A stretch of 64,000 nucleotides of DNA, taken from an uncultured Gammaproteobacteria bacterium (GTDB lineage Bacteria > Patescibacteriota > Microgenomatia > Levybacterales > GWA1-39-11). Shown here piece by piece: positions 1 through 64,000 of the stretch. The position numbers were made by a program, and so were the translations under genes. The stretch covers positions 1,715 through 65,714 of the forward strand of contig CAYVKP010000001.1 in assembly GCA_964452165.1 (NCBI GenBank), given 5' to 3'. The notes below the pieces were generated by a model. The model was not told the origin of the DNA, did not search any database, and worked only from the letters and a program-made list of their open reading frames with translations. Numbering within the stretch: position 1 is the first letter of the stretch; each line of letters opens with the position of its first letter.

Positions 1-215
1 TCACCGGGTTCCCTACCCGCCACTATACAATTCACCTTACGGCAAATCGCTTTTATAGCAAGGTTTCCTATCCTTTGCAGATAGGTGGGTTTCCCCATTC
101 GGACACCAACGGATCAAAGAGTCATAGGTCTCTCCCCGTCGATTTTCGCGTACCTTGAAGCGTCCTTCTTCGGTCAATACTTCCTAGGCATCCACTAATG
201 ACATTAAAAATAGCG
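1..215 (-). rRNA. rrl: 23S rRNA, 5' end only (gene continues off the left edge)
   Basis: The reverse complement reads ...TTAGTGGATGCCTAGGAAG...GAAGAAGGACGC...GTCCGAATGGGGAAACCC...GGGAACCCGGTGA. These match the universally conserved 5'-domain blocks of bacterial 23S (E. coli GGTGGATGCCCTGGCA / GATGAAGGACG / TTTCCGAATGGGGAAACCC). The exact 5' end (about 205-225) is uncertain. Confidence 0.85.
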
Positions 216-513
216 TAGATTTTAAAAAATCAAAACTTATGTTCCGGCAAAGGACATAAGAAACTCGATCCCCGAGTTTTTGGCCTAGTTGTACTCAAAT
301 TAATATTTTACTCCGACTACTGCGTCGGAAATTATTTGAGAAAACAATATTTTATATATAAACCCCAATTGTCAATGTGCGGCTCTATAATATACTTTTG
401 TCTCGTCCCAAGTATATTGCCCTTGGCGACGAGGCAGAAATATACTAAATCTGCCTTAAAAATTAAGTGTGCTTGCACTGAGACCCACCTTTTCGAAGAA
501 AGGGTGAGTCGAA

Positions 514-587
514 GTGGACCCAAGGAGATTCGGACTCCTGACCTCCTCGTTGCAAACGAGGCGCACTACCAGCTGTGCTATGGGCCC
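514..587 (-). tRNA. tRNA-Ala (anticodon TGC)
   Basis: The reverse complement GGGCCCATAGCACAGCTGGTAGTGCGCCTCGTTTGCAACGAGGAGGTCAGGAGTCCGAATCTCCTTGGGTCCA folds as a cloverleaf with anticodon loop TTTGCAA. The G3:U70 alanine identity pair is present. CCA is not encoded. Confidence 0.95.
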
Positions 588-810
588 GAGATTATTGCAA
601 ATCACTCGAACCGCAGCCGAATAGCCTTGGTCCATTTAAATTTAATTTTTAAACCTGGTTGAGAAAACAAGATGTCCCCGCGTATGGGGAGAAGTTTCGT
701 TGACAATAGGGATCCCTAAGGATGTATTGGATTTAGTTTGAGTTTTTTATCATGAACTTGTGATCTGTTTCCTCGAAAGGTAAAAACTATTCTAGCGAGT
801 TCACGAAGTC

Positions 811-838
811 TTGTCAAGCAGTATTTTGATGCTATAAT
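811..838 (+). promoter_or_regulatory. sigma70-like promoter TTGTCA-N16-TATAAT, 7 nt upstream of ATG 846 (leaderless configuration)
   Basis: TTGTCA at 811-816 and TATAAT at 833-838, read directly from the sequence. Confidence 0.4.
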
Positions 839-845
839 TTAGCCA

Positions 846-1118
846 ATGATAGAGTTTGAAGGCGTTGATCTTTTTAAGATAAGAGAATTTACCAGTCCTA
901 ACGCAGACATCGGAGAACATACCGGAGCAATGAGATCAGCCAAGAAAAACAACCATTCAACGCTCAAGTTTGGTCCCAAAAAACTAATGGTAGCAAAAGA
1001 CAAACCACTAAGGGAAGCAGTTGAAGTTACTCATAAGCCCAGACTTTTGTCCGTCGATCACAGACAGCTACGTATTGGTGGAACTTTTAGCAAGTGGGGA
1101 ACTTCTCCAAAGAAATAA
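846..1118 (+). CDS. hypothetical protein
   Basis: 90-aa ORF directly downstream of a consensus-like promoter. No recognisable domain. Confidence 0.35.
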   Translation: MIEFEGVDLFKIREFTSPNADIGEHTGAMRSAKKNNHSTLKFGPKKLMVAKDKPLREAVEVTHKPRLLSVDHRQLRIGGTFSKWGTSPKK

Positions 1119-1136
1119 TTAAAAGTTGGTATTAAA

Positions 1137-1361
1137 ATGACATTTGAAGACAAAGTTAAATTCCTTAAGTCACATTCCTCCTTTAAAGTTGTTCAACTCT
1201 CAGAAATTCGAGGCGTGGCATTTTCCGTTAAGGAGACTGAAAAGCCCTCTGAAAGTCAGTATGTTTTAGGAAAATTGGGCTCGGTCAGCCTCGTTTTGAA
1301 TACCAATGATATTGAAAAAATAGTACGCGCCTACCCTGATTTAGCCTCAAAGTTGGCATAG
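1137..1361 (+). CDS. hypothetical protein
   Basis: 74-aa ORF with composition typical of the host genes. No recognisable domain. Confidence 0.4.
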   Translation: MTFEDKVKFLKSHSSFKVVQLSEIRGVAFSVKETEKPSESQYVLGKLGSVSLVLNTNDIEKIVRAYPDLASKLA

Positions 1362-1465
1362 TTTCGCTTCAGCTTGCCTTAATTTTTTTCTTACTCGCAA
1401 TTAGCTTTTAACTTAATACTTCTTCCCTATACTCTCTTGCATAAACGGAAGGAGGTGAAAGATAA

Positions 1466-1744
1466 ATGGCAGACACATCAAAAAGAGGCTTTGCAAGCAT
1501 GGACCCTCAAAAACAAAGAGATATTGCAAGTAAAGGTGGCCAGGCAAGCTCGTCTCAGCAAGACATGAGTGACCTTGGACGTAAAGGAGGGCAAGCTGCC
1601 CAGTCCAGCGGAAATGCTCATCAGTTAACTGACGAGGACAGAAGCAAAGGTGGCTCAATGAGCCCAGGTAACTTCAAGAACGATCCTCAAAGAGCCAGCG
1701 AGGCTGGTAAAAAAGGTGGTGAATCGAGAGGTTCATCCGATTAG
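1466..1744 (+). CDS. KGG-repeat general stress protein (YciG/GsiB-like)
   Basis: Repeated ...SKGG / RKGG / KKGG motifs. The stretch GNFKNDPQRASEAGKKGG closely matches E. coli YciG. An AAGGAGGTGA RBS lies upstream. Confidence 0.85.
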   Translation: MADTSKRGFASMDPQKQRDIASKGGQASSSQQDMSDLGRKGGQAAQSSGNAHQLTDEDRSKGGSMSPGNFKNDPQRASEAGKKGGESRGSSD

Positions 1745-1754
1745 TTTTCAGGAG

Positions 1755-1777
1755 CAGGCGGCCTTGCCGCCTGTTTG
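1755..1777 (+). terminator. intrinsic terminator after the KGG gene
   Basis: CAGGCGG-CCTTG-CCGCCTG hairpin followed by TTTG. Confidence 0.6.
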
Positions 1778-1820
1778 AATTTATAAAGCAAGATTTTTAT
1801 AAGAAAGGGGGTGAGAGCAT

Positions 1821-1907
1821 ATGGCAAGAAAAACTGGACAAGGAAGAGGCTGGCACGGTGATCCTCAAGGACATGCCGAGGCAGGCCGTAAAGGCGGTAG
1901 CGAATAG
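1821..1907 (+). CDS. 28-aa micro-ORF with a single KGG-type motif (MARKTGQGRGWHGDPQGHAEAGRKGGSE)
   Basis: Hand translation. It is below the 60-aa cutoff of the ORF track. A GGGGGTGAG RBS sits 7 nt upstream. AEAGRKGG echoes the repeat of the upstream gene. The hairpin CAGGCGTG...CACGCCTG follows. Confidence 0.5.
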   Translation: MARKTGQGRGWHGDPQGHAEAGRKGGSE

Positions 1908-1963
1908 TTATTCAGGCGTGACCTAGGCACGCCTGTGTGACTCGTATTTATATCCTATATTGC

Positions 1964-1992
1964 TTGACTTGGAAGGCTATTTTTGATAGAAT
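1964..1992 (+). promoter_or_regulatory. sigma70-like promoter TTGACT-N17-TAGAAT
   Basis: TTGACT at 1964-1969 and TAGAAT at 1987-1992, read from the sequence. Confidence 0.5.
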
Positions 1993-2008
1993 TCAAGCTT
2001 CAGTTTAG

Positions 2009-2033
2009 TCCTGCTATCTAGCAGGATTTTTTT
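2009..2033 (+). terminator. terminator-like hairpin + T7 run abutting the ATG at 2034
   Basis: TCCTGCTA-TC-TAGCAGGA palindromic hairpin at 2009-2026, then TTTTTTT at 2027-2033, then ATG. Confidence 0.5.
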
Positions 2034-2687
2034 ATGTCAAAGGCAGGCCGTATTCTGCTCCTTCTTGTGGCAATTTTTGCCATAGTTGGAGCTCACACAA
2101 CGACATTTGCAGCGACAGGAGGAAATTTTTGTTCCTCCTCCTTGGTATCCAAAGCCACTTGTGGCGAAGGACTAAATGTCTGTACTAAACCTACACCAAC
2201 TGAAGGTCCCAAACAGGTTCAGTCGGCGGTGATAACACTTACCCCCAAAAATATAACGGGCACAAATACTCAACAACCAACCCCCACAAATCTTCCATCA
2301 GCTCCTGTCTTGAGCGGTCAAATGGCCTCAGATGGGGCAACTCTCAACTCCAACGCAATTTTTGATCTGGTAAATCAATATCGAGCCTCCCTTGGACTTA
2401 CTGCTTTTGAAAAAGATGATAAGGTTTGCGAACTTGCCGCAACAAGAAGTACTGAAATTCCTGCCGAGATAGAGCGTGGAAGCCTTCATTCGGGTCTTTA
2501 TAACAGGAACCTTCCTTATTGGATTTGGGAAAATGCAAAATACGGATCCGATGAGCAGGGAACCGTTGCGTGGTGGCTTGCCTCCCCTATCCATCACCAA
2601 TCAATTGTAGGAGACTACAAATTCTCCTGTGTAAAATGTAGCGGAAGCTATTGCTCAGAGCTTTTTACTAGCTTTTCACCCAAATAA
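2034..2687 (+). CDS. secreted CAP/SCP (YkwD-like) domain protein
   Basis: N-terminal signal peptide (LLLLVAIFAIVGAHTTTFA), a Thr/Pro linker, and a C-terminal CAP-domain pattern (NQYRASLGL...WLASPIHHQSI). Confidence 0.8.
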   Translation: MSKAGRILLLLVAIFAIVGAHTTTFAATGGNFCSSSLVSKATCGEGLNVCTKPTPTEGPKQVQSAVITLTPKNITGTNTQQPTPTNLPSAPVLSGQMASDGATLNSNAIFDLVNQYRASLGLTAFEKDDKVCELAATRSTEIPAEIERGSLHSGLYNRNLPYWIWENAKYGSDEQGTVAWWLASPIHHQSIVGDYKFSCVKCSGSYCSELFTSFSPK

Positions 2688-2761
2688 TCCACAGGCTGCC
2701 TGCCCGAGCGAAGCGAGGGGTTGCCACTCACAACTTGCCAGCAGTATAATATACAGTTGCC

Positions 2762-3346
2762 ATGGTAATTAAAAAAATGCCTCAGAAAAAAGAAAGCGCA
2801 GTTGAAAAACTCGCTGTAAAAATGACCGAATGGGTGGGTACGCCTGCTTCAATAGTCCTACACACGGGGCTTTTTATTGTGGCATTTTTTGTTTATTTCT
2901 TGGGCATTGACCTCTCAACAATTCTTTTAGTTGTGACAACTATAGTCTCTCTTGAAGCTATATATTTATCTCTCTTTATTCAGTTATCGGTTAATCGAAC
3001 AAGTGAGAGCCTTGAGGGGGTTGAAGAGAACCTTGATGAAATTCAGGAAGACGTTGAAGGCCTGGAGGGTGGATTTGGAGAAATTCAGGAAGATTTTGAA
3101 GGACTTGAAGGAAATGTTAAGAGGATCAGGCGAAACGTTGAAGAGCTTGAGGCCGACGTTGAGAATATTTCAGAAGATATTGACCGCTTTTACCTCGAAG
3201 ACGATAAAGAAGAAACCTCCGGACAAACTGCACACGTCCAATCCAGCAAATCCCTACAAAATATAGAAAAAGAAATTATAGTATTATCAAAAGGAATTCT
3301 CGCTCTACGTGACGATCTTGAAGTCCTCAAAAAAAACCTCCCCTAA
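2762..3346 (+). CDS. DUF1003-like membrane protein with acidic coiled-coil repeats
   Basis: Two TM helices followed by ...LFIQLSVNR, which resembles the DUF1003 / low-affinity iron permease topology. Repeated LEG-x-EIQED units follow. Confidence 0.6.
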   Translation: MVIKKMPQKKESAVEKLAVKMTEWVGTPASIVLHTGLFIVAFFVYFLGIDLSTILLVVTTIVSLEAIYLSLFIQLSVNRTSESLEGVEENLDEIQEDVEGLEGGFGEIQEDFEGLEGNVKRIRRNVEELEADVENISEDIDRFYLEDDKEETSGQTAHVQSSKSLQNIEKEIIVLSKGILALRDDLEVLKKNLP

Positions 3347-3364
3347 GCCTAGACTACCCATTAA

Positions 3365-3634
3365 TTATCTAATATGAACTCCAAACATCCGAATATTAGA
3401 AAGCTCTCCATTGGTTAAGATTGAAAAAAAGGATAAAATCAGATGCAAGACTACCAATGCTACAGTAAATATTATCCAGCGTTTAGCCCAGTAAAATCTT
3501 CTACGCTTTGTGTCAAGAAATATTGAAACGGGAAGTCCTATGATCGATACAACAAAGGCCGGAGGAATAATAAACGACCAAAATATAAAGAAGTAACCCA
3601 AGAGAGGGCTAGAAGAAAAAGCCTGAATATACAT
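3365..3634 (-). CDS. small integral membrane protein, hypothetical
   Basis: 89 aa with three hydrophobic segments, immediately downstream of trxB. Confidence 0.5.
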   Translation of the reverse strand: MYIQAFSSSPLLGYFFIFWSFIIPPAFVVSIIGLPVSIFLDTKRRRFYWAKRWIIFTVALVVLHLILSFFSILTNGELSNIRMFGVHIR

Positions 3635-3639
3635 ATCTA

Positions 3640-4557
3640 CTATTGGTCCATTAAGTATTTTTCAACTTCCAGGGCGGCCATGCAGCCAAATCCTGCGGCG
3701 GTTACTGCTTGTTTGTAAGTATAATCGTGGACGTCTCCTGCAACAAAAACACGATCAATATTTGTCTTTGTGTGTTCGCGGATTTTGATGAAACCCTTCT
3801 CATCCGTCTCGATTCCTTTGAAAATTGCCGAGTTTGGAATGTGGCCAATAGCAACAAATACTCCATCGATTGGCATTTCAGATTCCTCTCCTGTTTGAGT
3901 ATTTTTTAGCTTTACTTTTTCAACTTTCATCTCACCAAGGATCTCAGCAATTTCTGTATTGTAGATTATTTTAATTTTAGAATTTTCCTTCACTCTTTTT
4001 TGCATAATCTCCGAAGCCCTGAAAGAATCGCGTCTGTGAATAAGTGTCACTTGATCGGTATATTTTGTCATGACAAGTGCCTCTTCCATAGCAGAATCTC
4101 CTCCACCTACAACAATAACTCGCTTGTTACGGAAAAATGCGCCGTCACAAGGCGCGCAAGTGGAAACTCCGCGACCAATCTTCTCCTTTTCTCCTGGCAC
4201 ATCGAGCCATTTTGTATCTGCACCCGTTGCAATAATGACAGTTTTACCCTGATATTCCTTGTCGTCATCGGCCTTAATCTTAATTGGGGTTGAATTGTAG
4301 TCTGCCTCTTTAAAGTCTATATCTAGAATTGTTGCGCCGTGGTGTTCTGCCTGTTTGCGCATTTGCGTCATAAGATCCGGTCCCTGAATCCCCTCAGGAA
4401 ACCCGGGAAAATTCTCAACCAGGGTCGTCAATTGGAGTTGTCCTCCCCATTTTCTACCACCAATAATCAAAGTTTTAAGATTGGCACGGGTTGTATAAAT
4501 TGCTGCAGTGAGTCCTGCGGGTCCAGAACCGATGATAATTACGTCGTATAGGTCCAT
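3640..4557 (-). CDS. trxB: thioredoxin-disulfide reductase
   Basis: GSGPAG FAD motif, redox-active CAPCDG, GGGDSA NADPH motif. The length and overall pattern fit TrxB. Confidence 0.95.
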   Translation of the reverse strand: MDLYDVIIIGSGPAGLTAAIYTTRANLKTLIIGGRKWGGQLQLTTLVENFPGFPEGIQGPDLMTQMRKQAEHHGATILDIDFKEADYNSTPIKIKADDDKEYQGKTVIIATGADTKWLDVPGEKEKIGRGVSTCAPCDGAFFRNKRVIVVGGGDSAMEEALVMTKYTDQVTLIHRRDSFRASEIMQKRVKENSKIKIIYNTEIAEILGEMKVEKVKLKNTQTGEESEMPIDGVFVAIGHIPNSAIFKGIETDEKGFIKIREHTKTNIDRVFVAGDVHDYTYKQAVTAAGFGCMAALEVEKYLMDQ

Positions 4558-4564
4558 GTGGGGC

Positions 4565-4888
4565 TTACGAAGATAAAGCGGCGTCTATATTCTTCTTGAA
4601 TGTCTCTTTCGCCTGGACTCCAATCATTGTGCTTTCGGGCTTTCCGTTCTTAAAGATCATTATTGTTGGAATAGACATAACGCCATACTGTCCGGCTATT
4701 TGATTTGCATCAACATCCATTTCTGTAACCTTGATCTTATCGCCGTATTCTTCTGCAAGCTCGTGGACGAGGGGCCTTACCATCTTGCAGGGTTGGCACC
4801 ACTCTGCCCAAAAATCTACCAAGACCGGCGTATTACTTTTTAATACTTCTTGTTCGAAAGTTGCGTCTGTGAGGGTTACGACTGACAT
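4565..4888 (-). CDS. trxA: thioredoxin (active site WCQPC)
   Basis: 107 aa with the typical thioredoxin pattern VLVDFWAEWCQPCKM...GVMSIPT. It is adjacent to trxB. Confidence 0.9.
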   Translation of the reverse strand: MSVVTLTDATFEQEVLKSNTPVLVDFWAEWCQPCKMVRPLVHELAEEYGDKIKVTEMDVDANQIAGQYGVMSIPTIMIFKNGKPESTMIGVQAKETFKKNIDAALSS

Positions 4889-4973
4889 AGGAGTAACAGT
4901 ATATTACATTGTAATTTAAAGTGTCAACTAATAATTTGTTGACTTTAAATTAGATTACTGAAATACTAAAATC

Positions 4974-5330
4974 ATGAGCACAAGATCAAAAAATTCATCT
5001 TCGAATATACTTGCTTCTGCATTTTCGTTCGCCTGTATATTGATAAGTGTAGTAACTATCGCATTAGCAATTCTCGCAATATATCCAGCTGTTAGCATGA
5101 TCTCGTTTGGCTACAGCAATTACTATATATATCTTCTATTGTCAGTTGCTGGAATTTTTTTTGGTTCCATAAATATTTTTCTCATCGTCAAAAAGGTAAA
5201 TATTATTTTTATAGTAATTTGCACTTTTTTATGTTTATGCTTTGGGTTTACTTGTTTGAATATTCTCATTCTAGCTTTAGGTATCTTTGGACCTTCAGGA
5301 ATGAAAATTCCCGACAACTCCTCAATTTAA
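4974..5330 (+). CDS. hypothetical multi-pass membrane protein
   Basis: 118-aa hydrophobic ORF with no recognisable domain. Confidence 0.45.
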   Translation: MSTRSKNSSSNILASAFSFACILISVVTIALAILAIYPAVSMISFGYSNYYIYLLLSVAGIFFGSINIFLIVKKVNIIFIVICTFLCLCFGFTCLNILILALGIFGPSGMKIPDNSSI

Positions 5331-5444
5331 AGAAATTACCCTGAAGAATGACCATAAAGAGTAAATTGTATTTTTTAAACACCAGATTTGAGAAAGCCTA
5401 ACAATAGGCTTTCTCATAAATTCGGCTCTCATTACAAAATTAAG

Positions 5445-5885
5445 CTATTTATAGTAGGATTTGATTTGGAATAAGATGTAGAAAGCAATTGCTGCTCCAA
5501 CAAGTCCTCCAAGTGATAAGGAAACTACGTTTGAAACAACGTTTACTACCTCACTCCAAAATAAAAATGTCCAACCGGACATTTTGTGAGCCTTGGTTCC
5601 AGGAAAGGAAGCCAAAAGCAATGCGCTTGAAACTAAGAAAAGGAGTGATCCAATTACGCCATTACCCGCTTGTCCGACTCCTGCTCCGAGAGCAACAAAA
5701 GGAGCCAGGAATGTAAGAATTCCAAAAGCTGCAACCGCTGTCACAACTCCTAAAATTCCAAAGACTAATGATATCCAGGGTGTAATTTTTACTATAACTT
5801 CAGTCCAATTTTTTGGTAACGGTGGAAGCTTTTTAAATTGTACCTCCATCATTTCTATTAATTGATTTGCGTCTGTTTTTGCCAT
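5445..5885 (-). CDS. hypothetical membrane protein
   Basis: 146 aa with a GAGGAGGTGA RBS upstream and three to four TM helices. Confidence 0.6.
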   Translation of the reverse strand: MAKTDANQLIEMMEVQFKKLPPLPKNWTEVIVKITPWISLVFGILGVVTAVAAFGILTFLAPFVALGAGVGQAGNGVIGSLLFLVSSALLLASFPGTKAHKMSGWTFLFWSEVVNVVSNVVSLSLGGLVGAAIAFYILFQIKSYYK

Positions 5886-5943
5886 TTTTTTTCACCTCCT
5901 CTCGAGTTTCTATCAATATACCAAAATGAGGCGTGCGAAGCAA

Positions 5944-7347
5944 TTAGAACGTGAGTCCAAGTTGGGTTTTGTCTTGATCCGAATTGCCTTCTGTCTCCTC
6001 ATCCCATATAGCAACTTTTCCGTATTCGCCGTCAAATCCGGGAACTATTTTTATGTTACGGGCGCGGACTTTTCCAATACCTTGCGCCACCTTGTCTCCG
6101 GCAACGGCTCTAATCTCTGATAGATCTACGCGGAAAAGAACTTCGTGCTCTGACCCAAAGTGGTTTACGAGTCTATCAAAAACGGTCAAGACTGTTGCTG
6201 TTGCGACTCCGGAATTAAGGCTTTCTGATAAGACCTCTAGTAGTGGGACGAGCGAGACATAGGGAGGCTTTTTATTCTCAGGATCTTTTTGCCATACTAC
6301 GCCAAATTTATCCTGTTCAGGCCTGAAATTATTTGCTGGGGTATTTGCCAACACCTCTACTCTATTCATAACCCCAACGGTCAGAGGTTTGTGACAAACA
6401 GGGCAGATTGTACCGCGACTTTTATCTTCATCTGGTGAATAAGAAACTTTACAAAGTCTGTGCCCTGTATAGTGATATTTACCTTCTTCAGGATAAAATT
6501 CGATAGTGTAGGCTATCTCAAACACACGCTCGCGACCCCTAACAAACGAGTTGAGAATGTTATCGTACGTAATGTCTTCCATTTTGATTTTTGGATTTTG
6601 ATTTTTGGATTTTAAAACGGTTGCTTCTCGTCCCATTTTTTCAAGCGAGTGAGCATCAGAAAAAGAGACTATCGAACGAGTCGCAAGCTCATTTATTCGC
6701 CAGTTCATTGCAGGATCGCTTGATAAACCCGTTTCGATTGCAAAAATATACTTTGTGTACTCCCCAAAACAATCTTGGATCCTGTCGTATCCGGAGCGAG
6801 AACCGTAAAGTGAGAACCAGGGGGTCCAGATGTGACAAGGAATAATCGCGATCTTTTTATCTATACCGTAAACTATTTCTGCCAGTTGCTTTGAGGTTAG
6901 TCCCAGTATTGGCCGCCCGTCAGATGAAAGATTTATCCCTCGCCTTGTGAGCTCCGCGTTAATTTTTGCCGCAGTCTCAAAGTTGGGAGAGAAAATTAAG
7001 TTGTGAATCCTGTGCGGGACCCCATTTTCAGTATAAATTGCCGCAACTTCTGTTGATAACATAAAATACGGCCCTAAAAAATCTTTCTGTGAAAGCTCCC
7101 CAAGTTGCGCTTCTGCATTTTTTTTATCTTTGAGGCGATAAATCCCAGAATTAATCTCCTCCAGCTGAGATTGTGCCTCACGAAACCAAATTGGGTGAGT
7201 AAAATCGGCGACTGATAGGATATTTATCCCCTTCTTGCGTCCCCAAATATACATATTTGTAAGATTCATTTTTTGAGATACTGCGCGAGAAAATCTTGAA
7301 TGTATGTGGAGGTCTAAAACGAGTTCCATTTGGAACTCATTAAACAT
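5944..7347 (-). CDS. endonuclease Q-like PHP-domain nuclease
   Basis: Blocks line up with archaeal EndoQ: LDLHIHSRFSRA (PHP), HIWTPWFSLYG, ETGLSSD, SFSDAHS, GKYHYTGH, the zinc finger CPVCHKPLTVGV, PPYVSLVPL, and VPGFDGEYGKV. Confidence 0.8.
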   Translation of the reverse strand: MFNEFQMELVLDLHIHSRFSRAVSQKMNLTNMYIWGRKKGINILSVADFTHPIWFREAQSQLEEINSGIYRLKDKKNAEAQLGELSQKDFLGPYFMLSTEVAAIYTENGVPHRIHNLIFSPNFETAAKINAELTRRGINLSSDGRPILGLTSKQLAEIVYGIDKKIAIIPCHIWTPWFSLYGSRSGYDRIQDCFGEYTKYIFAIETGLSSDPAMNWRINELATRSIVSFSDAHSLEKMGREATVLKSKNQNPKIKMEDITYDNILNSFVRGRERVFEIAYTIEFYPEEGKYHYTGHRLCKVSYSPDEDKSRGTICPVCHKPLTVGVMNRVEVLANTPANNFRPEQDKFGVVWQKDPENKKPPYVSLVPLLEVLSESLNSGVATATVLTVFDRLVNHFGSEHEVLFRVDLSEIRAVAGDKVAQGIGKVRARNIKIVPGFDGEYGKVAIWDEETEGNSDQDKTQLGLTF

Positions 7348-7384
7348 GAAATGTTATTAAGTTTCAAGGTGTTATAATTGAGGG

Positions 7385-7666
7385 GTGCAAAGCGTATCTG
7401 ACGTTCTTAAAAAGTTTAACCCCATTGAAGATAAATATATTAGCCGTGAATTTCAATCTTATGGAATATATTTATCGGAAGAACTTAATGACTACAAGCA
7501 CAAATCTCTTTATATAAAGCTTGCAAAAACGGTTCACCGTTCTATACTTGATAAGGCCTTGTCATACTGCAAAGATGCAAGAACCGACACTCCCAACAAA
7601 GGCGCCCTCTTTATGTGGAAGATGAAACAATTGAAAGATGAGAACAAGCAAAAAACAAACAAGTAA
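7385..7666 (+). CDS. hypothetical protein (GTG start)
   Basis: 93-aa ORF. TATAAT at 7373-7378 lies 6 nt upstream of the GTG. Confidence 0.4.
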   Translation: MQSVSDVLKKFNPIEDKYISREFQSYGIYLSEELNDYKHKSLYIKLAKTVHRSILDKALSYCKDARTDTPNKGALFMWKMKQLKDENKQKTNK

Positions 7667-7961
7667 AGCCTTTGATAAGGTATATAAATTACTTCGAACC
7701 GTTCCAAGGGGAAAAGTTACAACGTATGGCGCAATTGGCAAAAAATTGAACATGAGCCCGCGTGTCGTGGGCTTTGCGCTTCATGCCAATCCCGATTCTG
7801 ACAATAATCCTTGTCACAGAGTAGTAAACCGTGAAGGAAGACTTGCGCCCGGCTTTGCTTTTGGAGGAACTGGCGCACAAAAACAATTACTTGAACAAGA
7901 AAGAGTGGAATTTATTGACTCAAACCACGTAGATCTTCAGAAATACTTCTTTGGATTTTAA
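7638..7961 (+). CDS. MGMT-family methylated-DNA--protein-cysteine methyltransferase (C-terminal/DNA-binding domain only)
   Basis: VPRGKVTTYGAIG...PRVVGFAL...NNPCHRVV. The PCHR active-site motif is intact. Confidence 0.85.
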   Translation: MRTSKKQTSKAFDKVYKLLRTVPRGKVTTYGAIGKKLNMSPRVVGFALHANPDSDNNPCHRVVNREGRLAPGFAFGGTGAQKQLLEQERVEFIDSNHVDLQKYFFGF

Positions 7962-7982
7962 AAGTCCGAACAAAAAGGCAAG

Positions 7983-8002
7983 AAAAAACCCGCCGAAGCG
8001 GG
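7983..8002 (-). terminator. intrinsic terminator (minus-strand reading CCCGC-TTCG-GCGGG + T6)
   Basis: Hairpin at 7989-8002 with A-run 7983-8002 region on plus strand (a T-run on the minus strand). Confidence 0.7.
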
Positions 8003-8008
8003 TCATTG

Positions 8009-8233
8009 TTAAGCGGCTGGTGCCGGTGGAGGTGTTCCACCCTGATCTTCCGCTGGAGGCTCTGTTGGTGCCGCCGGTGGTTCAGTTGGCATTGATGGTG
8101 GTTCTTGTGTTGGTGCCGCTGGAGGTGTTTGACCTGCCGGTGGTGTCATTGGATCTCCCGCTGGAGGAGGTGTCTGCATTCCTGGTTGTGTTGGGTCATT
8201 CGGATTCATTAATAAATTTATAACATTAATCAA
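8009..8233 (-). CDS. small proline-rich protein, hypothetical
   Basis: A 74-aa PT/PA-rich ORF ends right at a strong minus-strand terminator. The antisense ORF 7951..8223 is less plausible. Confidence 0.45.
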   Translation of the reverse strand: MINVINLLMNPNDPTQPGMQTPPPAGDPMTPPAGQTPPAAPTQEPPSMPTEPPAAPTEPPAEDQGGTPPPAPAA

Positions 8234-8271
8234 AAGAGCTTGTCAATAGGGGAAATGTATTAATTCTAAAA

Positions 8272-8736
8272 TTATCTTGTCTGAGGACACGAAAATTGCA
8301 GAGTTACATCAGTTGCTCGAAAATCTACCAACCGTGTCTCAACACTATAAATCATGTCGGGTGTCATAAAGTCTATCGTAGTATGTCCAGGCTCTCTTCT
8401 TTGACGCAAAATAAGACCATCAACCCCACTGTTATCATATATCTCACCTGGTGGATTAATTGGAAAATGAGAGTTACCCACCTTTATGCCAGGGCCAGTT
8501 TGATCAAACGGAATAGTTTTATGTTCGGGCCTGAGAGTTTTGGGATCCTTACAATTGGCATTTACTCCTAACTCTAGTGGTCCAACTGTTTGTCCTTGGG
8601 AAAGTGAGCTAGAAATAGCTGGTCTAGTGGGAGCTTGTCTATTTTCAGAATTTGCAGATCCACGACAACCCATTAATACTGCTCCTAACGCGGCTGCCCC
8701 GAGCATTCTAACAGGCCACCTCATTCCCTCTAACAT
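8272..8736 (-). CDS. putative lipoprotein, hypothetical
   Basis: Signal peptide with lipobox-like LMGC. No recognisable domain. Confidence 0.6.
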   Translation of the reverse strand: MLEGMRWPVRMLGAAALGAVLMGCRGSANSENRQAPTRPAISSSLSQGQTVGPLELGVNANCKDPKTLRPEHKTIPFDQTGPGIKVGNSHFPINPPGEIYDNSGVDGLILRQRREPGHTTIDFMTPDMIYSVETRLVDFRATDVTLQFSCPQTR

Positions 8737-8763
8737 ACTCTATACTTATAATCCCATTGCCAA

Positions 8764-10548
8764 TTATTCTGCATTTTTCTTTGACTTCTCATGGTGCTGG
8801 GAGGAAAACATTTTTTCTATTTCGGCTAGAGATGTTGCGTCTTCCGGCTTTCTATCATCGCGAAATTTTTCGAGTCTGGGGAAACGCAAGGCATATCCCG
8901 GCACATCTACGTCAAAGGCTGAACCGCTCTTTGAAGCTTTCATAATTCGGCCCGCGGTATGAATTGGTGAACGGGTTATTTCATCCGCCTTTATCTCAAC
9001 GACGATTTCAGGCTCAATCCAAACATCAGGTTCAAGGTTTTTATCGACTAAATAGAGCGGGGGTTTCTCTTTCGCTTTCAATTTATTACCTCTGACAGCC
9101 AGGGTCTTCCATTCTTCATCGGTTAATCCTGTCCCAACACGCGCAATAGTTACATAATGGTCAGACTTTTTATCATAGATCCCGATTAAAAAACCGCCAA
9201 TTCCAAAAGCAGTTCTTTTTCCGCGCCCGTAATAATAACCCATTACAAGACAATCTACTGTGTCATCAAGCGAGGCCGAATAAGAACGCTTAAACTTTAT
9301 CCAATTCCAACCGCGAGCTCCGGCCTGATACGTTCCGTCTAGTTTTTTAGCCAAAATTCCTTCGAGTCCTCGCGATATTGCATCGTCGAAAAAATTCTCA
9401 ATTTTTTTGGGGTCTCCAAAAACCTGTTCTTCCGAAATTAAAACCGTATTACCTTCTTTTATTATTGACGCGAGCAATCTGCGTCTTTCCACGTAGGCTT
9501 TGCCTATCATATTATTGCCATCGAGGAAGAGCAAATCAAACGTAATAAGTTTTAACGGATATTTTTTTGCCATCTCTTCAATCCCATATTTTCTTTTCCT
9601 CTGTGTAGTTATTTGAAATGGCAGATATTCGCCGGTGTCGGGATCATAAGCGATTGCTTCGCCTTCAAATATAGCTTCTTTTACTTTGATTTGACTTTTT
9701 ATTCCCGCAACAACATCGGGGTACATAAAGGTTACGTCTTCAAGATTGCGGGTTATTAGCTTAATTTCTTGACCACGAACATGAGCCTGAAGCCTAAATC
9801 CGTCAAACTTTGGTTCGACTGCACACTCACCAATCTTGTTAATAATCTCCTCACCGCTCGATAATCTTTCTGCCCGCGCCATCAATACCGGAGTAAACGG
9901 AACAGGAGTAGCCTCTGCCAGTCCTTTAACGCCCCTTTCTTTTACGGTTTTTGCAATATATCCAAGGTCCGGACGAATGTTGAATACCGGTTCGATTTCT
10001 TTTCTGTGAGTTTTAGTCCCATCAATCATCCATGAAAGAGAATCAAGAACAGTCATATCTGAAAATCCAAGACGAAGCTTGGCAACCGGGATTCTTGAAA
10101 CGAATCTTGCCGACAACGGATCGAGGCTTTTTAGAAGATCTGAGATTATTGTCATTTTCTTCTCAACCGAGCCGGCCCCGCCGGTCTGTGCTACTTTTTT
10201 AAGAGCATCGAATACCTCCGTGACAGTAACATTTGAAGCTTTTTTTTGTTTTACAGCTAACTTTTCAGCCAAAACTCCCAAGTCTCCAATTTTTTTGTAT
10301 TCGGCCAAAATTTCCTTATCATCAATTGAGTAGGCAAAAGCAAAGGCCTTAAGCATTTGTTTCTCGGCAATTCCAAACTCAAGCGGTTCGTAAAGCGGGA
10401 CTACTCTACCCTGCATCAGGTAAACAATTTTGTCGATATCCTGGGGGTCGGTCTCACGGAATAAATCCGCAAGAAGCTCAATCATAGTATTGCGGGAAGT
10501 TGTGCCCTCAAGCTTTTCTAAATGTTTTGATAGATCCGAAAATTTCAT
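8764..10548 (-). CDS. ATP-dependent DNA ligase (LigB/archaeal-eukaryal type)
   Basis: Adenylation motif I EPKFDGFR, plus EGIL(A)KK and WIKFKR motifs. At 594 aa it has the three-domain length. Confidence 0.9.
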   Translation of the reverse strand: MKFSDLSKHLEKLEGTTSRNTMIELLADLFRETDPQDIDKIVYLMQGRVVPLYEPLEFGIAEKQMLKAFAFAYSIDDKEILAEYKKIGDLGVLAEKLAVKQKKASNVTVTEVFDALKKVAQTGGAGSVEKKMTIISDLLKSLDPLSARFVSRIPVAKLRLGFSDMTVLDSLSWMIDGTKTHRKEIEPVFNIRPDLGYIAKTVKERGVKGLAEATPVPFTPVLMARAERLSSGEEIINKIGECAVEPKFDGFRLQAHVRGQEIKLITRNLEDVTFMYPDVVAGIKSQIKVKEAIFEGEAIAYDPDTGEYLPFQITTQRKRKYGIEEMAKKYPLKLITFDLLFLDGNNMIGKAYVERRRLLASIIKEGNTVLISEEQVFGDPKKIENFFDDAISRGLEGILAKKLDGTYQAGARGWNWIKFKRSYSASLDDTVDCLVMGYYYGRGKRTAFGIGGFLIGIYDKKSDHYVTIARVGTGLTDEEWKTLAVRGNKLKAKEKPPLYLVDKNLEPDVWIEPEIVVEIKADEITRSPIHTAGRIMKASKSGSAFDVDVPGYALRFPRLEKFRDDRKPEDATSLAEIEKMFSSQHHEKSKKNAE

Positions 10549-11586
10549 TTAGCTTTTATCCAGGATGTATTTTACACCTTTTGTCACGCCTTGCTTCTTG
10601 AGCAAGCCCTTTTTGACTAAATCCTGAACCTCGCGAAGAACCGTATCCTCGGAGACCATTGGAAAAAGCGAGTTATATGCGTTGTTTTCTATGTATCCGT
10701 TTGCTTGAATATATTCGATGATCTTAAGTTGTCGCTCTGACAACATTACCGGACCGCCTAATTTCTTTTTTAAATTGTTGTCAATTGAAATATTCTCAAT
10801 CCTATCTTTAATCTTGGATAGTTCTACCGCAAGACACTCCGTAAAATACTCGAGCCACTCTGTCTGGTCACCGTTTTTCTTTTCAACTGACTGCAATGCT
10901 TCATAATATCTTTCAGGATCACGATCAAAATGTTCTTCGATTGAGAAAAACTGACGAATGTCATAACCTAGCTTGTATAAGACGAGCATTGAAAGCGCGC
11001 GCCCTACCCTACCATTTCCATCTAAAAACGGGTGGATTCTGACAAATTCATAGTGAACTATTCCTCCTTTTAAAACCGGGTGAATCTCTGGCTCTTCCTG
11101 AATAAATATCGCAAGTTCTTTCATCTGCCAAGGGACTTCAACGGATTTTGGAGGCTTGAAAGCAACGTCTCCGGTTATTGAATTTCGGATTACGACTTCT
11201 TTCTGGCGATATTTTCCCGACTCCTCGTCCGGCAAAACGTTTTTGACAACTATTTTATGAAGTTCACGTATTGTATCCTCATCTATCTGTTGCCCTGTGT
11301 GGCGATCTATATAATCAATGACTCTGCGATAATTTATAACTTCCTGAACGTCTCGCTCTCTTGCAACGATTCGCTCTCCATCTAGTATTTTTTGGACTTG
11401 AGTTAAAGATAATTCATTTCCTTCAATGTGAGTTCCAAAATGCGTTGTCCTGACCAAAGCTTCATCTTGAAATTTCTTTTCCCAGTAAGGCAGGAGGGGG
11501 GCGTTTTCTATAATTTCTTTTGCCGCTTCAATTGCTCCAATATTCTTGAGAATCTTATTATCGATAGAAAAAGTTGGGGTATACAT
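10549..11586 (-). CDS. Fic family protein (AMPylase-type) with C-terminal wHTH
   Basis: Canonical Fic motif HPFLDGNGRVGR. Confidence 0.9.
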   Translation of the reverse strand: MYTPTFSIDNKILKNIGAIEAAKEIIENAPLLPYWEKKFQDEALVRTTHFGTHIEGNELSLTQVQKILDGERIVARERDVQEVINYRRVIDYIDRHTGQQIDEDTIRELHKIVVKNVLPDEESGKYRQKEVVIRNSITGDVAFKPPKSVEVPWQMKELAIFIQEEPEIHPVLKGGIVHYEFVRIHPFLDGNGRVGRALSMLVLYKLGYDIRQFFSIEEHFDRDPERYYEALQSVEKKNGDQTEWLEYFTECLAVELSKIKDRIENISIDNNLKKKLGGPVMLSERQLKIIEYIQANGYIENNAYNSLFPMVSEDTVLREVQDLVKKGLLKKQGVTKGVKYILDKS

Positions 11587-11634
11587 TAAGATCTTAAAAC
11601 TCAGATATTGGATGTCAGATTTGAATTATGACAT

Positions 11635-12018
11635 TTGAGTTCTGAGTTATTAAATAGTATTATATCAGCTATGGCAACCGAATCTGAGGGAAAGCTTGAT
11701 GAAGTAGACGTTGAGGTCCTCAGGGAAATTCTTGATCTGGCAAAGACGGGAATTAAGGCAAAAAAAGAGAGCAAAGAGGAAAGACTTCATGTTGAGGTGG
11801 TAAGACAAATGCTGACTTTGGCAACTTCCGGTTTTGGACTCGTTGCGGCACTCGCCTGGAATAGCCTAATTCAAGAAATTGTTAGTAGCTACGTTAAAAG
11901 AAATCTTCCCGGGGGTAATGCAGGCGTCATATCACTTATTATCTATGCTGTTGTCGTCACAGCAATAGCGGTCTTTGTGACATTTCAGCTCTCAAAACTT
12001 CTCAAGAAGCTTTCGTAA
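11635..12018 (+). CDS. small membrane protein, hypothetical
   Basis: 127-aa ORF (TTG start, or ATG at MATESEG) with two TM helices and an AALAWN motif. Confidence 0.55.
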   Translation: MSSELLNSIISAMATESEGKLDEVDVEVLREILDLAKTGIKAKKESKEERLHVEVVRQMLTLATSGFGLVAALAWNSLIQEIVSSYVKRNLPGGNAGVISLIIYAVVVTAIAVFVTFQLSKLLKKLS

Positions 12019-13067
12019 TGATTTTAAAAAAGCTAAAGCTAACAAACTTTAGAAATCATAAGGCTGCCCAATTTAATCTCGCACTTACTACTGTCATTAT
12101 TGGCAAAAATACGGCGGGCAAAACCAACATCCTTGAGTCGATTTATATCTTGTCCGCAGGAAAGTCATTTCGCGCTCAGAAGGATCTTGACACAATCCGT
12201 GAGGAAACAGATTTTTGCAATATTGAAGCTCAAGTTGAAGACGAAGATGAAAAGATAGATCTTAAAGTAATTTTCTCTCTGCAAAAAGGCTACTTATCAA
12301 AAAGGTTTTTGGTAAATAACGTACCCCGCCGTCAACACGATTTTGCATCAAATTTTGTCTCCGTTCTTTTTACTCCAAAAGATATTGAAATAATGACTGA
12401 TTCACCTGGAGTAAGACGCCGTTATATTGATTCTGTTTTGTATCAGTCTAACAAAAACTATCGAATTGCCCTTTCCACTTACGAACGGGCGCTAAAGCAC
12501 AGAAACAGAATGCTTTATGACATTCGAGAGGGCAAAAAACAATATGCCCGCCATGATTTTGAATACTTTGAAAACATATTAATCGAGCAGGGAAATATTT
12601 TGACCCAAAAGCGCGAGGAATTTGTAGATTTTGTGAATGAGTCAAACAAGGATATCTTCAAGTTCACTCTTTTTTATGACAAAAGCCTTATGTCTACGGA
12701 GCGCCTCTTCAAATATCATTTTGAAGAACAGGCGGCGGGTGTCACTTTGGTTGGCCCGCAAAGAGATGATTTTGCTTTTTACTTTGAAGGGACACAAAAA
12801 CCCGTTCGCGAATTTGGGTCAAGAGGAGAAGAACGCTTGACAATTTTACAACTTAAAACGCTTGAGATAGAGTTTCTTCGAACGAAAACCGGAAAGAATC
12901 CCGTACTCTTACTCGATGATATTTTCTCAGAGCTTGATGATGCAAATATCTTTAAGGTTTTTGAACTTTTGCCTAATCAGCAGACAATTTTGACAACAAC
13001 TCACCACGAATTCGTCCCCAAAAAGATTTTGAACCGAACAGACGTTGAAATTATCGAATTAAAGTAG
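12018..13067 (+). CDS. recF: DNA replication and repair protein RecF
   Basis: N-terminus LKLTNFRNH...IIGKNTAGKTNILESI (Walker A) and C-terminal LLLDDIFSELD (Walker B/D-loop). Confidence 0.9.
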   Translation: MILKKLKLTNFRNHKAAQFNLALTTVIIGKNTAGKTNILESIYILSAGKSFRAQKDLDTIREETDFCNIEAQVEDEDEKIDLKVIFSLQKGYLSKRFLVNNVPRRQHDFASNFVSVLFTPKDIEIMTDSPGVRRRYIDSVLYQSNKNYRIALSTYERALKHRNRMLYDIREGKKQYARHDFEYFENILIEQGNILTQKREEFVDFVNESNKDIFKFTLFYDKSLMSTERLFKYHFEEQAAGVTLVGPQRDDFAFYFEGTQKPVREFGSRGEERLTILQLKTLEIEFLRTKTGKNPVLLLDDIFSELDDANIFKVFELLPNQQTILTTTHHEFVPKKILNRTDVEIIELK

Positions 13068-13874
13068 CTCTTTCATCATTTGAGGGATTTCGTTGGCAAG
13101 GTCTGAGGCGTTAAAGAAAATTCCAACACGCAGCTCCAAAGATTCTCCGGCTTTTTTATTTATATATGAGGCGGCACACGCCGATAAAAAGGCTTCGTTT
13201 TTGCAGTAAAAACTTGCAACAAGTCCGGCCAGGACGTCTCCTGTCCCACCTTTTGTCATTCCCGGATTTCCTCCCGGAATCTTGACAGATTGCTCAGGGG
13301 AAATAACAATATCCTCTTTACCTTTTAACAAAATTGTCATCCCGTATTTTCTCGCCATTTCAGTTACGTTTTCCGCAGTTGCCGGCACTTGAAATAGAGT
13401 TTCAAATTCCTTTTTATGAGGCGTTATTATAGTTTTTTTTGGAAGAACACTGGGCACTATTACCTGCAAAGACCCTCCATCTACAACCCACTTCTTATCC
13501 GGATATTTTTTAAAAAGTTTTTCTGTTAGTGCTTTTGTGTCATCGTCTCCCTCTTCTTTTCCTTCAGTCCTTGGAAGTCCTGGACCAATTAATATAACGT
13601 CTGCTTCATTAATGTAGTTATCTATTTTGCTACGAGGGACTACTATTCCATTTCTGAATTCGTCTTTTGCGACACTAACTAACTTATTATTCTCTTCAAC
13701 CGAGGAATAAAAAACCATATCCACAATCCTTGAAGCTATTGAAAGTGGCCAAAGAGACGCTGCGTGGAAAAGCTTACTGCCTGCAATAATCATAAGCTTG
13801 CCATTTTCGCCCTTATGAGACTCTGGTGCGGGTTTATATAAATTTTTAAGAATTTCTGCGTTGAATTCTTGCAT
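13059..13874 (-). CDS. ADP-dependent NAD(P)H-hydrate dehydratase (YjeF C-terminal type)
   Basis: HKGENGKLMIIAGS... and the GGTGDVLAG motif. Confidence 0.85.
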   Translation of the reverse strand: MQEFNAEILKNLYKPAPESHKGENGKLMIIAGSKLFHAASLWPLSIASRIVDMVFYSSVEENNKLVSVAKDEFRNGIVVPRSKIDNYINEADVILIGPGLPRTEGKEEGDDDTKALTEKLFKKYPDKKWVVDGGSLQVIVPSVLPKKTIITPHKKEFETLFQVPATAENVTEMARKYGMTILLKGKEDIVISPEQSVKIPGGNPGMTKGGTGDVLAGLVASFYCKNEAFLSACAASYINKKAGESLELRVGIFFNASDLANEIPQMMKELL

Positions 13875-14018
13875 TTGAGGAGATTATACAAAGTTTAATA
13901 GCAAATTCCAATTTCCAAGCACCAAGTTCCAAACAATATCCAATGTTTTAAATTTTAGAAATTAAATACTTAGAATTTATTTGGATCTTGGGATTTGATA
14001 TTTGGAATTTTAGAGAGG

Positions 14019-14720
14019 TTAGCCTTCGATGGTTGTTCCTACAAATTCACGGCCTTCAAAATAGTTTTCAAGGTTTTCAAGATTACCTCCCTTAACAATT
14101 ACTACCTTAAGACCAAGTTCTTGTGCTTTCTTTGAGGCAATTGGATCATAAGGCATATTGAGTCCCGGAGTCCAGGTATCTCCAACTATTTTTCTGAATT
14201 CTTCCCAATTGATATTTTTTATTGGCTTTGCATCGGGATTGGTCTTGGGATCTGAATCATATGCCATTTCAATATTGCTCATATTAACAACTGTTTTGAC
14301 ATGGTAATCCTCGCACACCATTGCCGCGCAGAAATCGGTAGACCAGCCGGGCTTCCAACCTGAGGCAATGATAACAGGCTCGGTTACTTTTCTGATTATT
14401 TCATAGTGCTTGAGAATGTAGGGGTGGGCGATATCGCGGAAAATGGTACGGACAAGCTGCGCATTAAGACGTGTTGCGTGAATTCCAAGCCAATCAAGAT
14501 CCTCGGGGACAATATTTCCATCGACCACTTCTCTTGCTGCTTTCTGATAGTCTCTAGTTGTGGCGCCGCCACCTGCGACAATAAAAAATTGGAGATTTTT
14601 GTTTTCTGAAAGTTCCCTTCTTATAAAATCACTGAAGCGTTTGAGAAAGTCGACATCAATTCCTGTTTGCGGAACAATTAGCGAACCCCCAAGTGATATT
14701 ACTACTCTTTCTCGTTGCAT
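14019..14720 (-). CDS. pyrH: UMP kinase, archaeal-type
   Basis: About 230-aa amino-acid-kinase fold: VVISLGGS...VAGGG...GW.PGWSTD...GTTIEG. It is colinear with archaeal PyrH. Confidence 0.85.
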   Translation of the reverse strand: MQRERVVISLGGSLIVPQTGIDVDFLKRFSDFIRRELSENKNLQFFIVAGGGATTRDYQKAAREVVDGNIVPEDLDWLGIHATRLNAQLVRTIFRDIAHPYILKHYEIIRKVTEPVIIASGWKPGWSTDFCAAMVCEDYHVKTVVNMSNIEMAYDSDPKTNPDAKPIKNINWEEFRKIVGDTWTPGLNMPYDPIASKKAQELGLKVVIVKGGNLENLENYFEGREFVGTTIEG

Positions 14721-14860
14721 GCGTAAATCCTTATAAAAAAGGCAGACATGTTGCCCGCCATTTCTTATTCATTTAAGATACCAAAAAATACGCCTAAATG
14801 CAAGTTTGCGCTCTCTTTCCAATCTTGACAACAATTGGCATTTAACCTAATATATTAACC

Positions 14861-15643
14861 ATGCCGACGCGTACAACAAAAACCTCTTCTGCCTCCAAAG
14901 AAAATTTAATTGACAAAGCATCTACTATGCAGGCTCCTCAATTTACTTATTTCTTGCTTCTTATCGTTGTCTTTGTTCTTGGATATTTTGTTGCCCGCGT
15001 TCAATTTTTTGAAAAAGGTAATGGCGGAACTACTCCAACAACCGCACCTTCTGGGCAAGCTGCTGCGCCACAAGCACCATCTGTTCCTGATCCAAAAGAT
15101 GTTTTGAAGAAGATTACCAACGGCCATTTTCCAGTTAAGGGAAACTCCAACGCCAAAGTTAAGATTGTAGAATTTGCAGACTTCCGCTGCCCATTCTGTG
15201 AAAGATTCTTCACTGATACTGAGGGACAATTGATAAAAGATTACGTTGATACAGGAAAAGTAGCCTTTATTTTCAGGCAGTATGAATTCCTTGGTGCAGC
15301 ATCTGTCGTTGCCGGAAACGCAGCCGAATGTGCAAACGAGCAAGGAAAATTCTGGGAATACCACGACTGGCTTTACAAAAACCAGCCTGATGAAAGCGAT
15401 ACCTCAATGTTCAACACGGATTCCATGACTACCGCCGCAGTCTCTCTTGGAATGAACGGTGATCAATTTAGAAGCTGTCTTTCAGCAAATAAATACAATG
15501 CCAACCTCCAAAAAGATTTATCAGAAGGACAAAGCATTGGAGTCTCCGGAACACCAACTTTCTATGTTAACGGTCAACAATTAGTTGGAGCACAACCATA
15601 CACAGCCTTCAAAGCAATAATAGACACAGAGCTCAAGAAATAA
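14861..15643 (+). CDS. DsbA-family thiol:disulfide oxidoreductase, membrane-anchored
   Basis: N-terminal TM anchor, thioredoxin-fold CPFC active site, GTPTFYVNG. Confidence 0.85.
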   Translation: MPTRTTKTSSASKENLIDKASTMQAPQFTYFLLLIVVFVLGYFVARVQFFEKGNGGTTPTTAPSGQAAAPQAPSVPDPKDVLKKITNGHFPVKGNSNAKVKIVEFADFRCPFCERFFTDTEGQLIKDYVDTGKVAFIFRQYEFLGAASVVAGNAAECANEQGKFWEYHDWLYKNQPDESDTSMFNTDSMTTAAVSLGMNGDQFRSCLSANKYNANLQKDLSEGQSIGVSGTPTFYVNGQQLVGAQPYTAFKAIIDTELKK

Positions 15644-15733
15644 TTCCTCCGGAAACAATTTACAAGGTTAACCAATTGACAAATTGACTCGTAAAAAACG
15701 TTATTTTGTTAATTTGTTGTTTTCGTTAATTTG

Positions 15734-16600
15734 TTAGTGCTGGCAACTCTCGCAGAAGAAGGTTCCGCGGCCTCCAAGATAGACTTTCTGAATCACTCCA
15801 CCATCAGCGCGTGAGCAGGGTTTCCCTTTTCTACCGTAAACTAAAAAATGTTTTTGATATTCTCCAAGCTGTCCCAAAACGTCTACAAAGTTAAGCTCTG
15901 AAGATCCACGATATTTCATTGCCTTTTCAAGTACTTTCAGGATTGAATCGAACAATGTTTTGATTTCGGTCGAACTCAAACTCTTAGCTCGGCGCCTCGG
16001 GTCAATGTGGGCATCAAAACACCCATCATTTGCGTAAATATTTCCTATTCCGCCAATCTTCTTCTGATCCATCAGTAGAACTTTAATTGGTAGGTTGGAC
16101 TTCTTAACTATTGCCGCAAACAAGGGTAGCGTTAACAAAGGCGTTCCGGATCCGGGAGACGGAATCGGCTCAGGGCCAAGCTCTTTAAAGAATGGTAGCG
16201 TCTTCAAGTCTGATGTTTTTAAAATCTTCATCCACGCAAAACCCCTGACTTCTTGAAAATAAAGCTTCGAACTTCCATTCAAGTGAAGTGTAACTCTCGT
16301 AAATTTATTGGGAACTTTTGCGGGCACTGGCTTCATAACTTCAAGATCTCGATTAAGACTATCACGAAAAATTAGTTGTCCGGTAAGCTTTATATGAAAG
16401 GCGATCGAATACGAATTTGATAGATCAATGACGATCCCTTTTGCATAGCGACGAATATCTTTTACTTTTGCGCCGGCTATTGAATCTGGATCTCCCGTCA
16501 GAAGCTTCTTGTCTATTACCTCAACGCTCTCAATTGTCTTTCCAACAACGTATTTTTGAAGACCTAATTTAAGTGTTTCAACTTCTGGAAGTTCCGGCAT
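15734..16600 (-). CDS. mutM: formamidopyrimidine-DNA glycosylase
   Basis: N-terminal MPELPEVE, an H2TH region, and a C-terminal zinc finger C-x..-C...CESCQ. Confidence 0.9.
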   Translation of the reverse strand: MPELPEVETLKLGLQKYVVGKTIESVEVIDKKLLTGDPDSIAGAKVKDIRRYAKGIVIDLSNSYSIAFHIKLTGQLIFRDSLNRDLEVMKPVPAKVPNKFTRVTLHLNGSSKLYFQEVRGFAWMKILKTSDLKTLPFFKELGPEPIPSPGSGTPLLTLPLFAAIVKKSNLPIKVLLMDQKKIGGIGNIYANDGCFDAHIDPRRRAKSLSSTEIKTLFDSILKVLEKAMKYRGSSELNFVDVLGQLGEYQKHFLVYGRKGKPCSRADGGVIQKVYLGGRGTFFCESCQH

Positions 16601-16601
16601 A

Positions 16602-17012
16602 CTAAATCCAACCTAACTCTTTGAAAATCTTTTTAGACGGGCGAGTCAAGGCAAGATTCTTGAGTTCGCTTCTGTCAAACCATTTTATTTCGACTATATC
16701 GTCTCCCGGAACTGCCCTATTTGTTGTAGAGATAACCTTAAAGATAAGAAAAACATAATGAACCATTTCTCCATGACTATTTGACTCGTTATCTTCATCA
16801 AAACCAAGTCTTTCAATCTCCTTAACTTCCAAACCGGTTTCTTCTTTAATCTCCCGTGTAACACCTTCTATTAAAGTCTCCGATTCAAGATTCACTCCCC
16901 CACCGGGCATATGCCACGTATCCGGATACGGACCTTTTCCCGGAGCTTTTCTACCCATTAAAATCTTCCCATCGTGTTCAATTAAAGCTCCTACTACGAC
17001 TCTGTATTTCAT
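16602..17012 (-). CDS. NUDIX hydrolase
   Basis: Nudix box GGGVNLESETLIEGVTREIKEETG. Confidence 0.85.
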   Translation of the reverse strand: MKYRVVVGALIEHDGKILMGRKAPGKGPYPDTWHMPGGGVNLESETLIEGVTREIKEETGLEVKEIERLGFDEDNESNSHGEMVHYVFLIFKVISTTNRAVPGDDIVEIKWFDRSELKNLALTRPSKKIFKELGWI

Positions 17013-18112
17013 TTTGCTATTTTTGTGACGAATTCTTTTATCTTCTTATCAAAAATCTCCGAACTGAACTTTTGGGCTTGATGGCGACACACTTCCGAAC
17101 TGAACTTGGATGCTTCGAACTTTTTGATAGCTGAATTTAAACTTTCCGGAGTATTCTCATCAAAAAATATTCCGGTTTTTCCATCAACCACAGTCTCTTT
17201 TACTCCCCCAGACTTGTAGGCAATAACGGGCGTGCCCACAGCTTGCGCTTCAACCGGAGTTATTCCAAAATCCTCATCAAATGAAGCAAAAACGTAAGCC
17301 TTTGCTTCTGTCATTAAGCGCGATCGCGCATCATCTGTCACTTCTCCCACAAATTCAATATTGGATTTTGCAATTTTTCGCAACTCCTCATCAAATCCGG
17401 CGAATCCTTTACCAAAAATCTTAAGTTTTTTTCCGTTTTCATTAAAGGCCTTGATAATAATATCCGTTCCTTTAGCACGAGCAAGTCTTCCACCCGTCAG
17501 ATAGTAATTCTGCTTTTTAACTTTCGTAGGACTTTCTGGAATATCGACCGGGGGATTAATAACAACTGCATCTTTTCTATAAAACTTTTGAATTCTAGCT
17601 TTAATCTCTTCTGAATTTGCAATAAAGTAATCAACATTCTCAGAAGCTTTAAAATCTAAAAGTCTTAAGAAGTGGTTTGTGATTGTTCCAAAAAAATTCA
17701 TGAGGTGGTCTTTTTTCCACTCACGCGCTGTCATATAACCGTATAAATATCTTGGCGGCGTGTGAGTGTAGCAAATAAGTTTTGTCTTTGGTCCTTTCTG
17801 TGTTAGATTCGGGAAATACGCTCCGGTTTGCGAAACAATAATTACATCAAAATCATCTAGAACAAAGCTCCAAAAAGCAAAAGGCGAGAGCAATCGGAAG
17901 ACAGAAATCAATTTCTCGCGATATGGAATTAAATTGAGAAATGAGGCGCGAACATTCATTTTTACAAAGCTTGCTCCGTGGGGACCAAGAAATTCAGGTG
18001 CGAAAATTGAAGTGAAAATGGGCGCCTCAGGAAACAACTCATGGAGCTCCTCCAAGACCCTCTCTGCTCCACCGTATTCTTTTATATAATCGTGAACAAT
18101 AGCTATTTTCAT
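17009..18112 (-). CDS. glycosyltransferase family 4 (GT-B)
   Basis: C-terminal EDFGITPVEAQAVGTPVIA motif typical of GT4/GT1 enzymes. Confidence 0.85.
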   Translation of the reverse strand: MKIAIVHDYIKEYGGAERVLEELHELFPEAPIFTSIFAPEFLGPHGASFVKMNVRASFLNLIPYREKLISVFRLLSPFAFWSFVLDDFDVIIVSQTGAYFPNLTQKGPKTKLICYTHTPPRYLYGYMTAREWKKDHLMNFFGTITNHFLRLLDFKASENVDYFIANSEEIKARIQKFYRKDAVVINPPVDIPESPTKVKKQNYYLTGGRLARAKGTDIIIKAFNENGKKLKIFGKGFAGFDEELRKIAKSNIEFVGEVTDDARSRLMTEAKAYVFASFDEDFGITPVEAQAVGTPVIAYKSGGVKETVVDGKTGIFFDENTPESLNSAIKKFEASKFSSEVCRHQAQKFSSEIFDKKIKEFVTKIAK

Positions 18113-19038
18113 ATAAGTTTCATCTGATTTTGCTTTTTAGTTTCGGCTTTTTGCACAAATACCTCATCTACTCTCTTTGGCAAGGTTTTGAATTCGAATT
18201 CTTCAAGTGCTTTTTTGAACCCATCGACGTCAATTTTTGAAGCAAGACAATCATCAAAGTCACATGAAAAAGGCGCATCGGTCAAAATAGTCGCAAGAGT
18301 GTGAGAAATTTGTCCTGACTCTGCCCCATCAATCAATTTTTGGGCCAAATTTTTATTTTTAACCGCAATCTCATCTAAGTGCTTGTAAATATTGTCAAAA
18401 TTTCCATACGCATTAATCAAAGTTGCCGCGGTTTTGGGGCCGACACCCGGAACTCCGGGATAATTATCCGATGCGTCACCTGTCAAAGACTTTAAGTCTA
18501 TTATTTGCGCCGGATCTACTCCATATTGAGCACGGACTGATTCTTCATCGTGAATCTTAACCTCTGAAATTCCTTTTATAGGCATTAATACTAAAGTCTT
18601 ATGATTCACAAGCTGTAACATATCGCGATCTCCCGTCACAACATAAACGATATTTCCCATATCTTTTGCCCTGTGCGCCAAAGTTCCAATCACATCATCT
18701 GCCTCAAATCCATCTACTCCAATTTGCATAATTTTTGCTTTATTTAAAATTTCAATGATTGCCCCGAACTGATCAGATAGGTCTGACTCCATCTTTGGAC
18801 GTTGTGCTTGATAGCCAACGTACATTTGCTGACGGAAAGTTGGCTTTGGGCGGTCAAAAGCAACCACAACATGAGCCGGTTTTAGCTGCTGAAATAGTTT
18901 TAAAAACATTCCGAAGAATCCTGAAATTGCGCCTGTCGGGACTCCGGCCGAAGTTGTAAACGGAGGCATTGAATGATACGCGCGGTGGACAAGTGCCGAA
19001 CCGTCAATAAGCATAAAAACTTCCTTTTTAGCTTCCAT
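18109..19038 (-). CDS. 5'-3' exonuclease (FEN / Pol I N-terminal domain homologue)
   Basis: LIDGSALVHRAYH, VTGDRDMLQL, and the H3TH motif GDASDNYPGVPGVGPKTA. The ORF is open up to 19140, but MEAKK (ATG 19038) follows a TATAAT at 19046-19051, and the extra 34 codons run into the island boundary hairpin. Confidence 0.9.
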   Translation of the reverse strand: MEAKKEVFMLIDGSALVHRAYHSMPPFTTSAGVPTGAISGFFGMFLKLFQQLKPAHVVVAFDRPKPTFRQQMYVGYQAQRPKMESDLSDQFGAIIEILNKAKIMQIGVDGFEADDVIGTLAHRAKDMGNIVYVVTGDRDMLQLVNHKTLVLMPIKGISEVKIHDEESVRAQYGVDPAQIIDLKSLTGDASDNYPGVPGVGPKTAATLINAYGNFDNIYKHLDEIAVKNKNLAQKLIDGAESGQISHTLATILTDAPFSCDFDDCLASKIDVDGFKKALEEFEFKTLPKRVDEVFVQKAETKKQNQMKLI

Positions 19039-19064
19039 TGACCATATTATACAGGAGTTTTTGC

Positions 19065-19165
19065 CAATAAAAAGGGCGGTTGAGGAAGAAAAGTGAAAAT
19101 CATCATGAAGATGAAGCAAGTAGCATAAGCTACAGGTCACGATTCTATCAAACCGCCCTTTCGAA
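19065..19165 (-). terminator. long-loop inverted repeat / terminator-like element at the left island boundary
   Basis: Perfect 11-bp arms AAAGGGCGGTT (19071-19081) and AACCGCCCTTT (19151-19161). On the minus strand the stem is followed by TTTTTATT. The 69-nt loop contains the hairpin GTAGC-ATAA-GCTAC. Confidence 0.35.
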
Positions 19166-19410
19166 CTCAGTTCGCATTGTAAGATTCATCCCGCCGGAAA
19201 GAAGGTGAGCAAGCATGTAGCTCAGTTTCTACCCAAAGGGATATACACCTGGAAGGTGAAGGATCTTACAAAGAGTGTCTCCAGAGGAGACAGGTACAAG
19301 GCAATCGCCTTGTGGTCCTGTCGTCCTCCTTCGACGCTTTGGGACGCACCTATGTGGTCCGGCTGGCAGCTAGGCTGTCAGACGTACGACATCAGGCCGT
19401 GTCCGTGAGA

Positions 19411-20835
19411 TCACCTGCGGACAACCGTCGCGACCGCGGCACCGGAGATGAGGAGAACCACCATGACACCAGCAACGATGGTCCAGATCGAACTCGAGGA
19501 GGAGCTCATGGCAAGACCTGCGTCACCGGTAGCCGGTGGCTTGATCGAAGGCGTCAGCGGCGCGTCGGCGGTGTCCACGGGGCGTGGAGCCGGTTCGGAG
19601 CCGTTGTAGTAGCCGTTGATCGCGGGCGTGTCAGCGTCACCAGCGTTCGTCGTGGTGCGACCATCGAACGTCGAGGACGTAGGAATGGGCACGTTAGATG
19701 CCGAAGGTGACTGTGCGAAGGCATCGTTCGTCGAGAAGACGTTGCTACTGACGAGCGGAGCCGGACCCTGACCCGTTGCGTAGTCCTTGACGGTGACCGT
19801 GTCTGTCGCCTGAGCGTTCACAGGATCGCTAGACGCCGTGTCGGCCGTCGTGTTGGACTGGTTGACCACGTAGACAGCGATGCAGAAGCCGGAGGGGTTC
19901 TCAGGCGCAGCGCATGCGGTCTTGGAGGCGACAGCGACGATCAGCAGACACGTAGTGCCAGGTGACGCCGTAGCGCAGCCGTTGTTGGTCAGGTTGTTCG
20001 TGTTCTGGCCGGCCAGGTTCGGCAGGCTCAGGTAGTTCGCCAGGCCAGGGTTCGAAGCGCCGATGACGACGGCGTCGAGCTGGCTGAAGTTAAGCAGACC
20101 CTGTTGTACCACGGGAAGTACGCCGAGAATTCGGCCGTCGATCAGGACCGTCAAGTGAGCGTTCGGGATCGACACAGCGTCGCGGATGTCGAGAACAGCG
20201 CCGTCAGAGCCAGCGGCCGGGACGAGTGCGTTCGTGACGTCGTTGACAGAGTTGCCCCTATTCGTGGCCTTCTCGTCACCGGTGGGGCTCGTCTGGTATG
20301 CAGCGACCGTGATGGATGCCGGCAGGCCAGTAAGCCTTAACGTGGCGGTAAGGACGATGTTCGGCACGCCGAGGTAGTTCGGCAGGCTCAGGTTGTTACC
20401 CAGCGGGTAGTTGGACTCCTGGACGTTGGTCTTGCCGAGAGTCGTTCCGGGGGCCATGTTGGTGCCCGAGTTGGCCAGGTTGGCCAGGTTCAGTTGGCTA
20501 ACGACTACGTAGTCGATGCCACTGCTGGAGAACGTAACGACCTTTTCGGCGAGGAGGATACCTCCAGGATCCGATCCGGTGTAGACGTCGTGCAACGAGT
20601 TGTTCGTCTGGACGGTCGACGCCGCAATACCTGGGGTCGAGTCAGACGTTGCCGCGGCAGTAGGAGCCGGCGAAGTCCAGAAGGCCGTCAAGCCAAACAG
20701 AACTGCTACCGTTACTGCCAGGGCGAAGAGCTTTGCCAGCGACACGCGCGGAGGCGGGTCCTGATAGTTGGTTGTGTGTCTGGTTTTCACCGGACACTCC
20801 TTTCCTTGCAAGGAAATGCCTGCATTCTGCAGCAT
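19411..20835 (-). CDS. cell-surface protein with sortase-type C-terminal sorting signal
   Basis: C-terminus KPPATGDAG + hydrophobic helix IWTIVAGVMVVLLISGAAVATVV + RR tail. N-terminal signal/anchor LAKLFALAVTVAVLFGL. Internal NLSLPNYLG/NYLSLPNLAG repeats. The likely true start is GTG 20790 (AAGGAG 6 nt upstream). Confidence 0.75.
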   Translation of the reverse strand: MLQNAGISLQGKECPVKTRHTTNYQDPPPRVSLAKLFALAVTVAVLFGLTAFWTSPAPTAAATSDSTPGIAASTVQTNNSLHDVYTGSDPGGILLAEKVVTFSSSGIDYVVVSQLNLANLANSGTNMAPGTTLGKTNVQESNYPLGNNLSLPNYLGVPNIVLTATLRLTGLPASITVAAYQTSPTGDEKATNRGNSVNDVTNALVPAAGSDGAVLDIRDAVSIPNAHLTVLIDGRILGVLPVVQQGLLNFSQLDAVVIGASNPGLANYLSLPNLAGQNTNNLTNNGCATASPGTTCLLIVAVASKTACAAPENPSGFCIAVYVVNQSNTTADTASSDPVNAQATDTVTVKDYATGQGPAPLVSSNVFSTNDAFAQSPSASNVPIPTSSTFDGRTTTNAGDADTPAINGYYNGSEPAPRPVDTADAPLTPSIKPPATGDAGLAMSSSSSSIWTIVAGVMVVLLISGAAVATVVRR

Positions 20836-21562
20836 GGGTTGTGAAAAGAACGTTCCTCCCTCGCACCTTGCGAGATAGATCTTAGCTCTAAGCTATCCAC
20901 TTTGTGTACGGGTGTCTTTCCGGCGTCTGTCCTCGATGCCTCCCTCGGATGAGATCACTGCTGAGAACATCAAGGGCCAGGCCTTTCAGACTTTCCCGAA
21001 CTTTCGAGATCATCCCCTTTCAGTACTGCCTCTACGGTCAGTACTCTATTTCCAAGAGCTTGCCGAAGCGGGCGGCGGATCACAAGGCTACGCGGGGTGT
21101 ACCCGTTTCAGACTCGCTCTGAGAAAGCATTGGAGGGACGCCCCTTTTCCCTACGGACCAATCCGGCACTTTGCCGAACTTAAAATGTGTTGGGACGTCC
21201 CCTGATGATTAGCAGGTCTTCGATTCAAGCGAACACGTGCCCTGCACGTAATGCGTACAAATCCGCTCGTTTTCCGTTCAGCCGAATGCGTTGACGCACG
21301 GTTGATCTTTGACCTGCTCGTGGGAGCTCACCTCATCAGGGTGGCTTCTGGTAGTGATGCACCTTGCATCTCCTTTCTATTGATAGTAATCATCTCCGAC
21401 CCGAGCACCGAGAGCAGACTTTCGTCGCTGGCTCGACAACCGGAGAGAATCCCCTTAGTGGGAGACGTCCCATTTTTACTTACCCCACAAATGCCCGTCG
21501 TAAAGACAGGTTCCTCCTTTCTGAACTAGGAGCTGGACGCGGGACGTCTCCGGCGGCAATGG

Positions 21563-21750
21563 GTTTAGACAGTCAATACGAACCCTCCTTTCAGGGTTAT
21601 TCAGATAAGGCTCCGGGGAGTGAGCCTGGATCTGGCTGGTGGGAGGTAGCAGCAATAGACAGGGGGACAGGACCCTGTACTCGGCGCTTACTGCTACCAG
21701 ATGGTTTGGGAGGAACCCTACCATCCTTTTCCCAAGAACGTGCAAGTCCG
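21563..21750 (-). repeat. internal structured module, copy I
   Basis: Shares ordered blocks with copy II: ATAC, hairpin, AGATAAGG, hairpin, CCTGGATCTGGCTGG, GGTA..GCAG stem, AGATGG...CCATCCTTTYCCC, GTGCA(A)GTC. Confidence 0.6.
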
Positions 21751-22075
21751 AGGATTTCTCCTTGGACTGGGAATGGCTATGGAGACCATGGAGCGATGGG
21801 TCCAGAGGGCCTCCTGGTTGTTAGGGCGGAGCTCTTATCCGTGTCAGTGCGTTGTAGACATTTGCACTTTCCATGGCACCCTTCCTCTTTCGAGAATGGC
21901 TGGAGATCCGGCCTCGTACGAGTGGTCGCCTCTTATGAGGACTGAGCAGCTGGCTGCAACCAGACTTTTATATCTCAGCAACGACCATAGGCTGTGCTGC
22001 CATTAGGGCGGAGAGCGTGACCGGGTCACTATGCAAACGCGTCTGTTAAGAAGCGTCCACTTCCGGTTTACCTCC

Positions 22076-22250
22076 ACCATACTCGACTCCTCCCTTCGAG
22101 TCTTCCTAGATAAGGTCTCAGCACTAGACCTGGATCTGGCTGGCGGGGTACGGCAGCTGAAACACGAATGCGATCGTGACACCACTGCCTAAAGATGGGT
22201 TCCAAGCCATCCTTTCCCCGATGAAAAGTGCAGTCTCCTCACGATGAGAA
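22076..22250 (-). repeat. internal structured module, copy II
   Basis: See copy I. It lies about 510 nt away in the same orientation. Confidence 0.6.
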
Positions 22251-22522
22251 GACGTAGTTTTCCAGGAGGTGAAGGTCTCTTCACTTGCGCAGGCCACCAC
22301 GCGAAGAGAGCTTGCACCACTAGCCTGGTGAGTGTCGTCAACCGCCATACCACAGATCGTGGTAGTCCAGCACAAGGCGGAGACAAGACAACTCCTGGAC
22401 TCATCGAGATAGCAAGATGAGCCTAATTTGCGTCATTCAAGTGGAAAGCCATTCCACAAGAAAGTTATTTTGAATAACGAACAACAATAAAATAAAACTA
22501 AAATTTGATTTTTGTAAAATCC

Positions 22523-22546
22523 TTAAAAAAGACTCCTTCTGGAGTG
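22523..22546 (-). terminator. intrinsic terminator inside leader A (minus strand ACTCC-AGAA-GGAGT + T6)
   Basis: Hairpin at 22531-22545 with A6 on the plus strand at 22525-22530. Confidence 0.6.
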
Positions 22547-22720
22547 TGGGGTTGTGAATTCAGACAATAAACAAACTCGTAATTATTGCCTCAGCTCACA
22601 ACCGGACACAAGCGCTATGCAAATAAGCGCTGTCAAAAGAAGTTATGCGAACTGGTTGTTAAAGTGCAAAACTTTTTTGCCAGAACGCATGCATTTGCAT
22701 AAAGGCATTATGTTATGTAA
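22523..22720 (-). promoter_or_regulatory. leader A: conserved 5' leader/sRNA-like element downstream of promoter A
   Basis: Shares ATTACATA, TGCATGC and the TTTYGC.CTTTAACAACCRGTT.GCR.AACTTCTTT block with leader B. Additional hairpins are AGCGCT...AGCGCT and GGTTGTGA...TCACAACC. Confidence 0.5.
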
Positions 22721-22724
22721 TGCG

Positions 22725-22753
22725 AGTATATCTCTAAGGGAATTGCTTTTCAA
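22725..22753 (-). promoter_or_regulatory. promoter A: TTGAAA-N17-TATACT
   Basis: -10 box is the reverse complement of 22725-22730, and the -35 box the reverse complement of 22748-22753. The spacer is exactly 17 nt. Confidence 0.6.
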
Positions 22754-22904
22754 TTGGGCATTTACTGTAGCCTGAGGGGGATTGGGCGCGGGAATAGGAT
22801 ATAGATGTTTGTCTTCTTGAAGAAGACGATGCAGTTTGACTGCTACATCAGGTCCTAAACCCGCGTCCGCACCGGTTGCGAATTTATTTGTTGTAGATCA
22901 CCTC

Positions 22905-24398
22905 CTATCTTCTGGTAGGAACTTGTGTCGCAAGACACTGTCCTGTCGCGATGACGTAATAGTCGCAGTTAGTCGGCGGCTGAGGATTTCCGCTTGGCTT
23001 CTGCGGCTGGACAGGCTGTTGCTGGACCGAAGGACCCGAGTTGGCCTTGCCAACAATCTGGTACGTTGCGGTGTTGCTTACGAGCGGTGTGTTGCCGTCG
23101 TATAGCGTAATCCTAAGCGTATCAGTGCCAAGTGGCGGAGCAACATTGCCCGTCGATTGACAGCCTGTGCCGGCGTTCACGTATTTGCTGACTGGCCGAG
23201 TCGCCGGACTTCCGTCTTGGGGAGAGTCGGTAACAACTATCGTACCAGCCTGCGACACATTCCAGCAGAACTTACCACTCGTGTAGACCGTTATGACTGA
23301 TGGATCAGCCCAAACGCTCACAGTAGCGGCAGGTGGTGGAGGTGCCGGACGAGATGTCGGCGCGGGTGGTGGTGCCGCGGGCGCTTGGGGCGCAGGCGGA
23401 ACCTTGGTCGCTGTTGGCGGTGGCGCTTGAACCTGCTGAACTTGCGGAGCAGGCGTTGGCGGCGTGAACGACCCAATGTTGGGTGCTGGACCCGACTTTT
23501 TTTGAATCTCAACGGAAGTGGTGTCTACCGCGACTTTCACGTCGTCGACATATGCTACTGCAGCGATGCTGTAGATGCCAGGAATGACATTGTCGACGAT
23601 TGGAATCGTGGTGCAGGACTTTTCTTCCGAAGAATACCCATTCCACAACGGCGTTGGCTCCTCTCCTTCTCGGGAGAAAGTTGAAACTACTCTGTACCAG
23701 ATCTTCTTGTTGAGCTGGAAACAAAGAGTTGCGCGGTCTCCTTCGACGTAGACGTTCTTGCCGTCATTGAACCACACTTTTAGAGTGTAGCTGAACGGAG
23801 CAGGCGTTGATGTTGCCGTTGACGGTGCCGCCTTCACCTCAGGGTGATCGTAGTCATCCCTAAGTTGGGAGTGTAACCACCCCATCACAGGTGAAAAACG
23901 ACCCTTGGTGTCAATTATGTTCGCTGGAGAAATCTGTAGGCTGGTTTGCCATTTTTCACCAACGTTCTGCTGAACGAAGGTGATTTTTCCGTTCGCCACT
24001 CCGGTGACCAGCGCCACATGTCCCCAAGGCCACTCCTCGTTTTTCCCGAAAACGAGAATGTCTCCCGGAACAGGAGCAGTTGAAGAACCGTTTTCGTACA
24101 CGTTGGCGAAGTTAATGTTGTCCTTGTTTCCAAACATCTCAAATGCATTGAGACCCCAGTTGTAAGGACCCCATTCTCTCTCGCCCCAGTAACGCTGAAC
24201 GAATTCGACGCACTGCCACTCAATACCGTACTTTGACGAACGTCCGGAGTAGTAAAACGGGTCATCTCCGTTGGAGAAGATGTCCGTTTTGTCGTAGGTT
24301 CCAAGACGCTGTCCGAATGACGACGACGCCATAACGATACCTACGAAAATGAGGGGGCTCAATCCCAGAAGGACTGCAGCCCTGACTAACCTGATCAT
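22905..24398 (-). CDS. secreted CHAP-domain peptidoglycan amidase/endopeptidase with two beta-rich domains and Pro-rich linkers
   Basis: Signal peptide. CHAP catalytic pattern ...GIEWQCVEFVQRYW... (Cys) and ...WPWGHVALVTGV... (His). PAPQ/PPP linkers. Confidence 0.9.
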   Translation of the reverse strand: MIRLVRAAVLLGLSPLIFVGIVMASSSFGQRLGTYDKTDIFSNGDDPFYYSGRSSKYGIEWQCVEFVQRYWGEREWGPYNWGLNAFEMFGNKDNINFANVYENGSSTAPVPGDILVFGKNEEWPWGHVALVTGVANGKITFVQQNVGEKWQTSLQISPANIIDTKGRFSPVMGWLHSQLRDDYDHPEVKAAPSTATSTPAPFSYTLKVWFNDGKNVYVEGDRATLCFQLNKKIWYRVVSTFSREGEEPTPLWNGYSSEEKSCTTIPIVDNVIPGIYSIAAVAYVDDVKVAVDTTSVEIQKKSGPAPNIGSFTPPTPAPQVQQVQAPPPTATKVPPAPQAPAAPPPAPTSRPAPPPPAATVSVWADPSVITVYTSGKFCWNVSQAGTIVVTDSPQDGSPATRPVSKYVNAGTGCQSTGNVAPPLGTDTLRITLYDGNTPLVSNTATYQIVGKANSGPSVQQQPVQPQKPSGNPQPPTNCDYYVIATGQCLATQVPTRR

Positions 24399-24403
24399 GA
24401 CCT

Positions 24404-24973
24404 TTACTCCTTCTCGAATTTGAAGGTACTCAGGATTTGAGGTCCGATTCCCTTCATGATATTGAACGTAGCGGATTGGCTCGGCGAAATGCCGTAAAGC
24501 CTACTACCTTCTTGAATGAACCACCTGACGTAGACAGGGTGGACGTCCGGCTGTTCAAGCCAACGCTTCTGGTTAGTAAGTTCGAGACAGCTTCCGCTTG
24601 TCAGCGTGAAGGAACAAGGGGAGAAAACCAGGCGCTTGCCCGCATCCCCGAGTTGGTCTCTAACTGAAGCCTCTACGTCGTTAGCTGATGCCACCTTTTC
24701 GTATCGAATGACAGCAAAGCCTGCGTACAACTCGCCGTCGTTCTCAAATTCCAGGTGCAAGATGTTGCCCGGATCTGTCTCGTACGTATCCTTGTGGAGA
24801 TCGAGATCCTTGATCTTTCCCGAAAGCCACCCGTCCTGGAAGTCTTCCCAGTCCGCAGTACTTGCGGTAGCCGGAATGACTGGCAGGGTAGATACTGGCT
24901 TCTTGGTCGAGCCTCCGCATGCTGCGAGCAGTGGAAGCACTAGGAGCAGTAATACCGAGACTGTCTGTCTCAC
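24404..24973 (-). CDS. lipoprotein, hypothetical (possible partner/immunity protein of the CHAP enzyme)
   Basis: GTG start with a GGTAGAGG RBS. Lipobox LPLLAAC. The stop lies 5 nt before the CHAP gene start. Confidence 0.75.
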   Translation of the reverse strand: MRQTVSVLLLLVLPLLAACGGSTKKPVSTLPVIPATASTADWEDFQDGWLSGKIKDLDLHKDTYETDPGNILHLEFENDGELYAGFAVIRYEKVASANDVEASVRDQLGDAGKRLVFSPCSFTLTSGSCLELTNQKRWLEQPDVHPVYVRWFIQEGSRLYGISPSQSATFNIMKGIGPQILSTFKFEKE

Positions 24974-25310
24974 TTCGCACCTCTACCTTCCGTAGTCTAT
25001 TCGTGCTAGGTTGATATTCGACCCTGCTGGGTCTTGTGCTTTACCTTGTTTTATTTTCGTCGTCGTTCTCCTTTTTTAAATTCCGCTTCTTGGCGGAAAC
25101 TATCGTGCGTATTTTGTTTAGTCTTCTTTCGGCCGAATGCAAAATTCCGGACCCGAACTTTTTATCTGGTCAAGAACTTTGCATTCGATAAACACCTTGC
25201 TTTATAGTGCTTTCTGAAAGAAGTTTCGCAACCGGTTGTTAAAGAGCGAAAAACCTCGCGCTACAATGCATGCAAACGCACTAAGCCACGAGGAATTACT
25301 ATGTAATTGG
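24974..25310 (-). promoter_or_regulatory. leader B: about 335-nt structured 5' leader of the lipoprotein-CHAP operon
   Basis: The conserved 5' block is shared with leader A. Hairpins GAATGCAAA...TTTGCATTC and TTCCGC-CAAGAA-GCGGAA + TTT. Confidence 0.5.
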
Positions 25311-25339
25311 AGTATAACGCCGTCTGAGACGGTTTTCAA
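25311..25339 (-). promoter_or_regulatory. promoter B: TTGAAA-N17-TATACT
   Basis: -10 box is the reverse complement of 25311-25316, and the -35 box the reverse complement of 25334-25339. The hexamers and spacing are identical to promoter A. Confidence 0.6.
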
Positions 25340-25391
25340 CTTAACACTATAAGATTTCTTTGCCCGTATTTTGAGCGAATGTGAAGGCTAT

Positions 25392-25595
25392 CTACGTTTT
25401 ACCCCACGTTACGCGGTTCCATACCCTTTCATGTAGGTAATAAAAGACTAACTTCAAAATTCCTTCGGCGCCTCCAACTCCGATTGAAAGAAGTAATTTA
25501 CGCGTGAAGACGAAAACAACCGCTGCTGTAGTAAGTGAAGCAATAATTCTCCAAGTAATAGTTTTGGCAACGCTGCGGTGGCTCTCCTCCTTCAT
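25392..25595 (-). CDS. DUF2061-like small membrane protein
   Basis: 67 aa: KTITWRIIASLTT...YYLHERVWNRV pattern with two TM helices. Confidence 0.6.
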   Translation of the reverse strand: MKEESHRSVAKTITWRIIASLTTAAVVFVFTRKLLLSIGVGGAEGILKLVFYYLHERVWNRVTWGKT

Positions 25596-27811
25596 TAAAA
25601 TTGAGCTTTCCTACCGTAGCGCTCTTTGGAGTAACGAATAATCGCATCACGGTTTTCATTCTTAACATTTGGAAGCGGCAAGGTGGTTGCAGGGAAAGGC
25701 GCTGAGGTCATTCCGTCAATTGAAAGCTTTAAAACTATTTCAAATTTGCCAAGGGATACTAGGTCATTTTCGGTGTAAATCTCCGCATATTCCTTTGTAA
25801 GTCGCTCCGCATCTTGTGCACCGACAACAAAAGACATAAGAGTTCCGACATTTCCATAAATTGCATATTGAATCTCCTCCTCAAGCTGATCCGAATATTG
25901 ATTTGCTAAAGTCAAAGACAAGCGATATTTTCGTGCTTCGGATAGAATTTTAATGAAAGAGCTGGTTGCAAAATTTTGGAACTCATCAACGTATAGGAAA
26001 AAGTCACGTCTACTCTCCTCTTTCTGAAAAGATCTATTCATTGCAGCAAGCTGAATTTGGGTGATAACCATTGCTCCAAGAAGTGCCGCGTTATCCTCTC
26101 CTAATTTTCCCTGTGATAAATTAAGAATCAAGATTTTTCCTTCGTCCATTATCTCCTGAAGATTAATTGAAGAAGTGGGGTGGCCAATAATGTTACGGAT
26201 CATTTTTGATGAGACAAATTGTCCTACCTTGTTTTGGATTGGAGAAACAGCCTCAGCCTTTAGCTTATCCGGCATCCTGGCAAACTCAGCTTCCCAGAAA
26301 TTCTTGAGAACCGGGTCTGATAGTTTTGCAACAATTCTTGCACGAAACGCATCGTCTGATAATATTCTCAACGCGTCAATTAGAGTACCCTCCTCAACGT
26401 CGAGAAGGGTCAAAATAACATTTCGCAAGATATATTCAAGGCGCGGACCCCAAGATTCTCCATAAATCTTGTGGAAGATCGAGACAATTCCCGATGAGAC
26501 CAAGTCTTTATGCTGAGAATTACGAACCTCCAAAACGTTTAGCGAGAACGGGCGCTCGGCATCAAAAGGCTCCAGATAAACTACGTCATTGAGTCGTCTC
26601 TTTGGAATGTAATCCATAATAATCTCCGATAAATCTCCGTGAGGGTCAATGATTCCAATTCCGCGGTCTTTGCGAATATCGTCAATTGCCATGTTGGCAA
26701 TTAAAGTGGATTTTCCGGCTCCGGTTTTTCCAATAACGTAAACGTGTTTTCTCCTGTCGGGCGTTTTTATTCCAAAAATTGTTTCGGCATTTTTGAATTC
26801 GGTTTTTGCAAAAAAGTTGATATCCTTCTTTTCTTCTTCGGTAATGGCAGTTATAACCGGAAGATCTTCGGGTGGTTCTCCAAGAAGAGTCTTACCCCAA
26901 GCAATATTCTTAACCCCGGCAAGCAAGAATCCTGTGGGGTGCCAAATGGTTGCGAGTTCCTGAGCATTTAATATCTGTGTGCGCTTTTCAAGATAATAGG
27001 TTGAACGGTTTTTAATCCTTTCAATAAAGTTTTTCTTGCGGATAAGCGGACGCTTCAACTCAAATTCATTTCCGTCACCGTGAGAGAATATTCCAAACGT
27101 TCCCGCAAGATTTCGCAGATATAATCTTGGATCTGTATTTTCCGTACCTACAACTAGACGAATAAGCGCTTTTCCTCCTTGAAATGAGGCTTTTTGCATG
27201 ATTAAAAGTTGTTGTGGATCGCGGGCGTATCTGGCCGTTTCGGTACTATGTGCTTCAACCCCGGCCGTAGCAGGAGAAGTATGGGAGTCTGTTCCTGCAA
27301 GTATCATTTGCCCTGCTCGTTTTACGGCCCTTGCCTGCCAATCAAAAGACGCTGAGGTTACAAGAATCTCAACAGCCATTTTAACGTCTGCCGGCTGTTT
27401 TGCTAAGAATCCGATCAGCGCGCCTAAGGTATCTATGTCTTCAAAGTCGGCATAAGTCTTTGTTGGAAGATAAAATTCGTTATCCAGAACCAATTGACCT
27501 ACTGATATGTGCTTGCTGTCAAAAACTTTTGGCATAGGGTCCTCGGTTTTTTCAATTGATGAGGTTGGAAAAGAGGCTGCAATTTGGCTTGCGACAAAAG
27601 TCTCCTGATCTTCATCGGCCGTTACATAGAAGTAGACCGTTTGATTGATTAGAAAAATTTCGAATGAATAATAATGTGTTTTCATCCATGATCTTTTCCA
27701 GAAGGGAACATATGCATGCGATAAGCAGGAAGCAAAAATCTGTGCTGCTGAAGCAATTGGAGTCTCATCGTCCTTAGGATTTCTGACTAAAAGATGTACC
27801 AGTTTTCTCAT
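25595..27811 (-). CDS. TraD/VirD4-like (type IV secretion DNA-binding/coupling-type) P-loop ATPase
   Basis: Walker A GKTGAGKST and Walker B FFLYVDEFQNF. The C-terminal half resembles TraG/TraD-family ATPases. The N-terminal about 350 aa is uncharacterised. Confidence 0.75.
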   Translation of the reverse strand: MRKLVHLLVRNPKDDETPIASAAQIFASCLSHAYVPFWKRSWMKTHYYSFEIFLINQTVYFYVTADEDQETFVASQIAASFPTSSIEKTEDPMPKVFDSKHISVGQLVLDNEFYLPTKTYADFEDIDTLGALIGFLAKQPADVKMAVEILVTSASFDWQARAVKRAGQMILAGTDSHTSPATAGVEAHSTETARYARDPQQLLIMQKASFQGGKALIRLVVGTENTDPRLYLRNLAGTFGIFSHGDGNEFELKRPLIRKKNFIERIKNRSTYYLEKRTQILNAQELATIWHPTGFLLAGVKNIAWGKTLLGEPPEDLPVITAITEEEKKDINFFAKTEFKNAETIFGIKTPDRRKHVYVIGKTGAGKSTLIANMAIDDIRKDRGIGIIDPHGDLSEIIMDYIPKRRLNDVVYLEPFDAERPFSLNVLEVRNSQHKDLVSSGIVSIFHKIYGESWGPRLEYILRNVILTLLDVEEGTLIDALRILSDDAFRARIVAKLSDPVLKNFWEAEFARMPDKLKAEAVSPIQNKVGQFVSSKMIRNIIGHPTSSINLQEIMDEGKILILNLSQGKLGEDNAALLGAMVITQIQLAAMNRSFQKEESRRDFFLYVDEFQNFATSSFIKILSEARKYRLSLTLANQYSDQLEEEIQYAIYGNVGTLMSFVVGAQDAERLTKEYAEIYTENDLVSLGKFEIVLKLSIDGMTSAPFPATTLPLPNVKNENRDAIIRYSKERYGRKAQF

Positions 27812-27857
27812 AAATTAGATTATAGCAGAGTTAATAATTACCAATAGAAACAGGCCT

Positions 27858-29756
27858 TTAGGAAGCGTTGGAAGAACTTTTTCTTTTTGTAACTTTCTTT
27901 TGTACGCCATCTTTCATGATTGAATCAAATTCTTCCCCATCCAAGGTCTCTTTTGAAAGAAGTGTTGCTGCGACTACATCGAGTTTGGGCTTATTTGATT
28001 TAAGTATTTTCTGAGCTCTTGCATATGCTTCATCCATGATTTTTCTAATTTCAGTATCAATTTTTGACTGCATACTTTCGGAAATCTGAGAGTTCTCGCC
28101 GTACATTCTTTCTCGCTCCACATCATAATTAACGGGTCCAAGACCACTCATTCCATATTCAATAACCATGGTTCTTGCAACCTCTGTGGCTTTTTGAATA
28201 TCATCTGATGCTCCGGTTGTCATTTCTGAAAAAATTAATTCTTCCGCCGCTCTTCCTCCAAGCATTGTTGCAATAGTCTCAAGAAGTCTGGTTCTGGTCT
28301 CATGCACCCGGTCCTGCGCGGGCGGAATAAGTGTGTGACCAAGCGAAAGGCCACGACCCACAATTGAGATCCTGTGAACCGGATCGGCTTTTGGTGAGTA
28401 GTAAGAAACGATTGCATGACCTGACTCGTGATATGCAGTAATTCTTTTGTCGTCCTCTGACTGCATACGTTTTTTTTCAGGTCCCATCTTTACTTTTGTT
28501 GCCGCCTCCTCAAGATCGGTCATGTCAATCTGTTTTTTTCCAAGACGGGCAGCTAAAATTGCTGCTTCATTGAGCATATTTTCAAGATCGGCGCCGGAAT
28601 ATCCCACAGTGCGTCTTGCAACTCTTTCCCAATTAACTTCTTTTGTGAAAGGTTTTCCTTTTGCATGGATTTGAAGTATAGATTTTCTTCCTTCAATGTC
28701 CGGAAGCTGAAGCATAATTCTTCTATCAAACCTGCCAGGACGAACAAGCGCTGAATCTAAAATATCCGGACGATTTGTGGCTGCAATTACAACGAGTTGC
28801 TCATTTGGAGTAAAACCGTCCATTTCAACCAAGATCTGATTTAGGGTTTGTTCGCGCTCGTCGTGTCCTCCCATGATTCCGACTCCTCGTTGACGTCCGA
28901 TTGCATCAACTTCATCAATAAAAATTATTGCAGGTTGGCTTTTTTTAGCGGTTGTAAAAAGGTCACGGACACGAGCGGCTCCAACTCCTACCAACATTTC
29001 CATAAATTCTGATCCTGCAATTGAAATAAACGGAACCTGTGCCTCTCCTGCTACGGCTCGGGCGAGCAATGTTTTTCCGGTTCCCGATGGCCCAACGAGC
29101 AAAACCCCTTTTGGCGTACGTGCTCCCATTGCGCGATATTTCTCAGGGTGTTTTAGAAAATCTACAACCTCGGACATTTCTTGTTTTGCTTCATCTACTC
29201 CCGCAACGTCTGCAAAAACGGTTTTAGGAAAATCCTTATTAAAGGTTTTTCCCTTATTTGATCCGAAAGAAAAAATATTTTCCTGTGCGCCTCTGGCTTG
29301 ACGGAAAATAAAATAGAAGAAAATAATTATCAAGACAACCGGAAGAAATGAGGAGATTAGATTAACCCAGGTATTTAAAGTCGCATCATCTTTTACATTA
29401 ATCTTGACTGAGCTTGGGTCAATACTTGAGTTCTTAAGGACTTCAAACAGGGATACGTTTGCTTCTTTTCTTGAAATTGCAGCTTTACCGTCTTTATATT
29501 TAATGTCTATTTTTGTGTCTGAAACATCAATCTGGCTAACTTTCTTGCTTTTTATATCCTGAACAAGTTTTGAAATTGGAACTTCTTGTCCTCCTTGAGT
29601 TGACGCAAAATCTCCAATTCCCATGACGATAAATAACAAAAAGAAGAAAAGAAATCCGTATAGAAGAAGGTCTTTCCAGGTGAATTTGAAGCCAACTTTA
29701 ACCTTTTTGAAGTTTTTTTGCCTGCCGTTCATTAGAGTTCGAAAATTATAACACAA
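27858..29756 (-). CDS. ftsH: ATP-dependent zinc metalloprotease FtsH
   Basis: [11 protein letters not shown], the SRH region, and the zinc site HESGHA. The start is possibly at 29732 (MNGRQ). Confidence 0.95.
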
Positions 29757-29763
29757 CGTGAGG

Positions 29764-30000
29764 CTACTTTAAAGGATCATGACCTCCGACGCTCCAAGGA
29801 TGGCAACGAATGATTCTCTTAAAACCCAGGACCGAACCATGAATAACCCCATATTTATCAACTGCTTGATAGGTATATTCTGAACATGTCGGGGAAAACC
29901 TGCAAATTGAATCCGATAAAAATAGTGTTCGAAACAACTGTAAGTGGAAAACTTGCGTCTTTTTATAAAATTTGATTGCCGCCAAAACTAATTTCTTCAC
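29764..30000 (-). CDS. yidD: membrane protein insertion efficiency factor YidD
   Basis: CRFSPTCSEY...RCHPW motif. Confidence 0.9.
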   Translation of the reverse strand: MKKLVLAAIKFYKKTQVFHLQLFRTLFLSDSICRFSPTCSEYTYQAVDKYGVIHGSVLGFKRIIRCHPWSVGGHDPLK

Positions 30001-30022
30001 TCAGGAATTATAACATTCAAAC

Positions 30023-30301
30023 CTAAACCGTGGGTCTTTTTTTAAAGGAGTCGAAAGTTTCGGTAATTTCCTGCCAATCAATCGCCACACTTTTTATTTC
30101 AGAAAGCATTGGTCCTCGCGAACAAGCTTCGACAAACTCTTTTAATTTTTGGTCTTCTCCCTGAGCCAAAACCTCTACTCTCTTATCGGATAAATTACGA
30201 ACCCAACCTGCAACACCAATTTTTTTTGCAGAATAGTTGACGAAATTTCTGAATCCTACACCTTGAACAAGACCGGAGATTAAGAGGTGAACCTGTTTCA
30301 T
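30023..30301 (-). CDS. acylphosphatase
   Basis: VQGVGFRNF signature, 92 aa. Confidence 0.9.
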   Translation of the reverse strand: MKQVHLLISGLVQGVGFRNFVNYSAKKIGVAGWVRNLSDKRVEVLAQGEDQKLKEFVEACSRGPMLSEIKSVAIDWQEITETFDSFKKRPTV

Positions 30302-30306
30302 ATGAG

Positions 30307-31338
30307 TTAAATCAAGCCCATTTTTTGGCGGACCTGCTCAACTGTTGCGGCGGCAACTTTTCTTGCTTTCTCGGCCCCTTGCGCAATTACCTTATCTACA
30401 AATTCCGGATTTGCCTCAAGCTCGCGTCTTTTCTGCTGAATCGGCTCAAGTTCTTTATAAATTGCTTCTGCAAGACTATTCTTCAAATCTCCATAACGAA
30501 CTCCATCCGCATCGTATTGAGCCTGATACTCTTTCATTTTCTCAAATCCCTGAAAGAGTTCTACAAACTTCATTAGGGCTCCCACCCCCTCGGATAATTT
30601 TCCGTTTTCATTTTCATAATAATATTCCTTCTTGCCTTCCATCTTGCGAACTACTCCACGTCCACTATCTGTTGTTACTCGGGCAAGAGCGGCTTTAATC
30701 TCGTCAAGGCTGTCGGTCAAGTTAATATACGTTCCTTCGACAGATTTACTCATCTTTCCCTCGCCTGTTAGTGATGGAACATATTCGCCTTTTGTTTTAA
30801 ACCTTTGAGGTTCCGGAAAATCCATTCCATACATCTCGTTCATTTTTCTTGCTATTTCACGTGTCACCTCTATGTGCGATTCTTGATCTAACCCGACAGG
30901 AACCATTGATGCCTTATAAATCAATATGTCAGCAGCCATTAGGACCGGATAATTAAGTAACGCCATATTTACATTTTCAGGGTGTTGCTTAACCTTTTCC
31001 TTAAAAGTTGGCAGGTGCTGCATTCGTGCAACAGTTACCACTGACGAGAAATAAAAAGCAAGCTGGGTGTGAAGATCAGCCAATTGCGATTGAGCAAAAA
31101 TTGCTGATTTTTCCGGGTCAAGACCAACCGACAAATAATCAATTATTACGCTTTTTGCGTTTAAACCAATTTTCTTAGGATCAAATGGGGTGGTTAAGCC
31201 ATGAAGATCCGCAACCATATAAAAGGTTTCGTATTCCGGATCTTCTTGCAACGCAAGCATACCCTTGGCAGTACCAAGATAATTGCCTATATGCAATTTT
31301 CCGGTTGGTCTCATTCCTTGTAATACTGTCTTTTTCAT
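30307..31338 (-). CDS. trpS: tryptophan--tRNA ligase
   Basis: GMRPTGKLHIGNYLG (HIGH-type) and KMSKS. Confidence 0.95.
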   Translation of the reverse strand: MKKTVLQGMRPTGKLHIGNYLGTAKGMLALQEDPEYETFYMVADLHGLTTPFDPKKIGLNAKSVIIDYLSVGLDPEKSAIFAQSQLADLHTQLAFYFSSVVTVARMQHLPTFKEKVKQHPENVNMALLNYPVLMAADILIYKASMVPVGLDQESHIEVTREIARKMNEMYGMDFPEPQRFKTKGEYVPSLTGEGKMSKSVEGTYINLTDSLDEIKAALARVTTDSGRGVVRKMEGKKEYYYENENGKLSEGVGALMKFVELFQGFEKMKEYQAQYDADGVRYGDLKNSLAEAIYKELEPIQQKRRELEANPEFVDKVIAQGAEKARKVAAATVEQVRQKMGLI

Positions 31339-31340
31339 AT

Positions 31341-31751
31341 TTATTTTCCTTTCTTAAATCGTTTTAAAAAATAATCTAAAAAAATATCTATTAATTGTTG
31401 GTTATCGCTTTCAAAAAAAGTTTTATCTATTTTGAAAAACAACTTTCTTCTATCAATTATTAAAAGTCTTTGGTATATAGATGGGTCTTTTTCTAACCTA
31501 AAAAAATATTTCTGCGACTCAATTCTATATTGTTTACTGATTTTAACATACTCTTCCCGCGTTCCAAACCCAATCCTCTTAAGAACAACCCCTTTATCAA
31601 TCCTTTTCGCTAAAAGATTGCGATAGGAAACTGGCAGGGGGTTTTTTACCTCTTCTGATAGAAGCATTGATGCAAGGATTTCTTTTTTTGCTTTTCTTAC
31701 TTCCTTCTCAACTTCATTAACGATATCTTTTTTGTCAATTATTTTAATCAT
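31341..31751 (-). CDS. hypothetical protein
   Basis: 136-aa ORF tightly packed between trpS and the upstream gene. No domain recognised. Confidence 0.5.
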   Translation of the reverse strand: MIKIIDKKDIVNEVEKEVRKAKKEILASMLLSEEVKNPLPVSYRNLLAKRIDKGVVLKRIGFGTREEYVKISKQYRIESQKYFFRLEKDPSIYQRLLIIDRRKLFFKIDKTFFESDNQQLIDIFLDYFLKRFKKGK

Positions 31752-31752
31752 A

Positions 31753-33474
31753 TTATTTTCTCACAAACATAAACCTCAGTAATGAAAGTCTTGGCCCGTC
31801 TTTCCCATATAATATTGCGTCATCCGGCTTAAAAGGAATGGGGATTGCCGTCAGGTCGATTTTCTTTCCTTGTCTTTTTGCCAATTGTACAGCCTTATGA
31901 ACTTCTGAAAAGCTTTTAACATCGTAACGAAAAGTTGGAATATAAGCTTGGTCGTTTCCAACTGAAAAATAAACAATATCATTATCTATTCCGCCTTTTT
32001 GGAGTGCTCCCTGAATAGCTTTGAATTTGTTGTGAACACCTTCGGGTTTATCCAGGTTGGAAGGAGCTATTATTTTAAGGAATTTATCAACGACTTTTGG
32101 ATCAATTACTTTTCTTTCAAAAGTCGTTGCCTCTGTCTCGAAAAGTTTAACAAAGGGATCAGGATAACAATCTATCTCACCCAAGGCGACCCGGCGCAAG
32201 AGATCTTCATAGCCTGGTGCATCGGTTGAAATGTTAAACAGAAGAACGGATGAACCACCATAGATTTCATTTACCTGACTTAAAGTGCAAGGGTCTGCTC
32301 TTCTTCCTTGATTTAAAAATTCTTTACGAAAAGCTCCAAGCTCTAAATGCTCAAGAGTATCCTCTCTATTATTAATCACTTCGTCTCGTGTAAGTAAAAC
32401 GATGTCTCCAGCTGAGCCGGCGGATACTGCTTCGACAACCTCCATTTTTATCCTTTCGTTTATCTCTTTAATTGCTTGCAGTGGACCTTCATCATTAGGC
32501 ACGTTTATCATATCGCTTGTTAAGAACATACCAAGATCGGGCATATTAATTCTTTCAATATCAAAAGTACCATCTTTTCGAATTAGAACATCTGGTTGAA
32601 AATAAAGAAACGCTCTGGTATCGGTATTGCTTTGAAAAGGTTGTTCGGCTAATCCGTTTGCCATGAGAACTGCATCTTTAATTGGCATCCCTGCACCTGC
32701 AAGACCACGTGTAATTGCTGCCTTTCTCTCGATTCGGGCAATGATTTCCTGTGTTTTTTGAGAGATGGTGTCGGTCAAATCCTGGCCTATTGTTATTTGT
32801 CGATCCGTCTGAATAGGACGAAATAAGAAAAACTCTTCCCTTCCTACTACTGCCCGGCGGGTTGACTCAATATTATTTGCCTGACAAATTTCTCTTAATT
32901 TCATAATCGCTTCATGAGTTTGTCTATATTCTCCTATTTCGTAGTGATGTTTAACCAAGCCTATTTGTCTAGTTACTTCAATTTGAGCACTTTCCGGAAA
33001 CTTACCTGCAAGTGAGGCATCTTTAATTGCCATTCCGACAAATGCTTCAAGAACAGCCGAGCCCTGCTCTCTTACTATCCTGCCATCAAGGTTTGAGGGT
33101 GGTTTATCATCCATAGTGAAATATCCTACGTTTCCTCCGGGTCCCTGATCCGTCTTAATAGTAGGTCTGTAAATCCCTAAGCCTCTAAATGCTGTTCGCA
33201 TTGCACCTTCATCTTGTGGAAAGAATGCTGCACGAAAAGGAAATGGCGGTTTCTCTTTAAGGACGGCAAAATTTTTGCTTGTTTCAAAAGCTGCGTCAAC
33301 TGAATCCGGAGACTCTATGAGAGGACGAGATGCGTCATATAAATAACGCATACTCACAGATGCAGCTTTAATTCGACCACCAAATATAAGGGGCCTATAT
33401 CGCTCGGTACCGGATACCCGTTCTTCTTGAACCTTATCTTTTTGATTTAATCTGATTGAATATTCAGGGTTCAT
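31753..33474 (-). CDS. hypothetical protein, possibly ATP-grasp-like
   Basis: Long, well-behaved 573-aa ORF. The segment FDIERINMPDLG resembles the E-x-N Mg-ATP motif of ATP-grasp enzymes. This is a weak assignment by eye only. Confidence 0.55.
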   Translation of the reverse strand: MNPEYSIRLNQKDKVQEERVSGTERYRPLIFGGRIKAASVSMRYLYDASRPLIESPDSVDAAFETSKNFAVLKEKPPFPFRAAFFPQDEGAMRTAFRGLGIYRPTIKTDQGPGGNVGYFTMDDKPPSNLDGRIVREQGSAVLEAFVGMAIKDASLAGKFPESAQIEVTRQIGLVKHHYEIGEYRQTHEAIMKLREICQANNIESTRRAVVGREEFFLFRPIQTDRQITIGQDLTDTISQKTQEIIARIERKAAITRGLAGAGMPIKDAVLMANGLAEQPFQSNTDTRAFLYFQPDVLIRKDGTFDIERINMPDLGMFLTSDMINVPNDEGPLQAIKEINERIKMEVVEAVSAGSAGDIVLLTRDEVINNREDTLEHLELGAFRKEFLNQGRRADPCTLSQVNEIYGGSSVLLFNISTDAPGYEDLLRRVALGEIDCYPDPFVKLFETEATTFERKVIDPKVVDKFLKIIAPSNLDKPEGVHNKFKAIQGALQKGGIDNDIVYFSVGNDQAYIPTFRYDVKSFSEVHKAVQLAKRQGKKIDLTAIPIPFKPDDAILYGKDGPRLSLLRFMFVRK

Positions 33475-34328
33475 CTTTCTCCTTTCATTTCTTCTCGTGA
33501 AATTTTCTTTGCTTTCAGGCAGAAAGTATCGTAAGAAGCTTCTTTAACAAATACCGGATAAAAATCATCTTCGGCACGCATGACATTGCCGGATCTTCGC
33601 GGCATAGACAGAGACAGTACTTCGTCGCCTCTCTTAACCAGATTAAAGTTATGAACAAAAGACACAAGCTTGTCATCGCTATGCGGAGGGTATTTAATGT
33701 TTCCAAACAGTTCATAGTAGTTACTTCCCACATGATCAACGACACCCAAATATTCGTATATGATTGAAAACTCTCTGGAAGAAATCATTCCTAAAGAATG
33801 GAGCGTATTTTTAACTGCCCTCATCCCCATTTCGTATGAATAATCACTTCCGTGAGGACCAAGCTCTATGCCTACACCGCACTTAACAAAATCAATCATC
33901 GCGTAGTCTTTGTCACGAGGAATTAATAAAATGTTCTGAATCCCCATTACCTCAGCCAATCTAACTCGGGCAGGATCCTTTTTGTCAACAATTGCGAATG
34001 CTTCGGTCTCTGAAGTCGTTGAATGAAGATCTATTGCATAATCTGAATCCCGCACTGTTTTAAATACCTGCGGAGCAAGCCTTGATTCAATGGAGTCTTT
34101 ACTCCTACCACCTGGGAAAGCTCTATTTAAATCTTCTGAAATGAATCTAGTTCCACCGAACAAAGCAGGAGGGTTCGCAACGACTAGTCTGAGCGTGCCT
34201 TTTAATAATTTTTCTGGGCGTATTATTCTTCTAAGATCGTCAAGAATGTATACTCCCACTTCTTCATTGCCGTGCATTGCCGCAGTAACGGCGACAATCG
34301 GGTGACCATGGCCAATTTCAGCCAACAC
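33471..34328 (-). CDS. succinylglutamate desuccinylase/aspartoacylase (AstE/AspA, M14-like) family protein
   Basis: AAMHGNEEVG zinc-binding motif and ...AIDLHS... The start codon is uncertain (GTG 34328; the frame stays open upstream without an ATG). Confidence 0.8.
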   Translation of the reverse strand: MLAEIGHGHPIVAVTAAMHGNEEVGVYILDDLRRIIRPEKLLKGTLRLVVANPPALFGGTRFISEDLNRAFPGGRSKDSIESRLAPQVFKTVRDSDYAIDLHSTTSETEAFAIVDKKDPARVRLAEVMGIQNILLIPRDKDYAMIDFVKCGVGIELGPHGSDYSYEMGMRAVKNTLHSLGMISSREFSIIYEYLGVVDHVGSNYYELFGNIKYPPHSDDKLVSFVHNFNLVKRGDEVLSLSMPRRSGNVMRAEDDFYPVFVKEASYDTFCLKAKKISREEMKGER

Positions 34329-34473
34329 AATGGGACGATCGACCGGTTTTAATCCTTCAATTGATAGAAGCTTCTGTCTTCTTTCTTCTGGGCCAAACTA
34401 ACCCCTCCCCCGCTTGAGGAGGGGTTTCCTTTCCATATAAATTGTGTTCGAAATCTTTATTCATATTTTTCCC

Positions 34474-34500
34474 AATAAAAAACCTCCCCTTCAGGAGGTC
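34474..34500 (-). terminator. intrinsic terminator (ACCTCC-TGAAGG-GGAGGT + T6ATT on the minus strand)
   Basis: Hairpin at 34482-34499 with an A-run on the plus strand upstream. It is the middle of three CCTCC/GGAGG hairpins. Confidence 0.65.
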
Positions 34501-34602
34501 ATATAATTTTTGTTGTGTTTAAATTACACTACAAAACTAACCTCCTAATTCAGAAGGTTTTGCCAATCACTCAATTTATTAACTTTAAAATTATTTTTCA
34601 TA

Positions 34603-34854
34603 TTAAACACTTATAAATTTTCCTCTTTTTATTTCTTTTGAACCTCTTGTAACAGTTGCTATTCCAACACCAAGCTTTTCTGCAATCTTGTGTTGCGGTA
34701 CCCCACTCTTGATCATTTTTACTATTTCCAAACGTGTCGGGATTTCAACCAATTCTTTAGGTGTAAAAATTCCCTGAAGGAAGTTAAGCATTTCCTCTTG
34801 AGAATTTATACTTAACAAAGCATCAATCAAGGAATCTAAATACCTATCGTTCAC
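34603..34854 (-). CDS. TrpR-like YerC/YecD family protein
   Basis: 83 aa: ...FTPKELVEIPTRLEIVKMI..G.PQHKIAEKLGVGIATVTRGSKE (HTH). Confidence 0.8.
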   Translation of the reverse strand: MNDRYLDSLIDALLSINSQEEMLNFLQGIFTPKELVEIPTRLEIVKMIKSGVPQHKIAEKLGVGIATVTRGSKEIKRGKFISV

Positions 34855-34896
34855 AAGTTATATTATACTAGTGTACTAGTATTTGTCAAGGGGGAA

Positions 34897-36258
34897 CTAT
34901 GCCAAAGCTTCGACTTCTTGCTTAAATTGGGCACCTCGTTCTTTGTAATTCTTAAACATATCAAAAGATGCGCAGGCGGGCGTCAGAATGACTACGTCAC
35001 CAATCTCAGCAACAGCTTTGGCGGCCTTTACAATTTGTTCCATGTTTGTTGCGTCTTCAATAATATGAAACTTATGGAAATGGCCGATTTCAGCTTTAAT
35101 CTTTGGCCATTCCTCACCAATTCCAATAACAGCTTTTATATTTTTTGCGTTGCGAATAGTTTTGCCAAGGCCGGAGAAATCGCTATTCTTGCTTGACCCA
35201 CCAAGAATTAATATCTCGGGGTCTTCAAACGCTTCAATTGCGGCAGTTGCCGTCTCTGGAGTTGTTGAGAAAGAATCATCATAGTAGCGGACTCCATTGA
35301 AAAGACGGACAAGCTCAAGCCTATGCTCAAGTCCTTTAAATTCCTTAAGAACTGCAGCTATGTTTTGTATCTGAACACCCGCAATATAGGCTGCCATTGC
35401 TGCGGCACATGCATTTTCCCAGTTATGTTTGCCCGGAAGAAGAATGTCGGCTGTCGCCAAAACTTTTTGCTCACCTTCATCATTCTTTATGACAATAAAT
35501 CCGTCTTTGACAAAACAGCCGCGGTCAACATTAAGTTCCCTACTTACAAAATACACTTGTCCCGCGGTTACAATATCGCTTTCATTGCTTGCCGGATAGT
35601 CGCGATTTATAACAGCGCTATCAACAGGACTTTGGTAGCGCAAGATATTTCTTTTTGCGTCCACATATTCCAGTACGTCCCTATGGTAGTCCAAATGTTC
35701 GCTTGTAACCATCAAAAACACCGCAATTTGAGGACTTTTGGTCAAATCCTGTAGTTGGAAGCTTGACAGCTCCAAGACGACCTTAGAATCGGATTTGAGC
35801 TGATCTATAAAATCCAAAGGTGGCGTACCAATATTTCCCCCAAGATAAACGGCCGCTCCCTGCTTTTTAAGCATCTCATGAATTAAACTTGAAGTTGTAC
35901 CCTTACCTTTCGTCCCGGTAACTCCAATTATTGGGCACGGACACAGGTCAAAGAAAATTTTGGTAGCAGAAGTTACGGGAGTTTTCTGTTTTTTAACTTT
36001 CTCAATTACGGCAGACAGGGGGCTAATTCCAGGTGAACGGACTACAAAGTCGAACCCTGAGAAGTCGTCAGGGTATGAATCCAAAATAAAATCGACATTT
36101 TTCTCGCGGAGCAGGTCAATCTTGTCTTTCTCAAGGGTAGACTCACTTCTAACATCTGAGATCGTGATTTTTGCATCATTTTTAAGTAAAAACGAGGCAA
36201 CACTCTCCCCTTCTACCCCAAATCCCAAAATTAAAACTTTTTTTCCTTTAAATTCCAT
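34897..36258 (-). CDS. murD: UDP-N-acetylmuramoylalanine--D-glutamate ligase
   Basis: GVTGTKGKGTT P-loop and Mur ligase architecture. Confidence 0.95.
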   Translation of the reverse strand: MEFKGKKVLILGFGVEGESVASFLLKNDAKITISDVRSESTLEKDKIDLLREKNVDFILDSYPDDFSGFDFVVRSPGISPLSAVIEKVKKQKTPVTSATKIFFDLCPCPIIGVTGTKGKGTTSSLIHEMLKKQGAAVYLGGNIGTPPLDFIDQLKSDSKVVLELSSFQLQDLTKSPQIAVFLMVTSEHLDYHRDVLEYVDAKRNILRYQSPVDSAVINRDYPASNESDIVTAGQVYFVSRELNVDRGCFVKDGFIVIKNDEGEQKVLATADILLPGKHNWENACAAAMAAYIAGVQIQNIAAVLKEFKGLEHRLELVRLFNGVRYYDDSFSTTPETATAAIEAFEDPEILILGGSSKNSDFSGLGKTIRNAKNIKAVIGIGEEWPKIKAEIGHFHKFHIIEDATNMEQIVKAAKAVAEIGDVVILTPACASFDMFKNYKERGAQFKQEVEALA

Positions 36259-36271
36259 TTATTTTGTTTGA

Positions 36272-37060
36272 TTATAGTTCAGCTTTATATACTCTATCAA
36301 GCCTGTATCCCAAAAGCCTTTGTGACACTACACGAAACTTTTGAGAATCTGCCGTTGTGTAATACAAATCATGAAGTTTTTTTGCTGAAGCCATGTCTTC
36401 TTGGGCAAGTATTTGTTTTACTCTTCTTGCTACGGCTCCTCCCGAATCATAAATAGTGACTTTTTTACCTACAATTTTTTTAATCTCCTCTGTCAAAAAT
36501 GGATAGTGAGTACAGCCCAATGCGATTGAATCGACTTTTTTTGCAAGAAGCGGTAAAAGTGATCTTTTAATTGCTGCCTCAATCTCAGACCCATCAATTA
36601 TCCCTTTTTCGACTAGATGTTCGAGCTTGCTCGTACCGATTGTATAAACTGTGATTTCTGAGGCGAATTTTTTTATTAAGTCTTTAAGATAGCGGCTTCT
36701 TGCAGTTGCGGGAGTTGAAAATACCGCAGTCTTTCGAGTCTTCGTTTTTTTGGCCAAAGTTTTAACGACAGGAACAACTGCAATTATAGGTACGTCGAAT
36801 TCTTGGCGTAAATAATCAATCGCATTAACGCTTACAGTATTACACGCAACAACAATTAACTTAACGTCTTTTTTGAGCAAAAAAGCAACAACTTTTGAAG
36901 AAAGAGATTTTATTTTGGCAACAGTTCTGCCTCCGTAAGGATTATTCTTTTGATCTGCTAAATAGATGAATGACTCACGAGGCAAAAGCTTCTTTATTTC
37001 GGTAAGAATGGTCAAGCCCCCAACACCCGAATCAAAAATTCCGATTGGTCTATTATCCAT
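36272..37060 (-). CDS. murI: glutamate racemase
   Basis: IGIFDSGVGGLT, VVACNT and LGCTHYP catalytic-cysteine motifs. Confidence 0.95.
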   Translation of the reverse strand: MDNRPIGIFDSGVGGLTILTEIKKLLPRESFIYLADQKNNPYGGRTVAKIKSLSSKVVAFLLKKDVKLIVVACNTVSVNAIDYLRQEFDVPIIAVVPVVKTLAKKTKTRKTAVFSTPATARSRYLKDLIKKFASEITVYTIGTSKLEHLVEKGIIDGSEIEAAIKRSLLPLLAKKVDSIALGCTHYPFLTEEIKKIVGKKVTIYDSGGAVARRVKQILAQEDMASAKKLHDLYYTTADSQKFRVVSQRLLGYRLDRVYKAEL

Positions 37061-37128
37061 AAACGAACATTAATTATAATCAAACTTTAATTCAAAACAA
37101 GAGCGATTTGTGCTAAAATTAGGCTCTT

Positions 37129-37200
37129 GCCAGGGTAGCTCAGTGGTAGAGCACAAGATTCATATCCTTGCGGTCGTGGGTTCGAACCCCACCCCTGGTA
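37129..37200 (+). tRNA. tRNA with CAT anticodon (elongator Met, or Ile2 if lysidinylated)
   Basis: GCCAGGGTAGCTCAGTGGTAGAGCACAAGATTCATATCCTTGCGGTCGTGGGTTCGAACCCCACCCCTGGTA. It folds as a cloverleaf with anticodon loop TTCATAT. The initiator-specific features are absent. Confidence 0.85.
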
Positions 37201-37258
37201 CATTTTCCGGCAAACTTGACAATAACAAGATTTTTAGCCTAAACTTATAGCAAGCAGT

Positions 37259-37642
37259 ATGGAAACTTTTTTAAGTGGGATCGCAAGCTTCGTGATTTTC
37301 CACCTCACGACCCGCCCCAAGGGGAAAATTAATCAAAAATATCCACGGGTTAAATTTAAAAGGATACAGCTTTTCCCAAGCTTTAATTTTGAGGCTAAAA
37401 ATAAGATTGTTCATGTTCACCACTGGATGTGGTTGACTCCGCTTTACGTTATTGCTCAAACTATTGGCCGGGGTTTTGCTATTTTTCAGTCTGATATTGT
37501 GCACGGTCTACTTCTTGGGGGAATATTACAAGGATTAATGTTTGAGGATAGTTTTAAATTCATTCATCACAATAAAGACTACCAGAAAAAAATAAAATCT
37601 ACTTCTTACCACAGGTTTGGCTTCCTAAAGAGAATCTTCTAA
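37259..37642 (+). CDS. hypothetical membrane protein
   Basis: 127-aa ORF between two tRNA genes, with hydrophobic segments. Confidence 0.45.
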   Translation: METFLSGIASFVIFHLTTRPKGKINQKYPRVKFKRIQLFPSFNFEAKNKIVHVHHWMWLTPLYVIAQTIGRGFAIFQSDIVHGLLLGGILQGLMFEDSFKFIHHNKDYQKKIKSTSYHRFGFLKRIF

Positions 37643-37712
37643 TTTATCTTTTGAATCTGCGCCAGTTTTGAGTTTACGAAAACTTGGCACCGAGATCACC
37701 GAGTGATCGAGG

Positions 37713-37796
37713 CGGAGGAGGCGAGATTCGAACTCGCGTAAGCTTGCGCTTGCATCCTTTCCAAGGATGTGGAATGGACCACTATCCGACTCCTCC
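37713..37796 (-). tRNA. tRNA-Ser (anticodon GGA)
   Basis: The reverse complement GGAGGAGTCGGATAGTGGTCC...CATCCTTGGAAAGGATG...long variable arm...GCGAGTTCGAATCTCGCCTCCTCCG. Confidence 0.9.
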
Positions 37797-37802
37797 AGCT
37801 GT

Positions 37803-38309
37803 CTATTTTATCATTAATTCTAGATAACTAAATGTTTCTCCGCTGTTGCCATAGTTTTCTATCTCTCTCATCTTCTTTGCTCCATATCTTCTCTCAAGAA
37901 CCTTACTTAAACCGTCGATTTGCCTCGTATGCATTGTAATTTTTTGATAGCCTTGCTCCTTGGCTTGGGCCATAAAACTATTACACATTCCCCGAACGTC
38001 TCTAGGTTTACCGCCAACTACCGCAAAAGACCAAATATATAATGCTCCTTCTTCCAAAACCAGCCCTGGGTCTGAAGGACCGGATTTTAAACTTGTTAAT
38101 GGAAATCCCGATATGTAGCCGGCTTTCTCCCCGCCGACCTCAAGGTACTCAGTAATACAACCGGGTCGTCTAAGAAAATATTCAATTCCTACGGTTGGCA
38201 TATGTTGCTCTCTTGGATATGCTAGTTCATCAATTTTCCGTAGTTCTTTTGCTACTTTATGAATTTTTATATCTGAACCTATAGCATTCCAGGCCTCTTT
38301 AAAAATCAT
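37803..38309 (-). CDS. GNAT-family N-acetyltransferase (putative)
   Basis: 168 aa with a pattern of beta-strand/helix motifs (...YIWSFAVVGGKPRDVRG...AKEQGYQKITMHTR) resembling the GNAT core. The assignment is moderate. Confidence 0.6.
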   Translation of the reverse strand: MIFKEAWNAIGSDIKIHKVAKELRKIDELAYPREQHMPTVGIEYFLRRPGCITEYLEVGGEKAGYISGFPLTSLKSGPSDPGLVLEEGALYIWSFAVVGGKPRDVRGMCNSFMAQAKEQGYQKITMHTRQIDGLSKVLERRYGAKKMREIENYGNSGETFSYLELMIK

Positions 38310-38332
38310 AAAGGAGAATTATAATTCACTGA

Positions 38333-38773
38333 CTAGGAATTCGCCAGTTCTCTAATTTGGGGAAGTGCTTCTTCAAAAGCCTGTTTATCGCTTTTATAAC
38401 TTAAACGATTCAAGATTTCGTTTTCAGGCAACCATTCAACTGCAGCCATCTCGTGATCGTGTTTTGTTATGTCTCCTCCCGCATATTTCATGATGAAGTA
38501 ATAAACGGTTTTCTTGCGTTTCTCCCCTTCCCAAACATACCAATAAGTAACGGGTGTTATTTGTTTTAAGATTTCGCCCTTGGCTCCAGTCTCCTCCTCT
38601 ACCTCACGGACCGCAGTCTCCTCTTTTTTTTCGTTTTTATTATCTTCCCTATCGCCAATTAAACCTTTTGGGAAAACCCAACCAAGATGTTGGGAGTGTT
38701 GTGAAACCAAAATTTCGATTATCAAACCGCTCTTTTTAAAAACTATTCCTCCAGCTGAAAATTCAAATTTCAT
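38333..38773 (-). CDS. NUDIX hydrolase
   Basis: Nudix box PKGLIGDRED...ETAVREVEEETG. Confidence 0.85.
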   Translation of the reverse strand: MKFEFSAGGIVFKKSGLIIEILVSQHSQHLGWVFPKGLIGDREDNKNEKKEETAVREVEEETGAKGEILKQITPVTYWYVWEGEKRKKTVYYFIMKYAGGDITKHDHEMAAVEWLPENEILNRLSYKSDKQAFEEALPQIRELANS

Positions 38774-39344
38774 ATGTTCTTATATTAATAAAGTCTAAGC
38801 CTGCCTTTTGGGCAGCAGTTTCGTCATTCTTACTATCTCCGATGAAGAGATAGTCTTCTTTGGGTGTTTTTCTATCCCAAATTTTGTAAAATCCTTCGTC
38901 CTCCGGTTTTAGCTGCTCGACACTCTCGCAAGATACAATTTTATCAAATTTATCCAAAATTCCAGCTTTTTCAAGCGCATATCGAGCAATGTTTTGGGAA
39001 TTACTCGTCCATATGTAAAGTTTAAACCCGTGAACTTTTTTAATAAATTCTATTAGCTTCTCGTTGTTAATAATTTCCTTAAGAAGATCTTTTTCCCAAT
39101 TGTGATTGTGACTATCGAGAAGTTTTTTATAACCCATTCGAGCATATTTATTTTGCATCTCGTTAAGACTTAGTTTCCGTGACTTATAGTCCGCGAGAAC
39201 ACTGGGATCGATTTTCTCGAGCTCTTTTTGAATTCTCTTTTCCCACTCTTTCCAAGGAAGCACAAGTTCAAGAATTGTTTCATCTAGATCAAAAATCAGA
39301 TGAGTCTTATCATTCTCAATGATATATTTTTGTAAATTACTCAT
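38763..39344 (-). CDS. HAD-family hydrolase
   Basis: Motif I LIFDLDETI and C-terminal GDSKNDE. Confidence 0.8.
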   Translation of the reverse strand: MSNLQKYIIENDKTHLIFDLDETILELVLPWKEWEKRIQKELEKIDPSVLADYKSRKLSLNEMQNKYARMGYKKLLDSHNHNWEKDLLKEIINNEKLIEFIKKVHGFKLYIWTSNSQNIARYALEKAGILDKFDKIVSCESVEQLKPEDEGFYKIWDRKTPKEDYLFIGDSKNDETAAQKAGLDFINIRTYEI

Positions 39345-39351
39345 TTAATTG

Positions 39352-39423
39352 CGCTCCCGGCGGGAATCGAACCCACATTAGAGGATCCGGAATCCCCCGT
39401 TCTATCCGTTGAACTACGGGAGC
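39352..39423 (-). tRNA. tRNA-Arg (anticodon CCG)
   Basis: The reverse complement GCTCCCGTAGTTCAACGGATAGAACGGGGGATTCCGGATCCTCTAATGTGGGTTCGATTCCCGCCGGGAGCG. Confidence 0.9.
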
Positions 39424-39451
39424 AAATGCGTCCGCGCCGAACAAAGTGAGG

Positions 39452-39536
39452 CGGAGGGTACAGGATTCGAACCTGTGAATCCCTTACAGGATCGAGTTTT
39501 CGAAACTCGTGCAATTGACCGCTATGCGAACCCTCC
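39452..39536 (-). tRNA. tRNA-Ser (anticodon CGA)
   Basis: The reverse complement GGAGGGTTCGCATAGCGGTCAATTGCACGAGTTTCGAAAACTCG + long variable arm + ACAGGTTCGAATCCTGTACCCTCCG. Confidence 0.9.
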
Positions 39537-39621
39537 AAGTTTCTCCCCAAAATATAAAATTTTTGGGGACCCCGGTTTTGTTTTGAGGCCTCCATTGCTT
39601 TCGCAATGGAGAGAAAATCTG

Positions 39622-39694
39622 CGTACCCGAGAGGAATCGAACCTCCAACCGCCTGGACCGCAACCAGGTGTTCTATCCATTGAACTACGGGTAC
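39622..39694 (-). tRNA. tRNA-Arg (anticodon GCG)
   Basis: The reverse complement GTACCCGTAGTTCAATGGATAGAACACCTGGTTGCGGTCCAGGCGGTTGGAGGTTCGATTCCTCTCGGGTACG. Confidence 0.85.
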
Positions 39695-39773
39695 AAAACT
39701 CTTTCCCAAAATCAAAGATTCTGGGGGCCCTGAGAGTGTATTTTAGATTATTTGAAGCTCTGAAGCAAACAAC

Positions 39774-40310
39774 TTAAGTCTTCTCGAGGGGAAAATTGTG
39801 AGAAAGCCAGTCGGCACTTTTCTCCATAAATGTGGGGTGAACGTATTCTCTATATGGAAGGTAGGGGACCAAAGTCTTGCGAATATGGTCGCGAGAAAGA
39901 TTACCAAGTGATATTTTAAGCTCACCCGGTAAAAGCGCCTGCGTACGAAGTGTCAATATATCTACTCCGTCCATTCTTTTAAAGTAAAAGTCGTACAATT
40001 CAGACCAGATATAAAAATAGTCCTCTACTTTTACTCCTTCCGTCGTGATTTTATAGTGAAAATCGTGTGGCGGGACAATTGATAGGGCAACCGATAAAAA
40101 GGCGAGCGCCAAAATGACAATCATAAGCTCATACTGACTGAAGAGAAAAAGAACGATCTCAAAAAGTAGCAACAATAATGTAACAGACATGAAGAATTGT
40201 TTGCCTTTTTTTCTAAATGGGCGTCCCGGAGCAGTCCAGGAAAGGAGAGTTCTTACATCGAATTCATGATCATGAGCACCTTCATGATGCTCGTGGACAG
40301 GCTGATCCAT
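39774..40310 (-). CDS. hypothetical membrane protein
   Basis: 178 aa with two central TM helices and a His-rich N-terminus. Confidence 0.6.
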   Translation of the reverse strand: MDQPVHEHHEGAHDHEFDVRTLLSWTAPGRPFRKKGKQFFMSVTLLLLLFEIVLFLFSQYELMIVILALAFLSVALSIVPPHDFHYKITTEGVKVEDYFYIWSELYDFYFKRMDGVDILTLRTQALLPGELKISLGNLSRDHIRKTLVPYLPYREYVHPTFMEKSADWLSHNFPLEKT

Positions 40311-40361
40311 ATACTTCTAATAATGCATTAACTCGCGCGAAAAATCAATCTTTAAGTGGGA

Positions 40362-41228
40362 TTAAAGCTCAAGAAGAGAGGTTGATTCACCGTTTTTAAC
40401 TTCCTTAAGATACTGAAGGTAGCGCTCGGTTGAAGAAAGTCTTTTGTGGCCTAGAATCTTTGATAAAAATACGATAGATATACCGTTCTTGAGGTGGTGA
40501 GCAACAAAAGTGTGGCGGAGATCATTTATCTTAGCGTTTTCAATTCCGGCTTTCCTGAAATATCGCTCTATGGCATCGCGAATATTACGTACCAGGAAAG
40601 GTTTACCGGTTTTTGTGACAAAAAGGTGGTCGTCTGGGGTCTGAGGTCTTGCGTCCATATATCGCCTTAAAGCTTCCTTTGCACGCTTATTTAGAGGAAC
40701 TTCTCGTGCGGCGTGTCCTTCATAAGTCCTTATTGCCAAAACCCCATCTTTTGCATCTTCAGAGCGTATGTTTGCAAGCTCCCCGATTCTTACACCTGTT
40801 TGAAGTAAAATTTCAACTATTGCAAAGATCCTTGGATCAGACGAGGCAGAATCACGAAGCGCTCTATATTCAAGAGGGGACAAAACCCTTGGGGGATTCA
40901 ACTCATACTTTGGGTGCTTCACCAGAAGTGAGGGGTCATCAGTGATAAATTCACTTACTTTGAGAAACCTATAGAATGTGCGCGTCGAGTTGAGTTTTCT
41001 TGAGACTGATTTTGGGGTGTATCCTTTCGTCTGCATAGAAACCAAGAAGGCCTGAATGTCGTCTGAGTTGACCTCGTGAACATTTTCCTTCTTAAGCTCA
41101 GCGAGAAAGCCAATAAGCTGATCAATATCCTTGCCATAGGCAAGAATTGTGGCAGAGGCTTTATTTTTTGACTTCAGGAATTCCTGGAAGCGGTCTTTAG
41201 CGTCTTTAATTCTAATTGCAGTTGCCAT
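40362..41228 (-). CDS. tyrosine recombinase (XerC/XerD-like)
   Basis: N-terminal SAM-like domain. Catalytic residues in ...RIGEL..., LRHTFVAHHL, GHKRLSSTERYLQ. Confidence 0.9.
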   Translation of the reverse strand: MATAIRIKDAKDRFQEFLKSKNKASATILAYGKDIDQLIGFLAELKKENVHEVNSDDIQAFLVSMQTKGYTPKSVSRKLNSTRTFYRFLKVSEFITDDPSLLVKHPKYELNPPRVLSPLEYRALRDSASSDPRIFAIVEILLQTGVRIGELANIRSEDAKDGVLAIRTYEGHAAREVPLNKRAKEALRRYMDARPQTPDDHLFVTKTGKPFLVRNIRDAIERYFRKAGIENAKINDLRHTFVAHHLKNGISIVFLSKILGHKRLSSTERYLQYLKEVKNGESTSLLEL

Positions 41229-41267
41229 AAAATTTAATAAAGCCTATAATATCAAGAGGCTCAGAGA

Positions 41268-41621
41268 TTGTCAATCATGAATACGGCTCGAAAGATTCTT
41301 CCTTTTTTAATCATTTTAGTCCTACTCCTCATAATTAAAGGTAATATTTCGGCAATTTTAGGTTCGTTTCATAACGAAAACACAACAACAAATCTCAAGA
41401 AACAACTCTCTTTACAGAAAAAGCAAAATCAGTACTTGAAGGAAAGACTGTCTTACGTTAAAACTGATCAATTTGTGCGCGAAGAGGCACAGGACAAGCT
41501 TGGGCTGCTTAAGAATGGGGAATATTTTGTTATTGCACCAACTCCAGCGCCATTTGAAGGAAAGAGCGTATTTTTAGATTCCGACCCTAATTGGAAGAAG
41601 TGGCTAAAGCTGTTCTTCTAA
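41268..41621 (+). CDS. septum formation initiator (FtsB/DivIC family)
   Basis: N-terminal TM helix, coiled coil, and ...DQFVREEAQDKLGLLKNGEYFVI, typical of FtsB/DivIC. Confidence 0.75.
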   Translation: MSIMNTARKILPFLIILVLLLIIKGNISAILGSFHNENTTTNLKKQLSLQKKQNQYLKERLSYVKTDQFVREEAQDKLGLLKNGEYFVIAPTPAPFEGKSVFLDSDPNWKKWLKLFF

Positions 41622-41626
41622 ATGAC

Positions 41627-42460
41627 CTAAGCTTTAACCGCAATTGGCTGAGATCGAGCTACAAATCTGGAAGATTCACGCCTGGGCCGCTTATTCATTC
41701 TTTCCCTTGATTGTCTTAAATACTGCTTTTCACTTCGAGTTTTTTCGCTTATAAAACCATGTAGGCTTTCTCTACCCTTATTCAAAGCTTCAGGACTTCT
41801 TAGAGCACCCCTTACGACAGCTCCCGGAATGTCCTTTGCAACTGAGGCAAGCACCACACCATCATCAACAAGTCCCACACCTTCGGCCAAATTATTCAAC
41901 CCTGCTTTAATAAAACCGGGCCCACCCACGTGATCAATACCAGAGGCTATTGCGTGAACTGCTTCAGGCGCCATTCCGCCTGCGACGGCGAGTGCGGCTG
42001 CAGAAGCAAGGCCTGTCAAGCGATTCTCATTTTTTAGACCCATTGATGCAAGACCTAATGCTCCTGAGGCTGTTGCTGCATCTATTACACCAGATCCACC
42101 CATTCCCAGCTTATCTAAAGCAAAAATTGCAACGCTTGTGGCCACCAAGCCAAAACCGGGTTCGCTTATTTTATGAGTGATAAATTTCATAGACTTATTG
42201 AACAGACTAAGGTTCTCGTTCGCGCTTTTTTCCAAATCCTGTAGATTGCTTAGATCAGGCGTTGACTTATCTATTTGACCGTTTGCAATCGCTGCAATTA
42301 CCTGGTCCGGGTTCGCGTTTGTTTTAGCTTCATTCGACTTCAGAAAGCTGAAAACTTTTTCTGCGGCCTTGTTTACAAACCCGACCTTTTTTTCCTGCTG
42401 GACTTGCGGTACAGCCTTTTCTTGTTGTGGAGGTCTAACTTCAGCTTTTATCGCATCCAT
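41627..42460 (-). CDS. hypothetical protein (Gly/Ala-rich hydrophobic core)
   Basis: 277-aa ORF with no domain recognised. Confidence 0.55.
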   Translation of the reverse strand: MDAIKAEVRPPQQEKAVPQVQQEKKVGFVNKAAEKVFSFLKSNEAKTNANPDQVIAAIANGQIDKSTPDLSNLQDLEKSANENLSLFNKSMKFITHKISEPGFGLVATSVAIFALDKLGMGGSGVIDAATASGALGLASMGLKNENRLTGLASAAALAVAGGMAPEAVHAIASGIDHVGGPGFIKAGLNNLAEGVGLVDDGVVLASVAKDIPGAVVRGALRSPEALNKGRESLHGFISEKTRSEKQYLRQSRERMNKRPRRESSRFVARSQPIAVKA

Positions 42461-42792
42461 TATGTGTTTGCCTTCTTCAAAATAGCATGTGCCTCTTCAA
42501 TTCTACCTGAATCTATAAGTTTTTGAGCATGCGCGGCAACAACCGTTCTTAAATGATCATCGTGCTCTTTCATTAAGGGAATAGTGGCATTCGAAAGCTC
42601 TATAAACTCATCATCGAGTGTTGTAACGACATCATATAGTTGTTCTAGTGTTAAGGGAGGATGAAGTTTTTCAAGAAGCATTTTGGCAATTTTCTGGGCT
42701 CGTTCAGCACTCATTTGTCCAACGGCAAGCTTGTTTTCCATTAACACAAGAATGTCACGTTCGAGCTGCTTTCTCTTTTCTTCCGAGTCCAT
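42460..42792 (-). CDS. hypothetical protein
   Basis: The ORF is open to 42843, but MDSEEK (42792) is the more plausible start. All-helical composition. Confidence 0.55.
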   Translation of the reverse strand: MDSEEKRKQLERDILVLMENKLAVGQMSAERAQKIAKMLLEKLHPPLTLEQLYDVVTTLDDEFIELSNATIPLMKEHDDHLRTVVAAHAQKLIDSGRIEEAHAILKKANT

Positions 42793-42868
42793 TAGGTCAT
42801 TATTGTGGGATTTCCAGACGAAAGTCAAACGAAATGCGTGCACTGAGGAACACTAGCGACGAATGTGT

Positions 42869-42937
42869 TGCGGAGCCAGGAATCGCACCTAGTCTAGGAG
42901 ATTATGAGCCTCCTGTGCAGCTTTACACTACCCCGCA
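42869..42937 (-). tRNA. atypical tRNA-like gene with CAT anticodon
   Basis: The reverse complement (T)GCGGGGTAGTGTAAAGCTGCACAGGAGGCTCATAATCTCCTAGACTAGGTGCGATTCCTGGCTCCGCA. The acceptor, anticodon (loop CTCATAA) and T stems form. The D-loop is short and lacks GG, and the T-loop reads TGCGATT rather than TTCRANY. Confidence 0.6.
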
Positions 42938-43041
42938 TGTGGCTTAATTATACCAGCTTCGAGCCTAAAACGAAAGAGCTTGGACTACCTAAAGCCGAAA
43001 AAAGTTGTTTTTGCTAAGTTTTTCTTGTAAAATCAACTCTC

Positions 43042-43782
43042 ATGGCACAAAGAGAACACCTAAAAGTTGAAAAACGCACAGTCCTTGGCAAGAAAATAAA
43101 GAAGCTTCGCCAGGAAGGATTATTGCCCGCAAACGTTTATGGCAAGGGGATGAAATCTGTGGCTCTTCAGGTTCCGCTTAAAGATTTTACACCGGTTTAC
43201 GAGGCTGCACATGAGACAGGACTCGTCGACCTTTCTTATGAATCTGAGACCGTACCCGTTCTTATACACAATGTTCAGATCAACCCCAGAACTCAAACCC
43301 CACTTCACGTTGACTTTTTCAAAGTTAATTTGAGTGAAAAAATTACAGCTAAAATTCCTGTTGTCTCGGTTGGTGAGCCTAAGGCGGTAACCGACAAGAT
43401 AGGACTTCTTGAGCAACCCGTTATGGAACTTGAGGTCGAAGCACTTCCAACCGACCTTCCTGAGAATGTTGAAGTTAATGTTGAAGGAATGGCAACCGTT
43501 GATGAGCAAATTCTCGTAAATGACTTGAAACTTCCATCAGGCGTAACAGTTCTTTCTGAACCGTCTCAGGTTGTATTTAAGATAGGAGAACTTGTTACTA
43601 AAGAAATGGAAGCACAAGCCGCAGCAGATGAAGCCGCGGCAGCAGAAGCATCCGCTACAACTGAGGCAGAAGGCGAGACACCTGCTGAAGGAGAGAAACC
43701 GGCCGAGGGTGAGGCAGCAGTAGAGGGCGAACAGAAAGAAGAAAGTAAAGAAGAAGCTCCGGCTGAGGCTCCAAAGGAATAA
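43042..43782 (+). CDS. rplY: 50S ribosomal protein L25/general stress protein Ctc, with acidic Ala/Glu-rich tail
   Basis: LKVEKRTVLGKK...LRQEGLLPANVYG... N-domain plus the Ctc C-domain. Confidence 0.9.
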   Translation: MAQREHLKVEKRTVLGKKIKKLRQEGLLPANVYGKGMKSVALQVPLKDFTPVYEAAHETGLVDLSYESETVPVLIHNVQINPRTQTPLHVDFFKVNLSEKITAKIPVVSVGEPKAVTDKIGLLEQPVMELEVEALPTDLPENVEVNVEGMATVDEQILVNDLKLPSGVTVLSEPSQVVFKIGELVTKEMEAQAAADEAAAAEASATTEAEGETPAEGEKPAEGEAAVEGEQKEESKEEAPAEAPKE

Positions 43783-44148
43783 CTATCTCAGGATTTCACT
43801 TTCAAGTTTTTTCGCTTTATCAAATGATGGATCGAGACTTAAGGCATGGTTAAGTAAATCCACTGCATCTTCCCTTTTCCCAAGCTCAAGAGAATATAGA
43901 GCAGCGTTGTAGTAGGCATCGGGTGAATTTGGTTGCCTATGGATAACGTCTTGCCAATACGAAAGGCTATCTATCGCTCTACCCCTCTCCTCGCGTGTTT
44001 CTTGATAATTGAAGTACAGCAAGATAATAAAAAGTGCCAATATTGAGGCTGAAACTAGCAGAAAAAGAGTCACAAGACGGATCAGGTGAGAAGTGACCTT
44101 CGGTAATCGTTCGGTAATTCTGCGGTAATAATCAGACTTTTTTGCCAT
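43783..44148 (-). CDS. membrane-anchored TPR-like protein
   Basis: One TM helix and then a TPR-like motif (PDAYYNAALYSLELGKREDAVDLLNHALSLDP). Confidence 0.6.
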   Translation of the reverse strand: MAKKSDYYRRITERLPKVTSHLIRLVTLFLLVSASILALFIILLYFNYQETREERGRAIDSLSYWQDVIHRQPNSPDAYYNAALYSLELGKREDAVDLLNHALSLDPSFDKAKKLESEILR

Positions 44149-44166
44149 AACCCATTTTATAATACC

Positions 44167-46179
44167 CTACTTTACTCTCCAAATTTGTGCATTTGCGCTT
44201 TCATACGCCTTCCCAAGTCCTAAAATCTCGGGTGGATAAGGAAGGCTTTCTATATAATCCTCGTATTTCGTGAGATACACATACTTTGCGTGGACTCTTT
44301 TAAGCTCGGCCTTTATATCCTCTGGGGATTTTGCCAGAGGCAACGCTAGGCTCTTTACAACTAGCTTATCAGAGAACCTGCTTACGTATCCTTTATAACC
44401 CGCCATAGCGGCGGGTTCTTGTGGTGTTTGCCATACACAACGAAGGCAATCTTTATCATAAACAAGTACAGTGCCGCCAGGTTGTCTTGATAAATAAGAT
44501 AGTGCCGCCATTTCATCTTCTGAAACATACAGCTTCTGTCTTGAAGCAAAAAAAACGACCGCAGATATTAAGACCATGAGAATAATGAATTTATAATAAG
44601 GCTTTGGCAAAAATTTATAAGCTAGGAACAAAATAAGTAAAATTGAGATCATGAAAATTGCAGGAGCAAAGTTAATTAAGATGATGGGAAGGCGCCTTGC
44701 AACCGTAAATGGAATTCTAAATCCTATTTTTTCAACCGTTACACCACTCTGCTCTTTCAGATACTCAGGAAAAATGGTTGTGGAGTCATTGCCTGAACTA
44801 AATTTGAGATTTGGATTTGCTAAAAATTCTTTTGGAAGCTTGACCTTTCCAACTATCTTGATTGACTTATCTGAAAAATCGAATGAACATTTATCAAATC
44901 GCAGACTGTTTTGTGTTGCAAAAATGTATTTCCCACAGGCAAGATCTATCTCGCTTTTTGGTTCGATAACAGCGTCGACTATGTAGGGCAGAGTAATAAA
45001 CAAATAATCTTGCTTATTGGGGGAAGAGTAGAATGGCTCCTTAAGGTCTGTGAAATAAACTCTAAGGTCACGCATCTTCACTTTCTCTGTTTTTGAATCG
45101 TACAATAGTCCTATTCTGTAGTTTGGATTTTGATACCAGATAGCTTTTTGTGCGCTGCCTAAAAAGTCGTCTGAAACAATAAGTTGAGGGGGAGAAATTG
45201 TTTTAAATTCCACACGATACCAATTTGTAAAGTCTTTCATGGTCAAAATCTGCCTTCCGGAAAGACTTGAGACCATATCGAGCCGTTTGGCATACAAAGA
45301 GGAAAAAGAAGAGGGTGGAAAATCGCTCTCAAGACCTAATGTCAGATGAGCAAACTTATTTTCTGGTTGTTGCTGTGAATAGAAAGAGGTTATTTGTTGA
45401 AAATAACTATCCGGAAGATGAATTGTGTCGTAATCCTGAACGCTATACATGCCGGAAGACACCTTCGTAGGGCTCTTGTAACCATTGACAGGATCACGAG
45501 GTGCCCACTTCAGCATTAAAACATCAGCATTATCAGAAATGCTCTTTGCAGGAACTGCCGCATTTATTTTTGAGGGGTAATAAGGCGTAGACCAATATGT
45601 CCCCCAGACTTGATATCCATCTAAGGTAAACTGATCCGAAACCGAAAGATTTGACGTTACTTTATATTTATTTGATAAATAGTTGAGCGAATAAGAGTCC
45701 GTCCACCAGGAGCCGACCGAAACCGGTGTAAACCCAAGTCTCTGTTGAAATTTTGAGAAGACTGCATCGATTAACTTCTTCCTGTCCGCCTGTAAATAGC
45801 CTGAGAGGAAAAGAGAGGCTGCTCTGTGCCAAGAGTCACGCTTGTTGTAGGTAACTCCTGCATTTTGGGCGAACGAGGGGGAAACCTCAAGAAAAATTCC
45901 AATCTCTTGATTTACGTCAAAGGTTGATACGACTTTCATCATGTCGTCGCGCGAAAGAACATCGTAGGTGAGGAGCCAAGTTGCAGGTAAATTTCTTCTT
46001 TTAATCTCTTGATACTCCGCGTCAAGACTTTTTGCCGGATCCTTGACGTATGAGGAGACCCTGACAGGATTGACGATTGTTATGAATGAATTACTTTGCG
46101 CAAAAGTTTTTTTGGTGGAGGTAAAAAATAATATCAATAATAAAAACGCGAACAGTAGTTTTAAATAACGGTTAGTCAT
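44167..46179 (-). CDS. large membrane-associated hypothetical protein
   Basis: Long ORF. The likely start is MTNRYLKLLF (signal/anchor) at 46179, although the ORF is open to 46251. There are C-terminal TM helices and no confident domain. Confidence 0.65.
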   Translation of the reverse strand: MTNRYLKLLFAFLLLILFFTSTKKTFAQSNSFITIVNPVRVSSYVKDPAKSLDAEYQEIKRRNLPATWLLTYDVLSRDDMMKVVSTFDVNQEIGIFLEVSPSFAQNAGVTYNKRDSWHRAASLFLSGYLQADRKKLIDAVFSKFQQRLGFTPVSVGSWWTDSYSLNYLSNKYKVTSNLSVSDQFTLDGYQVWGTYWSTPYYPSKINAAVPAKSISDNADVLMLKWAPRDPVNGYKSPTKVSSGMYSVQDYDTIHLPDSYFQQITSFYSQQQPENKFAHLTLGLESDFPPSSFSSLYAKRLDMVSSLSGRQILTMKDFTNWYRVEFKTISPPQLIVSDDFLGSAQKAIWYQNPNYRIGLLYDSKTEKVKMRDLRVYFTDLKEPFYSSPNKQDYLFITLPYIVDAVIEPKSEIDLACGKYIFATQNSLRFDKCSFDFSDKSIKIVGKVKLPKEFLANPNLKFSSGNDSTTIFPEYLKEQSGVTVEKIGFRIPFTVARRLPIILINFAPAIFMISILLILFLAYKFLPKPYYKFIILMVLISAVVFFASRQKLYVSEDEMAALSYLSRQPGGTVLVYDKDCLRCVWQTPQEPAAMAGYKGYVSRFSDKLVVKSLALPLAKSPEDIKAELKRVHAKYVYLTKYEDYIESLPYPPEILGLGKAYESANAQIWRVK

Positions 46180-48382
46180 TAATCGGTTTACCCTGAGGAG
46201 CGCTCGCGACGAAGGGCCATTTCTCAACAATAAGATGCTTATCCGACTCAAACTTTTGATAAAGTTCCTCGGTTATAAATGGCATAAAGGGGTGGAGTAG
46301 AGCAAGCGAAGTTTTAAAAACATATTCAAGAGTAGGTTGAGCTTCTGCCCGTCTTTCTTTTACGCTTTCTACATATTTGTCTGCAAATTCATGCCAGATA
46401 AATTGATAAAGCTCTTGAGCCCCGTCGTGGAGCCTAAACTGATCTATTGCAGAGCTTACCTTCCCGGAGATATCTTTAAGTTTTTTAATTATCTCCTGAT
46501 CTGCAATGTTAGAGCTAATCTCTTGCGCTGAATCTTCGGGCTTAAAGTCTACAATAAAACGTGCGATGTTCCAGAGCTTGTTGGTAAAGTATTTCATTCC
46601 GCGTACCTTGTCTTCTGACATAGGAATATCAGATCCCGCGGCAGTTGAGAAAACTAATGCCATTCTTAATGCATCAGTTCCATATTTTTCCGATAGATCC
46701 AACGGATCGATTACATTTCCTTTTGACTTACTCATTTTTTGTTTTTCAGCATCCCTAACCAAACCATGGAGCAAGACCTGGCGGAAGGGGACTTGACCCA
46801 GCAGAGAAGTTGTCATAAGAATCATTCTGGCAACCCAGAAGAATATGATGTCATAACCTGTTTCCAAAACACTTGTGGGGTGAAATATTTTCAAGTCTTC
46901 TGTTTCTTTTGGCCAACCCAAAGTTGAAAAGGTCCAAAGCCCTGAAGAAAACCAAGTGTCCAAAGTATCGGGGTCCTGGCGCACATCTTTAGAGTTACAC
47001 TTCGAGCATTTTTCGGGAACCGCTTCATCTTCCACAATGACATTCGAGCATTTTTCGCAGAACCAAGCTGGAATTCTATGTCCGTACCAAAGTTGGCGTG
47101 AGATACACCAGTCGCGCAAATTATCAATCCAGTGGTAATAGGTTTTGACAAATCTATCGGGATTTATTTTTATAAGATTTTTTTCAACAACATGTTTCAT
47201 AAGCTCTTTGAGGGTTACCTTAGAGCCTGATTCGATGCCTTCAATCTCTGAGTGAGCAAGAACAAACTCTTTATTAACTGCTACCATCCACTGGGCAAGA
47301 ATTTGTGGCTCAATTATTCCGCCTCCACGATAGTTTGTGGCAATTCTATGTTGATAGTTTTCGTCGATCTTTTCAATCAAGCCTTTTTGTTTTAATTTTT
47401 CTACAATCAAAGGCCTGGCTTTTTTAATATGAAGCCCTGCAAGGTCTCCTGCTACAGGCAAAAGTTTTCCTTTAAAATCGACTACCTGCTCCGTATCAAG
47501 CTTGTGTCTTTTGGCAATTTCATAATCCGTCTTATCGTGCCATGGAGTAATGGTCATAACTCCCGTCCCAAACTCCATATCAATTGCCTCGTCCTTTATG
47601 ATTGTTGCCGTTATCTTTCCGTTGATCCACTCAACTTCAATTTTTTCTCCGTCTTTATATTTTTCATAGCGCGAGTCTGCCGGATGCATAACTACGTATT
47701 TATCTCCGAATTTTGTCTCGGGACGTGCTGTACCAATTGTAAAGGGGCCATATTTAAGATAGTAGAATTGAGCACTTTCATCTTTCCATTCAATCTCATC
47801 GTCTGAAACGGTCGTTTGAAGTTTTGGATCCCAATTAACGATTGTCTCGCCTCTATAAATTAGACCCAAATCATACATTTTTTTGAACGCAACTCGAACG
47901 GCCAAATTTCGCTCCTCATCTAAGGTGTATGCCTCGCGTTTCCAGTCAACTGATGCTCCCATTTTTTTAATTTGGTTAACTATGGTATCGTGACTTGTTT
48001 TGGCAAATTCCTCAACCCTTTGAAGAAATTCTTCACGACCCAAATCGTGTCTCGTTTTCTCCTCTTCCTTATAAAGAATTGATTCAACTTTTGATTGAGT
48101 TGCTATCGCGGCGTGATCTGTACCCGGAAGCCACAACGTGTTAAAACCTTTCATTCTGTTGTAACGAATTAAGATGTCTTCAATAACAAGCATTAAGGCG
48201 TGTCCGATATGCAAAGTTCCCGTTACGTTAGGTGGAGGCAGAACAATAGAGTAGGTATCTTCTTCATGTTTGCCGAAGCGAGCAATAGGGGAAAAATAAT
48301 CATTTTTTTCCCATTCGGAATAGATTTTTTCTTCAATCTTTTTATGATCATAGGCTTTATCCATAGAGCGTGATTTTAGCAT
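46172..48382 (-). CDS. valS: valine--tRNA ligase
   Basis: PPPNVTGTLHIGHAL (HIGH), KMSKSKGN (KMSKS), and a CP1 editing domain region. Confidence 0.95.
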   Translation of the reverse strand: MLKSRSMDKAYDHKKIEEKIYSEWEKNDYFSPIARFGKHEEDTYSIVLPPPNVTGTLHIGHALMLVIEDILIRYNRMKGFNTLWLPGTDHAAIATQSKVESILYKEEEKTRHDLGREEFLQRVEEFAKTSHDTIVNQIKKMGASVDWKREAYTLDEERNLAVRVAFKKMYDLGLIYRGETIVNWDPKLQTTVSDDEIEWKDESAQFYYLKYGPFTIGTARPETKFGDKYVVMHPADSRYEKYKDGEKIEVEWINGKITATIIKDEAIDMEFGTGVMTITPWHDKTDYEIAKRHKLDTEQVVDFKGKLLPVAGDLAGLHIKKARPLIVEKLKQKGLIEKIDENYQHRIATNYRGGGIIEPQILAQWMVAVNKEFVLAHSEIEGIESGSKVTLKELMKHVVEKNLIKINPDRFVKTYYHWIDNLRDWCISRQLWYGHRIPAWFCEKCSNVIVEDEAVPEKCSKCNSKDVRQDPDTLDTWFSSGLWTFSTLGWPKETEDLKIFHPTSVLETGYDIIFFWVARMILMTTSLLGQVPFRQVLLHGLVRDAEKQKMSKSKGNVIDPLDLSEKYGTDALRMALVFSTAAGSDIPMSEDKVRGMKYFTNKLWNIARFIVDFKPEDSAQEISSNIADQEIIKKLKDISGKVSSAIDQFRLHDGAQELYQFIWHEFADKYVESVKERRAEAQPTLEYVFKTSLALLHPFMPFITEELYQKFESDKHLIVEKWPFVASAPQGKPIND

Positions 48383-48426
48383 ACCACAAATTTGCGTTCA
48401 ATCGACGCACGGCATATAATACAAAT

Positions 48427-50052
48427 ATGGATAATGCTAGCGTACAAAGCGCAACAGAGGGTCAAGTTGTCGGTAGTCAAAGTGATCACAAACACGAACT
48501 TAATAAGGCTTCTCAATATCTCACCAAAGCGTATGAGACAGGAAACAAACCACACCACGATAAGGGAAATGTCGCACGTGGAATAGCCTCAGAGCTTGCT
48601 GCCTGGTATGAAAAGCTGCGGACCGCAATTGAGAATCGTGATGAAGAAGTTATCTTGCGCTCGGCAATTGAGAGAATTTTAAGACGTAGATTACTTCTGG
48701 GTGGAAATGGCGCGAGTGTGGCAAAACCGCTTGTTCGTGAGCTTATTTGGGCAAGATATTTTCCCGATGAATCGATCAGTGATGACAAGATAACCGAGAT
48801 TGAAAAAATAATAGACCTATATCTCAATCTTCGTCGTAACGTTCCAACTTATAACAAAATCAGCGAATCAGATCTTAATGAGTGGATATATCAACTGATG
48901 TCTGCACATATTGAAAGCCATTTAAGCCCAGGACTGCGGACGGAAGCAATGATTTCCTATATCTATCACAACATTCGCGACAAGGTAAAGATAAAAGATG
49001 ACAGTGTAGAGACCCGCGATGCTCAAGTCTTTATCGCCATAAGAAAGGCTTATGCAAAAGAGGACTTGCCATTCCTCAGATACGCACTTTTCACTCAATA
49101 TTTTGGAGTTCTGACAGACAAAAATGTTAGAGACATTATGAGAAGATTCGGACAGGGTAAGCACGTAATTGATACCCAATTAAATTACTCTGGACGTTTT
49201 AAGATTTTTGAATTTGTTAAGAGGCAAATCCCTCCATTCCTGATTCTTGATGACATAATGAAAAATTATGAAGATACCTTTGATGACTTGCTCCGCGACG
49301 AAGAGGAATTTACAAATGTAATTGTCCAAACTTGCGACGCCAGATACGCCAACATTTCAGGAAAAGTTAGGCGAGCAATAATCCGTTCGATTATATTTAT
49401 TTTGTTATCGAAAGTATTCTTGGCATTAACAATTGAAGGGACTTATGACAGATTTGTCTATGGACATATTAAGTGGGAAATTATTGGTATCAATATTGCA
49501 ATCCCGGTTGGCATGATGATAATCGTCTCCTTTTTCATGAGAGCTCCCGGAATGGATAATACCGACCGAATCGCTGCAAGAATTAAATCTCTTCTTTTTG
49601 ATGAGCAACCACAACTCGGAAAGGATCTGGCGTTTAATCACAAGCCGCGCGCAAAGACTTTAATGGATACAATCTTTACAACTGTTTGGCTTGGAACATT
49701 TCTTGCAAGTTTTGGAATAATAATTTATGCCCTAACACAATTGCAATTTAATTATGTAAGTCAAGCATTCTTTATCTTTTTCTTTGCAATCGTTTCGTTC
49801 CTTTCGTATAGAATTAATCAAGCAGCAAATCTTTACACGGTTAAGGATAAACCAAGTCTCGCGACTCCATTTGTAGACTTCTTCTTCATGCCAATAGCTC
49901 GAGTAGGGCGCTATCTTGCAGAAGGGGTGAGATCGATTAATATTTTTGTGTTCTTGCTTGATATGTTAATTGAAATGCCACTTAAAGGACTCGTTGCATT
50001 CTTTGAACAATGGTTCTTCTTCCTTCACTCAAAGCGCGAAGATTTGGCCTAG
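48427..50052 (+). CDS. hypothetical multi-pass membrane protein
   Basis: Soluble N-terminal about 330 aa and then at least four TM helices. The ORF is open from GTG 48370, but ATG 48427 avoids overlap with valS. Confidence 0.6.
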   Translation: MDNASVQSATEGQVVGSQSDHKHELNKASQYLTKAYETGNKPHHDKGNVARGIASELAAWYEKLRTAIENRDEEVILRSAIERILRRRLLLGGNGASVAKPLVRELIWARYFPDESISDDKITEIEKIIDLYLNLRRNVPTYNKISESDLNEWIYQLMSAHIESHLSPGLRTEAMISYIYHNIRDKVKIKDDSVETRDAQVFIAIRKAYAKEDLPFLRYALFTQYFGVLTDKNVRDIMRRFGQGKHVIDTQLNYSGRFKIFEFVKRQIPPFLILDDIMKNYEDTFDDLLRDEEEFTNVIVQTCDARYANISGKVRRAIIRSIIFILLSKVFLALTIEGTYDRFVYGHIKWEIIGINIAIPVGMMIIVSFFMRAPGMDNTDRIAARIKSLLFDEQPQLGKDLAFNHKPRAKTLMDTIFTTVWLGTFLASFGIIIYALTQLQFNYVSQAFFIFFFAIVSFLSYRINQAANLYTVKDKPSLATPFVDFFFMPIARVGRYLAEGVRSINIFVFLLDMLIEMPLKGLVAFFEQWFFFLHSKREDLA

Positions 50053-50085
50053 ATTTATTTTGTGGATGGCTGAAATTTATTTGAA

Positions 50086-50511
50086 ATGAAAGACCAACCC
50101 GACTTCATAATCTACACAGATGGTGGATCGCGTGGAAATCCCGGACCTGCAGCATACGGCTTTGTTATATACAATGGGGCCAACAAGGTTTTGTTTGAAG
50201 AAGGAAAAAGCCTAGGAATAAATACCAATAATTTTGCAGAGTATAGCGGGGTGGTAGCGGCGTTAAAATGGGTTTTGGAAAATTCAAAAATCAAGCAACC
50301 CAACATTCAGTTCTTTATGGATTCACAGCTTGCCGTTATGCAAATTACGGAAAAGTGGAAAATTAAAAATGAAAATATCCGTAATTTCTATGCTACGGTC
50401 AAGGACTTGGAGCAGAAGATTGGCGGAAAAATTTTATACACTCACGTTAGACGAGAGGCGAATAAAGAGGCCGATCGCCTCGTAAACTTTGCTCTTGATA
50501 GTCTGATTTAA
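50086..50511 (+). CDS. rnhA: ribonuclease H (RNase HI family)
   Basis: IYTDGGSRGNPGPAAYG, NNFAEY, DSQL, EANKEADRL (DEDD residues). Confidence 0.85.
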   Translation: MKDQPDFIIYTDGGSRGNPGPAAYGFVIYNGANKVLFEEGKSLGINTNNFAEYSGVVAALKWVLENSKIKQPNIQFFMDSQLAVMQITEKWKIKNENIRNFYATVKDLEQKIGGKILYTHVRREANKEADRLVNFALDSLI

Positions 50512-50573
50512 ATACTGGCTCAATTTTAACCTCGATACTAGATACGAAATACTAAATACCTTATACTAATTTT

Positions 50574-53252
50574 ATGCCCAAACTTGCCCTTGAAACGCGA
50601 GACCGCGAAAAACCCTTACTCCTTGTCGCGGGAAAAAGCCAACTGACGAGTTACTTGATAGAAAAATCTTCCGACGATTTTAAAATCGCATACCTTTCTG
50701 ACGAACAAATTCCAACAAGTGTCGCCGGATCCGAACATTTTTACCGCATAGGTAAAGACTCAGCCCATCTTATAGCGAGTCTTGAAGAGAAAATAGACTA
50801 CGCGGTAATATTTTTGGAAAGCACATCTGATAAAGATTTCTTACCTGCGCTTTTTGAAAAATTATCATCTGACAATACCAAAACTGCAGTTATGATTCCC
50901 GTCCAAAAAACAGATGTTTTTGTGGACGTGATGCTTGAGTATAAAAAAAATCCTTCGTTTTATTTCTTAATTCTTGGAGACGTTTATTCAGAATCCGGAA
51001 GTGATCAGGAAGTCATTTCGGGGTTAATAAAAAATGCCATAACGAATCATATAGTTAAGCTAACAGGAGACGATTTAACTCCCATTTTCCCAATCTATTT
51101 AGAAGACGCCCTGACCGGAATAAATCAGGTGCTTTTGGGTCCAAGTAAACGACAAAAGTTTTACTGGCTTTTCTACAGTCACCCCCAAACAATTATCTCG
51201 GCAACCCATATTTTAAAACGTGTTGAGTCCGACCTTGAGATTCAATACGAGGATGAGGAAACAGCTTTGGAGAAAAGACTCAGACATGAAGAGATAGAAG
51301 AAAACCTTGCGGCCAAAATATTAACCAAGCCTGTATATCTTGATAAGTACTTTATGGGATTTGAGAAAAGCGTAGAGTTATTTGTAAATTACAGAGAGCC
51401 TGAAAGATCTACTGAAGAAAAACAAGTAGCCAGACCTCCCAAGATTATCAAAAGAAAAAAATCTCAGATAAAGCTTTTAATATCTGCTGCCCTTATAGCA
51501 TTCGGTATTTTTCTAATAATGATGGTGGCAGCAACTGCGCTTTCAATTGCACACTTCAAGGCGTCCCTCAAGGCTTTTGAAGCAGGTGATTTCAAAACAG
51601 CAGGCAGACAAATTCACGATGCAAATTTCTTTTTAAGCTTTGCCTCTCCGAGTATCAATCTGCTTGGTCAAACAACTAGAGTTATCGGACTTACCGGAAC
51701 CAACGTTTTCTTTGATAACTTCTCTGCAAGCTCTGCGCTTGTACAAATTGCGGCAAAAGACATAGAGGCTATTTCCAGAATTGACAAAGGTATTGATAAA
51801 AATACTTTGGACAGTCTTATCTCCGATTCTTTTTACTTCTATTTCTCTGCTCAAAAATATAAGATTGATTTTTCAAATAACATTATTGATTCTCTTCTTA
51901 CTCCGCAGCTATCAAAAACCATGAGCGTTGCGCCAATCGCCGAAAAAATTCTAGGCTTTAACGGTGAGAAAAATTATCTTCTACTTTTTCAAAATAATGG
52001 AGAGCTTAGGCCTACCGGCGGTTTTATAGGATCAATCGGAGAACTTAAAGTCAAAGATGGGGCAATAAAGAAGCTTACTCTCAACGACGTTTACGATTTT
52101 GACGGTAAACTTAAAGCCCACGTGGAACCGTATTATGTCGTCAGAAGATACTTACAACCCCATTTATATTTGAGGGATAGTAACTTTGACCCCGACTTCC
52201 AAAACAGTGCCAGCGCGGCGGCGCTTCTTTATAACCTTGAGAGTGGTAGAAAAGTAGATGGAGTAATTGCCATAAATTATGATGCGGTAAAACAGATAAT
52301 AGGAGCTGTTGGACCAATCAAGCTTACCGCCTACAACAAAACCGTTGATGAAAATAACGCTTTTGAATTTTTACAAAATACGATTGATAACAACTTCTTT
52401 CCTGGATCAACACAGAAGAGAGACGTTTTAAACGCTTTGTTTGATGACCTGGTTTTCAAGATAGGGGAAAATCAAAACTCTATAAAAATCGCAAGACTTT
52501 TGCCAAAGCTTATGAACGAAAAGAATATTTTGTTTGCGTTTGAACAACCCTCCGTTCAAGCAATATTTTCTTCCATTAATTTTGGCGGGGAATATAAAGA
52601 AATAAGACCTACGACAAAAGATACAATTATGGATTCGCTTGCAGTCAACGAAGCCAACATTGGAGTAGATAAAGCAAATGCTTATCTTACCTCCGAAACT
52701 TCTTATGAGGTAGATCTTTCATCGAATAATATTTCGTCAAAAGTTACACATACAATTAATAACACTTCCACAAAATCCAAGGATTACAAGGCGTATGTAA
52801 GATTTTTTGCGCCATTAGGAAGTAATCTTTCAAGAATCATAATTGATGGACAAGAGCAAAAAATTGTACCTGCGATTACAGATTACAAGACTTATGAACG
52901 TATAAACTTTAAAGCTCCCGCTGGGCTTGAGGTAGATCAGGGAACAGAAAACGGATACCAAGTTTTTGGTTTTATAATAAATGTCCCAAGACTAACAAAA
53001 CAGGAGATATATATCGAATACGCAAATGGAGCGAATAATATCTCAAGTTCAATCTTTAACTATTCCTTAAGGCTTATAAAACAACCCGGGAAAGAGGCTT
53101 ACCCTTTCACGCTCAATGCAAAATATAACAAAAATATTACTCCAGAGAAAGTAGATAACGCACAACTACTTGAAAATAGTCTCAGAATGAACAGAACTAT
53201 CAGTCAGGACGAAGAATTTACAATTAAATTTATCAGAAGGTCTAATCAGTAA
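50574..53252 (+). CDS. DUF4012 domain-containing membrane-anchored protein
   Basis: Central TM helix, then NNGELRPTGGFIGSIGE, characteristic of DUF4012. The N-terminal domain is degenerate and Rossmann-like. Confidence 0.7.
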   Translation: MPKLALETRDREKPLLLVAGKSQLTSYLIEKSSDDFKIAYLSDEQIPTSVAGSEHFYRIGKDSAHLIASLEEKIDYAVIFLESTSDKDFLPALFEKLSSDNTKTAVMIPVQKTDVFVDVMLEYKKNPSFYFLILGDVYSESGSDQEVISGLIKNAITNHIVKLTGDDLTPIFPIYLEDALTGINQVLLGPSKRQKFYWLFYSHPQTIISATHILKRVESDLEIQYEDEETALEKRLRHEEIEENLAAKILTKPVYLDKYFMGFEKSVELFVNYREPERSTEEKQVARPPKIIKRKKSQIKLLISAALIAFGIFLIMMVAATALSIAHFKASLKAFEAGDFKTAGRQIHDANFFLSFASPSINLLGQTTRVIGLTGTNVFFDNFSASSALVQIAAKDIEAISRIDKGIDKNTLDSLISDSFYFYFSAQKYKIDFSNNIIDSLLTPQLSKTMSVAPIAEKILGFNGEKNYLLLFQNNGELRPTGGFIGSIGELKVKDGAIKKLTLNDVYDFDGKLKAHVEPYYVVRRYLQPHLYLRDSNFDPDFQNSASAAALLYNLESGRKVDGVIAINYDAVKQIIGAVGPIKLTAYNKTVDENNAFEFLQNTIDNNFFPGSTQKRDVLNALFDDLVFKIGENQNSIKIARLLPKLMNEKNILFAFEQPSVQAIFSSINFGGEYKEIRPTTKDTIMDSLAVNEANIGVDKANAYLTSETSYEVDLSSNNISSKVTHTINNTSTKSKDYKAYVRFFAPLGSNLSRIIIDGQEQKIVPAITDYKTYERINFKAPAGLEVDQGTENGYQVFGFIINVPRLTKQEIYIEYANGANNISSSIFNYSLRLIKQPGKEAYPFTLNAKYNKNITPEKVDNAQLLENSLRMNRTISQDEEFTIKFIRRSNQ

Positions 53253-54252
53253 ACTCCTGGACAAACATTTTTCCGTAAATTCCCGCGTCCAAGACTCCGA
53301 TTCCTACTTTACCAAAATTTGGGGACAATATATTTGCTCTGTGCCCGGGACTTTTCATAAGTCCGTCCATGGCAATTGTTACTTCTGGCGCAAACGCTAA
53401 ATTTTCTCCGGCATATTGGTAGACAATGCTTGCTTGCTCCATTCTGTCAAACGGAGATAAACCTTCAGGGGTGTAATGCGAGAAATATCCTTGCTCAAGC
53501 ATATCTCTTGCGTGAGCACGAGCAACATCTGTCAATTGCGAATCCTCAGTCAATCCGGAGAGTCCTGCCTTTCTTCTTTCCTGATTGAGTAGTTTCAACA
53601 TTCCCTGCTCCGATTCTTCATCTACCTTTGCCGAATTTGTTTTGAAGTTAAGTCCAACTGACTCATTGGAAGAAGGTTCTATGGTCAGGAAATTAATTGT
53701 ATCCTCAATTGCTCCACCAAAAACCTGCCTTACGGTGCCCTCAAATGTTTGTGCGCGAGCTACGAAAAACTTCCCCGAGGCAGAATTCTTGATGGAATTT
53801 TTAATTACTGTTGAAACCGGAAAAGACAGGAGAAAAGCAACCGCAAAAGAGGCAATAAAGAAGAATGACAGTAATCCGAAAATGGCTCCTCCTGCCATAT
53901 CTAAATTTTTAGGAATTGTAATTGAAACGTATTTTCTTCTAACAAATGCTAGGAGTGCCGAGACTAAAGTGAATGCAATAGCAGTAACCAACAGATAAGC
54001 AATTGCATCTGAAATACCCTTTGTTAAAGAGAGCCTTTGTTCAATAACTTGTGAAAGAGGGTGATAGAAGGCAAGTCCCATAAAGAAAGCTACGACCGTT
54101 GAGAAAAAACCAATTCCTGCGGCTATTGTTCCTGTTAGCGCATCTTCGAGAACGTAGAGCAGAAGACCCGCAAAAACTATATAGTCAAAAAGAGAGAAGG
54201 GGATAACTGAGGCGATTTTACCCAAGAAAGATAAGTAACCTGGTAAATTCAT
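53242..54252 (-). CDS. CvpA-like membrane domain fused to CAP/SCP domain
   Basis: Four N-terminal TM helices. C-terminal CAP pattern LNQERRKAGL...MKSPGHRANILSPNFGKVGIGV. Confidence 0.75.
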   Translation of the reverse strand: MNLPGYLSFLGKIASVIPFSLFDYIVFAGLLLYVLEDALTGTIAAGIGFFSTVVAFFMGLAFYHPLSQVIEQRLSLTKGISDAIAYLLVTAIAFTLVSALLAFVRRKYVSITIPKNLDMAGGAIFGLLSFFFIASFAVAFLLSFPVSTVIKNSIKNSASGKFFVARAQTFEGTVRQVFGGAIEDTINFLTIEPSSNESVGLNFKTNSAKVDEESEQGMLKLLNQERRKAGLSGLTEDSQLTDVARAHARDMLEQGYFSHYTPEGLSPFDRMEQASIVYQYAGENLAFAPEVTIAMDGLMKSPGHRANILSPNFGKVGIGVLDAGIYGKMFVQEFTD

Positions 54253-54332
54253 GATTTATATAATATCATTTTCTTAGCTTATTTGAACTGTAAAATGCAG
54301 GGTGTTATAATGAATTTTAGGTAAATTACCTC

Positions 54333-56507
54333 ATGGATCCACAAAAAAGACTCTCCAAAATTAAGATAGGCAAATTTAAGCTCAGTGGAATAATTCTATT
54401 TGTTCTGATTGTGCTGGGAGCGATTTTTTCATACTTTTTCGTGCTTAGGGATATTCCATCAACCGCAATAATAGGCACGGCTAATTATCCTCAGACTACA
54501 AATATCTATGACAGGAATGGAAAGTTGCTGTATGCAATTTATACAAAGAAGAATCAGACCTTTGTGCCCTTTGATAAAATACCAGATCAGCTTAAACAGG
54601 CAACGATTGCCATCGAGGATAAAGACTTTTACAAACATGGAGCCATTGATTTTAGAGGAATAACGCGTGCTGCCATCTCAACCGTCTTTCACAAACAAGT
54701 ACAGGGTGGATCAACCATCACACAACAGCTTGTTAAAGCAACTCTACTAACACCTGAGCAAACCGTAACCCGCAAGATTAAAGAGATAATACTTTCCTTC
54801 CTGGTTGAATCTATTTACTCCAAAAATAAAATTCTTGAAATGTACCTCAATCAAGTAGCATATGGTGGTACGGCGTGGGGTGTTCAAGCCGCATCTTATG
54901 TTTACTTTGATAAACCCGTGGATAAGCTTAACCTTGCAGAAGCAGCTTTTCTTGCCGGTCTTCCTCAGGCACCCAGCATCTACTCGCCGTTTGGATCCCA
55001 CCCAGAGGCAGGGCGCTCAAGACAGCTTGAGGTGCTCAAGAGTATGCGCCAAGAAGGATATATTACGGCCTCCCAGCAAGAAAATGCAGCGGCTTACAAC
55101 TTAAAATTTTCCAAAATTCAAAACAAAATTTTGGCTCCTCACTTCGTTTTCTACATCAAGGATTTGCTTGCACAAAGGTATGGCCAGAGAATCGCAGACC
55201 AGGGAGGTTTAAACGTTACAACAACGCTTGATCTGGGTCTTCAGAACTATGTCCAGGCAAGTGTCTCAGGAGAACTTGATAAACTCGACAATCCAACAGT
55301 TACAAATGGTGCGGCCCTTGTTACAGAGCCCGGCACAGGCGAAATACTTGCAATGGTCGGGTCGCGCGATTATTTTGATGCGGATCATGACGGAAACGTC
55401 AATGTAACAATTTCAAAAAGACAGCCGGGATCAAGCATCAAACCCATAAATTATGCCGTTGGTCTTGCAAAAGGATATACGGCTTCAACTCCGTTTATTG
55501 ACCAGCCGATATGTTTTCAAGCTTCCGGACAACCAAACTACTGTCCCGTAAATTACGATGGAAAATGGCACGGAATAGTTCAGATGAGATATGCACTTGC
55601 AAACTCGTTTAATATTCCGGCCGTGAAGATGCTTAAGCTAAACACAGTGCAGGACATGATTGCCTCAGCCTCTGCAATGGGAATTACAACTTTTGATTCA
55701 CCCGACAGATACGGGTTATCACTAACCCTTGGAGGAGGAGAAGTGTATATGACAGATATGACCGAGGCGTTTGGTGTCTTTGCAAACGGCGGTTACAGAA
55801 TCCCCCTACAACCAATTCTCAAGGTCACAGATAGAACCGGAAAGGTTCTTGAAGAGTATAAGCCACCAACAAGTCCAATTTTTGGTAAGAAAGTTATAGA
55901 TCCGGGAATCTCGTTTATTATCTCAAGTATCTTATCCGATAACGCTGCACGAGCAGTAGAATTTGGAACTAACTCCCCTCTTAAAATCGGAAATTACATC
56001 GTATCAGTTAAAACTGGAACGACCAATGATTTTCGCGACAACTGGACAATTGGATATACACCGGAATATGTAGTTGCAGCATGGGTAGGAAACAACAACA
56101 ACAAACAAATGACCGGGATTGTATCAGGTATCACGGGAGCAGCTCCTATTTGGCATGCAATTATGGCTCACCTGGTTGCAGGTAATCCCCCCAAAGGACT
56201 TATAAAACCCGATGATGTTATAGGAACTTATGTTTGTACCGATACCGGACAAGTAGCAGCGGCAAAAGAGGGAGGTTGTCCGACTAGATTTGAATACTTG
56301 CTTCGCAATTCTCAGAATAGTCACGGGAAGATAGAAAAAGAAAACGTTTTGATTGACAAGGGAAGCCAAAATATTGCCAAGCCCGGCCAGACGGACAATG
56401 TTGAGATGCAAGAGAAAACCGTCGTCCTTGATGCTAACGGAGATAGGTATTGTATCGACTGTCCGCATCCAGAGCTTGTCTCACCAACCCCAACTCCTAA
56501 GCCTTAA
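54333..56507 (+). CDS. penicillin-binding protein 1A (bifunctional GT51 transglycosylase/transpeptidase)
   Basis: GT51 motifs EDKDFYKHGAID, GGSTITQQL, RKIKE. Transpeptidase motifs SSIKP (SxxK), SFN, KTGT. Confidence 0.9.
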   Translation: MDPQKRLSKIKIGKFKLSGIILFVLIVLGAIFSYFFVLRDIPSTAIIGTANYPQTTNIYDRNGKLLYAIYTKKNQTFVPFDKIPDQLKQATIAIEDKDFYKHGAIDFRGITRAAISTVFHKQVQGGSTITQQLVKATLLTPEQTVTRKIKEIILSFLVESIYSKNKILEMYLNQVAYGGTAWGVQAASYVYFDKPVDKLNLAEAAFLAGLPQAPSIYSPFGSHPEAGRSRQLEVLKSMRQEGYITASQQENAAAYNLKFSKIQNKILAPHFVFYIKDLLAQRYGQRIADQGGLNVTTTLDLGLQNYVQASVSGELDKLDNPTVTNGAALVTEPGTGEILAMVGSRDYFDADHDGNVNVTISKRQPGSSIKPINYAVGLAKGYTASTPFIDQPICFQASGQPNYCPVNYDGKWHGIVQMRYALANSFNIPAVKMLKLNTVQDMIASASAMGITTFDSPDRYGLSLTLGGGEVYMTDMTEAFGVFANGGYRIPLQPILKVTDRTGKVLEEYKPPTSPIFGKKVIDPGISFIISSILSDNAARAVEFGTNSPLKIGNYIVSVKTGTTNDFRDNWTIGYTPEYVVAAWVGNNNNKQMTGIVSGITGAAPIWHAIMAHLVAGNPPKGLIKPDDVIGTYVCTDTGQVAAAKEGGCPTRFEYLLRNSQNSHGKIEKENVLIDKGSQNIAKPGQTDNVEMQEKTVVLDANGDRYCIDCPHPELVSPTPTPKP

Positions 56508-56522
56508 TGCTATAATTGCTTT

Positions 56523-56789
56523 ATGGCTGACAAAAATCTCGAAGACAGAGTTGCTGCGTTAGAAGAAAGAAACAAACGGGTAGAAGCTGGAAAAGCTTGG
56601 GAGACAAGTTGGACAAGAAGAATTATCATTGCAGTATTCACTTATTTATCGATCGCTTTGTATTTGAAGTTTGTTGTCCGAATAGATCCTTGGATTAACG
56701 CGATTGTTCCAGCAGTCGGCTTTTTACTTTCAACACTAACTCTTCCCTTTTTTAAATCTTTTTGGACGAAATATATTGCTAAAAGATAA
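56523..56789 (+). CDS. small membrane protein, hypothetical
   Basis: 88 aa with two TM helices. Its 3' end overlaps the convergent gene. Confidence 0.45.
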   Translation: MADKNLEDRVAALEERNKRVEAGKAWETSWTRRIIIAVFTYLSIALYLKFVVRIDPWINAIVPAVGFLLSTLTLPFFKSFWTKYIAKR

Positions 56790-58040
56790 ACCAAAAGTTA
56801 GAGCTAGAATTATTTGCCCTTGTTCAACAGTCAGAAAAAAGTGATCAAACATTCCGACTACAATTATTCCAATCAAGACGAACAGAAGGCCGCGGCTAAA
56901 GCTCTTAACCTCCACGGATTTGCTTTTTAGATTGTGGTAAACCGAACGAAACGCTAATAGAAAGACGTATGGAAAAATCCACCAACCCAACAAGCCAAGA
57001 GATAAAATCGACAAAATGAAAATGTTATGTACCGGCTGAAAAACAATTGGAGATATTGTCTTAATAAGAGGTGCTTGATGAATAAAAAAGTTATTAAGAC
57101 CTATTCCAAAATAAGGGGCGCTTAGAAATATTTTTAGTGACTGCGCGAATAGTTCTTCTCTAAAATCTATCCCGCGGAATAAAAATTCCGGACCAAATAT
57201 TTGTTGAAATCTTAAATAGATAGAAACGACCAAAACGAGTAAAATAGGCGCGAAATATTTCACATTACGCTTTCCTTTCGTGTAAAGTTCAATCAATAAA
57301 AAGACAACAGCAAGCAAAATTACTATTCTTGAAAAAGTTAAAATCAAAGCGATAGAACAAAAGATAACGGTTGCCGCCAAAAATACTTTTTCACTTGTAT
57401 TCTTTTCTAAAAATATTCTTTCGGTAGCAAAAACCACCACCATCAGCAGAAAAAAAGCGAGAATGTTAGGGTGAGGAAAAGCAGCATAACTTCTTAGGAT
57501 CTGGTGGTCAAGATTTACCGTTGATATACCAATCGTCGCAAGATTAAAATTTCGCTCTCCTAAGAAATACCATAGACCGCCAACCGATGATTGATTTACA
57601 AACTGCCAAATCCCAAGAACCGATGAGACAATTCCTGAGAGAGCAAGTACATCAATCAAGTATGGTATATCCTGTAAAACAAAAGTCTTGGCGACAAAAA
57701 AGCTAAAAAGAACAAATTCGGCAACTTTTATCATTCCAAAAAGGTGAGCGGGTACTGATTTTGCAAATAAAAGATTCACCAAAATATCTAGAATGAAAGC
57801 CGCAGATAATAAAGTTAAAATTTTATTTCTTGCAAAAGAGGTTTTTTTAATTGGAAGTAAGATTACAGAGGCTACAATGAATAAAATTAGTAATACGTCC
57901 AGGAAGTATAGGGTAGGGGATAAATAATCAACTCTTGCACCAAATATATAAGCAAAATTTGGCCAGAAATGAAAACCGGTCTGAAAAGACAAGCAGAAAA
58001 TGAGCAGGAAGAGGACAACTTTTCCTACTCTTCCAAACAT
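56736..58040 (-). CDS. O-antigen ligase-like (Wzy_C) polytopic membrane protein
   Basis: At least 10 TM helices with a periplasmic loop ...YAAFPHPNILAFFL..., typical of the O-antigen ligase/Wzy family. Confidence 0.7.
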   Translation of the reverse strand: MFGRVGKVVLFLLIFCLSFQTGFHFWPNFAYIFGARVDYLSPTLYFLDVLLILFIVASVILLPIKKTSFARNKILTLLSAAFILDILVNLLFAKSVPAHLFGMIKVAEFVLFSFFVAKTFVLQDIPYLIDVLALSGIVSSVLGIWQFVNQSSVGGLWYFLGERNFNLATIGISTVNLDHQILRSYAAFPHPNILAFFLLMVVVFATERIFLEKNTSEKVFLAATVIFCSIALILTFSRIVILLAVVFLLIELYTKGKRNVKYFAPILLVLVVSIYLRFQQIFGPEFLFRGIDFREELFAQSLKIFLSAPYFGIGLNNFFIHQAPLIKTISPIVFQPVHNIFILSILSLGLLGWWIFPYVFLLAFRSVYHNLKSKSVEVKSFSRGLLFVLIGIIVVGMFDHFFLTVEQGQIILALTFGLSFSNIFRPKRFKKGKS

Positions 58041-58090
58041 GGGTGTAGTTTAACAATCGAAGATAGAAAGTTCAACAGCAAAGAAGGGGG

Positions 58091-58540
58091 TTATTTCTTT
58101 TTAATTACGAGGACACGGTCGCGGCCTTCGCCTTCCGACTCGCTTGTTACTTCATCTGACTCCGCAAGCTGCATATGAATGACGCGTCTCTCCCAAGGTT
58201 TAAGTCCCCTAACTGTTTTTGCTTCACCCGTCTCAACAACCTCATCAACCAATCTTCCGGTAAGATCCTGAAGATATTCTTCTCTCTCCTGTCTGTAACC
58301 GCCAATCTCAACAAGAATCCTTTTAAATTCTCCGGTCTTCTGAGAAACAATCAAAGAAAGGACCAATTCAAGTGACGAGAGTGTATTACCGTGTTTTCCA
58401 ATAAGAAGGGCATTTTCCTGGCAGTCGATGTGGACTGAGAAACTATCGTCTTGAGGCTCAACCTTTACGGTTGCATCTAGTCCGATTTTATCAAGAAGTG
58501 CTTTTGCTTCTTCTTCAATTGTCTTATTTATTTCTTCCAT
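58091..58540 (-). CDS. jag: Jag-family RNA-binding protein (KH + R3H domains)
   Basis: IGKHGNTLSSLE (KH) and PWERRVIH (R3H). It is downstream of yidC. Confidence 0.85.
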   Translation of the reverse strand: MEEINKTIEEEAKALLDKIGLDATVKVEPQDDSFSVHIDCQENALLIGKHGNTLSSLELVLSLIVSQKTGEFKRILVEIGGYRQEREEYLQDLTGRLVDEVVETGEAKTVRGLKPWERRVIHMQLAESDEVTSESEGEGRDRVLVIKKK

Positions 58541-59360
58541 TTAATCCTACTTTTCTAAAATGCTTGGAGGCAGAACCAGCACCTACCAAAATATACTGCT
58601 GGAGTATACCAAAAATTGTGAATGTATTCCAGTAAAGAGAGAGGCCCAGGGGAAGCGAGAAAGAGAAGAACCCAATCATTGCAGGAAAGAGAAACATCGA
58701 TTGCTTCTGAAATGCTGCTTGGAAATCGTCTTCTTTCTTTTTACCCGTCGCTGCGACCGGAGTGAGTAAGGATTCTTCAGGCATCATCATTTTTGACAAA
58801 ATAAACTGAAGTAATCCGGTAATAACTGGAATTGCCACCATCCATGGCGCGTGCCCAAAAAGCTTAGAAGGAGAATCTCCTAAGGAAAGACCGAAAAACG
58901 AGGTGTCCCAAATTCGTTGTAATTTTAGGAAATCAAAATAAAGCACTTTATTTATTGGAGCAAGCTCCTTGAGTGAATGAATTTTTACAGCAGTCGTTAA
59001 AACATGATAAAGAGCCCAAATGACGGGAAGTTGAACAATAAGCGGCAAACAACCGGCGGCAGGATTGACGCCATGCTCTTTGTAAAGTCTCATTATTTCT
59101 TCCTGCTGACGCTTATTATCTCCTTTGTGTTTTTCTTTAATAGCTGCCAGGTGGGGAGCAACTTTTTGCATTTTGTAAGAAGACTTAATCTGTGCTGCGG
59201 TGAAGGGGTAAAGAATAAATCTTACAAAGGCAGTGAGCGCGATTATAGAAAACCCGAACGCAAATGGGATATGAAGACTTACGAATAACTTATAAAACCC
59301 GACCATTACATTGGTTATTGGGTTGGTGAATACTATGTTGAAAATATCAAAAATTACCAT
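58524..59360 (-). CDS. yidC: membrane protein insertase YidC (short form)
   Basis: ...RLYKEHGVNPAAGCLPLIVQLPV... and the C-terminal SLPLGLSLYW motif. Confidence 0.9.
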   Translation of the reverse strand: MVIFDIFNIVFTNPITNVMVGFYKLFVSLHIPFAFGFSIIALTAFVRFILYPFTAAQIKSSYKMQKVAPHLAAIKEKHKGDNKRQQEEIMRLYKEHGVNPAAGCLPLIVQLPVIWALYHVLTTAVKIHSLKELAPINKVLYFDFLKLQRIWDTSFFGLSLGDSPSKLFGHAPWMVAIPVITGLLQFILSKMMMPEESLLTPVAATGKKKEDDFQAAFQKQSMFLFPAMIGFFSFSLPLGLSLYWNTFTIFGILQQYILVGAGSASKHFRKVGLNGRNK

Positions 59361-59664
59361 TTTTTATTTTATTAAGTGCCTCCTCAATTTCTTTAGCAAG
59401 AATCGGTTTCTCAGTTTGCTTTCTAGAATAGAAGACGAGACTGAGATTGTCTTCTATGTTAACTTTCTGAGCAACAATATCAAGAATCTCTCTTTTTATA
59501 CTGTTGCGAACAACCGCTCGCTTATCTATTCTCTTACTTACTACTACTGCAACTTTTAAACCTTGCCCGTCATTTTTTTTGTATCTGAGATTAAATGATT
59601 CGGAGGATATGGATTGCTTTGGTAGTTTACTATCAAATTTAAATCTTTGCTTCTTAGAAAACAT
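59347..59664 (-). CDS. rnpA: ribonuclease P protein component
   Basis: 105-aa basic protein in the position between rpmH and yidC. KRAVVRN.IKR motif. Confidence 0.85.
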   Translation of the reverse strand: MFSKKQRFKFDSKLPKQSISSESFNLRYKKNDGQGLKVAVVVSKRIDKRAVVRNSIKREILDIVAQKVNIEDNLSLVFYSRKQTEKPILAKEIEEALNKIKNGNF

Positions 59665-59796
59665 TTAAACGCGCTTTCGGCCCTTGAGTCTTCTGCGCTT
59701 TATAACTTGTTTTCCCGTTCTGGTTTTAAGCCTGCCAAGAAATCCATGTTTTCTTGCATGTTTTATCTTACTGGCTTTTTTAAGCATCTCTGGCAT
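59665..59796 (-). CDS. rpmH: 50S ribosomal protein L34
   Basis: Hand translation gives MPEMLKKASKIKHARKHGFLGRLKTRTGKQVIKRRRLKGRKRV. It is not in the ORF track because it is under 60 aa. An alternative start is at 59787. Confidence 0.85.
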   Translation of the reverse strand: MPEMLKKASKIKHARKHGFLGRLKTRTGKQVIKRRRLKGRKRV

Positions 59797-59896
59797 AGAG
59801 CATAATGATACCAAAAAATGAACCTAATCACAAGAAGAGGACAGAAAAATACCGGAAACGCTTGATTCTTTGTTCCTAATTATTTATTCTTAATGT

Positions 59897-61036
59897 ATGG
59901 TAAGAGTTGCAATAAATGGATACGGAAGAATTGGAAGAATAGCGCATCGGGTGATCTTACTCTCTCATCAAGATGAGATTGATGTTGTTGCGATAAATGC
60001 CGGTTCCTCAACAGACATTACCGGCTGGATGTATCTTCTAAAATACGACACTGTTTATGGAGGGCTCCAAGATTTTGAACTATCCGTTAAGAAGCCTGAG
60101 GAGGTTCAATTACCATTTCAGTCTGAAACCCCTCTTATTGGAGCGCTCGTTATAAACGGAAAGCAGATTCCCATTTTCTCCGGTCGTGAACCAGAGAAAC
60201 TTCCATGGAAAGATCTTGGAGTAGATGTTGTAATTGAATCAACCGGAGCATTCACAACGGCCGAGGGCTTGCAAAAACATATTACGGCCGGAGCGAAATC
60301 CGCTATTCTTTCTGCTCCTTTTAAAGATGAGGCGAGCTCTTCAACTTATGTTTTGGGAGTAAATCTTCCACAAAACGGAGAAGTCAAAATAGAAAATATA
60401 GTAAGTAACGCGTCTTGTACAACTAACTGTATAGCTCCGGTTGCTCACGTAATTGAGACGACTTTCGGGATTGAAAAAGCCATGATGACAACAATTCATG
60501 GATATACTTCAGATCAAAGACTTCAAGATGGCGGACATAAGGACTACAGACGCGCAAGGGCTGCCGCCGACAATATTATTCCAACTTCAACCGGTGCAAC
60601 AAAGGCAGCAGCCAAAGCAATTCCGGCACTTGTTGGTAAATTTAACGGACTTGCCATCAGGGTGCCAGTCCCAACAGGTTCTTTATCCGATTTCACATTT
60701 TTAGTCAAAAGAGATACAACGGTTGAAGAGGTAAATGGGGCTCTTGAAAAAGCAGCTGCGGATCCAAAGTTCGAAGGAATTTTACAAGTAACGCGCGATC
60801 CGATTGTTTCATCTGATATAATCGGCAATTATCATTCTGCAATCGCGGACTTATCACTTACACAAGTCGTTGGAGGAAATATGGTGAAAGTCATCGCTTG
60901 GTACGATAATGAATTTGGATATTCTAATAGATTGGTTGAGGAGGCAATTATACTCGGGAGCCAAGCGCAGACTCCAACACAACCTGCTCAAGGCGCACCG
61001 GCGACACCTGTGCAACAATCTCAAAATCCTACCTAA
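59897..61036 (+). CDS. gap: type I glyceraldehyde-3-phosphate dehydrogenase with Pro/Gln-rich C-terminal tail
   Basis: INGYGRIGR, active site SNASCTTNC, WYDNEFGYS. Confidence 0.95.
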   Translation: MVRVAINGYGRIGRIAHRVILLSHQDEIDVVAINAGSSTDITGWMYLLKYDTVYGGLQDFELSVKKPEEVQLPFQSETPLIGALVINGKQIPIFSGREPEKLPWKDLGVDVVIESTGAFTTAEGLQKHITAGAKSAILSAPFKDEASSSTYVLGVNLPQNGEVKIENIVSNASCTTNCIAPVAHVIETTFGIEKAMMTTIHGYTSDQRLQDGGHKDYRRARAAADNIIPTSTGATKAAAKAIPALVGKFNGLAIRVPVPTGSLSDFTFLVKRDTTVEEVNGALEKAAADPKFEGILQVTRDPIVSSDIIGNYHSAIADLSLTQVVGGNMVKVIAWYDNEFGYSNRLVEEAIILGSQAQTPTQPAQGAPATPVQQSQNPT

Positions 61037-61042
61037 TATAAA

Positions 61043-61627
61043 ATGAGCGAGAAGAAAGAAATTCCAGGAATCCGAAATATAACAGTTTCGGGGCGCATCG
61101 CAAGTGGTGCGACTACTCTTGCACACCATTTATCAAGCGCGCTCGGTTGGCAGATATTGGACGGTGGAAAATTAATGCGCCAGATCCATTCAGAAATTGG
61201 TGCGGGAGTTGAGGAAACCCTAAAACGACCTGATCATTACGACACTGAGTATGAAGAACGCATTAAAAAAATGCTTAGAGACGAATCGGAATATATAATT
61301 CAAAGCCATTTAGCAGGTTATGATGCCCAGGGTATAGATGGGGTATTTAAGGTTTTGGTCGTCTGTCAAGATCACTCAGGACATGACAGAATGGAAATTA
61401 GAATAGATAGGCTCGTTAATCGTGACAACGTATCTCCTGATCAAGCGAAGCATGAAGTTATGGAGCGTGACCGTCAGAACTTGGAAAAATTCAGAAAGCT
61501 TTACGCAAATGACAATCCTAATTGGGTCTATTGGGATGAAAAATATTATGATCTTGTTGTAAATACTTACGAAAAAAGCCCTGAAGAAAGCTTTCGAACA
61601 GTAATGGAAGCTCTTGGTATTAAATAA
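61043..61627 (+). CDS. cytidylate kinase-like family protein
   Basis: P-loop variant ITVSGRIASGATTLA. The size and pattern fit the cytidylate-kinase-like family. Confidence 0.65.
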   Translation: MSEKKEIPGIRNITVSGRIASGATTLAHHLSSALGWQILDGGKLMRQIHSEIGAGVEETLKRPDHYDTEYEERIKKMLRDESEYIIQSHLAGYDAQGIDGVFKVLVVCQDHSGHDRMEIRIDRLVNRDNVSPDQAKHEVMERDRQNLEKFRKLYANDNPNWVYWDEKYYDLVVNTYEKSPEESFRTVMEALGIK

Positions 61628-61990
61628 TTATCCTGTTACATTCTCTAAGTGTTCTATATTCTCGAGTTTGTTATCTCTTGAGACAATTACTCCAATCGCA
61701 TCAATTCTCATGTCATCTGGAAGATTTGAGTGAGAGAGCTTATAGACCTGGGCAAGCTGAACAAGGTGGGCAAGTTTCCAAGGGGCAATGGAATCAAACG
61801 GTGAACCGAATGCATTTGATGTTCGGGTTTTGACCTCTGCGAATACCAAAGTTGAACCATCAAGCGCAATAATATCAATCTCTTCATAGCGCTTTCGGAA
61901 GTTACGCTCAATTATCTTATAGCCCTTCTTCTTAAGATAATCGACCGCTATATCTTCCCCTAAAACTCCCGTAGGGTTTGTTATTTTCAT
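61628..61990 (-). CDS. YraN family (UPF0102) endonuclease-like protein
   Basis: GEDIAVDYLKKKGYKIIERNFR...EIDIIA...FAEVKTR pattern. Confidence 0.85.
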   Translation of the reverse strand: MKITNPTGVLGEDIAVDYLKKKGYKIIERNFRKRYEEIDIIALDGSTLVFAEVKTRTSNAFGSPFDSIAPWKLAHLVQLAQVYKLSHSNLPDDMRIDAIGVIVSRDNKLENIEHLENVTG

Positions 61991-63033
61991 CTCATCAAGG
62001 CGGCAATTCCAGGAAGAGCGTGACCGGATAAAAATTCCAACATGGCGCCTCCACCGGTTGAGACAAAATCAAACTTATCGAGCAAATTTATCTGACGCAG
62101 ATAGGAAAGCGTGTCTCCACCGCCTACTACTTTGTAAGCTTTTGTTGAAACTATAAACTCAGCCAGTGTTTTTGTTCCTTTTTCAGTCTCCTCACCTTTA
62201 CCCGTGACACCGACGGGTCCATTCCAAACAATCGTGTTTGACATTCCTAAAATCTGGCAAAAATTCTCAACGGATTTTGAGTCGATGTCCGTACCGTCTT
62301 CGTTTGACTCGGAAACTACTACCGCAGATTTTCTTCCGGTAATCTTCTCATGTTGCACTTTTATTAAAACTTTGTCTTGTTCTGCAATCTCTCCTCCCAC
62401 AAGAACATAATCGGCAACATGATGCATCTTCTCAACAAGGGGCAGTTTTGTCTCGATTTTTGCCCCTCCAATAAGTATTGCAAGGGGACGCGCGGGATCG
62501 TTTAATATTTTTGACAACTCATCAATTTCTTTTTTCAAATGCAATCCGGCATATGAAGGAATAAATTTTGTTACGCCGACAATACTTGCATGGGCCCGGT
62601 GAGAAACGGCAAATGCATCGTTCACGTAGACCTCACCAAGTAGTGAAAGTTCGCGACTAAATTCTGTGTCACCCTCCTCCTCTTCTTTGAAGAAACGAAC
62701 ATTTTCAATCAAGTTGATTTTATCGGTAATTTTCCAACCCTTAAGTTTTCCTATTGTCATTGGCTCAACTTTTCCGCTAAGCCTGTCAGCAAACCAGGAT
62801 GCAACTGGCTGAAGCGTAAATTTATCATCTGGCCCATCGGGACGGCCTAAGTGTCCCAGAAGATTTATACATGCATCTTTTTTGAGCAATTCTTCAATAG
62901 TTGGAAGGCTCGCAGAAAGCCTAGTATCGTCGCTTATCTTCCCATTCTTAATATCAACGTCTGAATCAATTCTGAGAAGTACGGTTTTTCCGGAGATAGA
63001 GCTTAGGGTGTCAATTGTTCGAAGATGGGCCAC
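61987..63033 (-). CDS. pgk: phosphoglycerate kinase (short form)
   Basis: LLRIDSDV...DDTRL, LLGHLGRP, AVSHRAHAS, GGAKIETK, STGGGAMLEFL. Confidence 0.9.
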   Translation of the reverse strand: MAHLRTIDTLSSISGKTVLLRIDSDVDIKNGKISDDTRLSASLPTIEELLKKDACINLLGHLGRPDGPDDKFTLQPVASWFADRLSGKVEPMTIGKLKGWKITDKINLIENVRFFKEEEEGDTEFSRELSLLGEVYVNDAFAVSHRAHASIVGVTKFIPSYAGLHLKKEIDELSKILNDPARPLAILIGGAKIETKLPLVEKMHHVADYVLVGGEIAEQDKVLIKVQHEKITGRKSAVVVSESNEDGTDIDSKSVENFCQILGMSNTIVWNGPVGVTGKGEETEKGTKTLAEFIVSTKAYKVVGGGDTLSYLRQINLLDKFDFVSTGGGAMLEFLSGHALPGIAALMR

Positions 63034-63072
63034 TTCTTTTTTATACTAAACTGTCACCATCGCTGTCAAAGC

Positions 63073-64000
63073 TTAAGGTTGGTTCGTTGGGGTGGTGCTG
63101 GGCGCAGAAGCGCAGGAAACCGAATTTTCAGTTCCTTTTACGAAATAGCGGTCTTGTCCTACGCAATATTTTTTAACGATGTCACCCGGGATAACAAAAG
63201 CTGAGGGTGTACCCACCTTATCAAGCATCATAGACATTAATTGATGCCACATTGGAGCAGCACCCGTGATACCTGAAGCAAGCGCCGGATTCATTGGTGT
63301 GTTGTCGTTGTTTCCAACCCAGGTTGCTACCAGAACACTTGGTGTAAATCCGACTGTCCAATTATCACGCTTGTTATCCGTTGTGCCCGTCTTGACGGAA
63401 ACCCTTGCCCCATCAATCTTGAGCGGCGTATCAAGTCCAAACTCAATTCTTCTTGCATTATTATCTGCCAAAATGTCCGAAATTACGAATGCTACTCCCG
63501 GATCAATGACATCTGTTGACGTAGGCGACTTTCTGTATAATGATGCACCGGTTGAATCCTTGACTTCAAGTAAAGGATCCAGATTTACTTTTTCTCCACC
63601 ATTTGCAATTACTCCATATGCAGTTGCCAAGTCAGTCATCTTAACTTCTGCTCCTCCTAGAGTAATTGATACTCCATAATTCTTGATCCCCTCCCAAGCC
63701 GAGATACCCATTTTCAAACCAAAATTTTTAACGGCATCGGGACCAAATTTTTGAGTAAGTCGGACAGGCGGAATATTAAAAGAGTTGGCAAACGCTGTAC
63801 GGAGAGGAATTCTACCGTGGAACGTGCCGTCGTAATTGACAGGCGTGTAAGATGGGCCTCCGTCAGGCGAGGTTATGGTCAAGGGAGTATCGTCCATGAT
63901 ACTTGCTTCTGTATAGCCCTGGCTTAGAGCAAGTGTATAGGTAATAAGCTTGATTGAAGACCCGGGTTGGCGAAGAGACGTTGTCAAATTTACATTTCCG
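63073..64000 (-). CDS. second penicillin-binding protein, transpeptidase half (5' part lies beyond the window end)
   Basis: RQPGSSIK (SxxK), SFN, KTGTT. The reading frame stays open through position 64000. Confidence 0.85.
   Translation of the reverse strand, partial: GNVNLTTSLRQPGSSIKLITYTLALSQGYTEASIMDDTPLTITSPDGGPSYTPVNYDGTFHGRIPLRTAFANSFNIPPVRLTQKFGPDAVKNFGLKMGISAWEGIKNYGVSITLGGAEVKMTDLATAYGVIANGGEKVNLDPLLEVKDSTGASLYRKSPTSTDVIDPGVAFVISDILADNNARRIEFGLDTPLKIDGARVSVKTGTTDNKRDNWTVGFTPSVLVATWVGNNDNTPMNPALASGITGAAPMWHQLMSMMLDKVGTPSAFVIPGDIVKKYCVGQDRYFVKGTENSVSCASAPSTTPTNQP

Follow-up and report, generated by a model that had tools for sequence, protein, structure and literature searches.

The window analysed here, a stretch of 64,000 nucleotides of DNA, encodes a small lipoprotein and, directly downstream of it, a CHAP amidase, and the two genes are best explained as one conserved, co-expressed two-gene module. 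Judging from the sequences, the lipoprotein is probably a dedicated binding partner of the amidase. As the best explanation of the pair we propose that this partner is the cognate, self-protecting inhibitor of the enzyme, a tentative assignment to which we give a probability of roughly 40%.

The partner gene (24404–24973, minus strand) starts with GTG and encodes 189 aa, while the amidase gene (22905–24398, minus strand) starts with ATG and encodes 497 aa. Both open reading frames were found as claimed in the sequence-only reading, 5 nt apart on the minus strand. At the coupling junction (24399–24412, minus strand), the Shine-Dalgarno sequence AAGGAG of the CHAP gene (24412–24407) forms the final two sense codons of the lipoprotein gene and is followed by the stop codon TAA (24406–24404), the 5-nt spacer AGGTC and the start codon ATG (24398–24396). 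The same layout of (G)GAG, stop codon, 4 or 5 nt and start codon was observed in all other loci of candidate-phyla-radiation (CPR) bacteria (L004, L005, L007, L008 and L009).

In all ten distinct loci examined, the CHAP gene belongs to the same subfamily and is directly preceded by a relative of the partner gene, and this linkage holds with either protein as query. The ten loci stem from CPR bacteria, including one Levybacteria genome, and from unrelated bacteria with a G + C content of 57–66%. Since the pair recurs in the same order in 10 of 10 loci, the adjacency is not a chance juxtaposition, and the pairing described in the sequence-only reading extends to other genomes. Trees of the partner and of the CHAP protein are broadly congruent, with the CPR copies forming one clade and the bacteria of 57–66% GC standing apart. 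Identity to the syntenic locus L009 is 38% for the partner and 48% for the CHAP domain, compared to 61–85% for flanking proteins; the pair diverges at roughly three to four times the rate of its flanks. Strict adjacency and joint rapid divergence, as used to recognise effector-immunity pairs, are both observed here, and that both genes have diverged more rapidly than their flanks fits a conflict module. Neither orphan immunity genes nor multi-copy arrays were seen, which counts against an inhibitor.

Transcription of the pair can be assigned to a sigma-70-like promoter (25311–25339, minus strand; TTGAAA-17-TATACT), and the Levybacteria pairs have an equivalent upstream promoter (TTGCAA-17-TATACT). 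The promoter is followed by a conserved 5' leader element (25122–25293, minus strand), a candidate cis-regulatory RNA found in five distinct CPR leaders. In order, the leader comprises hairpin P1, hairpin P2 (25251–25224) and stem P3, which encloses hairpin P4. The conserved loop of P2 is UCUUUAACAACCGGUU, which in other loci is 17 nt long with an extra U. In the P3 stem, CUUCUUUC (25223–25216) pairs with GAAAGAAG (25130–25123). The leader is probably structured: independent minimum free energy folds of the leaders give the same architecture, 95.6% of the cells of the alignment of natural sequences pair, compared to about 50% in slid controls, and two base pairs show compensatory changes. A search of 6.7 kb against Rfam 15 gave no hit at E ≤ 1, and the leader alone gave only chance hits far below the gathering scores. 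A metagenome scan for the leader motif returned one already known Levybacteria locus and two chance hits only, and the motif was not found in viral contigs.

A second, diverged copy of promoter and leader is located downstream of the CHAP gene (22525–22753, minus strand). It consists of a promoter (22753–22725) and a leader core motif (22664–22645) and ends with a terminator-like hairpin and U-run (22545–22532). The leader motif has two matches in the window, compared to 0.01 expected.

A 1.5 kb stretch devoid of ORFs (20880–22420) was considered separately. Its reading as a decayed second pair was rejected (tblastn with all family proteins gave no match), as was a gene in an alternative code (every frame contains all three stop types), and no Rfam hit marks it as a known RNA. 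One 941-nt fold had a z-score of − 4.4 (20 shuffles); a strongly structured RNA was rejected, given that sliding 300-nt windows were no more structured than adjacent coding DNA. Searches of phage and plasmid collections, of the other loci retrieved and of Pfam yielded no homologue of the stretch.

The chromosomal position of the pair among housekeeping genes is fixed in the window, L004 and L009. The same conserved neighbourhood contains a DsbA-like gene, and a gene for a VirD4/TrwB-like ATPase (25595–27811) lies just upstream of the pair in these three loci. This gene, together with the frequent occurrence of CHAP domains on VirB1 proteins of monoderm type IV secretion systems (T4SS), would be in line with a role of the enzyme as the VirB1-like part that opens the wall for the type IV secretion or pilus apparatus of Patescibacteria, with the lipoprotein as an accessory and both linked to the VirD4-like ATPase. 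In Patescibacteria the VirB1 role may fall to other hydrolases (PMC12857230; PMC12102498), which counts in favour of such a role. However, no VirB4, VirB6, VirB3 or other T4SS component was detected among the Pfam-scanned ORFs of the window, and instead of a T4SS cluster only a stand-alone VirD4-like gene was observed, in 3 of 10 loci; the Levybacteria and GC-rich bacterial loci have no T4SS gene beside the pair. The pair also has its own promoter and leader and lies behind a terminator-like hairpin that sets it off from the genes upstream. We therefore regard the VirB1-like role as quite improbable.

The pair is GC-rich and located in a GC-rich island, while the genome has a G + C content of 40%; its GC3 is foreign, with 0.57–0.61 compared to 0.28–0.44. 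An assembly chimera as the cause of this GC jump was ruled out, as both junctions were reproduced by independent Logan assemblies of three runs, which may share source samples with the genome. The GC-rich island and the match of the CHAP domain to PHROG endolysin families could point to a remnant phage lysis cassette (secreted endolysin and lipoprotein) on an integrated element, and the small ORFs and Gp49/HTH pair near the pair in L016 could be taken in the same sense. Against this origin, the island shows neither phage genes nor an integrase, a tRNA or repeats at its flanks, 2.9 million viral contigs contain no relative of the partner, neither the partner nor a 474-aa protein matches any PHROG family, and synteny of the pair is kept between diverged genomes. 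Of all explanations considered, a phage remnant is the most improbable.

Residues 57–145 of the amidase match the Pfam family CHAP (PF05257) with an E-value of 7.9e-14 and 52.4 bits, compared to a cut-off of 26, and the domain spans about residues 27–185. Cys63 (WQCVEF) and His127 (WGHVALV) are invariant in 11 family members. A Gln143-Gln144-Asn145 motif is kept in all CHAP relatives, with Gln144 and Asn145 invariant; Gln143 is the putative polar third residue beside Cys and His, a position occupied by Glu in glutathionylspermidine (Gsp) amidase and LysK. The N-terminal catalytic domain with Cys in WQCVEFV and His in WGHVALV, as put forward in the sequence-only reading, is thus borne out by the Pfam match and the invariant residues, and the invariance of Cys and His in the family gives no indication of an inactive enzyme. 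In agreement with the same reading, a Sec-type signal peptide can be read from the sequence at residues 1–24 (MIRLVRAAVLLGLSPLIFVGIVMA, followed by SSS), and two further domains on long Pro-rich linkers could be mapped. Three linkers rich in Pro, Ala, Thr, Ser and Gln (residues 186–200, about 301–361 and 458–477) set apart two Cys-pair domains (about 199–300 and 363–458), and the C-terminal tail contains Cys478 and Cys488. Relatives contain repeated domains to which the second Cys-pair domain is homologous (E 1e-12 to 1e-6) and the first only weakly similar (E about 0.02). In Pfam, CHAP was the only domain recognised on the protein, with no LysM, SH3b or sortase signal and no LXG, WXG, PAAR, Rhs or other delivery domain.

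The substrate of the enzyme is presumably peptidoglycan. An alternative would be the hydrolysis of another surface amide (a polyamine or peptide conjugate), with the partner presenting the substrate. Among solved structures in the PDB, the one nearest to the CHAP domain is the N-terminal amidase domain of E. coli Gsp synthetase/amidase (PDB 3a2z, 2io7; E 8.5e-9); the two have the catalytic Cys motif WQCVEF, the His motif GHVA and a Q-N motif in common. Trypanothione synthetase-amidase follows (E 1e-5). Both outscore the wall hydrolases LytN and LysK (E 1e-3 to 0.06), and NCBIfam agrees with this ranking. Gsp amidase is, however, cytoplasmic, fused to a synthetase and carries Glu at the position of Gln143, whereas the CHAP protein is secreted and has extracellular domains as its fusion partners. 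The score for NCBIfam NF007801, the glutathionylspermidine amidase equivalog, was 36 bits and thus far below the cut-off of 882; the alignment comprises the amidase domain only, and the CHAP protein lacks a synthetase and starts with a signal peptide. PHROG endolysin families match the CHAP domain with an E-value of 2e-11, and characterised secreted CHAP proteins are overwhelmingly wall hydrolases. Another amide as the substrate is hence highly improbable.

The N-terminus of the partner (MRQTVSVLLLLVLPLLAAC, followed by GG) was read as a lipobox L-A-A-C (LLAAC) that agrees with the bacterial lipoprotein pattern [LVI][ASTVI][GAS]C. The lipobox is kept in four CPR relatives (LQGC, LVAC, LVAC and LAAC), and is replaced by a transmembrane anchor in the fifth (P0014) and in most distant relatives. 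Lgt and LspA were not found among the scanned ORFs of the 64-kb window of the 650-kb genome. The partner family is rare, with 15 clusters among 1.84 billion representatives, and is absent from Pfam. A structure prediction based on 15 sequences (a version with 4 sequences gave a pLDDT of 38) gave a PsbP/Mog1-like fold, in which flanking helices accompany an antiparallel beta-sheet. Cys120 and Cys129 are invariant across the family and enclose a hypervariable loop (residues 123–127); the C-terminal motif is GIGPQILST. No paper describing a PsbP-like partner of a CHAP enzyme was found in the literature search, and PADLOC gave no defence-system match for the pair.

The predicted fold is common to the partner, the type VI immunity proteins Tsi3, Tli4 and Tli5, the Eag chaperones and LpqN. 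The closest folds of Tsi3 are Mog1p and PsbP (PMC3792639), and PsbP/MOG1 genes have been found beside toxin genes (PMC3482391). The mycobacterial proteins LpqN, Mtc28 and Apa, which have the PsbP/Mog1 fold, show no sequence relationship to the partner; no CHAP gene is paired with them, and they associate with transporters or host proteins. The fold would also allow for an export or maturation chaperone like Eag/DUF1795, which could hold the amidase while or after it passes through Sec, for example until its disulfides form, and let it go afterwards. Eag chaperones, however, work in the cytoplasm, where they bind to transmembrane helices of T6SS effectors, whereas the partner is predicted to be extracytoplasmic and the CHAP enzyme has no transmembrane helices after signal cleavage. 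We consider a chaperone function improbable.

For the inhibitor reading we infer a mechanism that includes binding and inhibition by the partner, a non-self target and a regulatory leader. The structured 5' leader would set expression, with the CU-rich CUUCUUUC pairing with the Shine-Dalgarno-like decoy GAAAGAAG, and the partner would be synthesised first and in step with the enzyme. The partner with its PsbP/Mog1 fold would be lipid-tethered at the outer face of the cytoplasmic membrane (in some relatives it would be tethered by a transmembrane helix instead), and the amidase, papain-like and Sec-exported, would be held on Pro-rich stalks with two disulfide-containing domains. At the membrane, which is the site of new peptidoglycan insertion, the partner would block the amidase, possibly by inserting the disulfide-stapled hypervariable loop (residues 120–129) into the catalytic cleft. 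Amidase that escapes to the outside would then cleave the wall of a different cell, belonging to a host or to some competitor of this CPR bacterium with its small genome. The organism makes peptidoglycan, as MurD, Glu racemase and a class A PBP are encoded, and therefore self-protection would be needed.

The serious rival is that the partner is not an inhibitor, but a membrane anchor or allosteric activator of an autolysin acting on the organism's own surface. The partner would dock the otherwise unanchored amidase and switch it on at sites of wall remodelling or daughter-cell separation. We consider this function possible, if somewhat less probable than inhibition. Precedents are FtsX-PcsB, SpdC-SagB, ActH-LytH and YpeB-SleB of monoderms, in which likewise a secreted or extracellular wall hydrolase relies on a membrane-anchored partner; PcsB carries a CHAP domain, and sleB-ypeB is also a two-gene operon. 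An anchor or activator is further consistent with the CHAP protein having no recognisable wall-binding or anchoring domain, the strict linkage and coupling of the pair, its stable synteny (window, L004 and L009) amid housekeeping genes, and the organism's own peptidoglycan machinery. A generic scaffold for protein binding, the fold also occurs in non-immunity lipoproteins such as LpqN. On the other hand, the partners in these precedents (FtsEX, SpdC, ActH and YpeB) activate or stabilise their hydrolases and are polytopic membrane proteins, ABC-like complexes or otherwise unrelated, and to our knowledge none is a lipoprotein with a PsbP-like fold. The families of these systems are also broadly conserved, whereas the 15 clusters of the partner are a very sporadic distribution for a housekeeping function. 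Fast divergence, sporadic distribution and foreign GC3 are more in keeping with an accessory conflict module than with a core housekeeping enzyme.

Known toxin and inhibitor systems resemble the pair in part. Tse1-Tsi1 and Tae/Tai, type VI amidase effectors whose immunity proteins are periplasmic or lipoproteins, would be analogous: the amidase there is likewise a papain-like Cys/His enzyme acting on peptidoglycan, and it has its own extracytoplasmic binding protein. Tsi1 and Tai, however, have different folds, delivery is by the T6SS and the immunity gene is usually located downstream. Tse3-Tsi3 of Pseudomonas aeruginosa, a muramidase effector with periplasmic immunity, shows no sequence similarity to the pair; Tse3 is delivered by a T6SS, whereas the CHAP amidase would be Sec-exported from a monoderm-type bacterium without T6SS. 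The lysozyme inhibitors Ivy, MliC and PliC have another fold and protect against lysozymes of foreign (host) origin, and their genes do not accompany that of the enzyme.

Several observations count against an inhibitor. The only export signal of the enzyme is Sec, it carries no delivery domain and no T6SS or T7SS genes are present among the scanned ORFs of the window, although a delivery domain or secretion locus is expected of effector-immunity pairs. In the Sec-secreted bacteriolysins lysostaphin and zoocin A, immunity is conferred by wall modification and not by binding inhibitors. The position of the pair is fixed in three related genomes, which is unusual for mobile toxin cassettes, and the closest sequence relative of the CHAP domain is a cytoplasmic polyamine-conjugate amidase and not a proven wall hydrolase. 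The immunity-effector interpretation of the sequence-only reading is thus upheld in part. Of the three outcomes that it named as refuting, none was observed: co-occurrence in 10 of 10 loci, invariant catalytic residues and fast divergence speak for it, while the sole Sec signal speaks against it, and fold and arrangement would fit an anchor, activator or chaperone equally well. The statement that a lipoprotein encoded upstream is the usual arrangement of such pairs was too strong.

A more elaborate version of the inhibitor reading, which we consider rather unlikely, is that the pair serves a CPR episymbiont as a wall opener directed at its host. An amidase of GC-rich origin and its inhibitor, possibly donated by the host lineage, would have been replaced repeatedly in situ in an arms race. 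The leader would act as a riboswitch-like RNA of a hitherto undescribed type that switches on the pair, and its second copy would control an adjacent surface-protein locus, giving a small contact-dependent regulon.

If the partner is a dedicated inhibitor, the pair would represent a Sec-dependent amidase/inhibitor module in monoderm-type bacteria that uses a type VI immunity fold, and effector-immunity logic would extend to CPR bacteria, in which the breaching of host walls is poorly understood. If it is an anchor or activator, it would represent a new mode of control of a CHAP autolysin. Either way, the Pfam-absent partner family, the disulfide-stapled hypervariable loop and the Rfam-absent leader RNA are open to experiment, and recombinant expression of the pair does not require a culture of the organism.

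The two genes lie on the minus strand, the 189-aa partner ORF with a GTG start at 24404-24973 and the 497-aa CHAP ORF at 22905-24398. The CHAP ORF starts 5 nt beyond the partner stop, in agreement with the sequence-only reading. The partner N-terminus is MRQTVSVLLLLVLPLLAAC followed by GG, a textbook lipobox. On the coding strand the junction reads GAG-AAG-GAG-TAA-AGGTC-ATG, so that the ribosome-binding site of the CHAP gene (AAGGAG) coincides with the two final sense codons of the partner. The layout (G)GAG, stop, 4-5 nt, start is common to all relatives from candidate-phyla-radiation (CPR) bacteria, and this overlap probably explains the invariant terminal Glu of the partner family in CPR loci. 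The exact lipoprotein sequence was recorded from Logan assemblies only, its neighbours from NCBI too; the deposited annotation may thus miss this GTG-start gene or call it differently.

Word-indexed searches yielded few relatives; with HMMER profiles searched exhaustively against 1.84 billion representatives, the partner family comprised 15 clusters. In every locus inspected (the window, L004, L005, L006 (= L007), L008, L009, L010, L011, L015, L016 and L017), the partner gene immediately precedes a same-subfamily CHAP gene; the pair thus recurs in other genomes. Locus L017 was reached via the CHAP side, and the gene upstream of its CHAP gene fits the partner profile at E 9e-48. The nearest named locus with the pair is from a Candidatus Levybacteria genome; four loci stem from bacteria with 57-66% GC, in which a transmembrane anchor replaces the lipobox and the gap between both genes is 20-37 nt. 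Neighbour-joining trees of the partner and the CHAP domain are broadly congruent, with one clade of CPR copies and the GC-rich copies outside. We consider it established that partner and CHAP enzyme constitute a dedicated two-protein module, the direction of the partner's action left aside.

The CHAP domain (residues 57-145, Pfam E 7.9e-14) has the catalytic Cys and His expected from the first reading; Cys63, His127 and Gln143-Gln144-Asn145 are invariant in the subfamily, which throughout carries Gln instead of the usual Glu. A signal peptide is predicted from the sequence alone. Outside the domain, the protein has three linkers rich in Pro, Ala, Thr, Ser and Gln and two segments containing a single Cys pair (226/262 in segment 1, 378/413 in segment 2), and it ends in a tail with Cys478/Cys488. 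Relatives carry repeated domains that are homologous to segment 2 (E 1e-12 to 1e-6) and only weakly similar to segment 1 (E about 0.02). The best solved relative is the amidase domain of glutathionylspermidine synthetase/amidase (E 8.5e-9), followed by that of trypanothione synthetase (1e-5), with LytN and LysK scoring behind both; a substrate other than peptidoglycan is judged less likely. The enzyme matches PHROG endolysin families at 2e-11; a phage remnant as the origin of the pair is also judged less likely.

The window partner has no sequence match in Pfam, NCBIfam or PDB, and of the 15 family sequences aligned, two matched Pfam PsbP_2. The structure table lists BT_1490 (7.9), Mog1 (7.0 and 6.5), CyanoP (6.4), PA0094/EagT6 (6.3), Tsi3, LpqN and TplEi/Tli4 (6.0 each) and PA3488/Tli5 (5.9); that the partner is a chaperone is less likely. 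Mog1p and PsbP were given as the nearest folds of Tsi3 in the paper that first described its structure (PMC3792639), and Zhang et al. noted PsbP/MOG1 genes adjoining T6SS toxin genes (PMC3482391). Cys120 and Cys129 are invariant across the family, and the intervening residues 123-127 rank with the most variable alignment columns (2.3-3.1 bits), which predicts a disulfide-stapled variable loop. A DsbA-like thioredoxin gene (14861-15643, plus strand) lies in the conserved neighbourhood and was also found in L009 and L010; it is consistent with extracellular disulfides formed by the conserved Cys pairs of both proteins.

The 149-kb contig L009 shares the gene order of the window: TrpRS, acylphosphatase, FtsH, VirD4-like, partner, CHAP, 5'-3' exonuclease, GT4 and DsbA. 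This fixed syntenic position, and an enzyme devoid of any anchoring or delivery domain, speak for a partner that anchors or activates a self-directed autolysin, the main rival to a role as inhibitor and in our view somewhat less likely. Identities between window and L009 are 85% for VirD4-like, 78% for FtsH, 73% for the exonuclease, 68% for GT4 and 61% for TrpRS, against 38% for the partner and 48% for the CHAP domain, with unalignable C-terminal parts of the CHAP proteins. For L004, another locus with the pair, the values are 89% (VirD4-like), 55% (partner) and 56% (CHAP). In the trees, the window pair is no nearer to the syntenic L009 copy than to Levybacteria copies, and the GC3 of the L009 pair is nearly host-like (0.42 and 0.49); hence the pair is either very fast-evolving or was replaced in place.

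The window has a GC content of 40% and encodes FtsH, a TrpRS/TyrRS-type synthetase, MurD, Glu racemase, a class A PBP and YidC, as well as an ATP-dependent DNA ligase; its proteins are on record from an NCBI contig of 650 kb. We infer that the source organism is a CPR/Patescibacteria bacterium making peptidoglycan. A stand-alone VirD4/TrwB/HerA-like ATPase gene (25595-27811, minus strand) adjoins FtsH; it matches the PADLOC model mad8 at E 2e-14, and its L009 counterpart also matches Pfam DUF8128. No other T4SS genes were among the window ORFs scanned, and a function of the CHAP enzyme as a T4SS/VirB1 component is less likely. Between this gene and the pair lies a 67-aa DUF2061 membrane-protein gene (25392-25595, minus strand), missing from the corresponding position in L004 and L009.

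The pair is located in an island of 50-62% GC (about 19.2-25.0 kb), the junctions of which are reproduced by independent Logan assemblies. GC3 is 0.57-0.61 in the pair and 0.75 in the adjacent 474-aa gene, compared to 0.28-0.44 in 40 other scored ORFs. The pair also exceeds its flanks in GC content in L004 and the Levybacteria loci, and these data point to horizontal origin from GC-rich bacteria, in-place allele replacement, or both. The 474-aa ORF (19411-20835, minus strand, 62% GC) has no family match. It features a hydrophobic N-terminal segment, internal repeats of the LPNYLGVPN / LPNLAG type and a C-terminal tail of PPATGD, a hydrophobic stretch and RR, resembling the tail (IPATGP, hydrophobic, RRK) of a CLIPPER-domain protein in Levybacteria locus L007 (5990-6688); the product is probably a sortase-anchored surface protein. 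The L007 contig (30-38% GC) carries a second GC-rich gene (7150-7776, 57-59% GC) within a few kb of its pair; the product has 208 aa, an N-terminal TM segment and no Pfam match. An ORF-less stretch of about 1.5 kb (20880-22420, 53-56% GC), with all three stop types in every frame, yielded no match in Rfam or Pfam, in phages or plasmids, or in the retrieved loci. Its fold z-scores in sliding windows are unremarkable, and a constant 3-base GC phase over about 1.3 kb (0.46-0.48 GC at mod 3 = 0 coordinates vs 0.52-0.63 in the other two phases) suggests a decayed gene. L009 lacks this stretch, the 474-aa gene and the DUF2061 gene. Elsewhere, a tyrosine recombinase gene of the phage-integrase family (40362-41228, minus strand) next to a cluster of tRNA genes (Arg, Ser, Arg; 39351-39694) may mark an integration hot spot or encode a XerC/D homologue.

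A sigma-70-like promoter (25339-25311, minus strand) precedes the pair, whose leader is about 330 nt long. The 35-nt core UUGCUCUUUGAYAACCGGUUUGCGARACUUCUUUCAAA is common to all five distinct CPR leaders, and the proteins behind them are only 34-56% identical. When the exact element was folded independently by MFE, four of the five gave the same architecture: hairpin P1, hairpin P2 with the core as 17-nt loop, and stem P3 (CUUCUUUC with GAAAGAAG) enclosing hairpin P4. P1 and P4 differ in sequence by locus at constant position. In the natural-sequence alignment, 95.6% of P2/P3 cells are paired, vs about 50% with the partner strand slid; two compensatory pairs were observed, e.g. CGUCUUUC with GAAAGACG in L004, and 25 of 500 shuffles reached the observed score. 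Support from these five sequences is modest. The leader matches no Rfam model, and the element is absent from the GC-rich loci. Since the 3' strand of P3 is similar to the partner gene's Shine-Dalgarno site (GAAAGG), we infer that the leader may act as a decoy/anti-SD switch. Downstream of the CHAP gene, a diverged second promoter (TTGAAA-17-TATACT) and leader copy were found (22753-22525, minus strand), in which the P3-3'-equivalent strand overlaps a terminator-like hairpin (ACUCC-AGAA-GGAGU) followed by a U-run (22545-22532). This copy, which precedes the ORF-less stretch and the 474-aa gene, might act as an orphan attenuator or give rise to a small RNA.

Of the immunity/effector arrangement proposed initially, the dedicated module stands, and the immunity part is kept as the favoured reading: we assign a probability of roughly 0.4 to the partner being the cognate inhibitor of the CHAP enzyme, ahead of anchoring or activation. 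Inhibition is favoured because the distribution is sporadic and the composition foreign, because both genes diverge fast and jointly, and because the partner carries the hypervariable stapled loop. In addition, Tsi3, Tli4 and Tli5 have their fold in common with the partner and serve as precedents, and a peptidoglycan-containing producer must protect itself. We found no description of this pairing in the literature or among curated families. It belongs with wall hydrolases that have a dedicated extracytoplasmic partner, and the partner family and the leader RNA may likewise be new.

Follow-up and report, generated by a model that had tools for sequence, protein, structure and literature searches.

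A conserved, structured 5' leader RNA, probably cis-regulatory, upstream of a lipoprotein and peptidoglycan hydrolase operon in Levybacteria-like CPR bacteria

The hydrolase operon and the two leader copies

The window, that is, the whole 64-kb stretch of DNA that was analyzed, encodes an ATP-dependent ligase, a TrwB/VirD4-like ATPase, a DUF4012 protein and few regulators, a gene content typical of a reduced CPR genome. The CPR bacteria (Patescibacteria) have tiny genomes with few recognisable regulators; to our knowledge, their regulation is almost unknown and very few regulatory RNAs have been described. Within the window, a leader of approximately 330 nt (copy B) precedes an operon that consists of a lipoprotein gene and a gene for a CHAP peptidoglycan hydrolase, and a second copy of the leader (copy A) lies nearby; in both copies, the genes and the motif discussed below are on the minus strand (Table 1). 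The GC content of the 19-25 kb stretch is 52-59%, against approximately 40% elsewhere in the genome, and the codon composition of the operon is atypical and rich in GC, here as in the relatives. On the 3' side of a terminator-like hairpin in copy A, approximately 100 AT-rich bases are followed by 1.6 kb of GC-rich DNA devoid of any ORF (20836-22420) and then by a gene whose 474-aa product is secreted and has a tail resembling a membrane anchor at its C terminus; database look-ups of this protein gave no record. The possibility that the 1.6-kb stretch is a gene with recoding or frameshifts was rejected, given that all three stop codons occur in all six frames; the region has no Pfam match and no paralogy within the window. 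The AlphaFold model of the lipoprotein (pLDDT 38) is unusable.

Table 1. Coordinates of the genes and of the observed and predicted leader elements (window positions)
Feature	Position	Strand	Details
Promoter, copy B	25311..25339	(-)	-35 TTGAAA 25339-25334, 17-nt spacer, -10 TATACT 25316-25311
P0 hairpin, leader B	25254..25293	(-)	MFE fold identical to centroid; TGCATGCA stretch in apical stem
P1, copy B	25224..25251	(-)	5' arm UUUCGC 25251-25246; 3' arm GCGAAA 25229-25224
P1 loop, copy B	25245-25230	(-)	16 nt, UCUUUAACAACCGGUU
P-long 5' strand, B	25216..25223	(-)	CUUCUUUC; directly 3' of P1
P2 and P3, B	25133..25212	(-)	P2 25212-25190, P3 25188-25133; both enclosed by P-long
P-long 3' strand, B	25123..25130	(-)	GAAAGAAG
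Shine-Dalgarno-like AAGGAG tract, B	25068..25073	(-)	no start codon behind; candidate P-alt partner
AUCAACC, second conserved CAACC-type motif	25009..25015	(-)	about 33-45 nt upstream of start codon
Lipoprotein gene behind leader B	24973-24404	(-)	189 aa, lipobox LLAAC
CHAP peptidoglycan hydrolase gene	24398-22905	(-)	497 aa; operon span 22905..24973
Promoter, copy A	22725..22753	(-)	TTGAAA-17-TATACT
P1, copy A	22643..22671	(-)	5' arm UUUUGC 22671-22666; 3' arm GCAUAA 22648-22643; one U-U mismatch
P1 loop, copy A	22665-22649	(-)	17 nt, ACUUUAACAACCAGUUC
P-long 5' strand, copy A	22635..22642	(-)	CUUCUUUU
Terminator-like hairpin, copy A	22525..22545	(-)	ACUCC-AGAA-GGAGU 22545-22532, then U6 22530-22525

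The two leaders share a hairpin, denoted P1, which an earlier note on this DNA had described as a short stem of three or four base pairs that closes a conserved loop of 15-17 nt and differs in a compensatory manner between the copies. The hairpin is real at both sites. The 15-mer CTTTAACAACCRGTT has exact matches only at 25230-25244 and 22650-22664 in the entire 64-kb window, and in an unfiltered search of the window, a covariance model of the P1 block reaches 61.2 and 59.8 bits at the two copies compared with 14.7 bits (E 0.31) for the next best site, so that no further copies were found in the window by this model. The longest identical run in the alignment of the two leaders, CTTTAACAACC, lies within this 15-mer; the alignment extends from the -35 box to roughly +110, with divergence beyond. 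The loop is as described, with 16 or 17 nt, whereas the stem is longer, comprising 6 bp; the compensatory difference is borne out at stem position 4, which is a U-A pair in copy A and a C-G pair in copy B. Thermodynamically, P1 is marginal: the consensus is at approximately -4 kcal/mol, the pair probabilities drop to about 0 in three of the homologous leaders (L052, L054 and L067) once a longer context is folded, and the prediction for copy A is weak by both pair probabilities and the centroid fold.

Upstream of P1, the copy B promoter matches the consensus at 10 of 12 positions, and its hexamers and spacing are identical in copy A; the corresponding promoter in L054 and L067 is TTGCAA-16-TATACT. 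The consensus scans behind the promoters and the predicted copy A terminator are not significant by themselves, with 5 promoter-like sites against 3.5 expected. From these promoters, transcription would start near 25304 in copy B and near 22718 in copy A.

Conservation and covariation in four lineages

Relatives of the lipoprotein are rare, only a handful among 5.8 billion proteins, and the contigs that carry them represent three further lineages, namely, L052, the L054/L055/L059 group and L067, with 57%, 39-41% and 43% amino-acid identity, respectively, to the lipoprotein encoded in the window. One of these three lineages, that of the closest leader-bearing relatives, is Candidatus Levybacteria by NCBI naming, which places it in Microgenomates within the Patescibacteria group. 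Orthologous lipoprotein and CHAP gene pairs are located behind the same leader in L052, L054, L055 and L067, and in all three further lineages, the pair is preceded by a promoter of the same type and the hairpin. The comparison thus rests on four independent lineages, among which L054 and L067 are close to each other.

The stem of P1 is UUUCGC/GCGAAA in copy B, UUUUGC/GCGAAA in L052, UCUUGC/GCGAGA in both L054 and L067, and UUUUGC/GCAUAA in copy A, and the loop conforms to the consensus CUUURAYAACCRGUU, in which 12 of the 15 positions are invariant. Over the roughly 50-nt P1 alignment, the mean column identity is 81%. The third codon positions of the lipoprotein genes are only 31-43% identical between lineages, i.e. 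saturated; within the L054 group, the leaders of L054 and L055 differ at one position, and the third codon positions are 90% identical. Because the P1 block is conserved while the third codon positions are saturated, it is under purifying selection. The earlier note had proposed that homologous leaders which retained neither the loop nor the stem pairing would argue against the element; all four lineages keep both.

Beyond these genomes, a pattern scan of metagenomes yielded one true homologue, L059, the other 10 matches being chance occurrences in coding regions. Chance matches only were obtained in the viral collection and, scattered, in the genome contigs, where the pattern was too strict for the L054-type loop; BLAST searches of phages and plasmids found nothing. 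The leader is absent from the more distant CHAP homologues L068, L069 and L070, which are GC-rich and come from unrelated genomes, and no second copy is present on the L052, L054 and L067 contigs, which are short. In the sequence collections searched, the element is narrowly distributed.

For P1 alone, pairing holds in 23 of the 24 cells of the alignment and falls to 17-62% if the 3' arm is shifted along the sequence, and RNAalifold independently predicts the stem. At columns 10-36, a U-A pair is replaced by C-G in L054, with both sides changed, and at columns 12-34, U-A, C-G and U-G all occur; the covariation statistics for this stem are weak, with 103 of 500 shuffles reaching the observed score. 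P1 was also considered jointly with P-long, an 8-bp long-range helix in which GAAAGAAG lies 40-110 nt downstream of CUUCUUUC. Across the five sequences, 98.6% of the cells of the two helices are paired, against 45-62% for slid partners, three pairs have changed on both sides, and the covariation score is reached by 2 of 500 shuffles. P-long by itself is 100% paired, with 2 compensatory pairs; its variants are CGUCUUUC/GAAAGACG in L052 and CUUCUUUU/AGAAGGAG in copy A, and copy A has a U-A pair where the other leaders have C-G.

Fold of the leader and its possible mode of action

The predicted folds place these helices in a common architecture. In single-sequence MFE folds, B, L054 and L067 share P0, P1 and a P-long helix that encloses P2 with or without P3, and the folds of L052 and copy A contain P-long with P2 and P3. 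P3 is found in L052 as well as in B and has a P3-like counterpart in copy A, L054 and L067 having P2 only. The P0 hairpin occupies the same position in every homologous leader, with a different sequence each time. The pair probabilities of P-long are 0.84-1.0 in four operon leaders (0.96-1.0 in B) and 0.59-0.89 in copy A. The cores are far more stable than dinucleotide-shuffled sequences, the z-score being -5.8 in copy B, -5.4 in copy A, -6.6 in L052 and -3.2 in L054. The core of copy B folds at -68.1 kcal/mol in the sense orientation against -51.4 kcal/mol for the antisense, a difference of 17 kcal/mol in favor of the sense strand, and the U-G pairs of P1 and P-long exist on the sense strand only, being C-A mismatches on the complement.

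Taken together, these features make it reasonably probable that the P1 block is a helix of a conserved, structured, cis-acting 5' leader RNA and that this leader is a functional cis-regulatory element. The leader precedes the lipoprotein and CHAP hydrolase operon in a small clade of CPR bacteria akin to Levybacteria and has no Rfam match; we regard it as previously undescribed. Its core would span approximately 135-205 nt from the predicted transcription start and comprise P0, P1 and then the P-long domain with P2 and, in some leaders, P3; P1 itself would be a 6-bp A/U-rich stem that presents the almost invariant loop of 16-17 nt. A large invariant loop of this kind might serve as the recognition surface for a trans-acting factor, for which an RNA-binding protein seems somewhat likelier than a small ligand.

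A conditional mode of action can be envisaged for such a leader. The 6-mer AAGGAG is common to all leaders, as part of a tract UYAAGGAG(G) located 115-170 nt downstream of the loop, and the pyrimidine-rich 5' half of P1 (UYUUGC-UCUUU) could alternatively pair with this downstream UYAAGGAGG to form a competing helix, P-alt. Occupancy of the loop would then decide between P1 and P-alt and hence determine downstream expression; a factor bound to the invariant loop would be expected to stabilize P1, the existence of the switch and the sign of the regulation both being conjectural. The P1 and P-alt conformers are 0.2-2.5 kcal/mol apart in B, L052, L054 and L067, P-alt reaches 12-13 bp in L052 and L054, and the U-to-C change in the P1 5' arm of L054 is matched in both the P1 3' arm and the purine tract. 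The evidence for a P1/P-alt switch is thin: P-alt does not outperform shuffles in B and scores poorly in A, and a stretch of pyrimidines can pair with purine tracts in general.

Copy A keeps the promoter, P0, P1, P2, the P3-like hairpin and P-long, and differs in how it ends. At 22545-22525, a G+C-containing hairpin, ACTCCAGAAGGAGT, with a stem of only 5 bp, is followed by CTTTTTT, and the segment AGAAGGAG (22540-22533) forms both the 3' strand of P-long and the loop and 3' arm of this terminator-like hairpin. The MFE fold of copy A uses P-long and the centroid fold uses the terminator hairpin; in either conformation, a helix precedes the U tract, so that, judging from the sequence, copy A most likely ends there, at 22525-22530. 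Because the 3' strand of P-long overlaps the terminator hairpin with its U6 tract, copy A would be either a stand-alone small RNA of approximately 190 nt with the same loop, possibly a decoy, or an attenuator for the downstream region.

Alternative readings and relation to known systems

One alternative to a regulatory leader is that the leader does not switch at all and serves as an mRNA stabilizer, a processing site or a ribosome-loading element of envelope genes with high expression, with the loop acting, for example, as a contact for an RNase or the ribosome. The strong, near-consensus promoters, the stable structures near the 5' end, the strong AAGGAGG without a start codon upstream of weak ribosome-binding sites with GTG or TTG starts, and the GC-rich, atypical codon composition conserved across the relatives are all compatible with such a role. 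However, 12 of 15 invariant loop positions at saturated divergence exceed the usual needs of a stabilizer, and the overlap of the terminator with P-long in copy A, together with the nearly isoenergetic P1 and P-alt, suggests conditional structures, so we consider this explanation unlikely.

A second alternative places the function in the DNA. The earlier note weighed an RNA motif against a pair of dimeric-repressor operators downstream of the promoter; the RNA side is strengthened by the pairing in four lineages, the sense-only U-G pairs and the larger fold, and the operator side is weakened. Specifically, a dimeric transcription factor would bind double-stranded CAACCGGTTG or AACCGGTT as a roadblock, with TGCATGCA as a second operator. 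The perfect 10-bp palindrome claimed for the copy B loop is indeed there, as CAACCGGTTG, along with an imperfect 14-nt inverted repeat; the 8-bp palindrome AACCGGTT is retained in B, L052, L054 and L067; and the two copies have the promoter and the block in common, as members of a regulon would. However, the 8-bp core AACCGGTT, counted in three of the four lineages, is all that survives, with no symmetry beyond it: CTTTRAY on the left does not vary, whereas on the right there is a variable stem arm, which covaries with the sequence that precedes the loop, so that the conserved feature is asymmetric. The 10-bp palindrome occurs in B only, having been lost in L052 and L054 through a 1-nt insertion and in copy A through a G to A change. 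The other palindrome, TGCATGCA, said to be kept by both copies, is intact in B only; copy A carries TGCATGCG, which matches at 7 of 8 positions, and L054 and L067 lack it. The stretch in question lies within the P0 stem in both A and B. Given that neither the extended palindrome nor TGCATGCA is conserved, an RNA function is favored over an operator. The site, at approximately +55 to +85 from the predicted start and hence well inside the transcribed region, would also be atypical for an operator, the strand-specific U-G pairs and the sense/antisense energy gap favor RNA, and no DNA-binding regulator family was seen among the annotated window ORFs scanned. Overall, an operator is improbable.

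The third alternative, pairing between RNAs, seems equally improbable. Here, a self-complementary loop, AACCGGUU, would engage in kissing or antisense pairing, for example, between the copy A RNA and the hydrolase mRNA leader, or with some other small RNA, and neither a protein nor a ligand would take part. The 8-nt self-complementary loop core is present in three of the four lineages, copy A has its own promoter and predicted terminator, and, by eye, its segment 5'-CCGGUUGU-3', in the 5' arm of the P3-like hairpin, is complementary to ACAACCGG of the B loop; duplex folding for copy A covered its loop against its own GGUUGU only. Against this possibility, the copy A loop, AACCAGUU, is not self-complementary, the CCGGUUGU segment is sequestered within its own hairpin, the candidate intramolecular partners of the loop change register from lineage to lineage, with a G-to-A change in L067 breaking the L054-type pairing, and the short L052, L054 and L067 contigs carry no second copy. 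Conversely, it counts against the preferred leader model that a plain hairpin loop does not account for the self-complementary core AACCGGUU, conserved in three of the four lineages.

Several other readings were rejected. A leader-peptide attenuator would require the 21-codon ORF across P1 in copy A, which lacks a ribosome-binding site and has no counterpart in B, where an indel shifts the frame to an early stop. An upstream ORF behind AAGGAGG has no canonical start codon, and the substitutions among L054, L055 and L067 are mostly non-synonymous. A pseudoknot between the P1 loop and a downstream segment fails on the same lineage-dependent registers and the same L067 change as the loop pairing considered above, and a TTGACA-like antisense or internal promoter in the loop has no conserved, properly spaced -10 hexamer in the sequences, which were read by eye.

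The preferred reading, a cis-regulatory leader RNA, was compared with known systems. The leader belongs to no Rfam 15 family, ydaO-yuaA, lysM/M23-type motifs, T-box and known leaders included: at the gathering threshold, Rfam 15 detects only tRNAs and one 23S fragment in the window; at E<=10, the region 20800-25700 gives one spurious miRNA match, and L052, L055 and L067 give four weak matches, far below the gathering scores, those that overlap leaders (MIR7696 in L052 and antisense icd-II in L055) being at chance level. A search of the literature on CPR riboswitches found nothing relevant. In function, the leader comes closest to those leaders of cell-wall hydrolase genes that are riboswitch-like or bind a protein, the c-di-AMP ydaO-yuaA riboswitch among them, but it is not a member. 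As with ydaO-yuaA, peptidoglycan-hydrolase genes are preceded by a long structured 5' leader, in which variable helices hold conserved unpaired nucleotides and the candidate expression platforms vary. In contrast, even at E<=10, the present leader matches neither RF00379 nor another Rfam model, and it lacks the pseudo-twofold architecture and the ACGGGG/CCCA-type blocks that are conserved in ydaO. A structured 5' UTR domain with covariation, as expected of the aptamer of a riboswitch class, is supported here by only 4 independent lineages.

The presence of copies A and B, which share the promoter type, the P1 loop and the overall fold, resembles the EutV/ANTAR system with EutX/Rli55, and GlmY/GlmZ with RapZ, in that the recognition hairpin of an mRNA leader recurs in a small transcript with its own promoter and, here by prediction, its own terminator, which could titrate the same factor. 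Unlike the hexaloop pairs of ANTAR targets, the hairpin described here has 6 bp and a loop of 16-17 nt, and termination of copy A is a prediction. A further possible parallel is with the RfaH ops element and the LoaP leader hairpin, which recruit specialised NusG paralogues and are likewise short invariant elements in unusually long 5' leaders of cell-surface gene clusters, tens of nucleotides past the start; however, ops is a 12-nt element of non-template DNA without covarying flanks, whereas the flanks here covary as an RNA stem, and a scan of window ORFs revealed no NusG paralogue. The resemblance to dimeric-repressor operators extends to the 10-bp palindrome in B and the 8-bp palindromic core in three lineages.

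A bolder version of the same idea assigns the leader to a new, lineage-restricted class of regulatory RNAs in CPR bacteria, as an aptamer or a domain for protein binding that senses an envelope signal and controls the hydrolase operon, with copy A as a stand-alone paralogous small RNA that displays the same loop, acting as a decoy or competitor and the 1.6-kb region perhaps as a co-controlled large non-coding RNA; as a whole, this scenario is doubtful. The narrow distribution of the element limits its general importance. Nevertheless, a leader that precedes a peptidoglycan hydrolase operon and is strongly constrained by purifying selection offers a testable handle on envelope remodeling in CPR bacteria; such a hydrolase is potentially relevant to cell division or host-cell interaction in these episymbiotic bacteria, and the leader with its terminated paralogue, if confirmed, would be a compact example of RNA mimicry.

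Finally, the leaders have short motifs in common outside P1. Six 7-mers are shared among them, against 0.17 expected, including AUCAACC, which is common to B, L052 and L054. The heptamer UUUGCAU recurs in the P0, P2 and P3 regions, and the sharing of UUUGCAU and AUCAACC hints at repeated recognition sites.

Motifs shared by the leaders

The structured RNA leader preceding the operon for a lipoprotein and a CHAP hydrolase (copy B) was compared with the second leader copy (copy A), and several short motifs recur. The sequence 5'-CCGGUUGU-3' of copy A lies in the 5' arm of the P3-like hairpin, a helix enclosed by P-long, where it pairs in cis with UUCACAACC. When the two copies are read side by side, the same CCGGUUGU also appears complementary to ACAACCGG in the loop of copy B P1, the hairpin with the near-invariant loop. 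Elements of the CAACC/GGUUG type recur in every leader. A heptamer that is similar to the AYAACC core of the P1 loop is located, in three lineages, 33-45 nt 5' of the lipoprotein start codon. The leaders further contain a Shine-Dalgarno-like AAGGAG(G) that is not accompanied by a start codon and is located 75-110 nt upstream of the real ribosome-binding site of the lipoprotein gene; the latter site is weak, and the start codon is GTG or TTG.

Features of the window, in window coordinates
Feature	Position	Strand	Remarks
23S rRNA gene, 5' end	1-218	-	
tRNA-Ala	514-587	-	precedes the 23S rRNA gene
Gene for a secreted protein	19411-20835	-	474 aa; 61% GC
GC-rich region without an ORF	20836-22420	presumed -	~1.6 kb
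Leader copy A	22532-22718	-	compared with copy B
Lipoprotein gene	24404-24973	-	
Heptamer AUCAACC	25009-25015	-	conserved in three lineages, including the L052 and L054 leaders
Leader copy B	25123-25304	-	compared with copy A
TrwB/VirD4-like coupling ATPase and small DUF2061 membrane protein	25392-27811	-	ATPase, 738 aa
Three-tRNA cluster (Arg, Ser, Arg) and tyrosine recombinase	39351-41228	-	

A GC-rich island and its genes

Positions 19000-25000 of the window form an island of 52-59% GC between flanks of approximately 40% GC. In each of the four contigs of related lineages that carry the same leader and gene pair (L052, L054, L055 and L067), the lipoprotein-CHAP operon has 51-55% GC and AT-rich flanks of 30-40% GC. 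The GC content at third codon positions is 57-75% in the genes of the island and the operon versus 32-38% in the neighboring genes. Given that the operon is GC-rich in all the related contigs despite the saturation of synonymous sites, its unusual composition is conserved across lineages. The lipoprotein family itself is very small, with four clusters among 5.8 billion proteins, and the AlphaFold model obtained from a 4-sequence alignment was unusable (pLDDT of 38).

The secreted protein encoded in the island contains repeated NYLSLPN-type motifs. Its C-terminus consists of a PPATGD motif, then a hydrophobic stretch and finally RR, an arrangement that resembles a sortase-type anchor. A Pfam search with this protein returned no match, and no exact copy was recorded in the contig index.

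Between this gene and leader copy A lies the region without an ORF, with 54% GC versus approximately 40% for the genome. All six reading frames contain stops of all three kinds; the longest ORF, a 193 aa plus-strand frame, has a product that reads as junk. Searches of Pfam and Rfam and for paralogues and phage or plasmid sequences were all empty. On the minus strand, GAAA was counted by eye approximately 16 times, versus approximately 5 expected (an estimate from base composition), and the fold z-scores range from -1.9 to -3.3 across the two strands. Three readings are possible for this region: a gene that has decayed, a very long 5' UTR, or a large non-coding RNA.

Neighboring genes and RNA genes

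The genes for the coupling ATPase and the DUF2061 protein are located directly 5' of leader B. By eye inspection of the DNA at the start of the L052 contig (3-497), the gene upstream of the leader there appears to have a similar C-terminus, and a DUF2061 gene is apparently lacking.

No 16S rRNA gene was detected anywhere in the window; thus, the tRNA-Ala and 23S rRNA genes are not directly preceded by the 16S gene here. The gene for the tyrosine recombinase, an XerC/D-like member of the phage-integrase family, is located approximately 670 nt from the Arg/Ser/Arg tRNA cluster, with one ORF in between.

Follow-up and report, generated by a model that had tools for sequence, protein, structure and literature searches.

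What does a 573-aa protein without a recognizable domain do in a CPR genome, and how is it tied to the zinc deacylase whose gene overlaps its own? The two genes lie in a 64,000-nt stretch of DNA (hereafter, the window), and a sequence-only reading of it had taken them for an uncharacterized modification pair, with the larger protein (which we label FAM573) possibly an ATP-grasp-like ligase. Both ORFs are indeed there on the minus strand, with the 4-nt overlap (33471–33474) that had been described; the deacylase gene is upstream, and its stop codon and the FAM573 start codon share ATGA (33474–33471). Bacterial genes very often meet in an ATGA of this kind, and the overlap is unremarkable alone. 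Because the five genes between 34328 and 30023 are closely packed (junctions of −4, +1, +2, and +5 nt), we place the pair in a longer operon. Read 5′ to 3′, and on the minus strand throughout, the order is promoter, TrpR-like gene, leader and attenuator, deacylase, FAM573, small136 (our label for the 136-aa partner of FAM573), TrpRS, and possibly acylphosphatase (Table 1). The promoter, predicted from its hexamers, is the probable start of the transcription unit. The earlier interpretation, which stands in part, had missed this context, namely small136, TrpRS, the TrpR-like repressor, and a leader with Trp codons.

Table 1. Coordinates of the FAM573 transcription unit within the window
Feature	Coordinates	Strand	Remarks
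Sigma-70-type consensus promoter, predicted	34862..34889	-	TTGACA-16-TATAAT, 12/12 hexamer matches; precedes TrpR-like gene
TrpR-like (YerC/YecD family) small HTH regulator, 83 aa, no Trp	34603..34854	-	
Leader ORF 1, MKNNFKVNKLSDWQNLLN-stop	34545..34601	-	
Attenuator RNA (hairpin 1 + terminator hairpin + T-run)	34475..34559	-	
Leader ORF 2, MNKDFEHNLYGKETPPQAGEGLVWPRRKKTEASIN-stop	34357..34464	-	
AstE/AspA-family zinc deacylase, 285 aa, GTG start, no Trp	33471..34328	-	Accessory operon member
FAM573, 573 aa, ATG start, no Trp	31753..33474	-	LanB-glutamylation/PEARL-like, ATP-grasp-derived fold (predicted)
small136, 136 aa, single phospholipase-D-fold domain, degenerate HKD motif, no Trp	31341..31751	-	
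Tryptophan--tRNA ligase (TrpRS), 343 aa, no Trp	30307..31338	-	
Acylphosphatase, 92 aa, 2 W	30023..30301	-	Pfam Acylphosphatase E=2.6e-26

The regulator matches Pfam Trp_repressor (E=1.4e-20) and exceeds the NCBIfam yecD_yerC cut-off (48 bits vs. 42.2), and the synthetase likewise exceeds that of TIGR00233 trpS (279 bits vs. 176.75). There is no tRNA-Trp gene within the window. Gene neighborhoods of the FAM573 family were compared in 27 loci, 14 of CPR type and 13 from MAGs labeled Alphaproteobacteria. CPR bacteria place the module between the TrpR-like gene and TrpRS: the former is upstream of the FAM573-family gene in 10 of the 14 loci. A TrpRS gene could be confirmed after the module likewise in 10 of the 14, and in two others (L039 and L040) the contig ends within the gene that occupies this slot. 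In the Alphaproteobacteria-labeled loci, the module stands alone behind a “...FWWH” leader, with TrpR-like and TrpRS genes both missing from its vicinity and no tRNA-related gene adjoining it. Across several CPR lineages, the module is retained in genomes of ~0.65 Mb.

As the sequence-only reading had it, FAM573 lacks any domain detectable in its sequence. Searches of Pfam, NCBIfam, and the PDB, with the single sequence and with the family profile, returned noise only (no Pfam or NCBIfam family at E≤0.1 and no PDB sequence relative), and an exhaustive profile search recovered its own family and nothing else. That family, aligned here as 36 sequences, has members 27–58% identical to the window protein. 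The structure model is confident and compact, and its closest fold is the glutamylation domain of the tRNA-dependent LanB dehydratases, a domain that PEARLs also carry. The model also has significant structural similarity to ATP-grasp ligases (GspS-like, YgiC, GSH synthetase), but LanB glutamylation domains match it far better and cover much more of the chain (431 vs. ~257 residues). Both the ATP-grasp core fold and the fold of a tRNA-dependent glutamylation domain can be recognized in the model. The model strongly supports FAM573 as the founder of a small family with the fold of the LanB/PEARL glutamylation domain, itself ATP-grasp-derived; judged by this predicted fold, it is a new Trp-free relative of the tRNA-dependent LanB/PEARL peptide-modifying enzymes. 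Because hhalign of the 36-sequence alignment against eight plasmid LanBs (genes retrieved with a NisB query) gave a probability of 0.1%, the case for homology with LanB is a structural one only. Pfam Lant_dehydr_N does not match FAM573, and the elimination domain is absent (573 aa, a single compact model, and no Lant_dehydr_C match).

The family conserves GGR34xK, KTDQGPGGN (108–115), YFQPD295, E307-R-I-N310-x-P-D313, D372xLExxE378, PDP440, FRYD, and GPR562LxxFR567F. In both alignment and model, D295, E/D307, N310, P312, and D313 belong to a conserved beta-hairpin, with the invariant D295 and the conserved E/D307 one on each strand (291–298 and 304–310). The acidic pair of Ddl (D257/E270) is likewise on adjacent hairpin strands, a likeness drawn for FAM573 from sequence and predicted strands. 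It was within this hairpin (residues 304–315, FDIERINMPDLG) that an ATP-grasp E-x-N element had been suspected; the location in a conserved acidic hairpin is apt, but the residues read E307-R-I-N310, that is, E-x-x-N, with the Asn at +3 and not +2. PEARL/LanB proteins are described as derived from ATP-grasp, and two acidic residues are said to form their ATP/Mg site together with arginines from the N- and C-terminal ends (PMC11117183, PMC11962472). FAM573 has R34 near the N terminus, D295/E307 in the beta-hairpin, and R562/R567 at the C-terminal end, which, going by alignment and model, we infer to be the same layout.

Comparison with the known enzymes shows where FAM573 departs from them. LanBs (class I lanthipeptide/thiopeptide dehydratases such as NisB, MibB, MadB, TbtB, and GodF) have 800–1,000 aa and an elimination domain, do not use ATP, and sit in lanthipeptide clusters, whereas FAM573 has ~570 aa and no such domain, retains ATP-grasp-like acidic residues, sits in a TrpRS/Trp-leader operon of reduced genomes, and shows no detectable sequence similarity to them. 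PEARLs, the peptide aminoacyl-tRNA ligases (TglB, AmmB2, BhaB7), share with FAM573 a LanB-glutamylation-type domain without an elimination domain and, as modeled, an ATP site of ATP-grasp type in which arginines from the termini join two acidic residues (PMC11117183, PMC11962472). Moreover, BhaB7 and AmmB2 use Trp-tRNA-Trp, and FAM573 is linked genomically to TrpRS and Trp sensing. Because no PEARL structure has been solved, this comparison runs via LanB structures and published AlphaFold models. PEARLs differ in size (~800–900 aa), in matching Lant_dehydr_N, in having His at the ATP-grasp Asn position (FAM573 has Asn310, shifted by one), and in being encoded in natural-product clusters with scaffold peptides of 40–50 aa. 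ATP-grasp enzymes of the glutathionylspermidine synthase-like/eukaryotic-type GSH synthetase kind (GspS, YgiC/YjfC, GSS) cover only ~45% of FAM573 and have no HMM match to it, and FAM573 has extra LanB-type elaborations.

The setting of the module points to tryptophan. The operon proteins in the window contain no Trp in 1,420 residues, against 13.7 expected (P ~1e-6). Trp-free proteins also make up 32 of the 36 FAM573 family members and, among the neighbors, 10 of 11 TrpRS, 3 of 3 B3/4-like, and 2 of 2 AstE proteins, as well as a GNAT protein. A short ORF precedes the FAM573-family gene in every locus. In the window, leader ORF 1 begins 1 nt past the stop codon of the TrpR-like gene and has one Trp codon (34565–34563) just 5′ of hairpin 1 (34559–34539; AACCTTC..GGAGGTT). 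The terminator hairpin (34500–34481; GACCTCC..GGGGAGGT) is followed by a T-run, and an antiterminator is possible by pairing of its 5′ arm with the 3′ arm of hairpin 1, a layout that other loci share. When the leader of this operon was folded in silico under constraint, using a crude ribosome footprint, a ribosome at the UGG gave the antiterminator and one at the stop codon gave the terminator. L008 and L006 showed the same switch; in L001 and L010, simple masking with this crude footprint left the terminator intact. Trp-containing leader ORFs occur at the equivalent position in L001, L006, L008, L010, L012, L013, L014, and L022, and all nine CPR-type leaders examined have one to three in-frame Trp codons behind an SD-like sequence. 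A GC-rich hairpin (34421–34402), followed by GTTTGG, is found in the leader ORF 2 region. L004, L005, and L014 each have an ORF akin to leader ORF 2 (“..G.VW”) immediately 5′ of their FAM573-family gene. Incidentally, in L004 and L005 AAGCAAGGTGGCACCG is followed by a terminator with a 5′ arm able to pair with CAAGG, a possible hint of a T-box riboswitch, but a comparison with Rfam detected none in these two loci, even at E≤1.

The leaders of the Alphaproteobacteria-labeled loci are built differently. All 13 encode ..(F)WWH(x)-stop, with tandem WW, and have TGGTGGCAC-loop-GTGCCA plus a T-run; the final residue is encoded within the hairpin loop and varies (C/S/F/Y). That two unrelated leader designs, this one and the CPR type, serve the FAM573 module is strongly supported. 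The trp control of Escherichia coli (TrpR plus trpL) likewise combines a repressor gene of the TrpR family with a short leader ORF that has Trp codons (in several of our loci as tandem WW), and the overlapping 1:2, 2:3, and 3:4 hairpins that end in an intrinsic terminator in trpL are predicted here from sequence. However, the E. coli control targets trpEDCBA, whereas the predicted control here targets TrpRS, FAM573, and its partner; unlike in E. coli, the predicted transcript itself starts with the repressor gene; and in the Alphaproteobacteria-labeled version, unlike in trpL, the WW codons fall within the terminator stem. Given Trp-codon leaders with hairpins, the linkage to TrpRS and the TrpR-like gene in CPR, and the near Trp-free proteins, the unit appears to be built for expression when charged tRNA-Trp is scarce. 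With its leaders, TrpR-like repressor, and 1,420 Trp-free residues as signals of Trp limitation, the operon would be a testable, dedicated response to it in organisms generally thought to lack amino-acid biosynthesis.

The upstream ORF could also be the scaffold or precursor gene of a miniature RiPP (“pearlin”) pathway, in which FAM573 would extend or modify the peptide C terminus with Trp-tRNA from the co-encoded TrpRS and the carboxypeptidase-like AstE/AspA protein would release the product. Hairpin terminators behind precursor genes are usual in lanthipeptide operons. In every locus the small ORF is directly 5′ of the gene for an enzyme with a LanB/PEARL-like fold, and transfer of Trp from Trp-tRNA to a scaffold peptide is established PEARL chemistry (PMC11962472). 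We nevertheless consider this quite improbable: the peptides are very short (6–31 aa, with uncertain ORF calls at the low end) and poorly conserved beyond their Trp codons and hairpin-encoding bases, the last residue of the Alphaproteobacteria-labeled ones varies within a hairpin loop, the CPR leaders show classical four-segment attenuator geometry, and further tailoring, export, and immunity genes are absent. Trp avoidance by the operon proteins suits a starvation response and not a pathway whose product consumes Trp, and the module is kept in ~0.65-Mb genomes across several CPR lineages. Overall, the Trp codons, the stop codon inside a hairpin, and the terminator/antiterminator arrangement predicted for the upstream ORFs fit a regulatory leader better than a precursor or scaffold peptide gene.

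FAM573 has its constant partner in the next gene downstream, small136, and not in the deacylase. A small136 profile match lies immediately 3′ of the FAM573 gene in 13 of 13 Alphaproteobacteria-labeled loci and in seven CPR-type loci. In four loci the slot is filled by a B3/4-like protein, a replacement found in Saccharibacteria; hhalign of the two kinds of protein gave 0.2%, indicating no sequence kinship, and we treat them as alternative partners. The structure of small136, predicted from database homologs, has a PLD-type fold. The catalytic HxKxxxxD motif is missing from the family, and the HKD site has invariant Y93-Q94-R95 and near-invariant D100 (Y93-Q-R95-x4-D100) in its place, suggestive of a pseudo-PLD comparable to FAM83 or the ligand domain of TrmB. 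Fusions of small136 to AstE, of B3_4 to TrpRS, and of a YbaK-like domain to TrpRS were seen.

A pseudo-enzyme of the ligand- or protein-binding kind (TrmB, FAM83), in a module closely tied to a TrpR-like gene in CPR bacteria, would also suit a sensor, in which FAM573 and the pseudo-PLD bind uncharged tRNA-Trp or Trp and modulate TrpRS or the TrpR-like repressor while catalyzing little or nothing. Its logic would be that of Bacillus anti-TRAP, which is induced via sensing of uncharged tRNA-Trp (PMC10327191). We regard this as very improbable, given that invariant acidic, basic, and glycine-rich motifs resembling an active site are kept at 27–58% identity and that the Alphaproteobacteria-labeled loci have no TrpR-like gene or TrpRS near the module.

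The deacylase is genuine. The 285-aa protein, in which HGNEEVG had been noticed, matches Pfam AstE_AspA_cat (PF24827; E=6e-24, 85.1 bits vs. a cut-off of 25), with H19-G-N-E22, D-L-N-R69, D-L-H102, and I-E155-L-G. By analogy with aspartoacylase, we take H19/E22/H102 to be the Zn ligands, E155 the catalytic Glu, and R69 the carboxylate-binding Arg, a set that is complete by motif position. It shares the catalytic domain of a family (succinylglutamate desuccinylase, aspartoacylase, DoeB) that hydrolyzes N-acyl amino acids. Unlike the characterized members, it falls far below every equivalog cut-off for AspA, AstE, and DoeB orthology (84.9 vs. 180 bits for aspartoacylase; 39.9/170, 37.4/305.65, and 22.5/402.7 bits for the others, including succinylglutamate desuccinylase), is Trp-free, and is encoded in an apparently Trp-regulated operon. 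Conservation of its pairing with FAM573, set beforehand as the refutation test of the earlier proposal, failed: only 2 of 14 CPR-type and 0 of 13 Alphaproteobacteria-labeled loci have a deacylase along with the family gene, which leaves 25 of 27 without it. A functional link to the module is nonetheless backed by L004, in which a small136 domain is joined to the N terminus of an AstE/AspA protein. Like the other Trp-free proteins of the operon, the deacylase has no Trp.

These counts bear on the proposal that FAM573 works without tRNA, as an ATP-grasp carboxylate-amine ligase, and that it and AstE/AspA build and trim an amino-acid or peptide modification in the manner of RimK or GspS, tryptophan being involved only in that the product contains or mimics it. 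This is unlikely, in our view. The significant matches to GspS-like, YgiC, and GSH synthetase structures, the conserved acidic hairpin, the L004 fusion, and the Alphaproteobacteria-labeled loci without an adjacent tRNA gene or tRNA enzyme all speak for it, but LanB domains match far better, over 431 residues against ~257, 25 of 27 loci have no deacylase, and the recurrent neighbors or fusions are aminoacyl-tRNA proteins (TrpRS, B3/4-like, YbaK-like).

The explanation that we favor, tentatively and at a little under an even chance, is an operon module induced by Trp limitation in which FAM573 is probably a tRNA-Trp-linked, ATP-dependent ligase of the LanB/PEARL fold. FAM573 would activate a carboxylate with ATP as an acyl phosphate, at a site formed by D295/E307/N310/D313, and join it to a nucleophile; it would engage a tRNA 3′ end, as LanB and PEARLs do, here that of tRNA-Trp or Trp-tRNA-Trp, although tRNA binding is something that we infer from fold and gene context only. 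The pseudo-PLD partner, or the B3/4-like protein of Saccharibacteria, may be a ligand- or tRNA-end-binding subunit. AstE/AspA may be an optional add-on that hydrolyzes an N-acyl-Trp or C-terminal-Trp amide and frees Trp, the bond being either of the type that FAM573 would make or one in a salvage substrate. The physiological role of the whole would be a response to tryptophan limitation. It counts against this explanation that an enzyme consuming Trp-tRNA is odd to induce when Trp-tRNA is scarce, that there is no LanB, PEARL, or ATP-grasp sequence homology, that no tRNA-related gene adjoins the module in the Alphaproteobacteria-labeled loci, that the attenuator is an in-silico model in which masking left the terminator standing in L001 and L010, and that the Mg-site motif is E-x-x-N and not E-x-N.

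All known LanB and PEARL enzymes come from natural-product clusters, and an ATP-grasp origin has been proposed for them recently. FAM573, being compact, unrecognizable by sequence, and equipped with ATP-grasp-like acidic residues, offers a concrete candidate for an ancestral or intermediate LanB state, and this candidate is encoded in ultra-small CPR genomes as part of a TrpRS operon of housekeeping type. If tRNA-Trp proves to be a substrate, tRNA-dependent nonribosomal chemistry would extend into core physiology. A bolder version, which we think a long shot, is that FAM573 and its partner, pseudo-PLD or B3/4-like, form a tRNA-Trp-directed enzyme of primary metabolism, a surviving ATP-dependent intermediate between ATP-grasp and PEARL/LanB, that charges tRNA-Trp via an acyl phosphate or salvages acylated or peptidyl Trp onto or through tRNA-Trp. 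Were it true, translation under Trp scarcity could be fed independently of the synthetase, and the job of the LanB fold before its recruitment to natural products would be revealed. The operon gives a physiological setting to three “hypothetical” proteins (FAM573 and its pseudo-PLD and B3/4-like partners).

At its margins the unit is less constant. The acylphosphatase gene starts 5 nt past TrpRS but is left as possibly co-transcribed, because it is not conserved in other loci and its product is not Trp-free. MurI-MurD lie upstream of the unit here and in L008, L009, L011, and L013 (MurD also in L039 and L040). A peptidoglycan link was considered and rejected, and we judge the adjacency to be local synteny, because the consensus promoter cuts MurI-MurD off from the unit and other lineages lack them.

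The gene pair picked out by the sequence-only reading is real and more interesting than it was rated, on grounds other than those proposed: what stands out is a probable Trp-starvation operon, with a cryptic LanB/PEARL-like enzyme and the pseudo-PLD partner of that enzyme at its centre, rather than a ligase-deacylase pair. Both ORFs are present and overlap as described, with a common ATGA at 33474-33471; the deacylase gene is the upstream member and the gene of FAM573 (the 573-aa protein and its family) the downstream one. Overlaps of 4 nt are common between bacterial genes, and the stronger sign is the run of five consecutive genes (deacylase, FAM573, a 136-aa pseudo-PLD ORF, tryptophan--tRNA ligase [TrpRS], and acylphosphatase) with junctions of -4, +1, +2, and +5 nt, which sets the pair in a longer operon. 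A perfect TTGACA-16-TATAAT promoter stands in front of the TrpR-like gene. It separates the operon from MurI/MurD, whose genes lie directly upstream (one or both; also in L008, L009, L011, L013, L039, and L040) and whose linkage we judged to be local synteny rather than a functional tie. The acylphosphatase (two Trp) is curious beside an enzyme expected to make acyl-phosphate intermediates, and its gene is not conserved in the other loci.

Features of the window and of other loci bearing a FAM573 family member
Locus	Positions	Strand	Feature
Window	31753..33474	minus	FAM573 ORF, 573 aa, ATG start
Window	33471..34328	minus	Deacylase ORF, 285 aa, GTG start
Window	30023-30301	minus	Acylphosphatase gene
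Window	34475-34601	minus	Trp leader-peptide attenuator, classical-looking: leader ORF, hairpin 1, antiterminator alternative, terminator and T-run
Window	34357-34464	minus	..G(E/Q)xG.VW ORF
L004	~5844-5912		..G(E/Q)xG.VW ORF
L005	~5848-5927		..G(E/Q)xG.VW ORF
L014	~5898-5993		..G(E/Q)xG.VW ORF
Window	34897-37060		MurI/MurD
L004	5672-5763		T-box-like stretch
L005	5752-~5835		T-box-like stretch
L004	8763-9473		GNAT-like protein, 236 aa
L004	9480-10979		YbaK/ProX-like deacylase domain fused to TrpRS
L005	7578-9050		B3/4-like domain fused to TrpRS
L005	9098-10099		Second complete TrpRS, in tandem
L024	5815-5885		WWH leader hairpin and T-run
Window	18000-24000		High-G+C stretch
Window	19411-20835		ORF in high-G+C stretch
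Window	21364-21945		ORF in high-G+C stretch
Window	22905-24398		ORF in high-G+C stretch, 13 Trp
L005	518-712	minus	Group I intron match

The survey covered 27 distinct loci, drawn from metagenome contigs and species-representative genomes, 14 of them CPR-type, the window included (Levyibacteria-like, Parcubacteria-labelled, Saccharibacteria, and others), and 13 labelled Alphaproteobacteria. The usual CPR-type order is TrpR-like, FAM573, small protein, TrpRS, frequently with 4-nt overlaps. The TrpR-like gene is upstream in 10 of 14 loci, and as many have a confirmed TrpRS gene downstream; in L039 and L040 the contig end cuts the gene in the TrpRS slot. A profile search identified the small protein as a homologue of the 136-aa ORF in seven loci, a 137-138-aa ORF, a candidate homologue, occupies this slot in L039-L041, and the Saccharibacteria loci have there a ~200-aa protein weakly matching B3/4 (PheRS editing domain). 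In the Alphaproteobacteria-labelled loci, the gene of FAM573 and that of the 136-aa homologue stand by themselves among unrelated neighbours (Fe-ADH, GT61, CoA transferase, MscL, MatE), with no TrpRS nearby in any of the 13. FAM573 and its small partner are a conserved two-gene core. The TrpRS proteins of L004 and L005 have unusual architectures, and all, fused ones included, score above the trpS equivalog cut-off.

The upstream protein clearly matches the AstE/AspA catalytic domain (PF24827, E=6e-24) and has H19-x-x-E22, R69, H102, and E155, as expected of the zinc deacylase it was taken for, with scores far below the cut-off of every characterised orthologue group. Among the 14 CPR-type loci it occurs only in the window and L004, and it is absent from six (L008, L010, L013, L039-L041) whose FAM573 is 41-51% identical to that of the window; the supposed pairing is not conserved. 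L004 is a Rosetta stone linking the two: its AstE/AspA protein carries the 136-aa domain as an N-terminal fusion. Between this fusion and the TrpRS fusion lies a protein that has no Trp and matches GNAT acetyltransferases weakly, which hints at an N-acylation/deacylation theme in the L004 version of the operon.

FAM573 matched nothing in Pfam, NCBIfam, or PDB sequences. A word-indexed search gave 36 homologues, all without Pfam domains, and the few with a source name are Patescibacteria/CPR MAGs. When 1.84 billion cluster representatives were searched exhaustively with a HMMER profile, just 95 proteins came up, all of this family and none bridging to a known one. Comparison by hhalign with eight LanBs (tRNA-dependent lanthipeptide dehydratases) fetched from plasmids gave a probability of 0.1%, a relationship undetectable at this level; judged by sequence, FAM573 belongs to no described family. 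Invariant or near-invariant motifs are GGR34xK, KTDQGPGGN, YFQPD295, (E/D)307-(R/K)-I-N310-x-P312-D313, D372-x-L-E-x-x-E378, N414, P-D-P440, F-R-Y-D, and G-P-R562-L-x-x-F-R567-F. That active-site-like motifs are kept weakens the idea that the module is a non-catalytic sensor. The ATP-grasp-like segment FDIERINMPDLG exists (residues 304-315), reading E307-R-I-N310, that is, E-x-x-N rather than E-x-N.

An AlphaFold2 model from the family alignment is confident (pLDDT 89.2, pTM 0.88). Its structural matches fall into two groups, LanB glutamylation domains and ATP-grasp ligases, and Foldseek gave both. In the model, D295 and E307 lie on the opposing strands of a beta-hairpin (291-298 and 304-310), resembling the Mg-binding pair of ATP-grasp enzymes. 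PEARLs (peptide aminoacyl-tRNA ligases) consist of only a LanB-glutamylation-like domain, require ATP and aminoacyl-tRNA, and have been proposed to derive from ATP-grasp enzymes, their ATP/carboxylate site being made up of an acidic pair and the terminal arginines (PMC11117183; PMC11962472). FAM573 has a conserved Arg near each terminus, and these would correspond to the arginines described for TglB and BhaB7. Given these matches and the published description, FAM573 is predicted to have the PEARL/LanB architecture within a much smaller protein, and we regard the ATP-grasp-derived LanB/PEARL fold as very probable. The much better LanB match and the missing conservation of the deacylase both weaken the original model of a tRNA-independent ATP-grasp ligase with a trimming hydrolase.

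In the window, a single nucleotide lies between the stop codon of the TrpR-like gene and the leader ORF MKNNFKVNKLSDWQNLLN*. The sole UGG of this ORF is immediately 5' of a hairpin (34559-34539) whose 3' arm (GGAGGTT) can pair with the 5' arm of the same hairpin or, alternatively, with that of the terminator (34500-34481 plus T-run). With a mask over the first 51 nt, standing for a ribosome stalled at UGG, folding gave the antiterminator and no terminator; extending the mask through the stop codon gave the terminator. The L008 and L006 leaders switch in the same way, and those of L001 and L010 showed no switch with this crude ribosome footprint. A leader ORF with between one and three Trp codons, in tandem (WW) in L001 and L012, is at the same position in every TrpR-like-bearing CPR-type locus examined, and the attenuator layout recurs in L001, L006, L008, L010, L012, L013, and L022.

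The Alphaproteobacteria-labelled loci have another design. In 13/13, a leader ORF ending ..(F)WWH(C/S/F/Y)* lies 76-174 nt before FAM573, with a TTGACA/TATAAT promoter and a 5' hairpin ahead of the ORF. TGG-TGG-CAC is the hairpin 5' arm, so the tandem Trp codons sit within the terminator stem, with the TAG stop in the loop and a T-run following; the TGGTGGCAC-NNN-TAG-TGCCA hairpin is invariant (L015-L020, L024-L030). Together with the CPR-type leaders, this puts FAM573 behind Trp-codon leaders in two lineages and in two different designs.

Proteins needed during shortage of an amino acid are expected to avoid it. The window's TrpR-like, deacylase, FAM573, 136-aa, and TrpRS proteins have no Trp in 1,420 residues, where 13.7 are expected (other window ORFs average 0.96% Trp; P about 1e-6). 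Also Trp-free are 32 of 36 FAM573 sequences (of the four that contain Trp, three or more have long N-terminal extensions), 10/11 TrpRS, 3/3 B3/4-like, and both AstE proteins. This composition supports the Trp link independently of the leaders, and the module is likely a Trp-limitation regulon. The attenuator geometry, the varying C-terminal residue of the leaders, the Trp-free composition, and the absence of other pathway genes weaken a rival reading, a miniature RiPP/pearlin pathway whose scaffold would be the leader peptide.

FAM573 would be an ATP-dependent ligase that turns a carboxylate into an acyl phosphate, and may dock a tRNA 3' end as its structural relatives do; that this is tRNA-Trp we propose tentatively, with some doubt. 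The pseudo-PLD or B3/4-like subunit could provide binding of the tRNA end or an aromatic ligand. The deacylase may be an optional hydrolase of N-acyl-Trp or C-terminal-Trp amides, freeing Trp; bonds of this type are what a PEARL-like enzyme acting with Trp would make. Using up Trp-tRNA would be a strange choice for induction at Trp-tRNA shortage, so we keep two possible directions in view, salvage towards Trp or Trp-tRNA, or its use. Full-text literature searches found no description of a FAM573-like protein or its pseudo-PLD partner, nor of a Trp-leader-controlled TrpRS operon from CPR bacteria. FAM573 differs from known LanB/PEARL in its size, its motifs, its partner, and its regulation, as well as in the biological context, and its function may well be new.

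Another type of short ORF (..G(E/Q)xG.VW) stands right before the next gene and coincides in part with a GC-rich hairpin, after which comes GTTTGG; the UGG-UGA of the L004 copy shares bases with a possible UUG/GUG start of the FAM573 family gene. The region may be a translational control element, and some database entries seem to have it wrongly fused to the FAM573 N-terminus. In L004 and L005, AAGCAAGGTGGCACCG resembles the T-box core GGUGGNACC, its UGGC could pair with a GCCA acceptor end, and the stretch precedes a terminator with a 5' arm able to fold back onto CAAGG; Rfam reported no T-box there, even at E<=1. The high-G+C stretch of the window (0.49-0.57 vs. about 0.40 elsewhere), with no rRNA by Rfam, may be acquired DNA. 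The L005 intron match (71.7 bits, E=6e-16) is near a tRNA gene.
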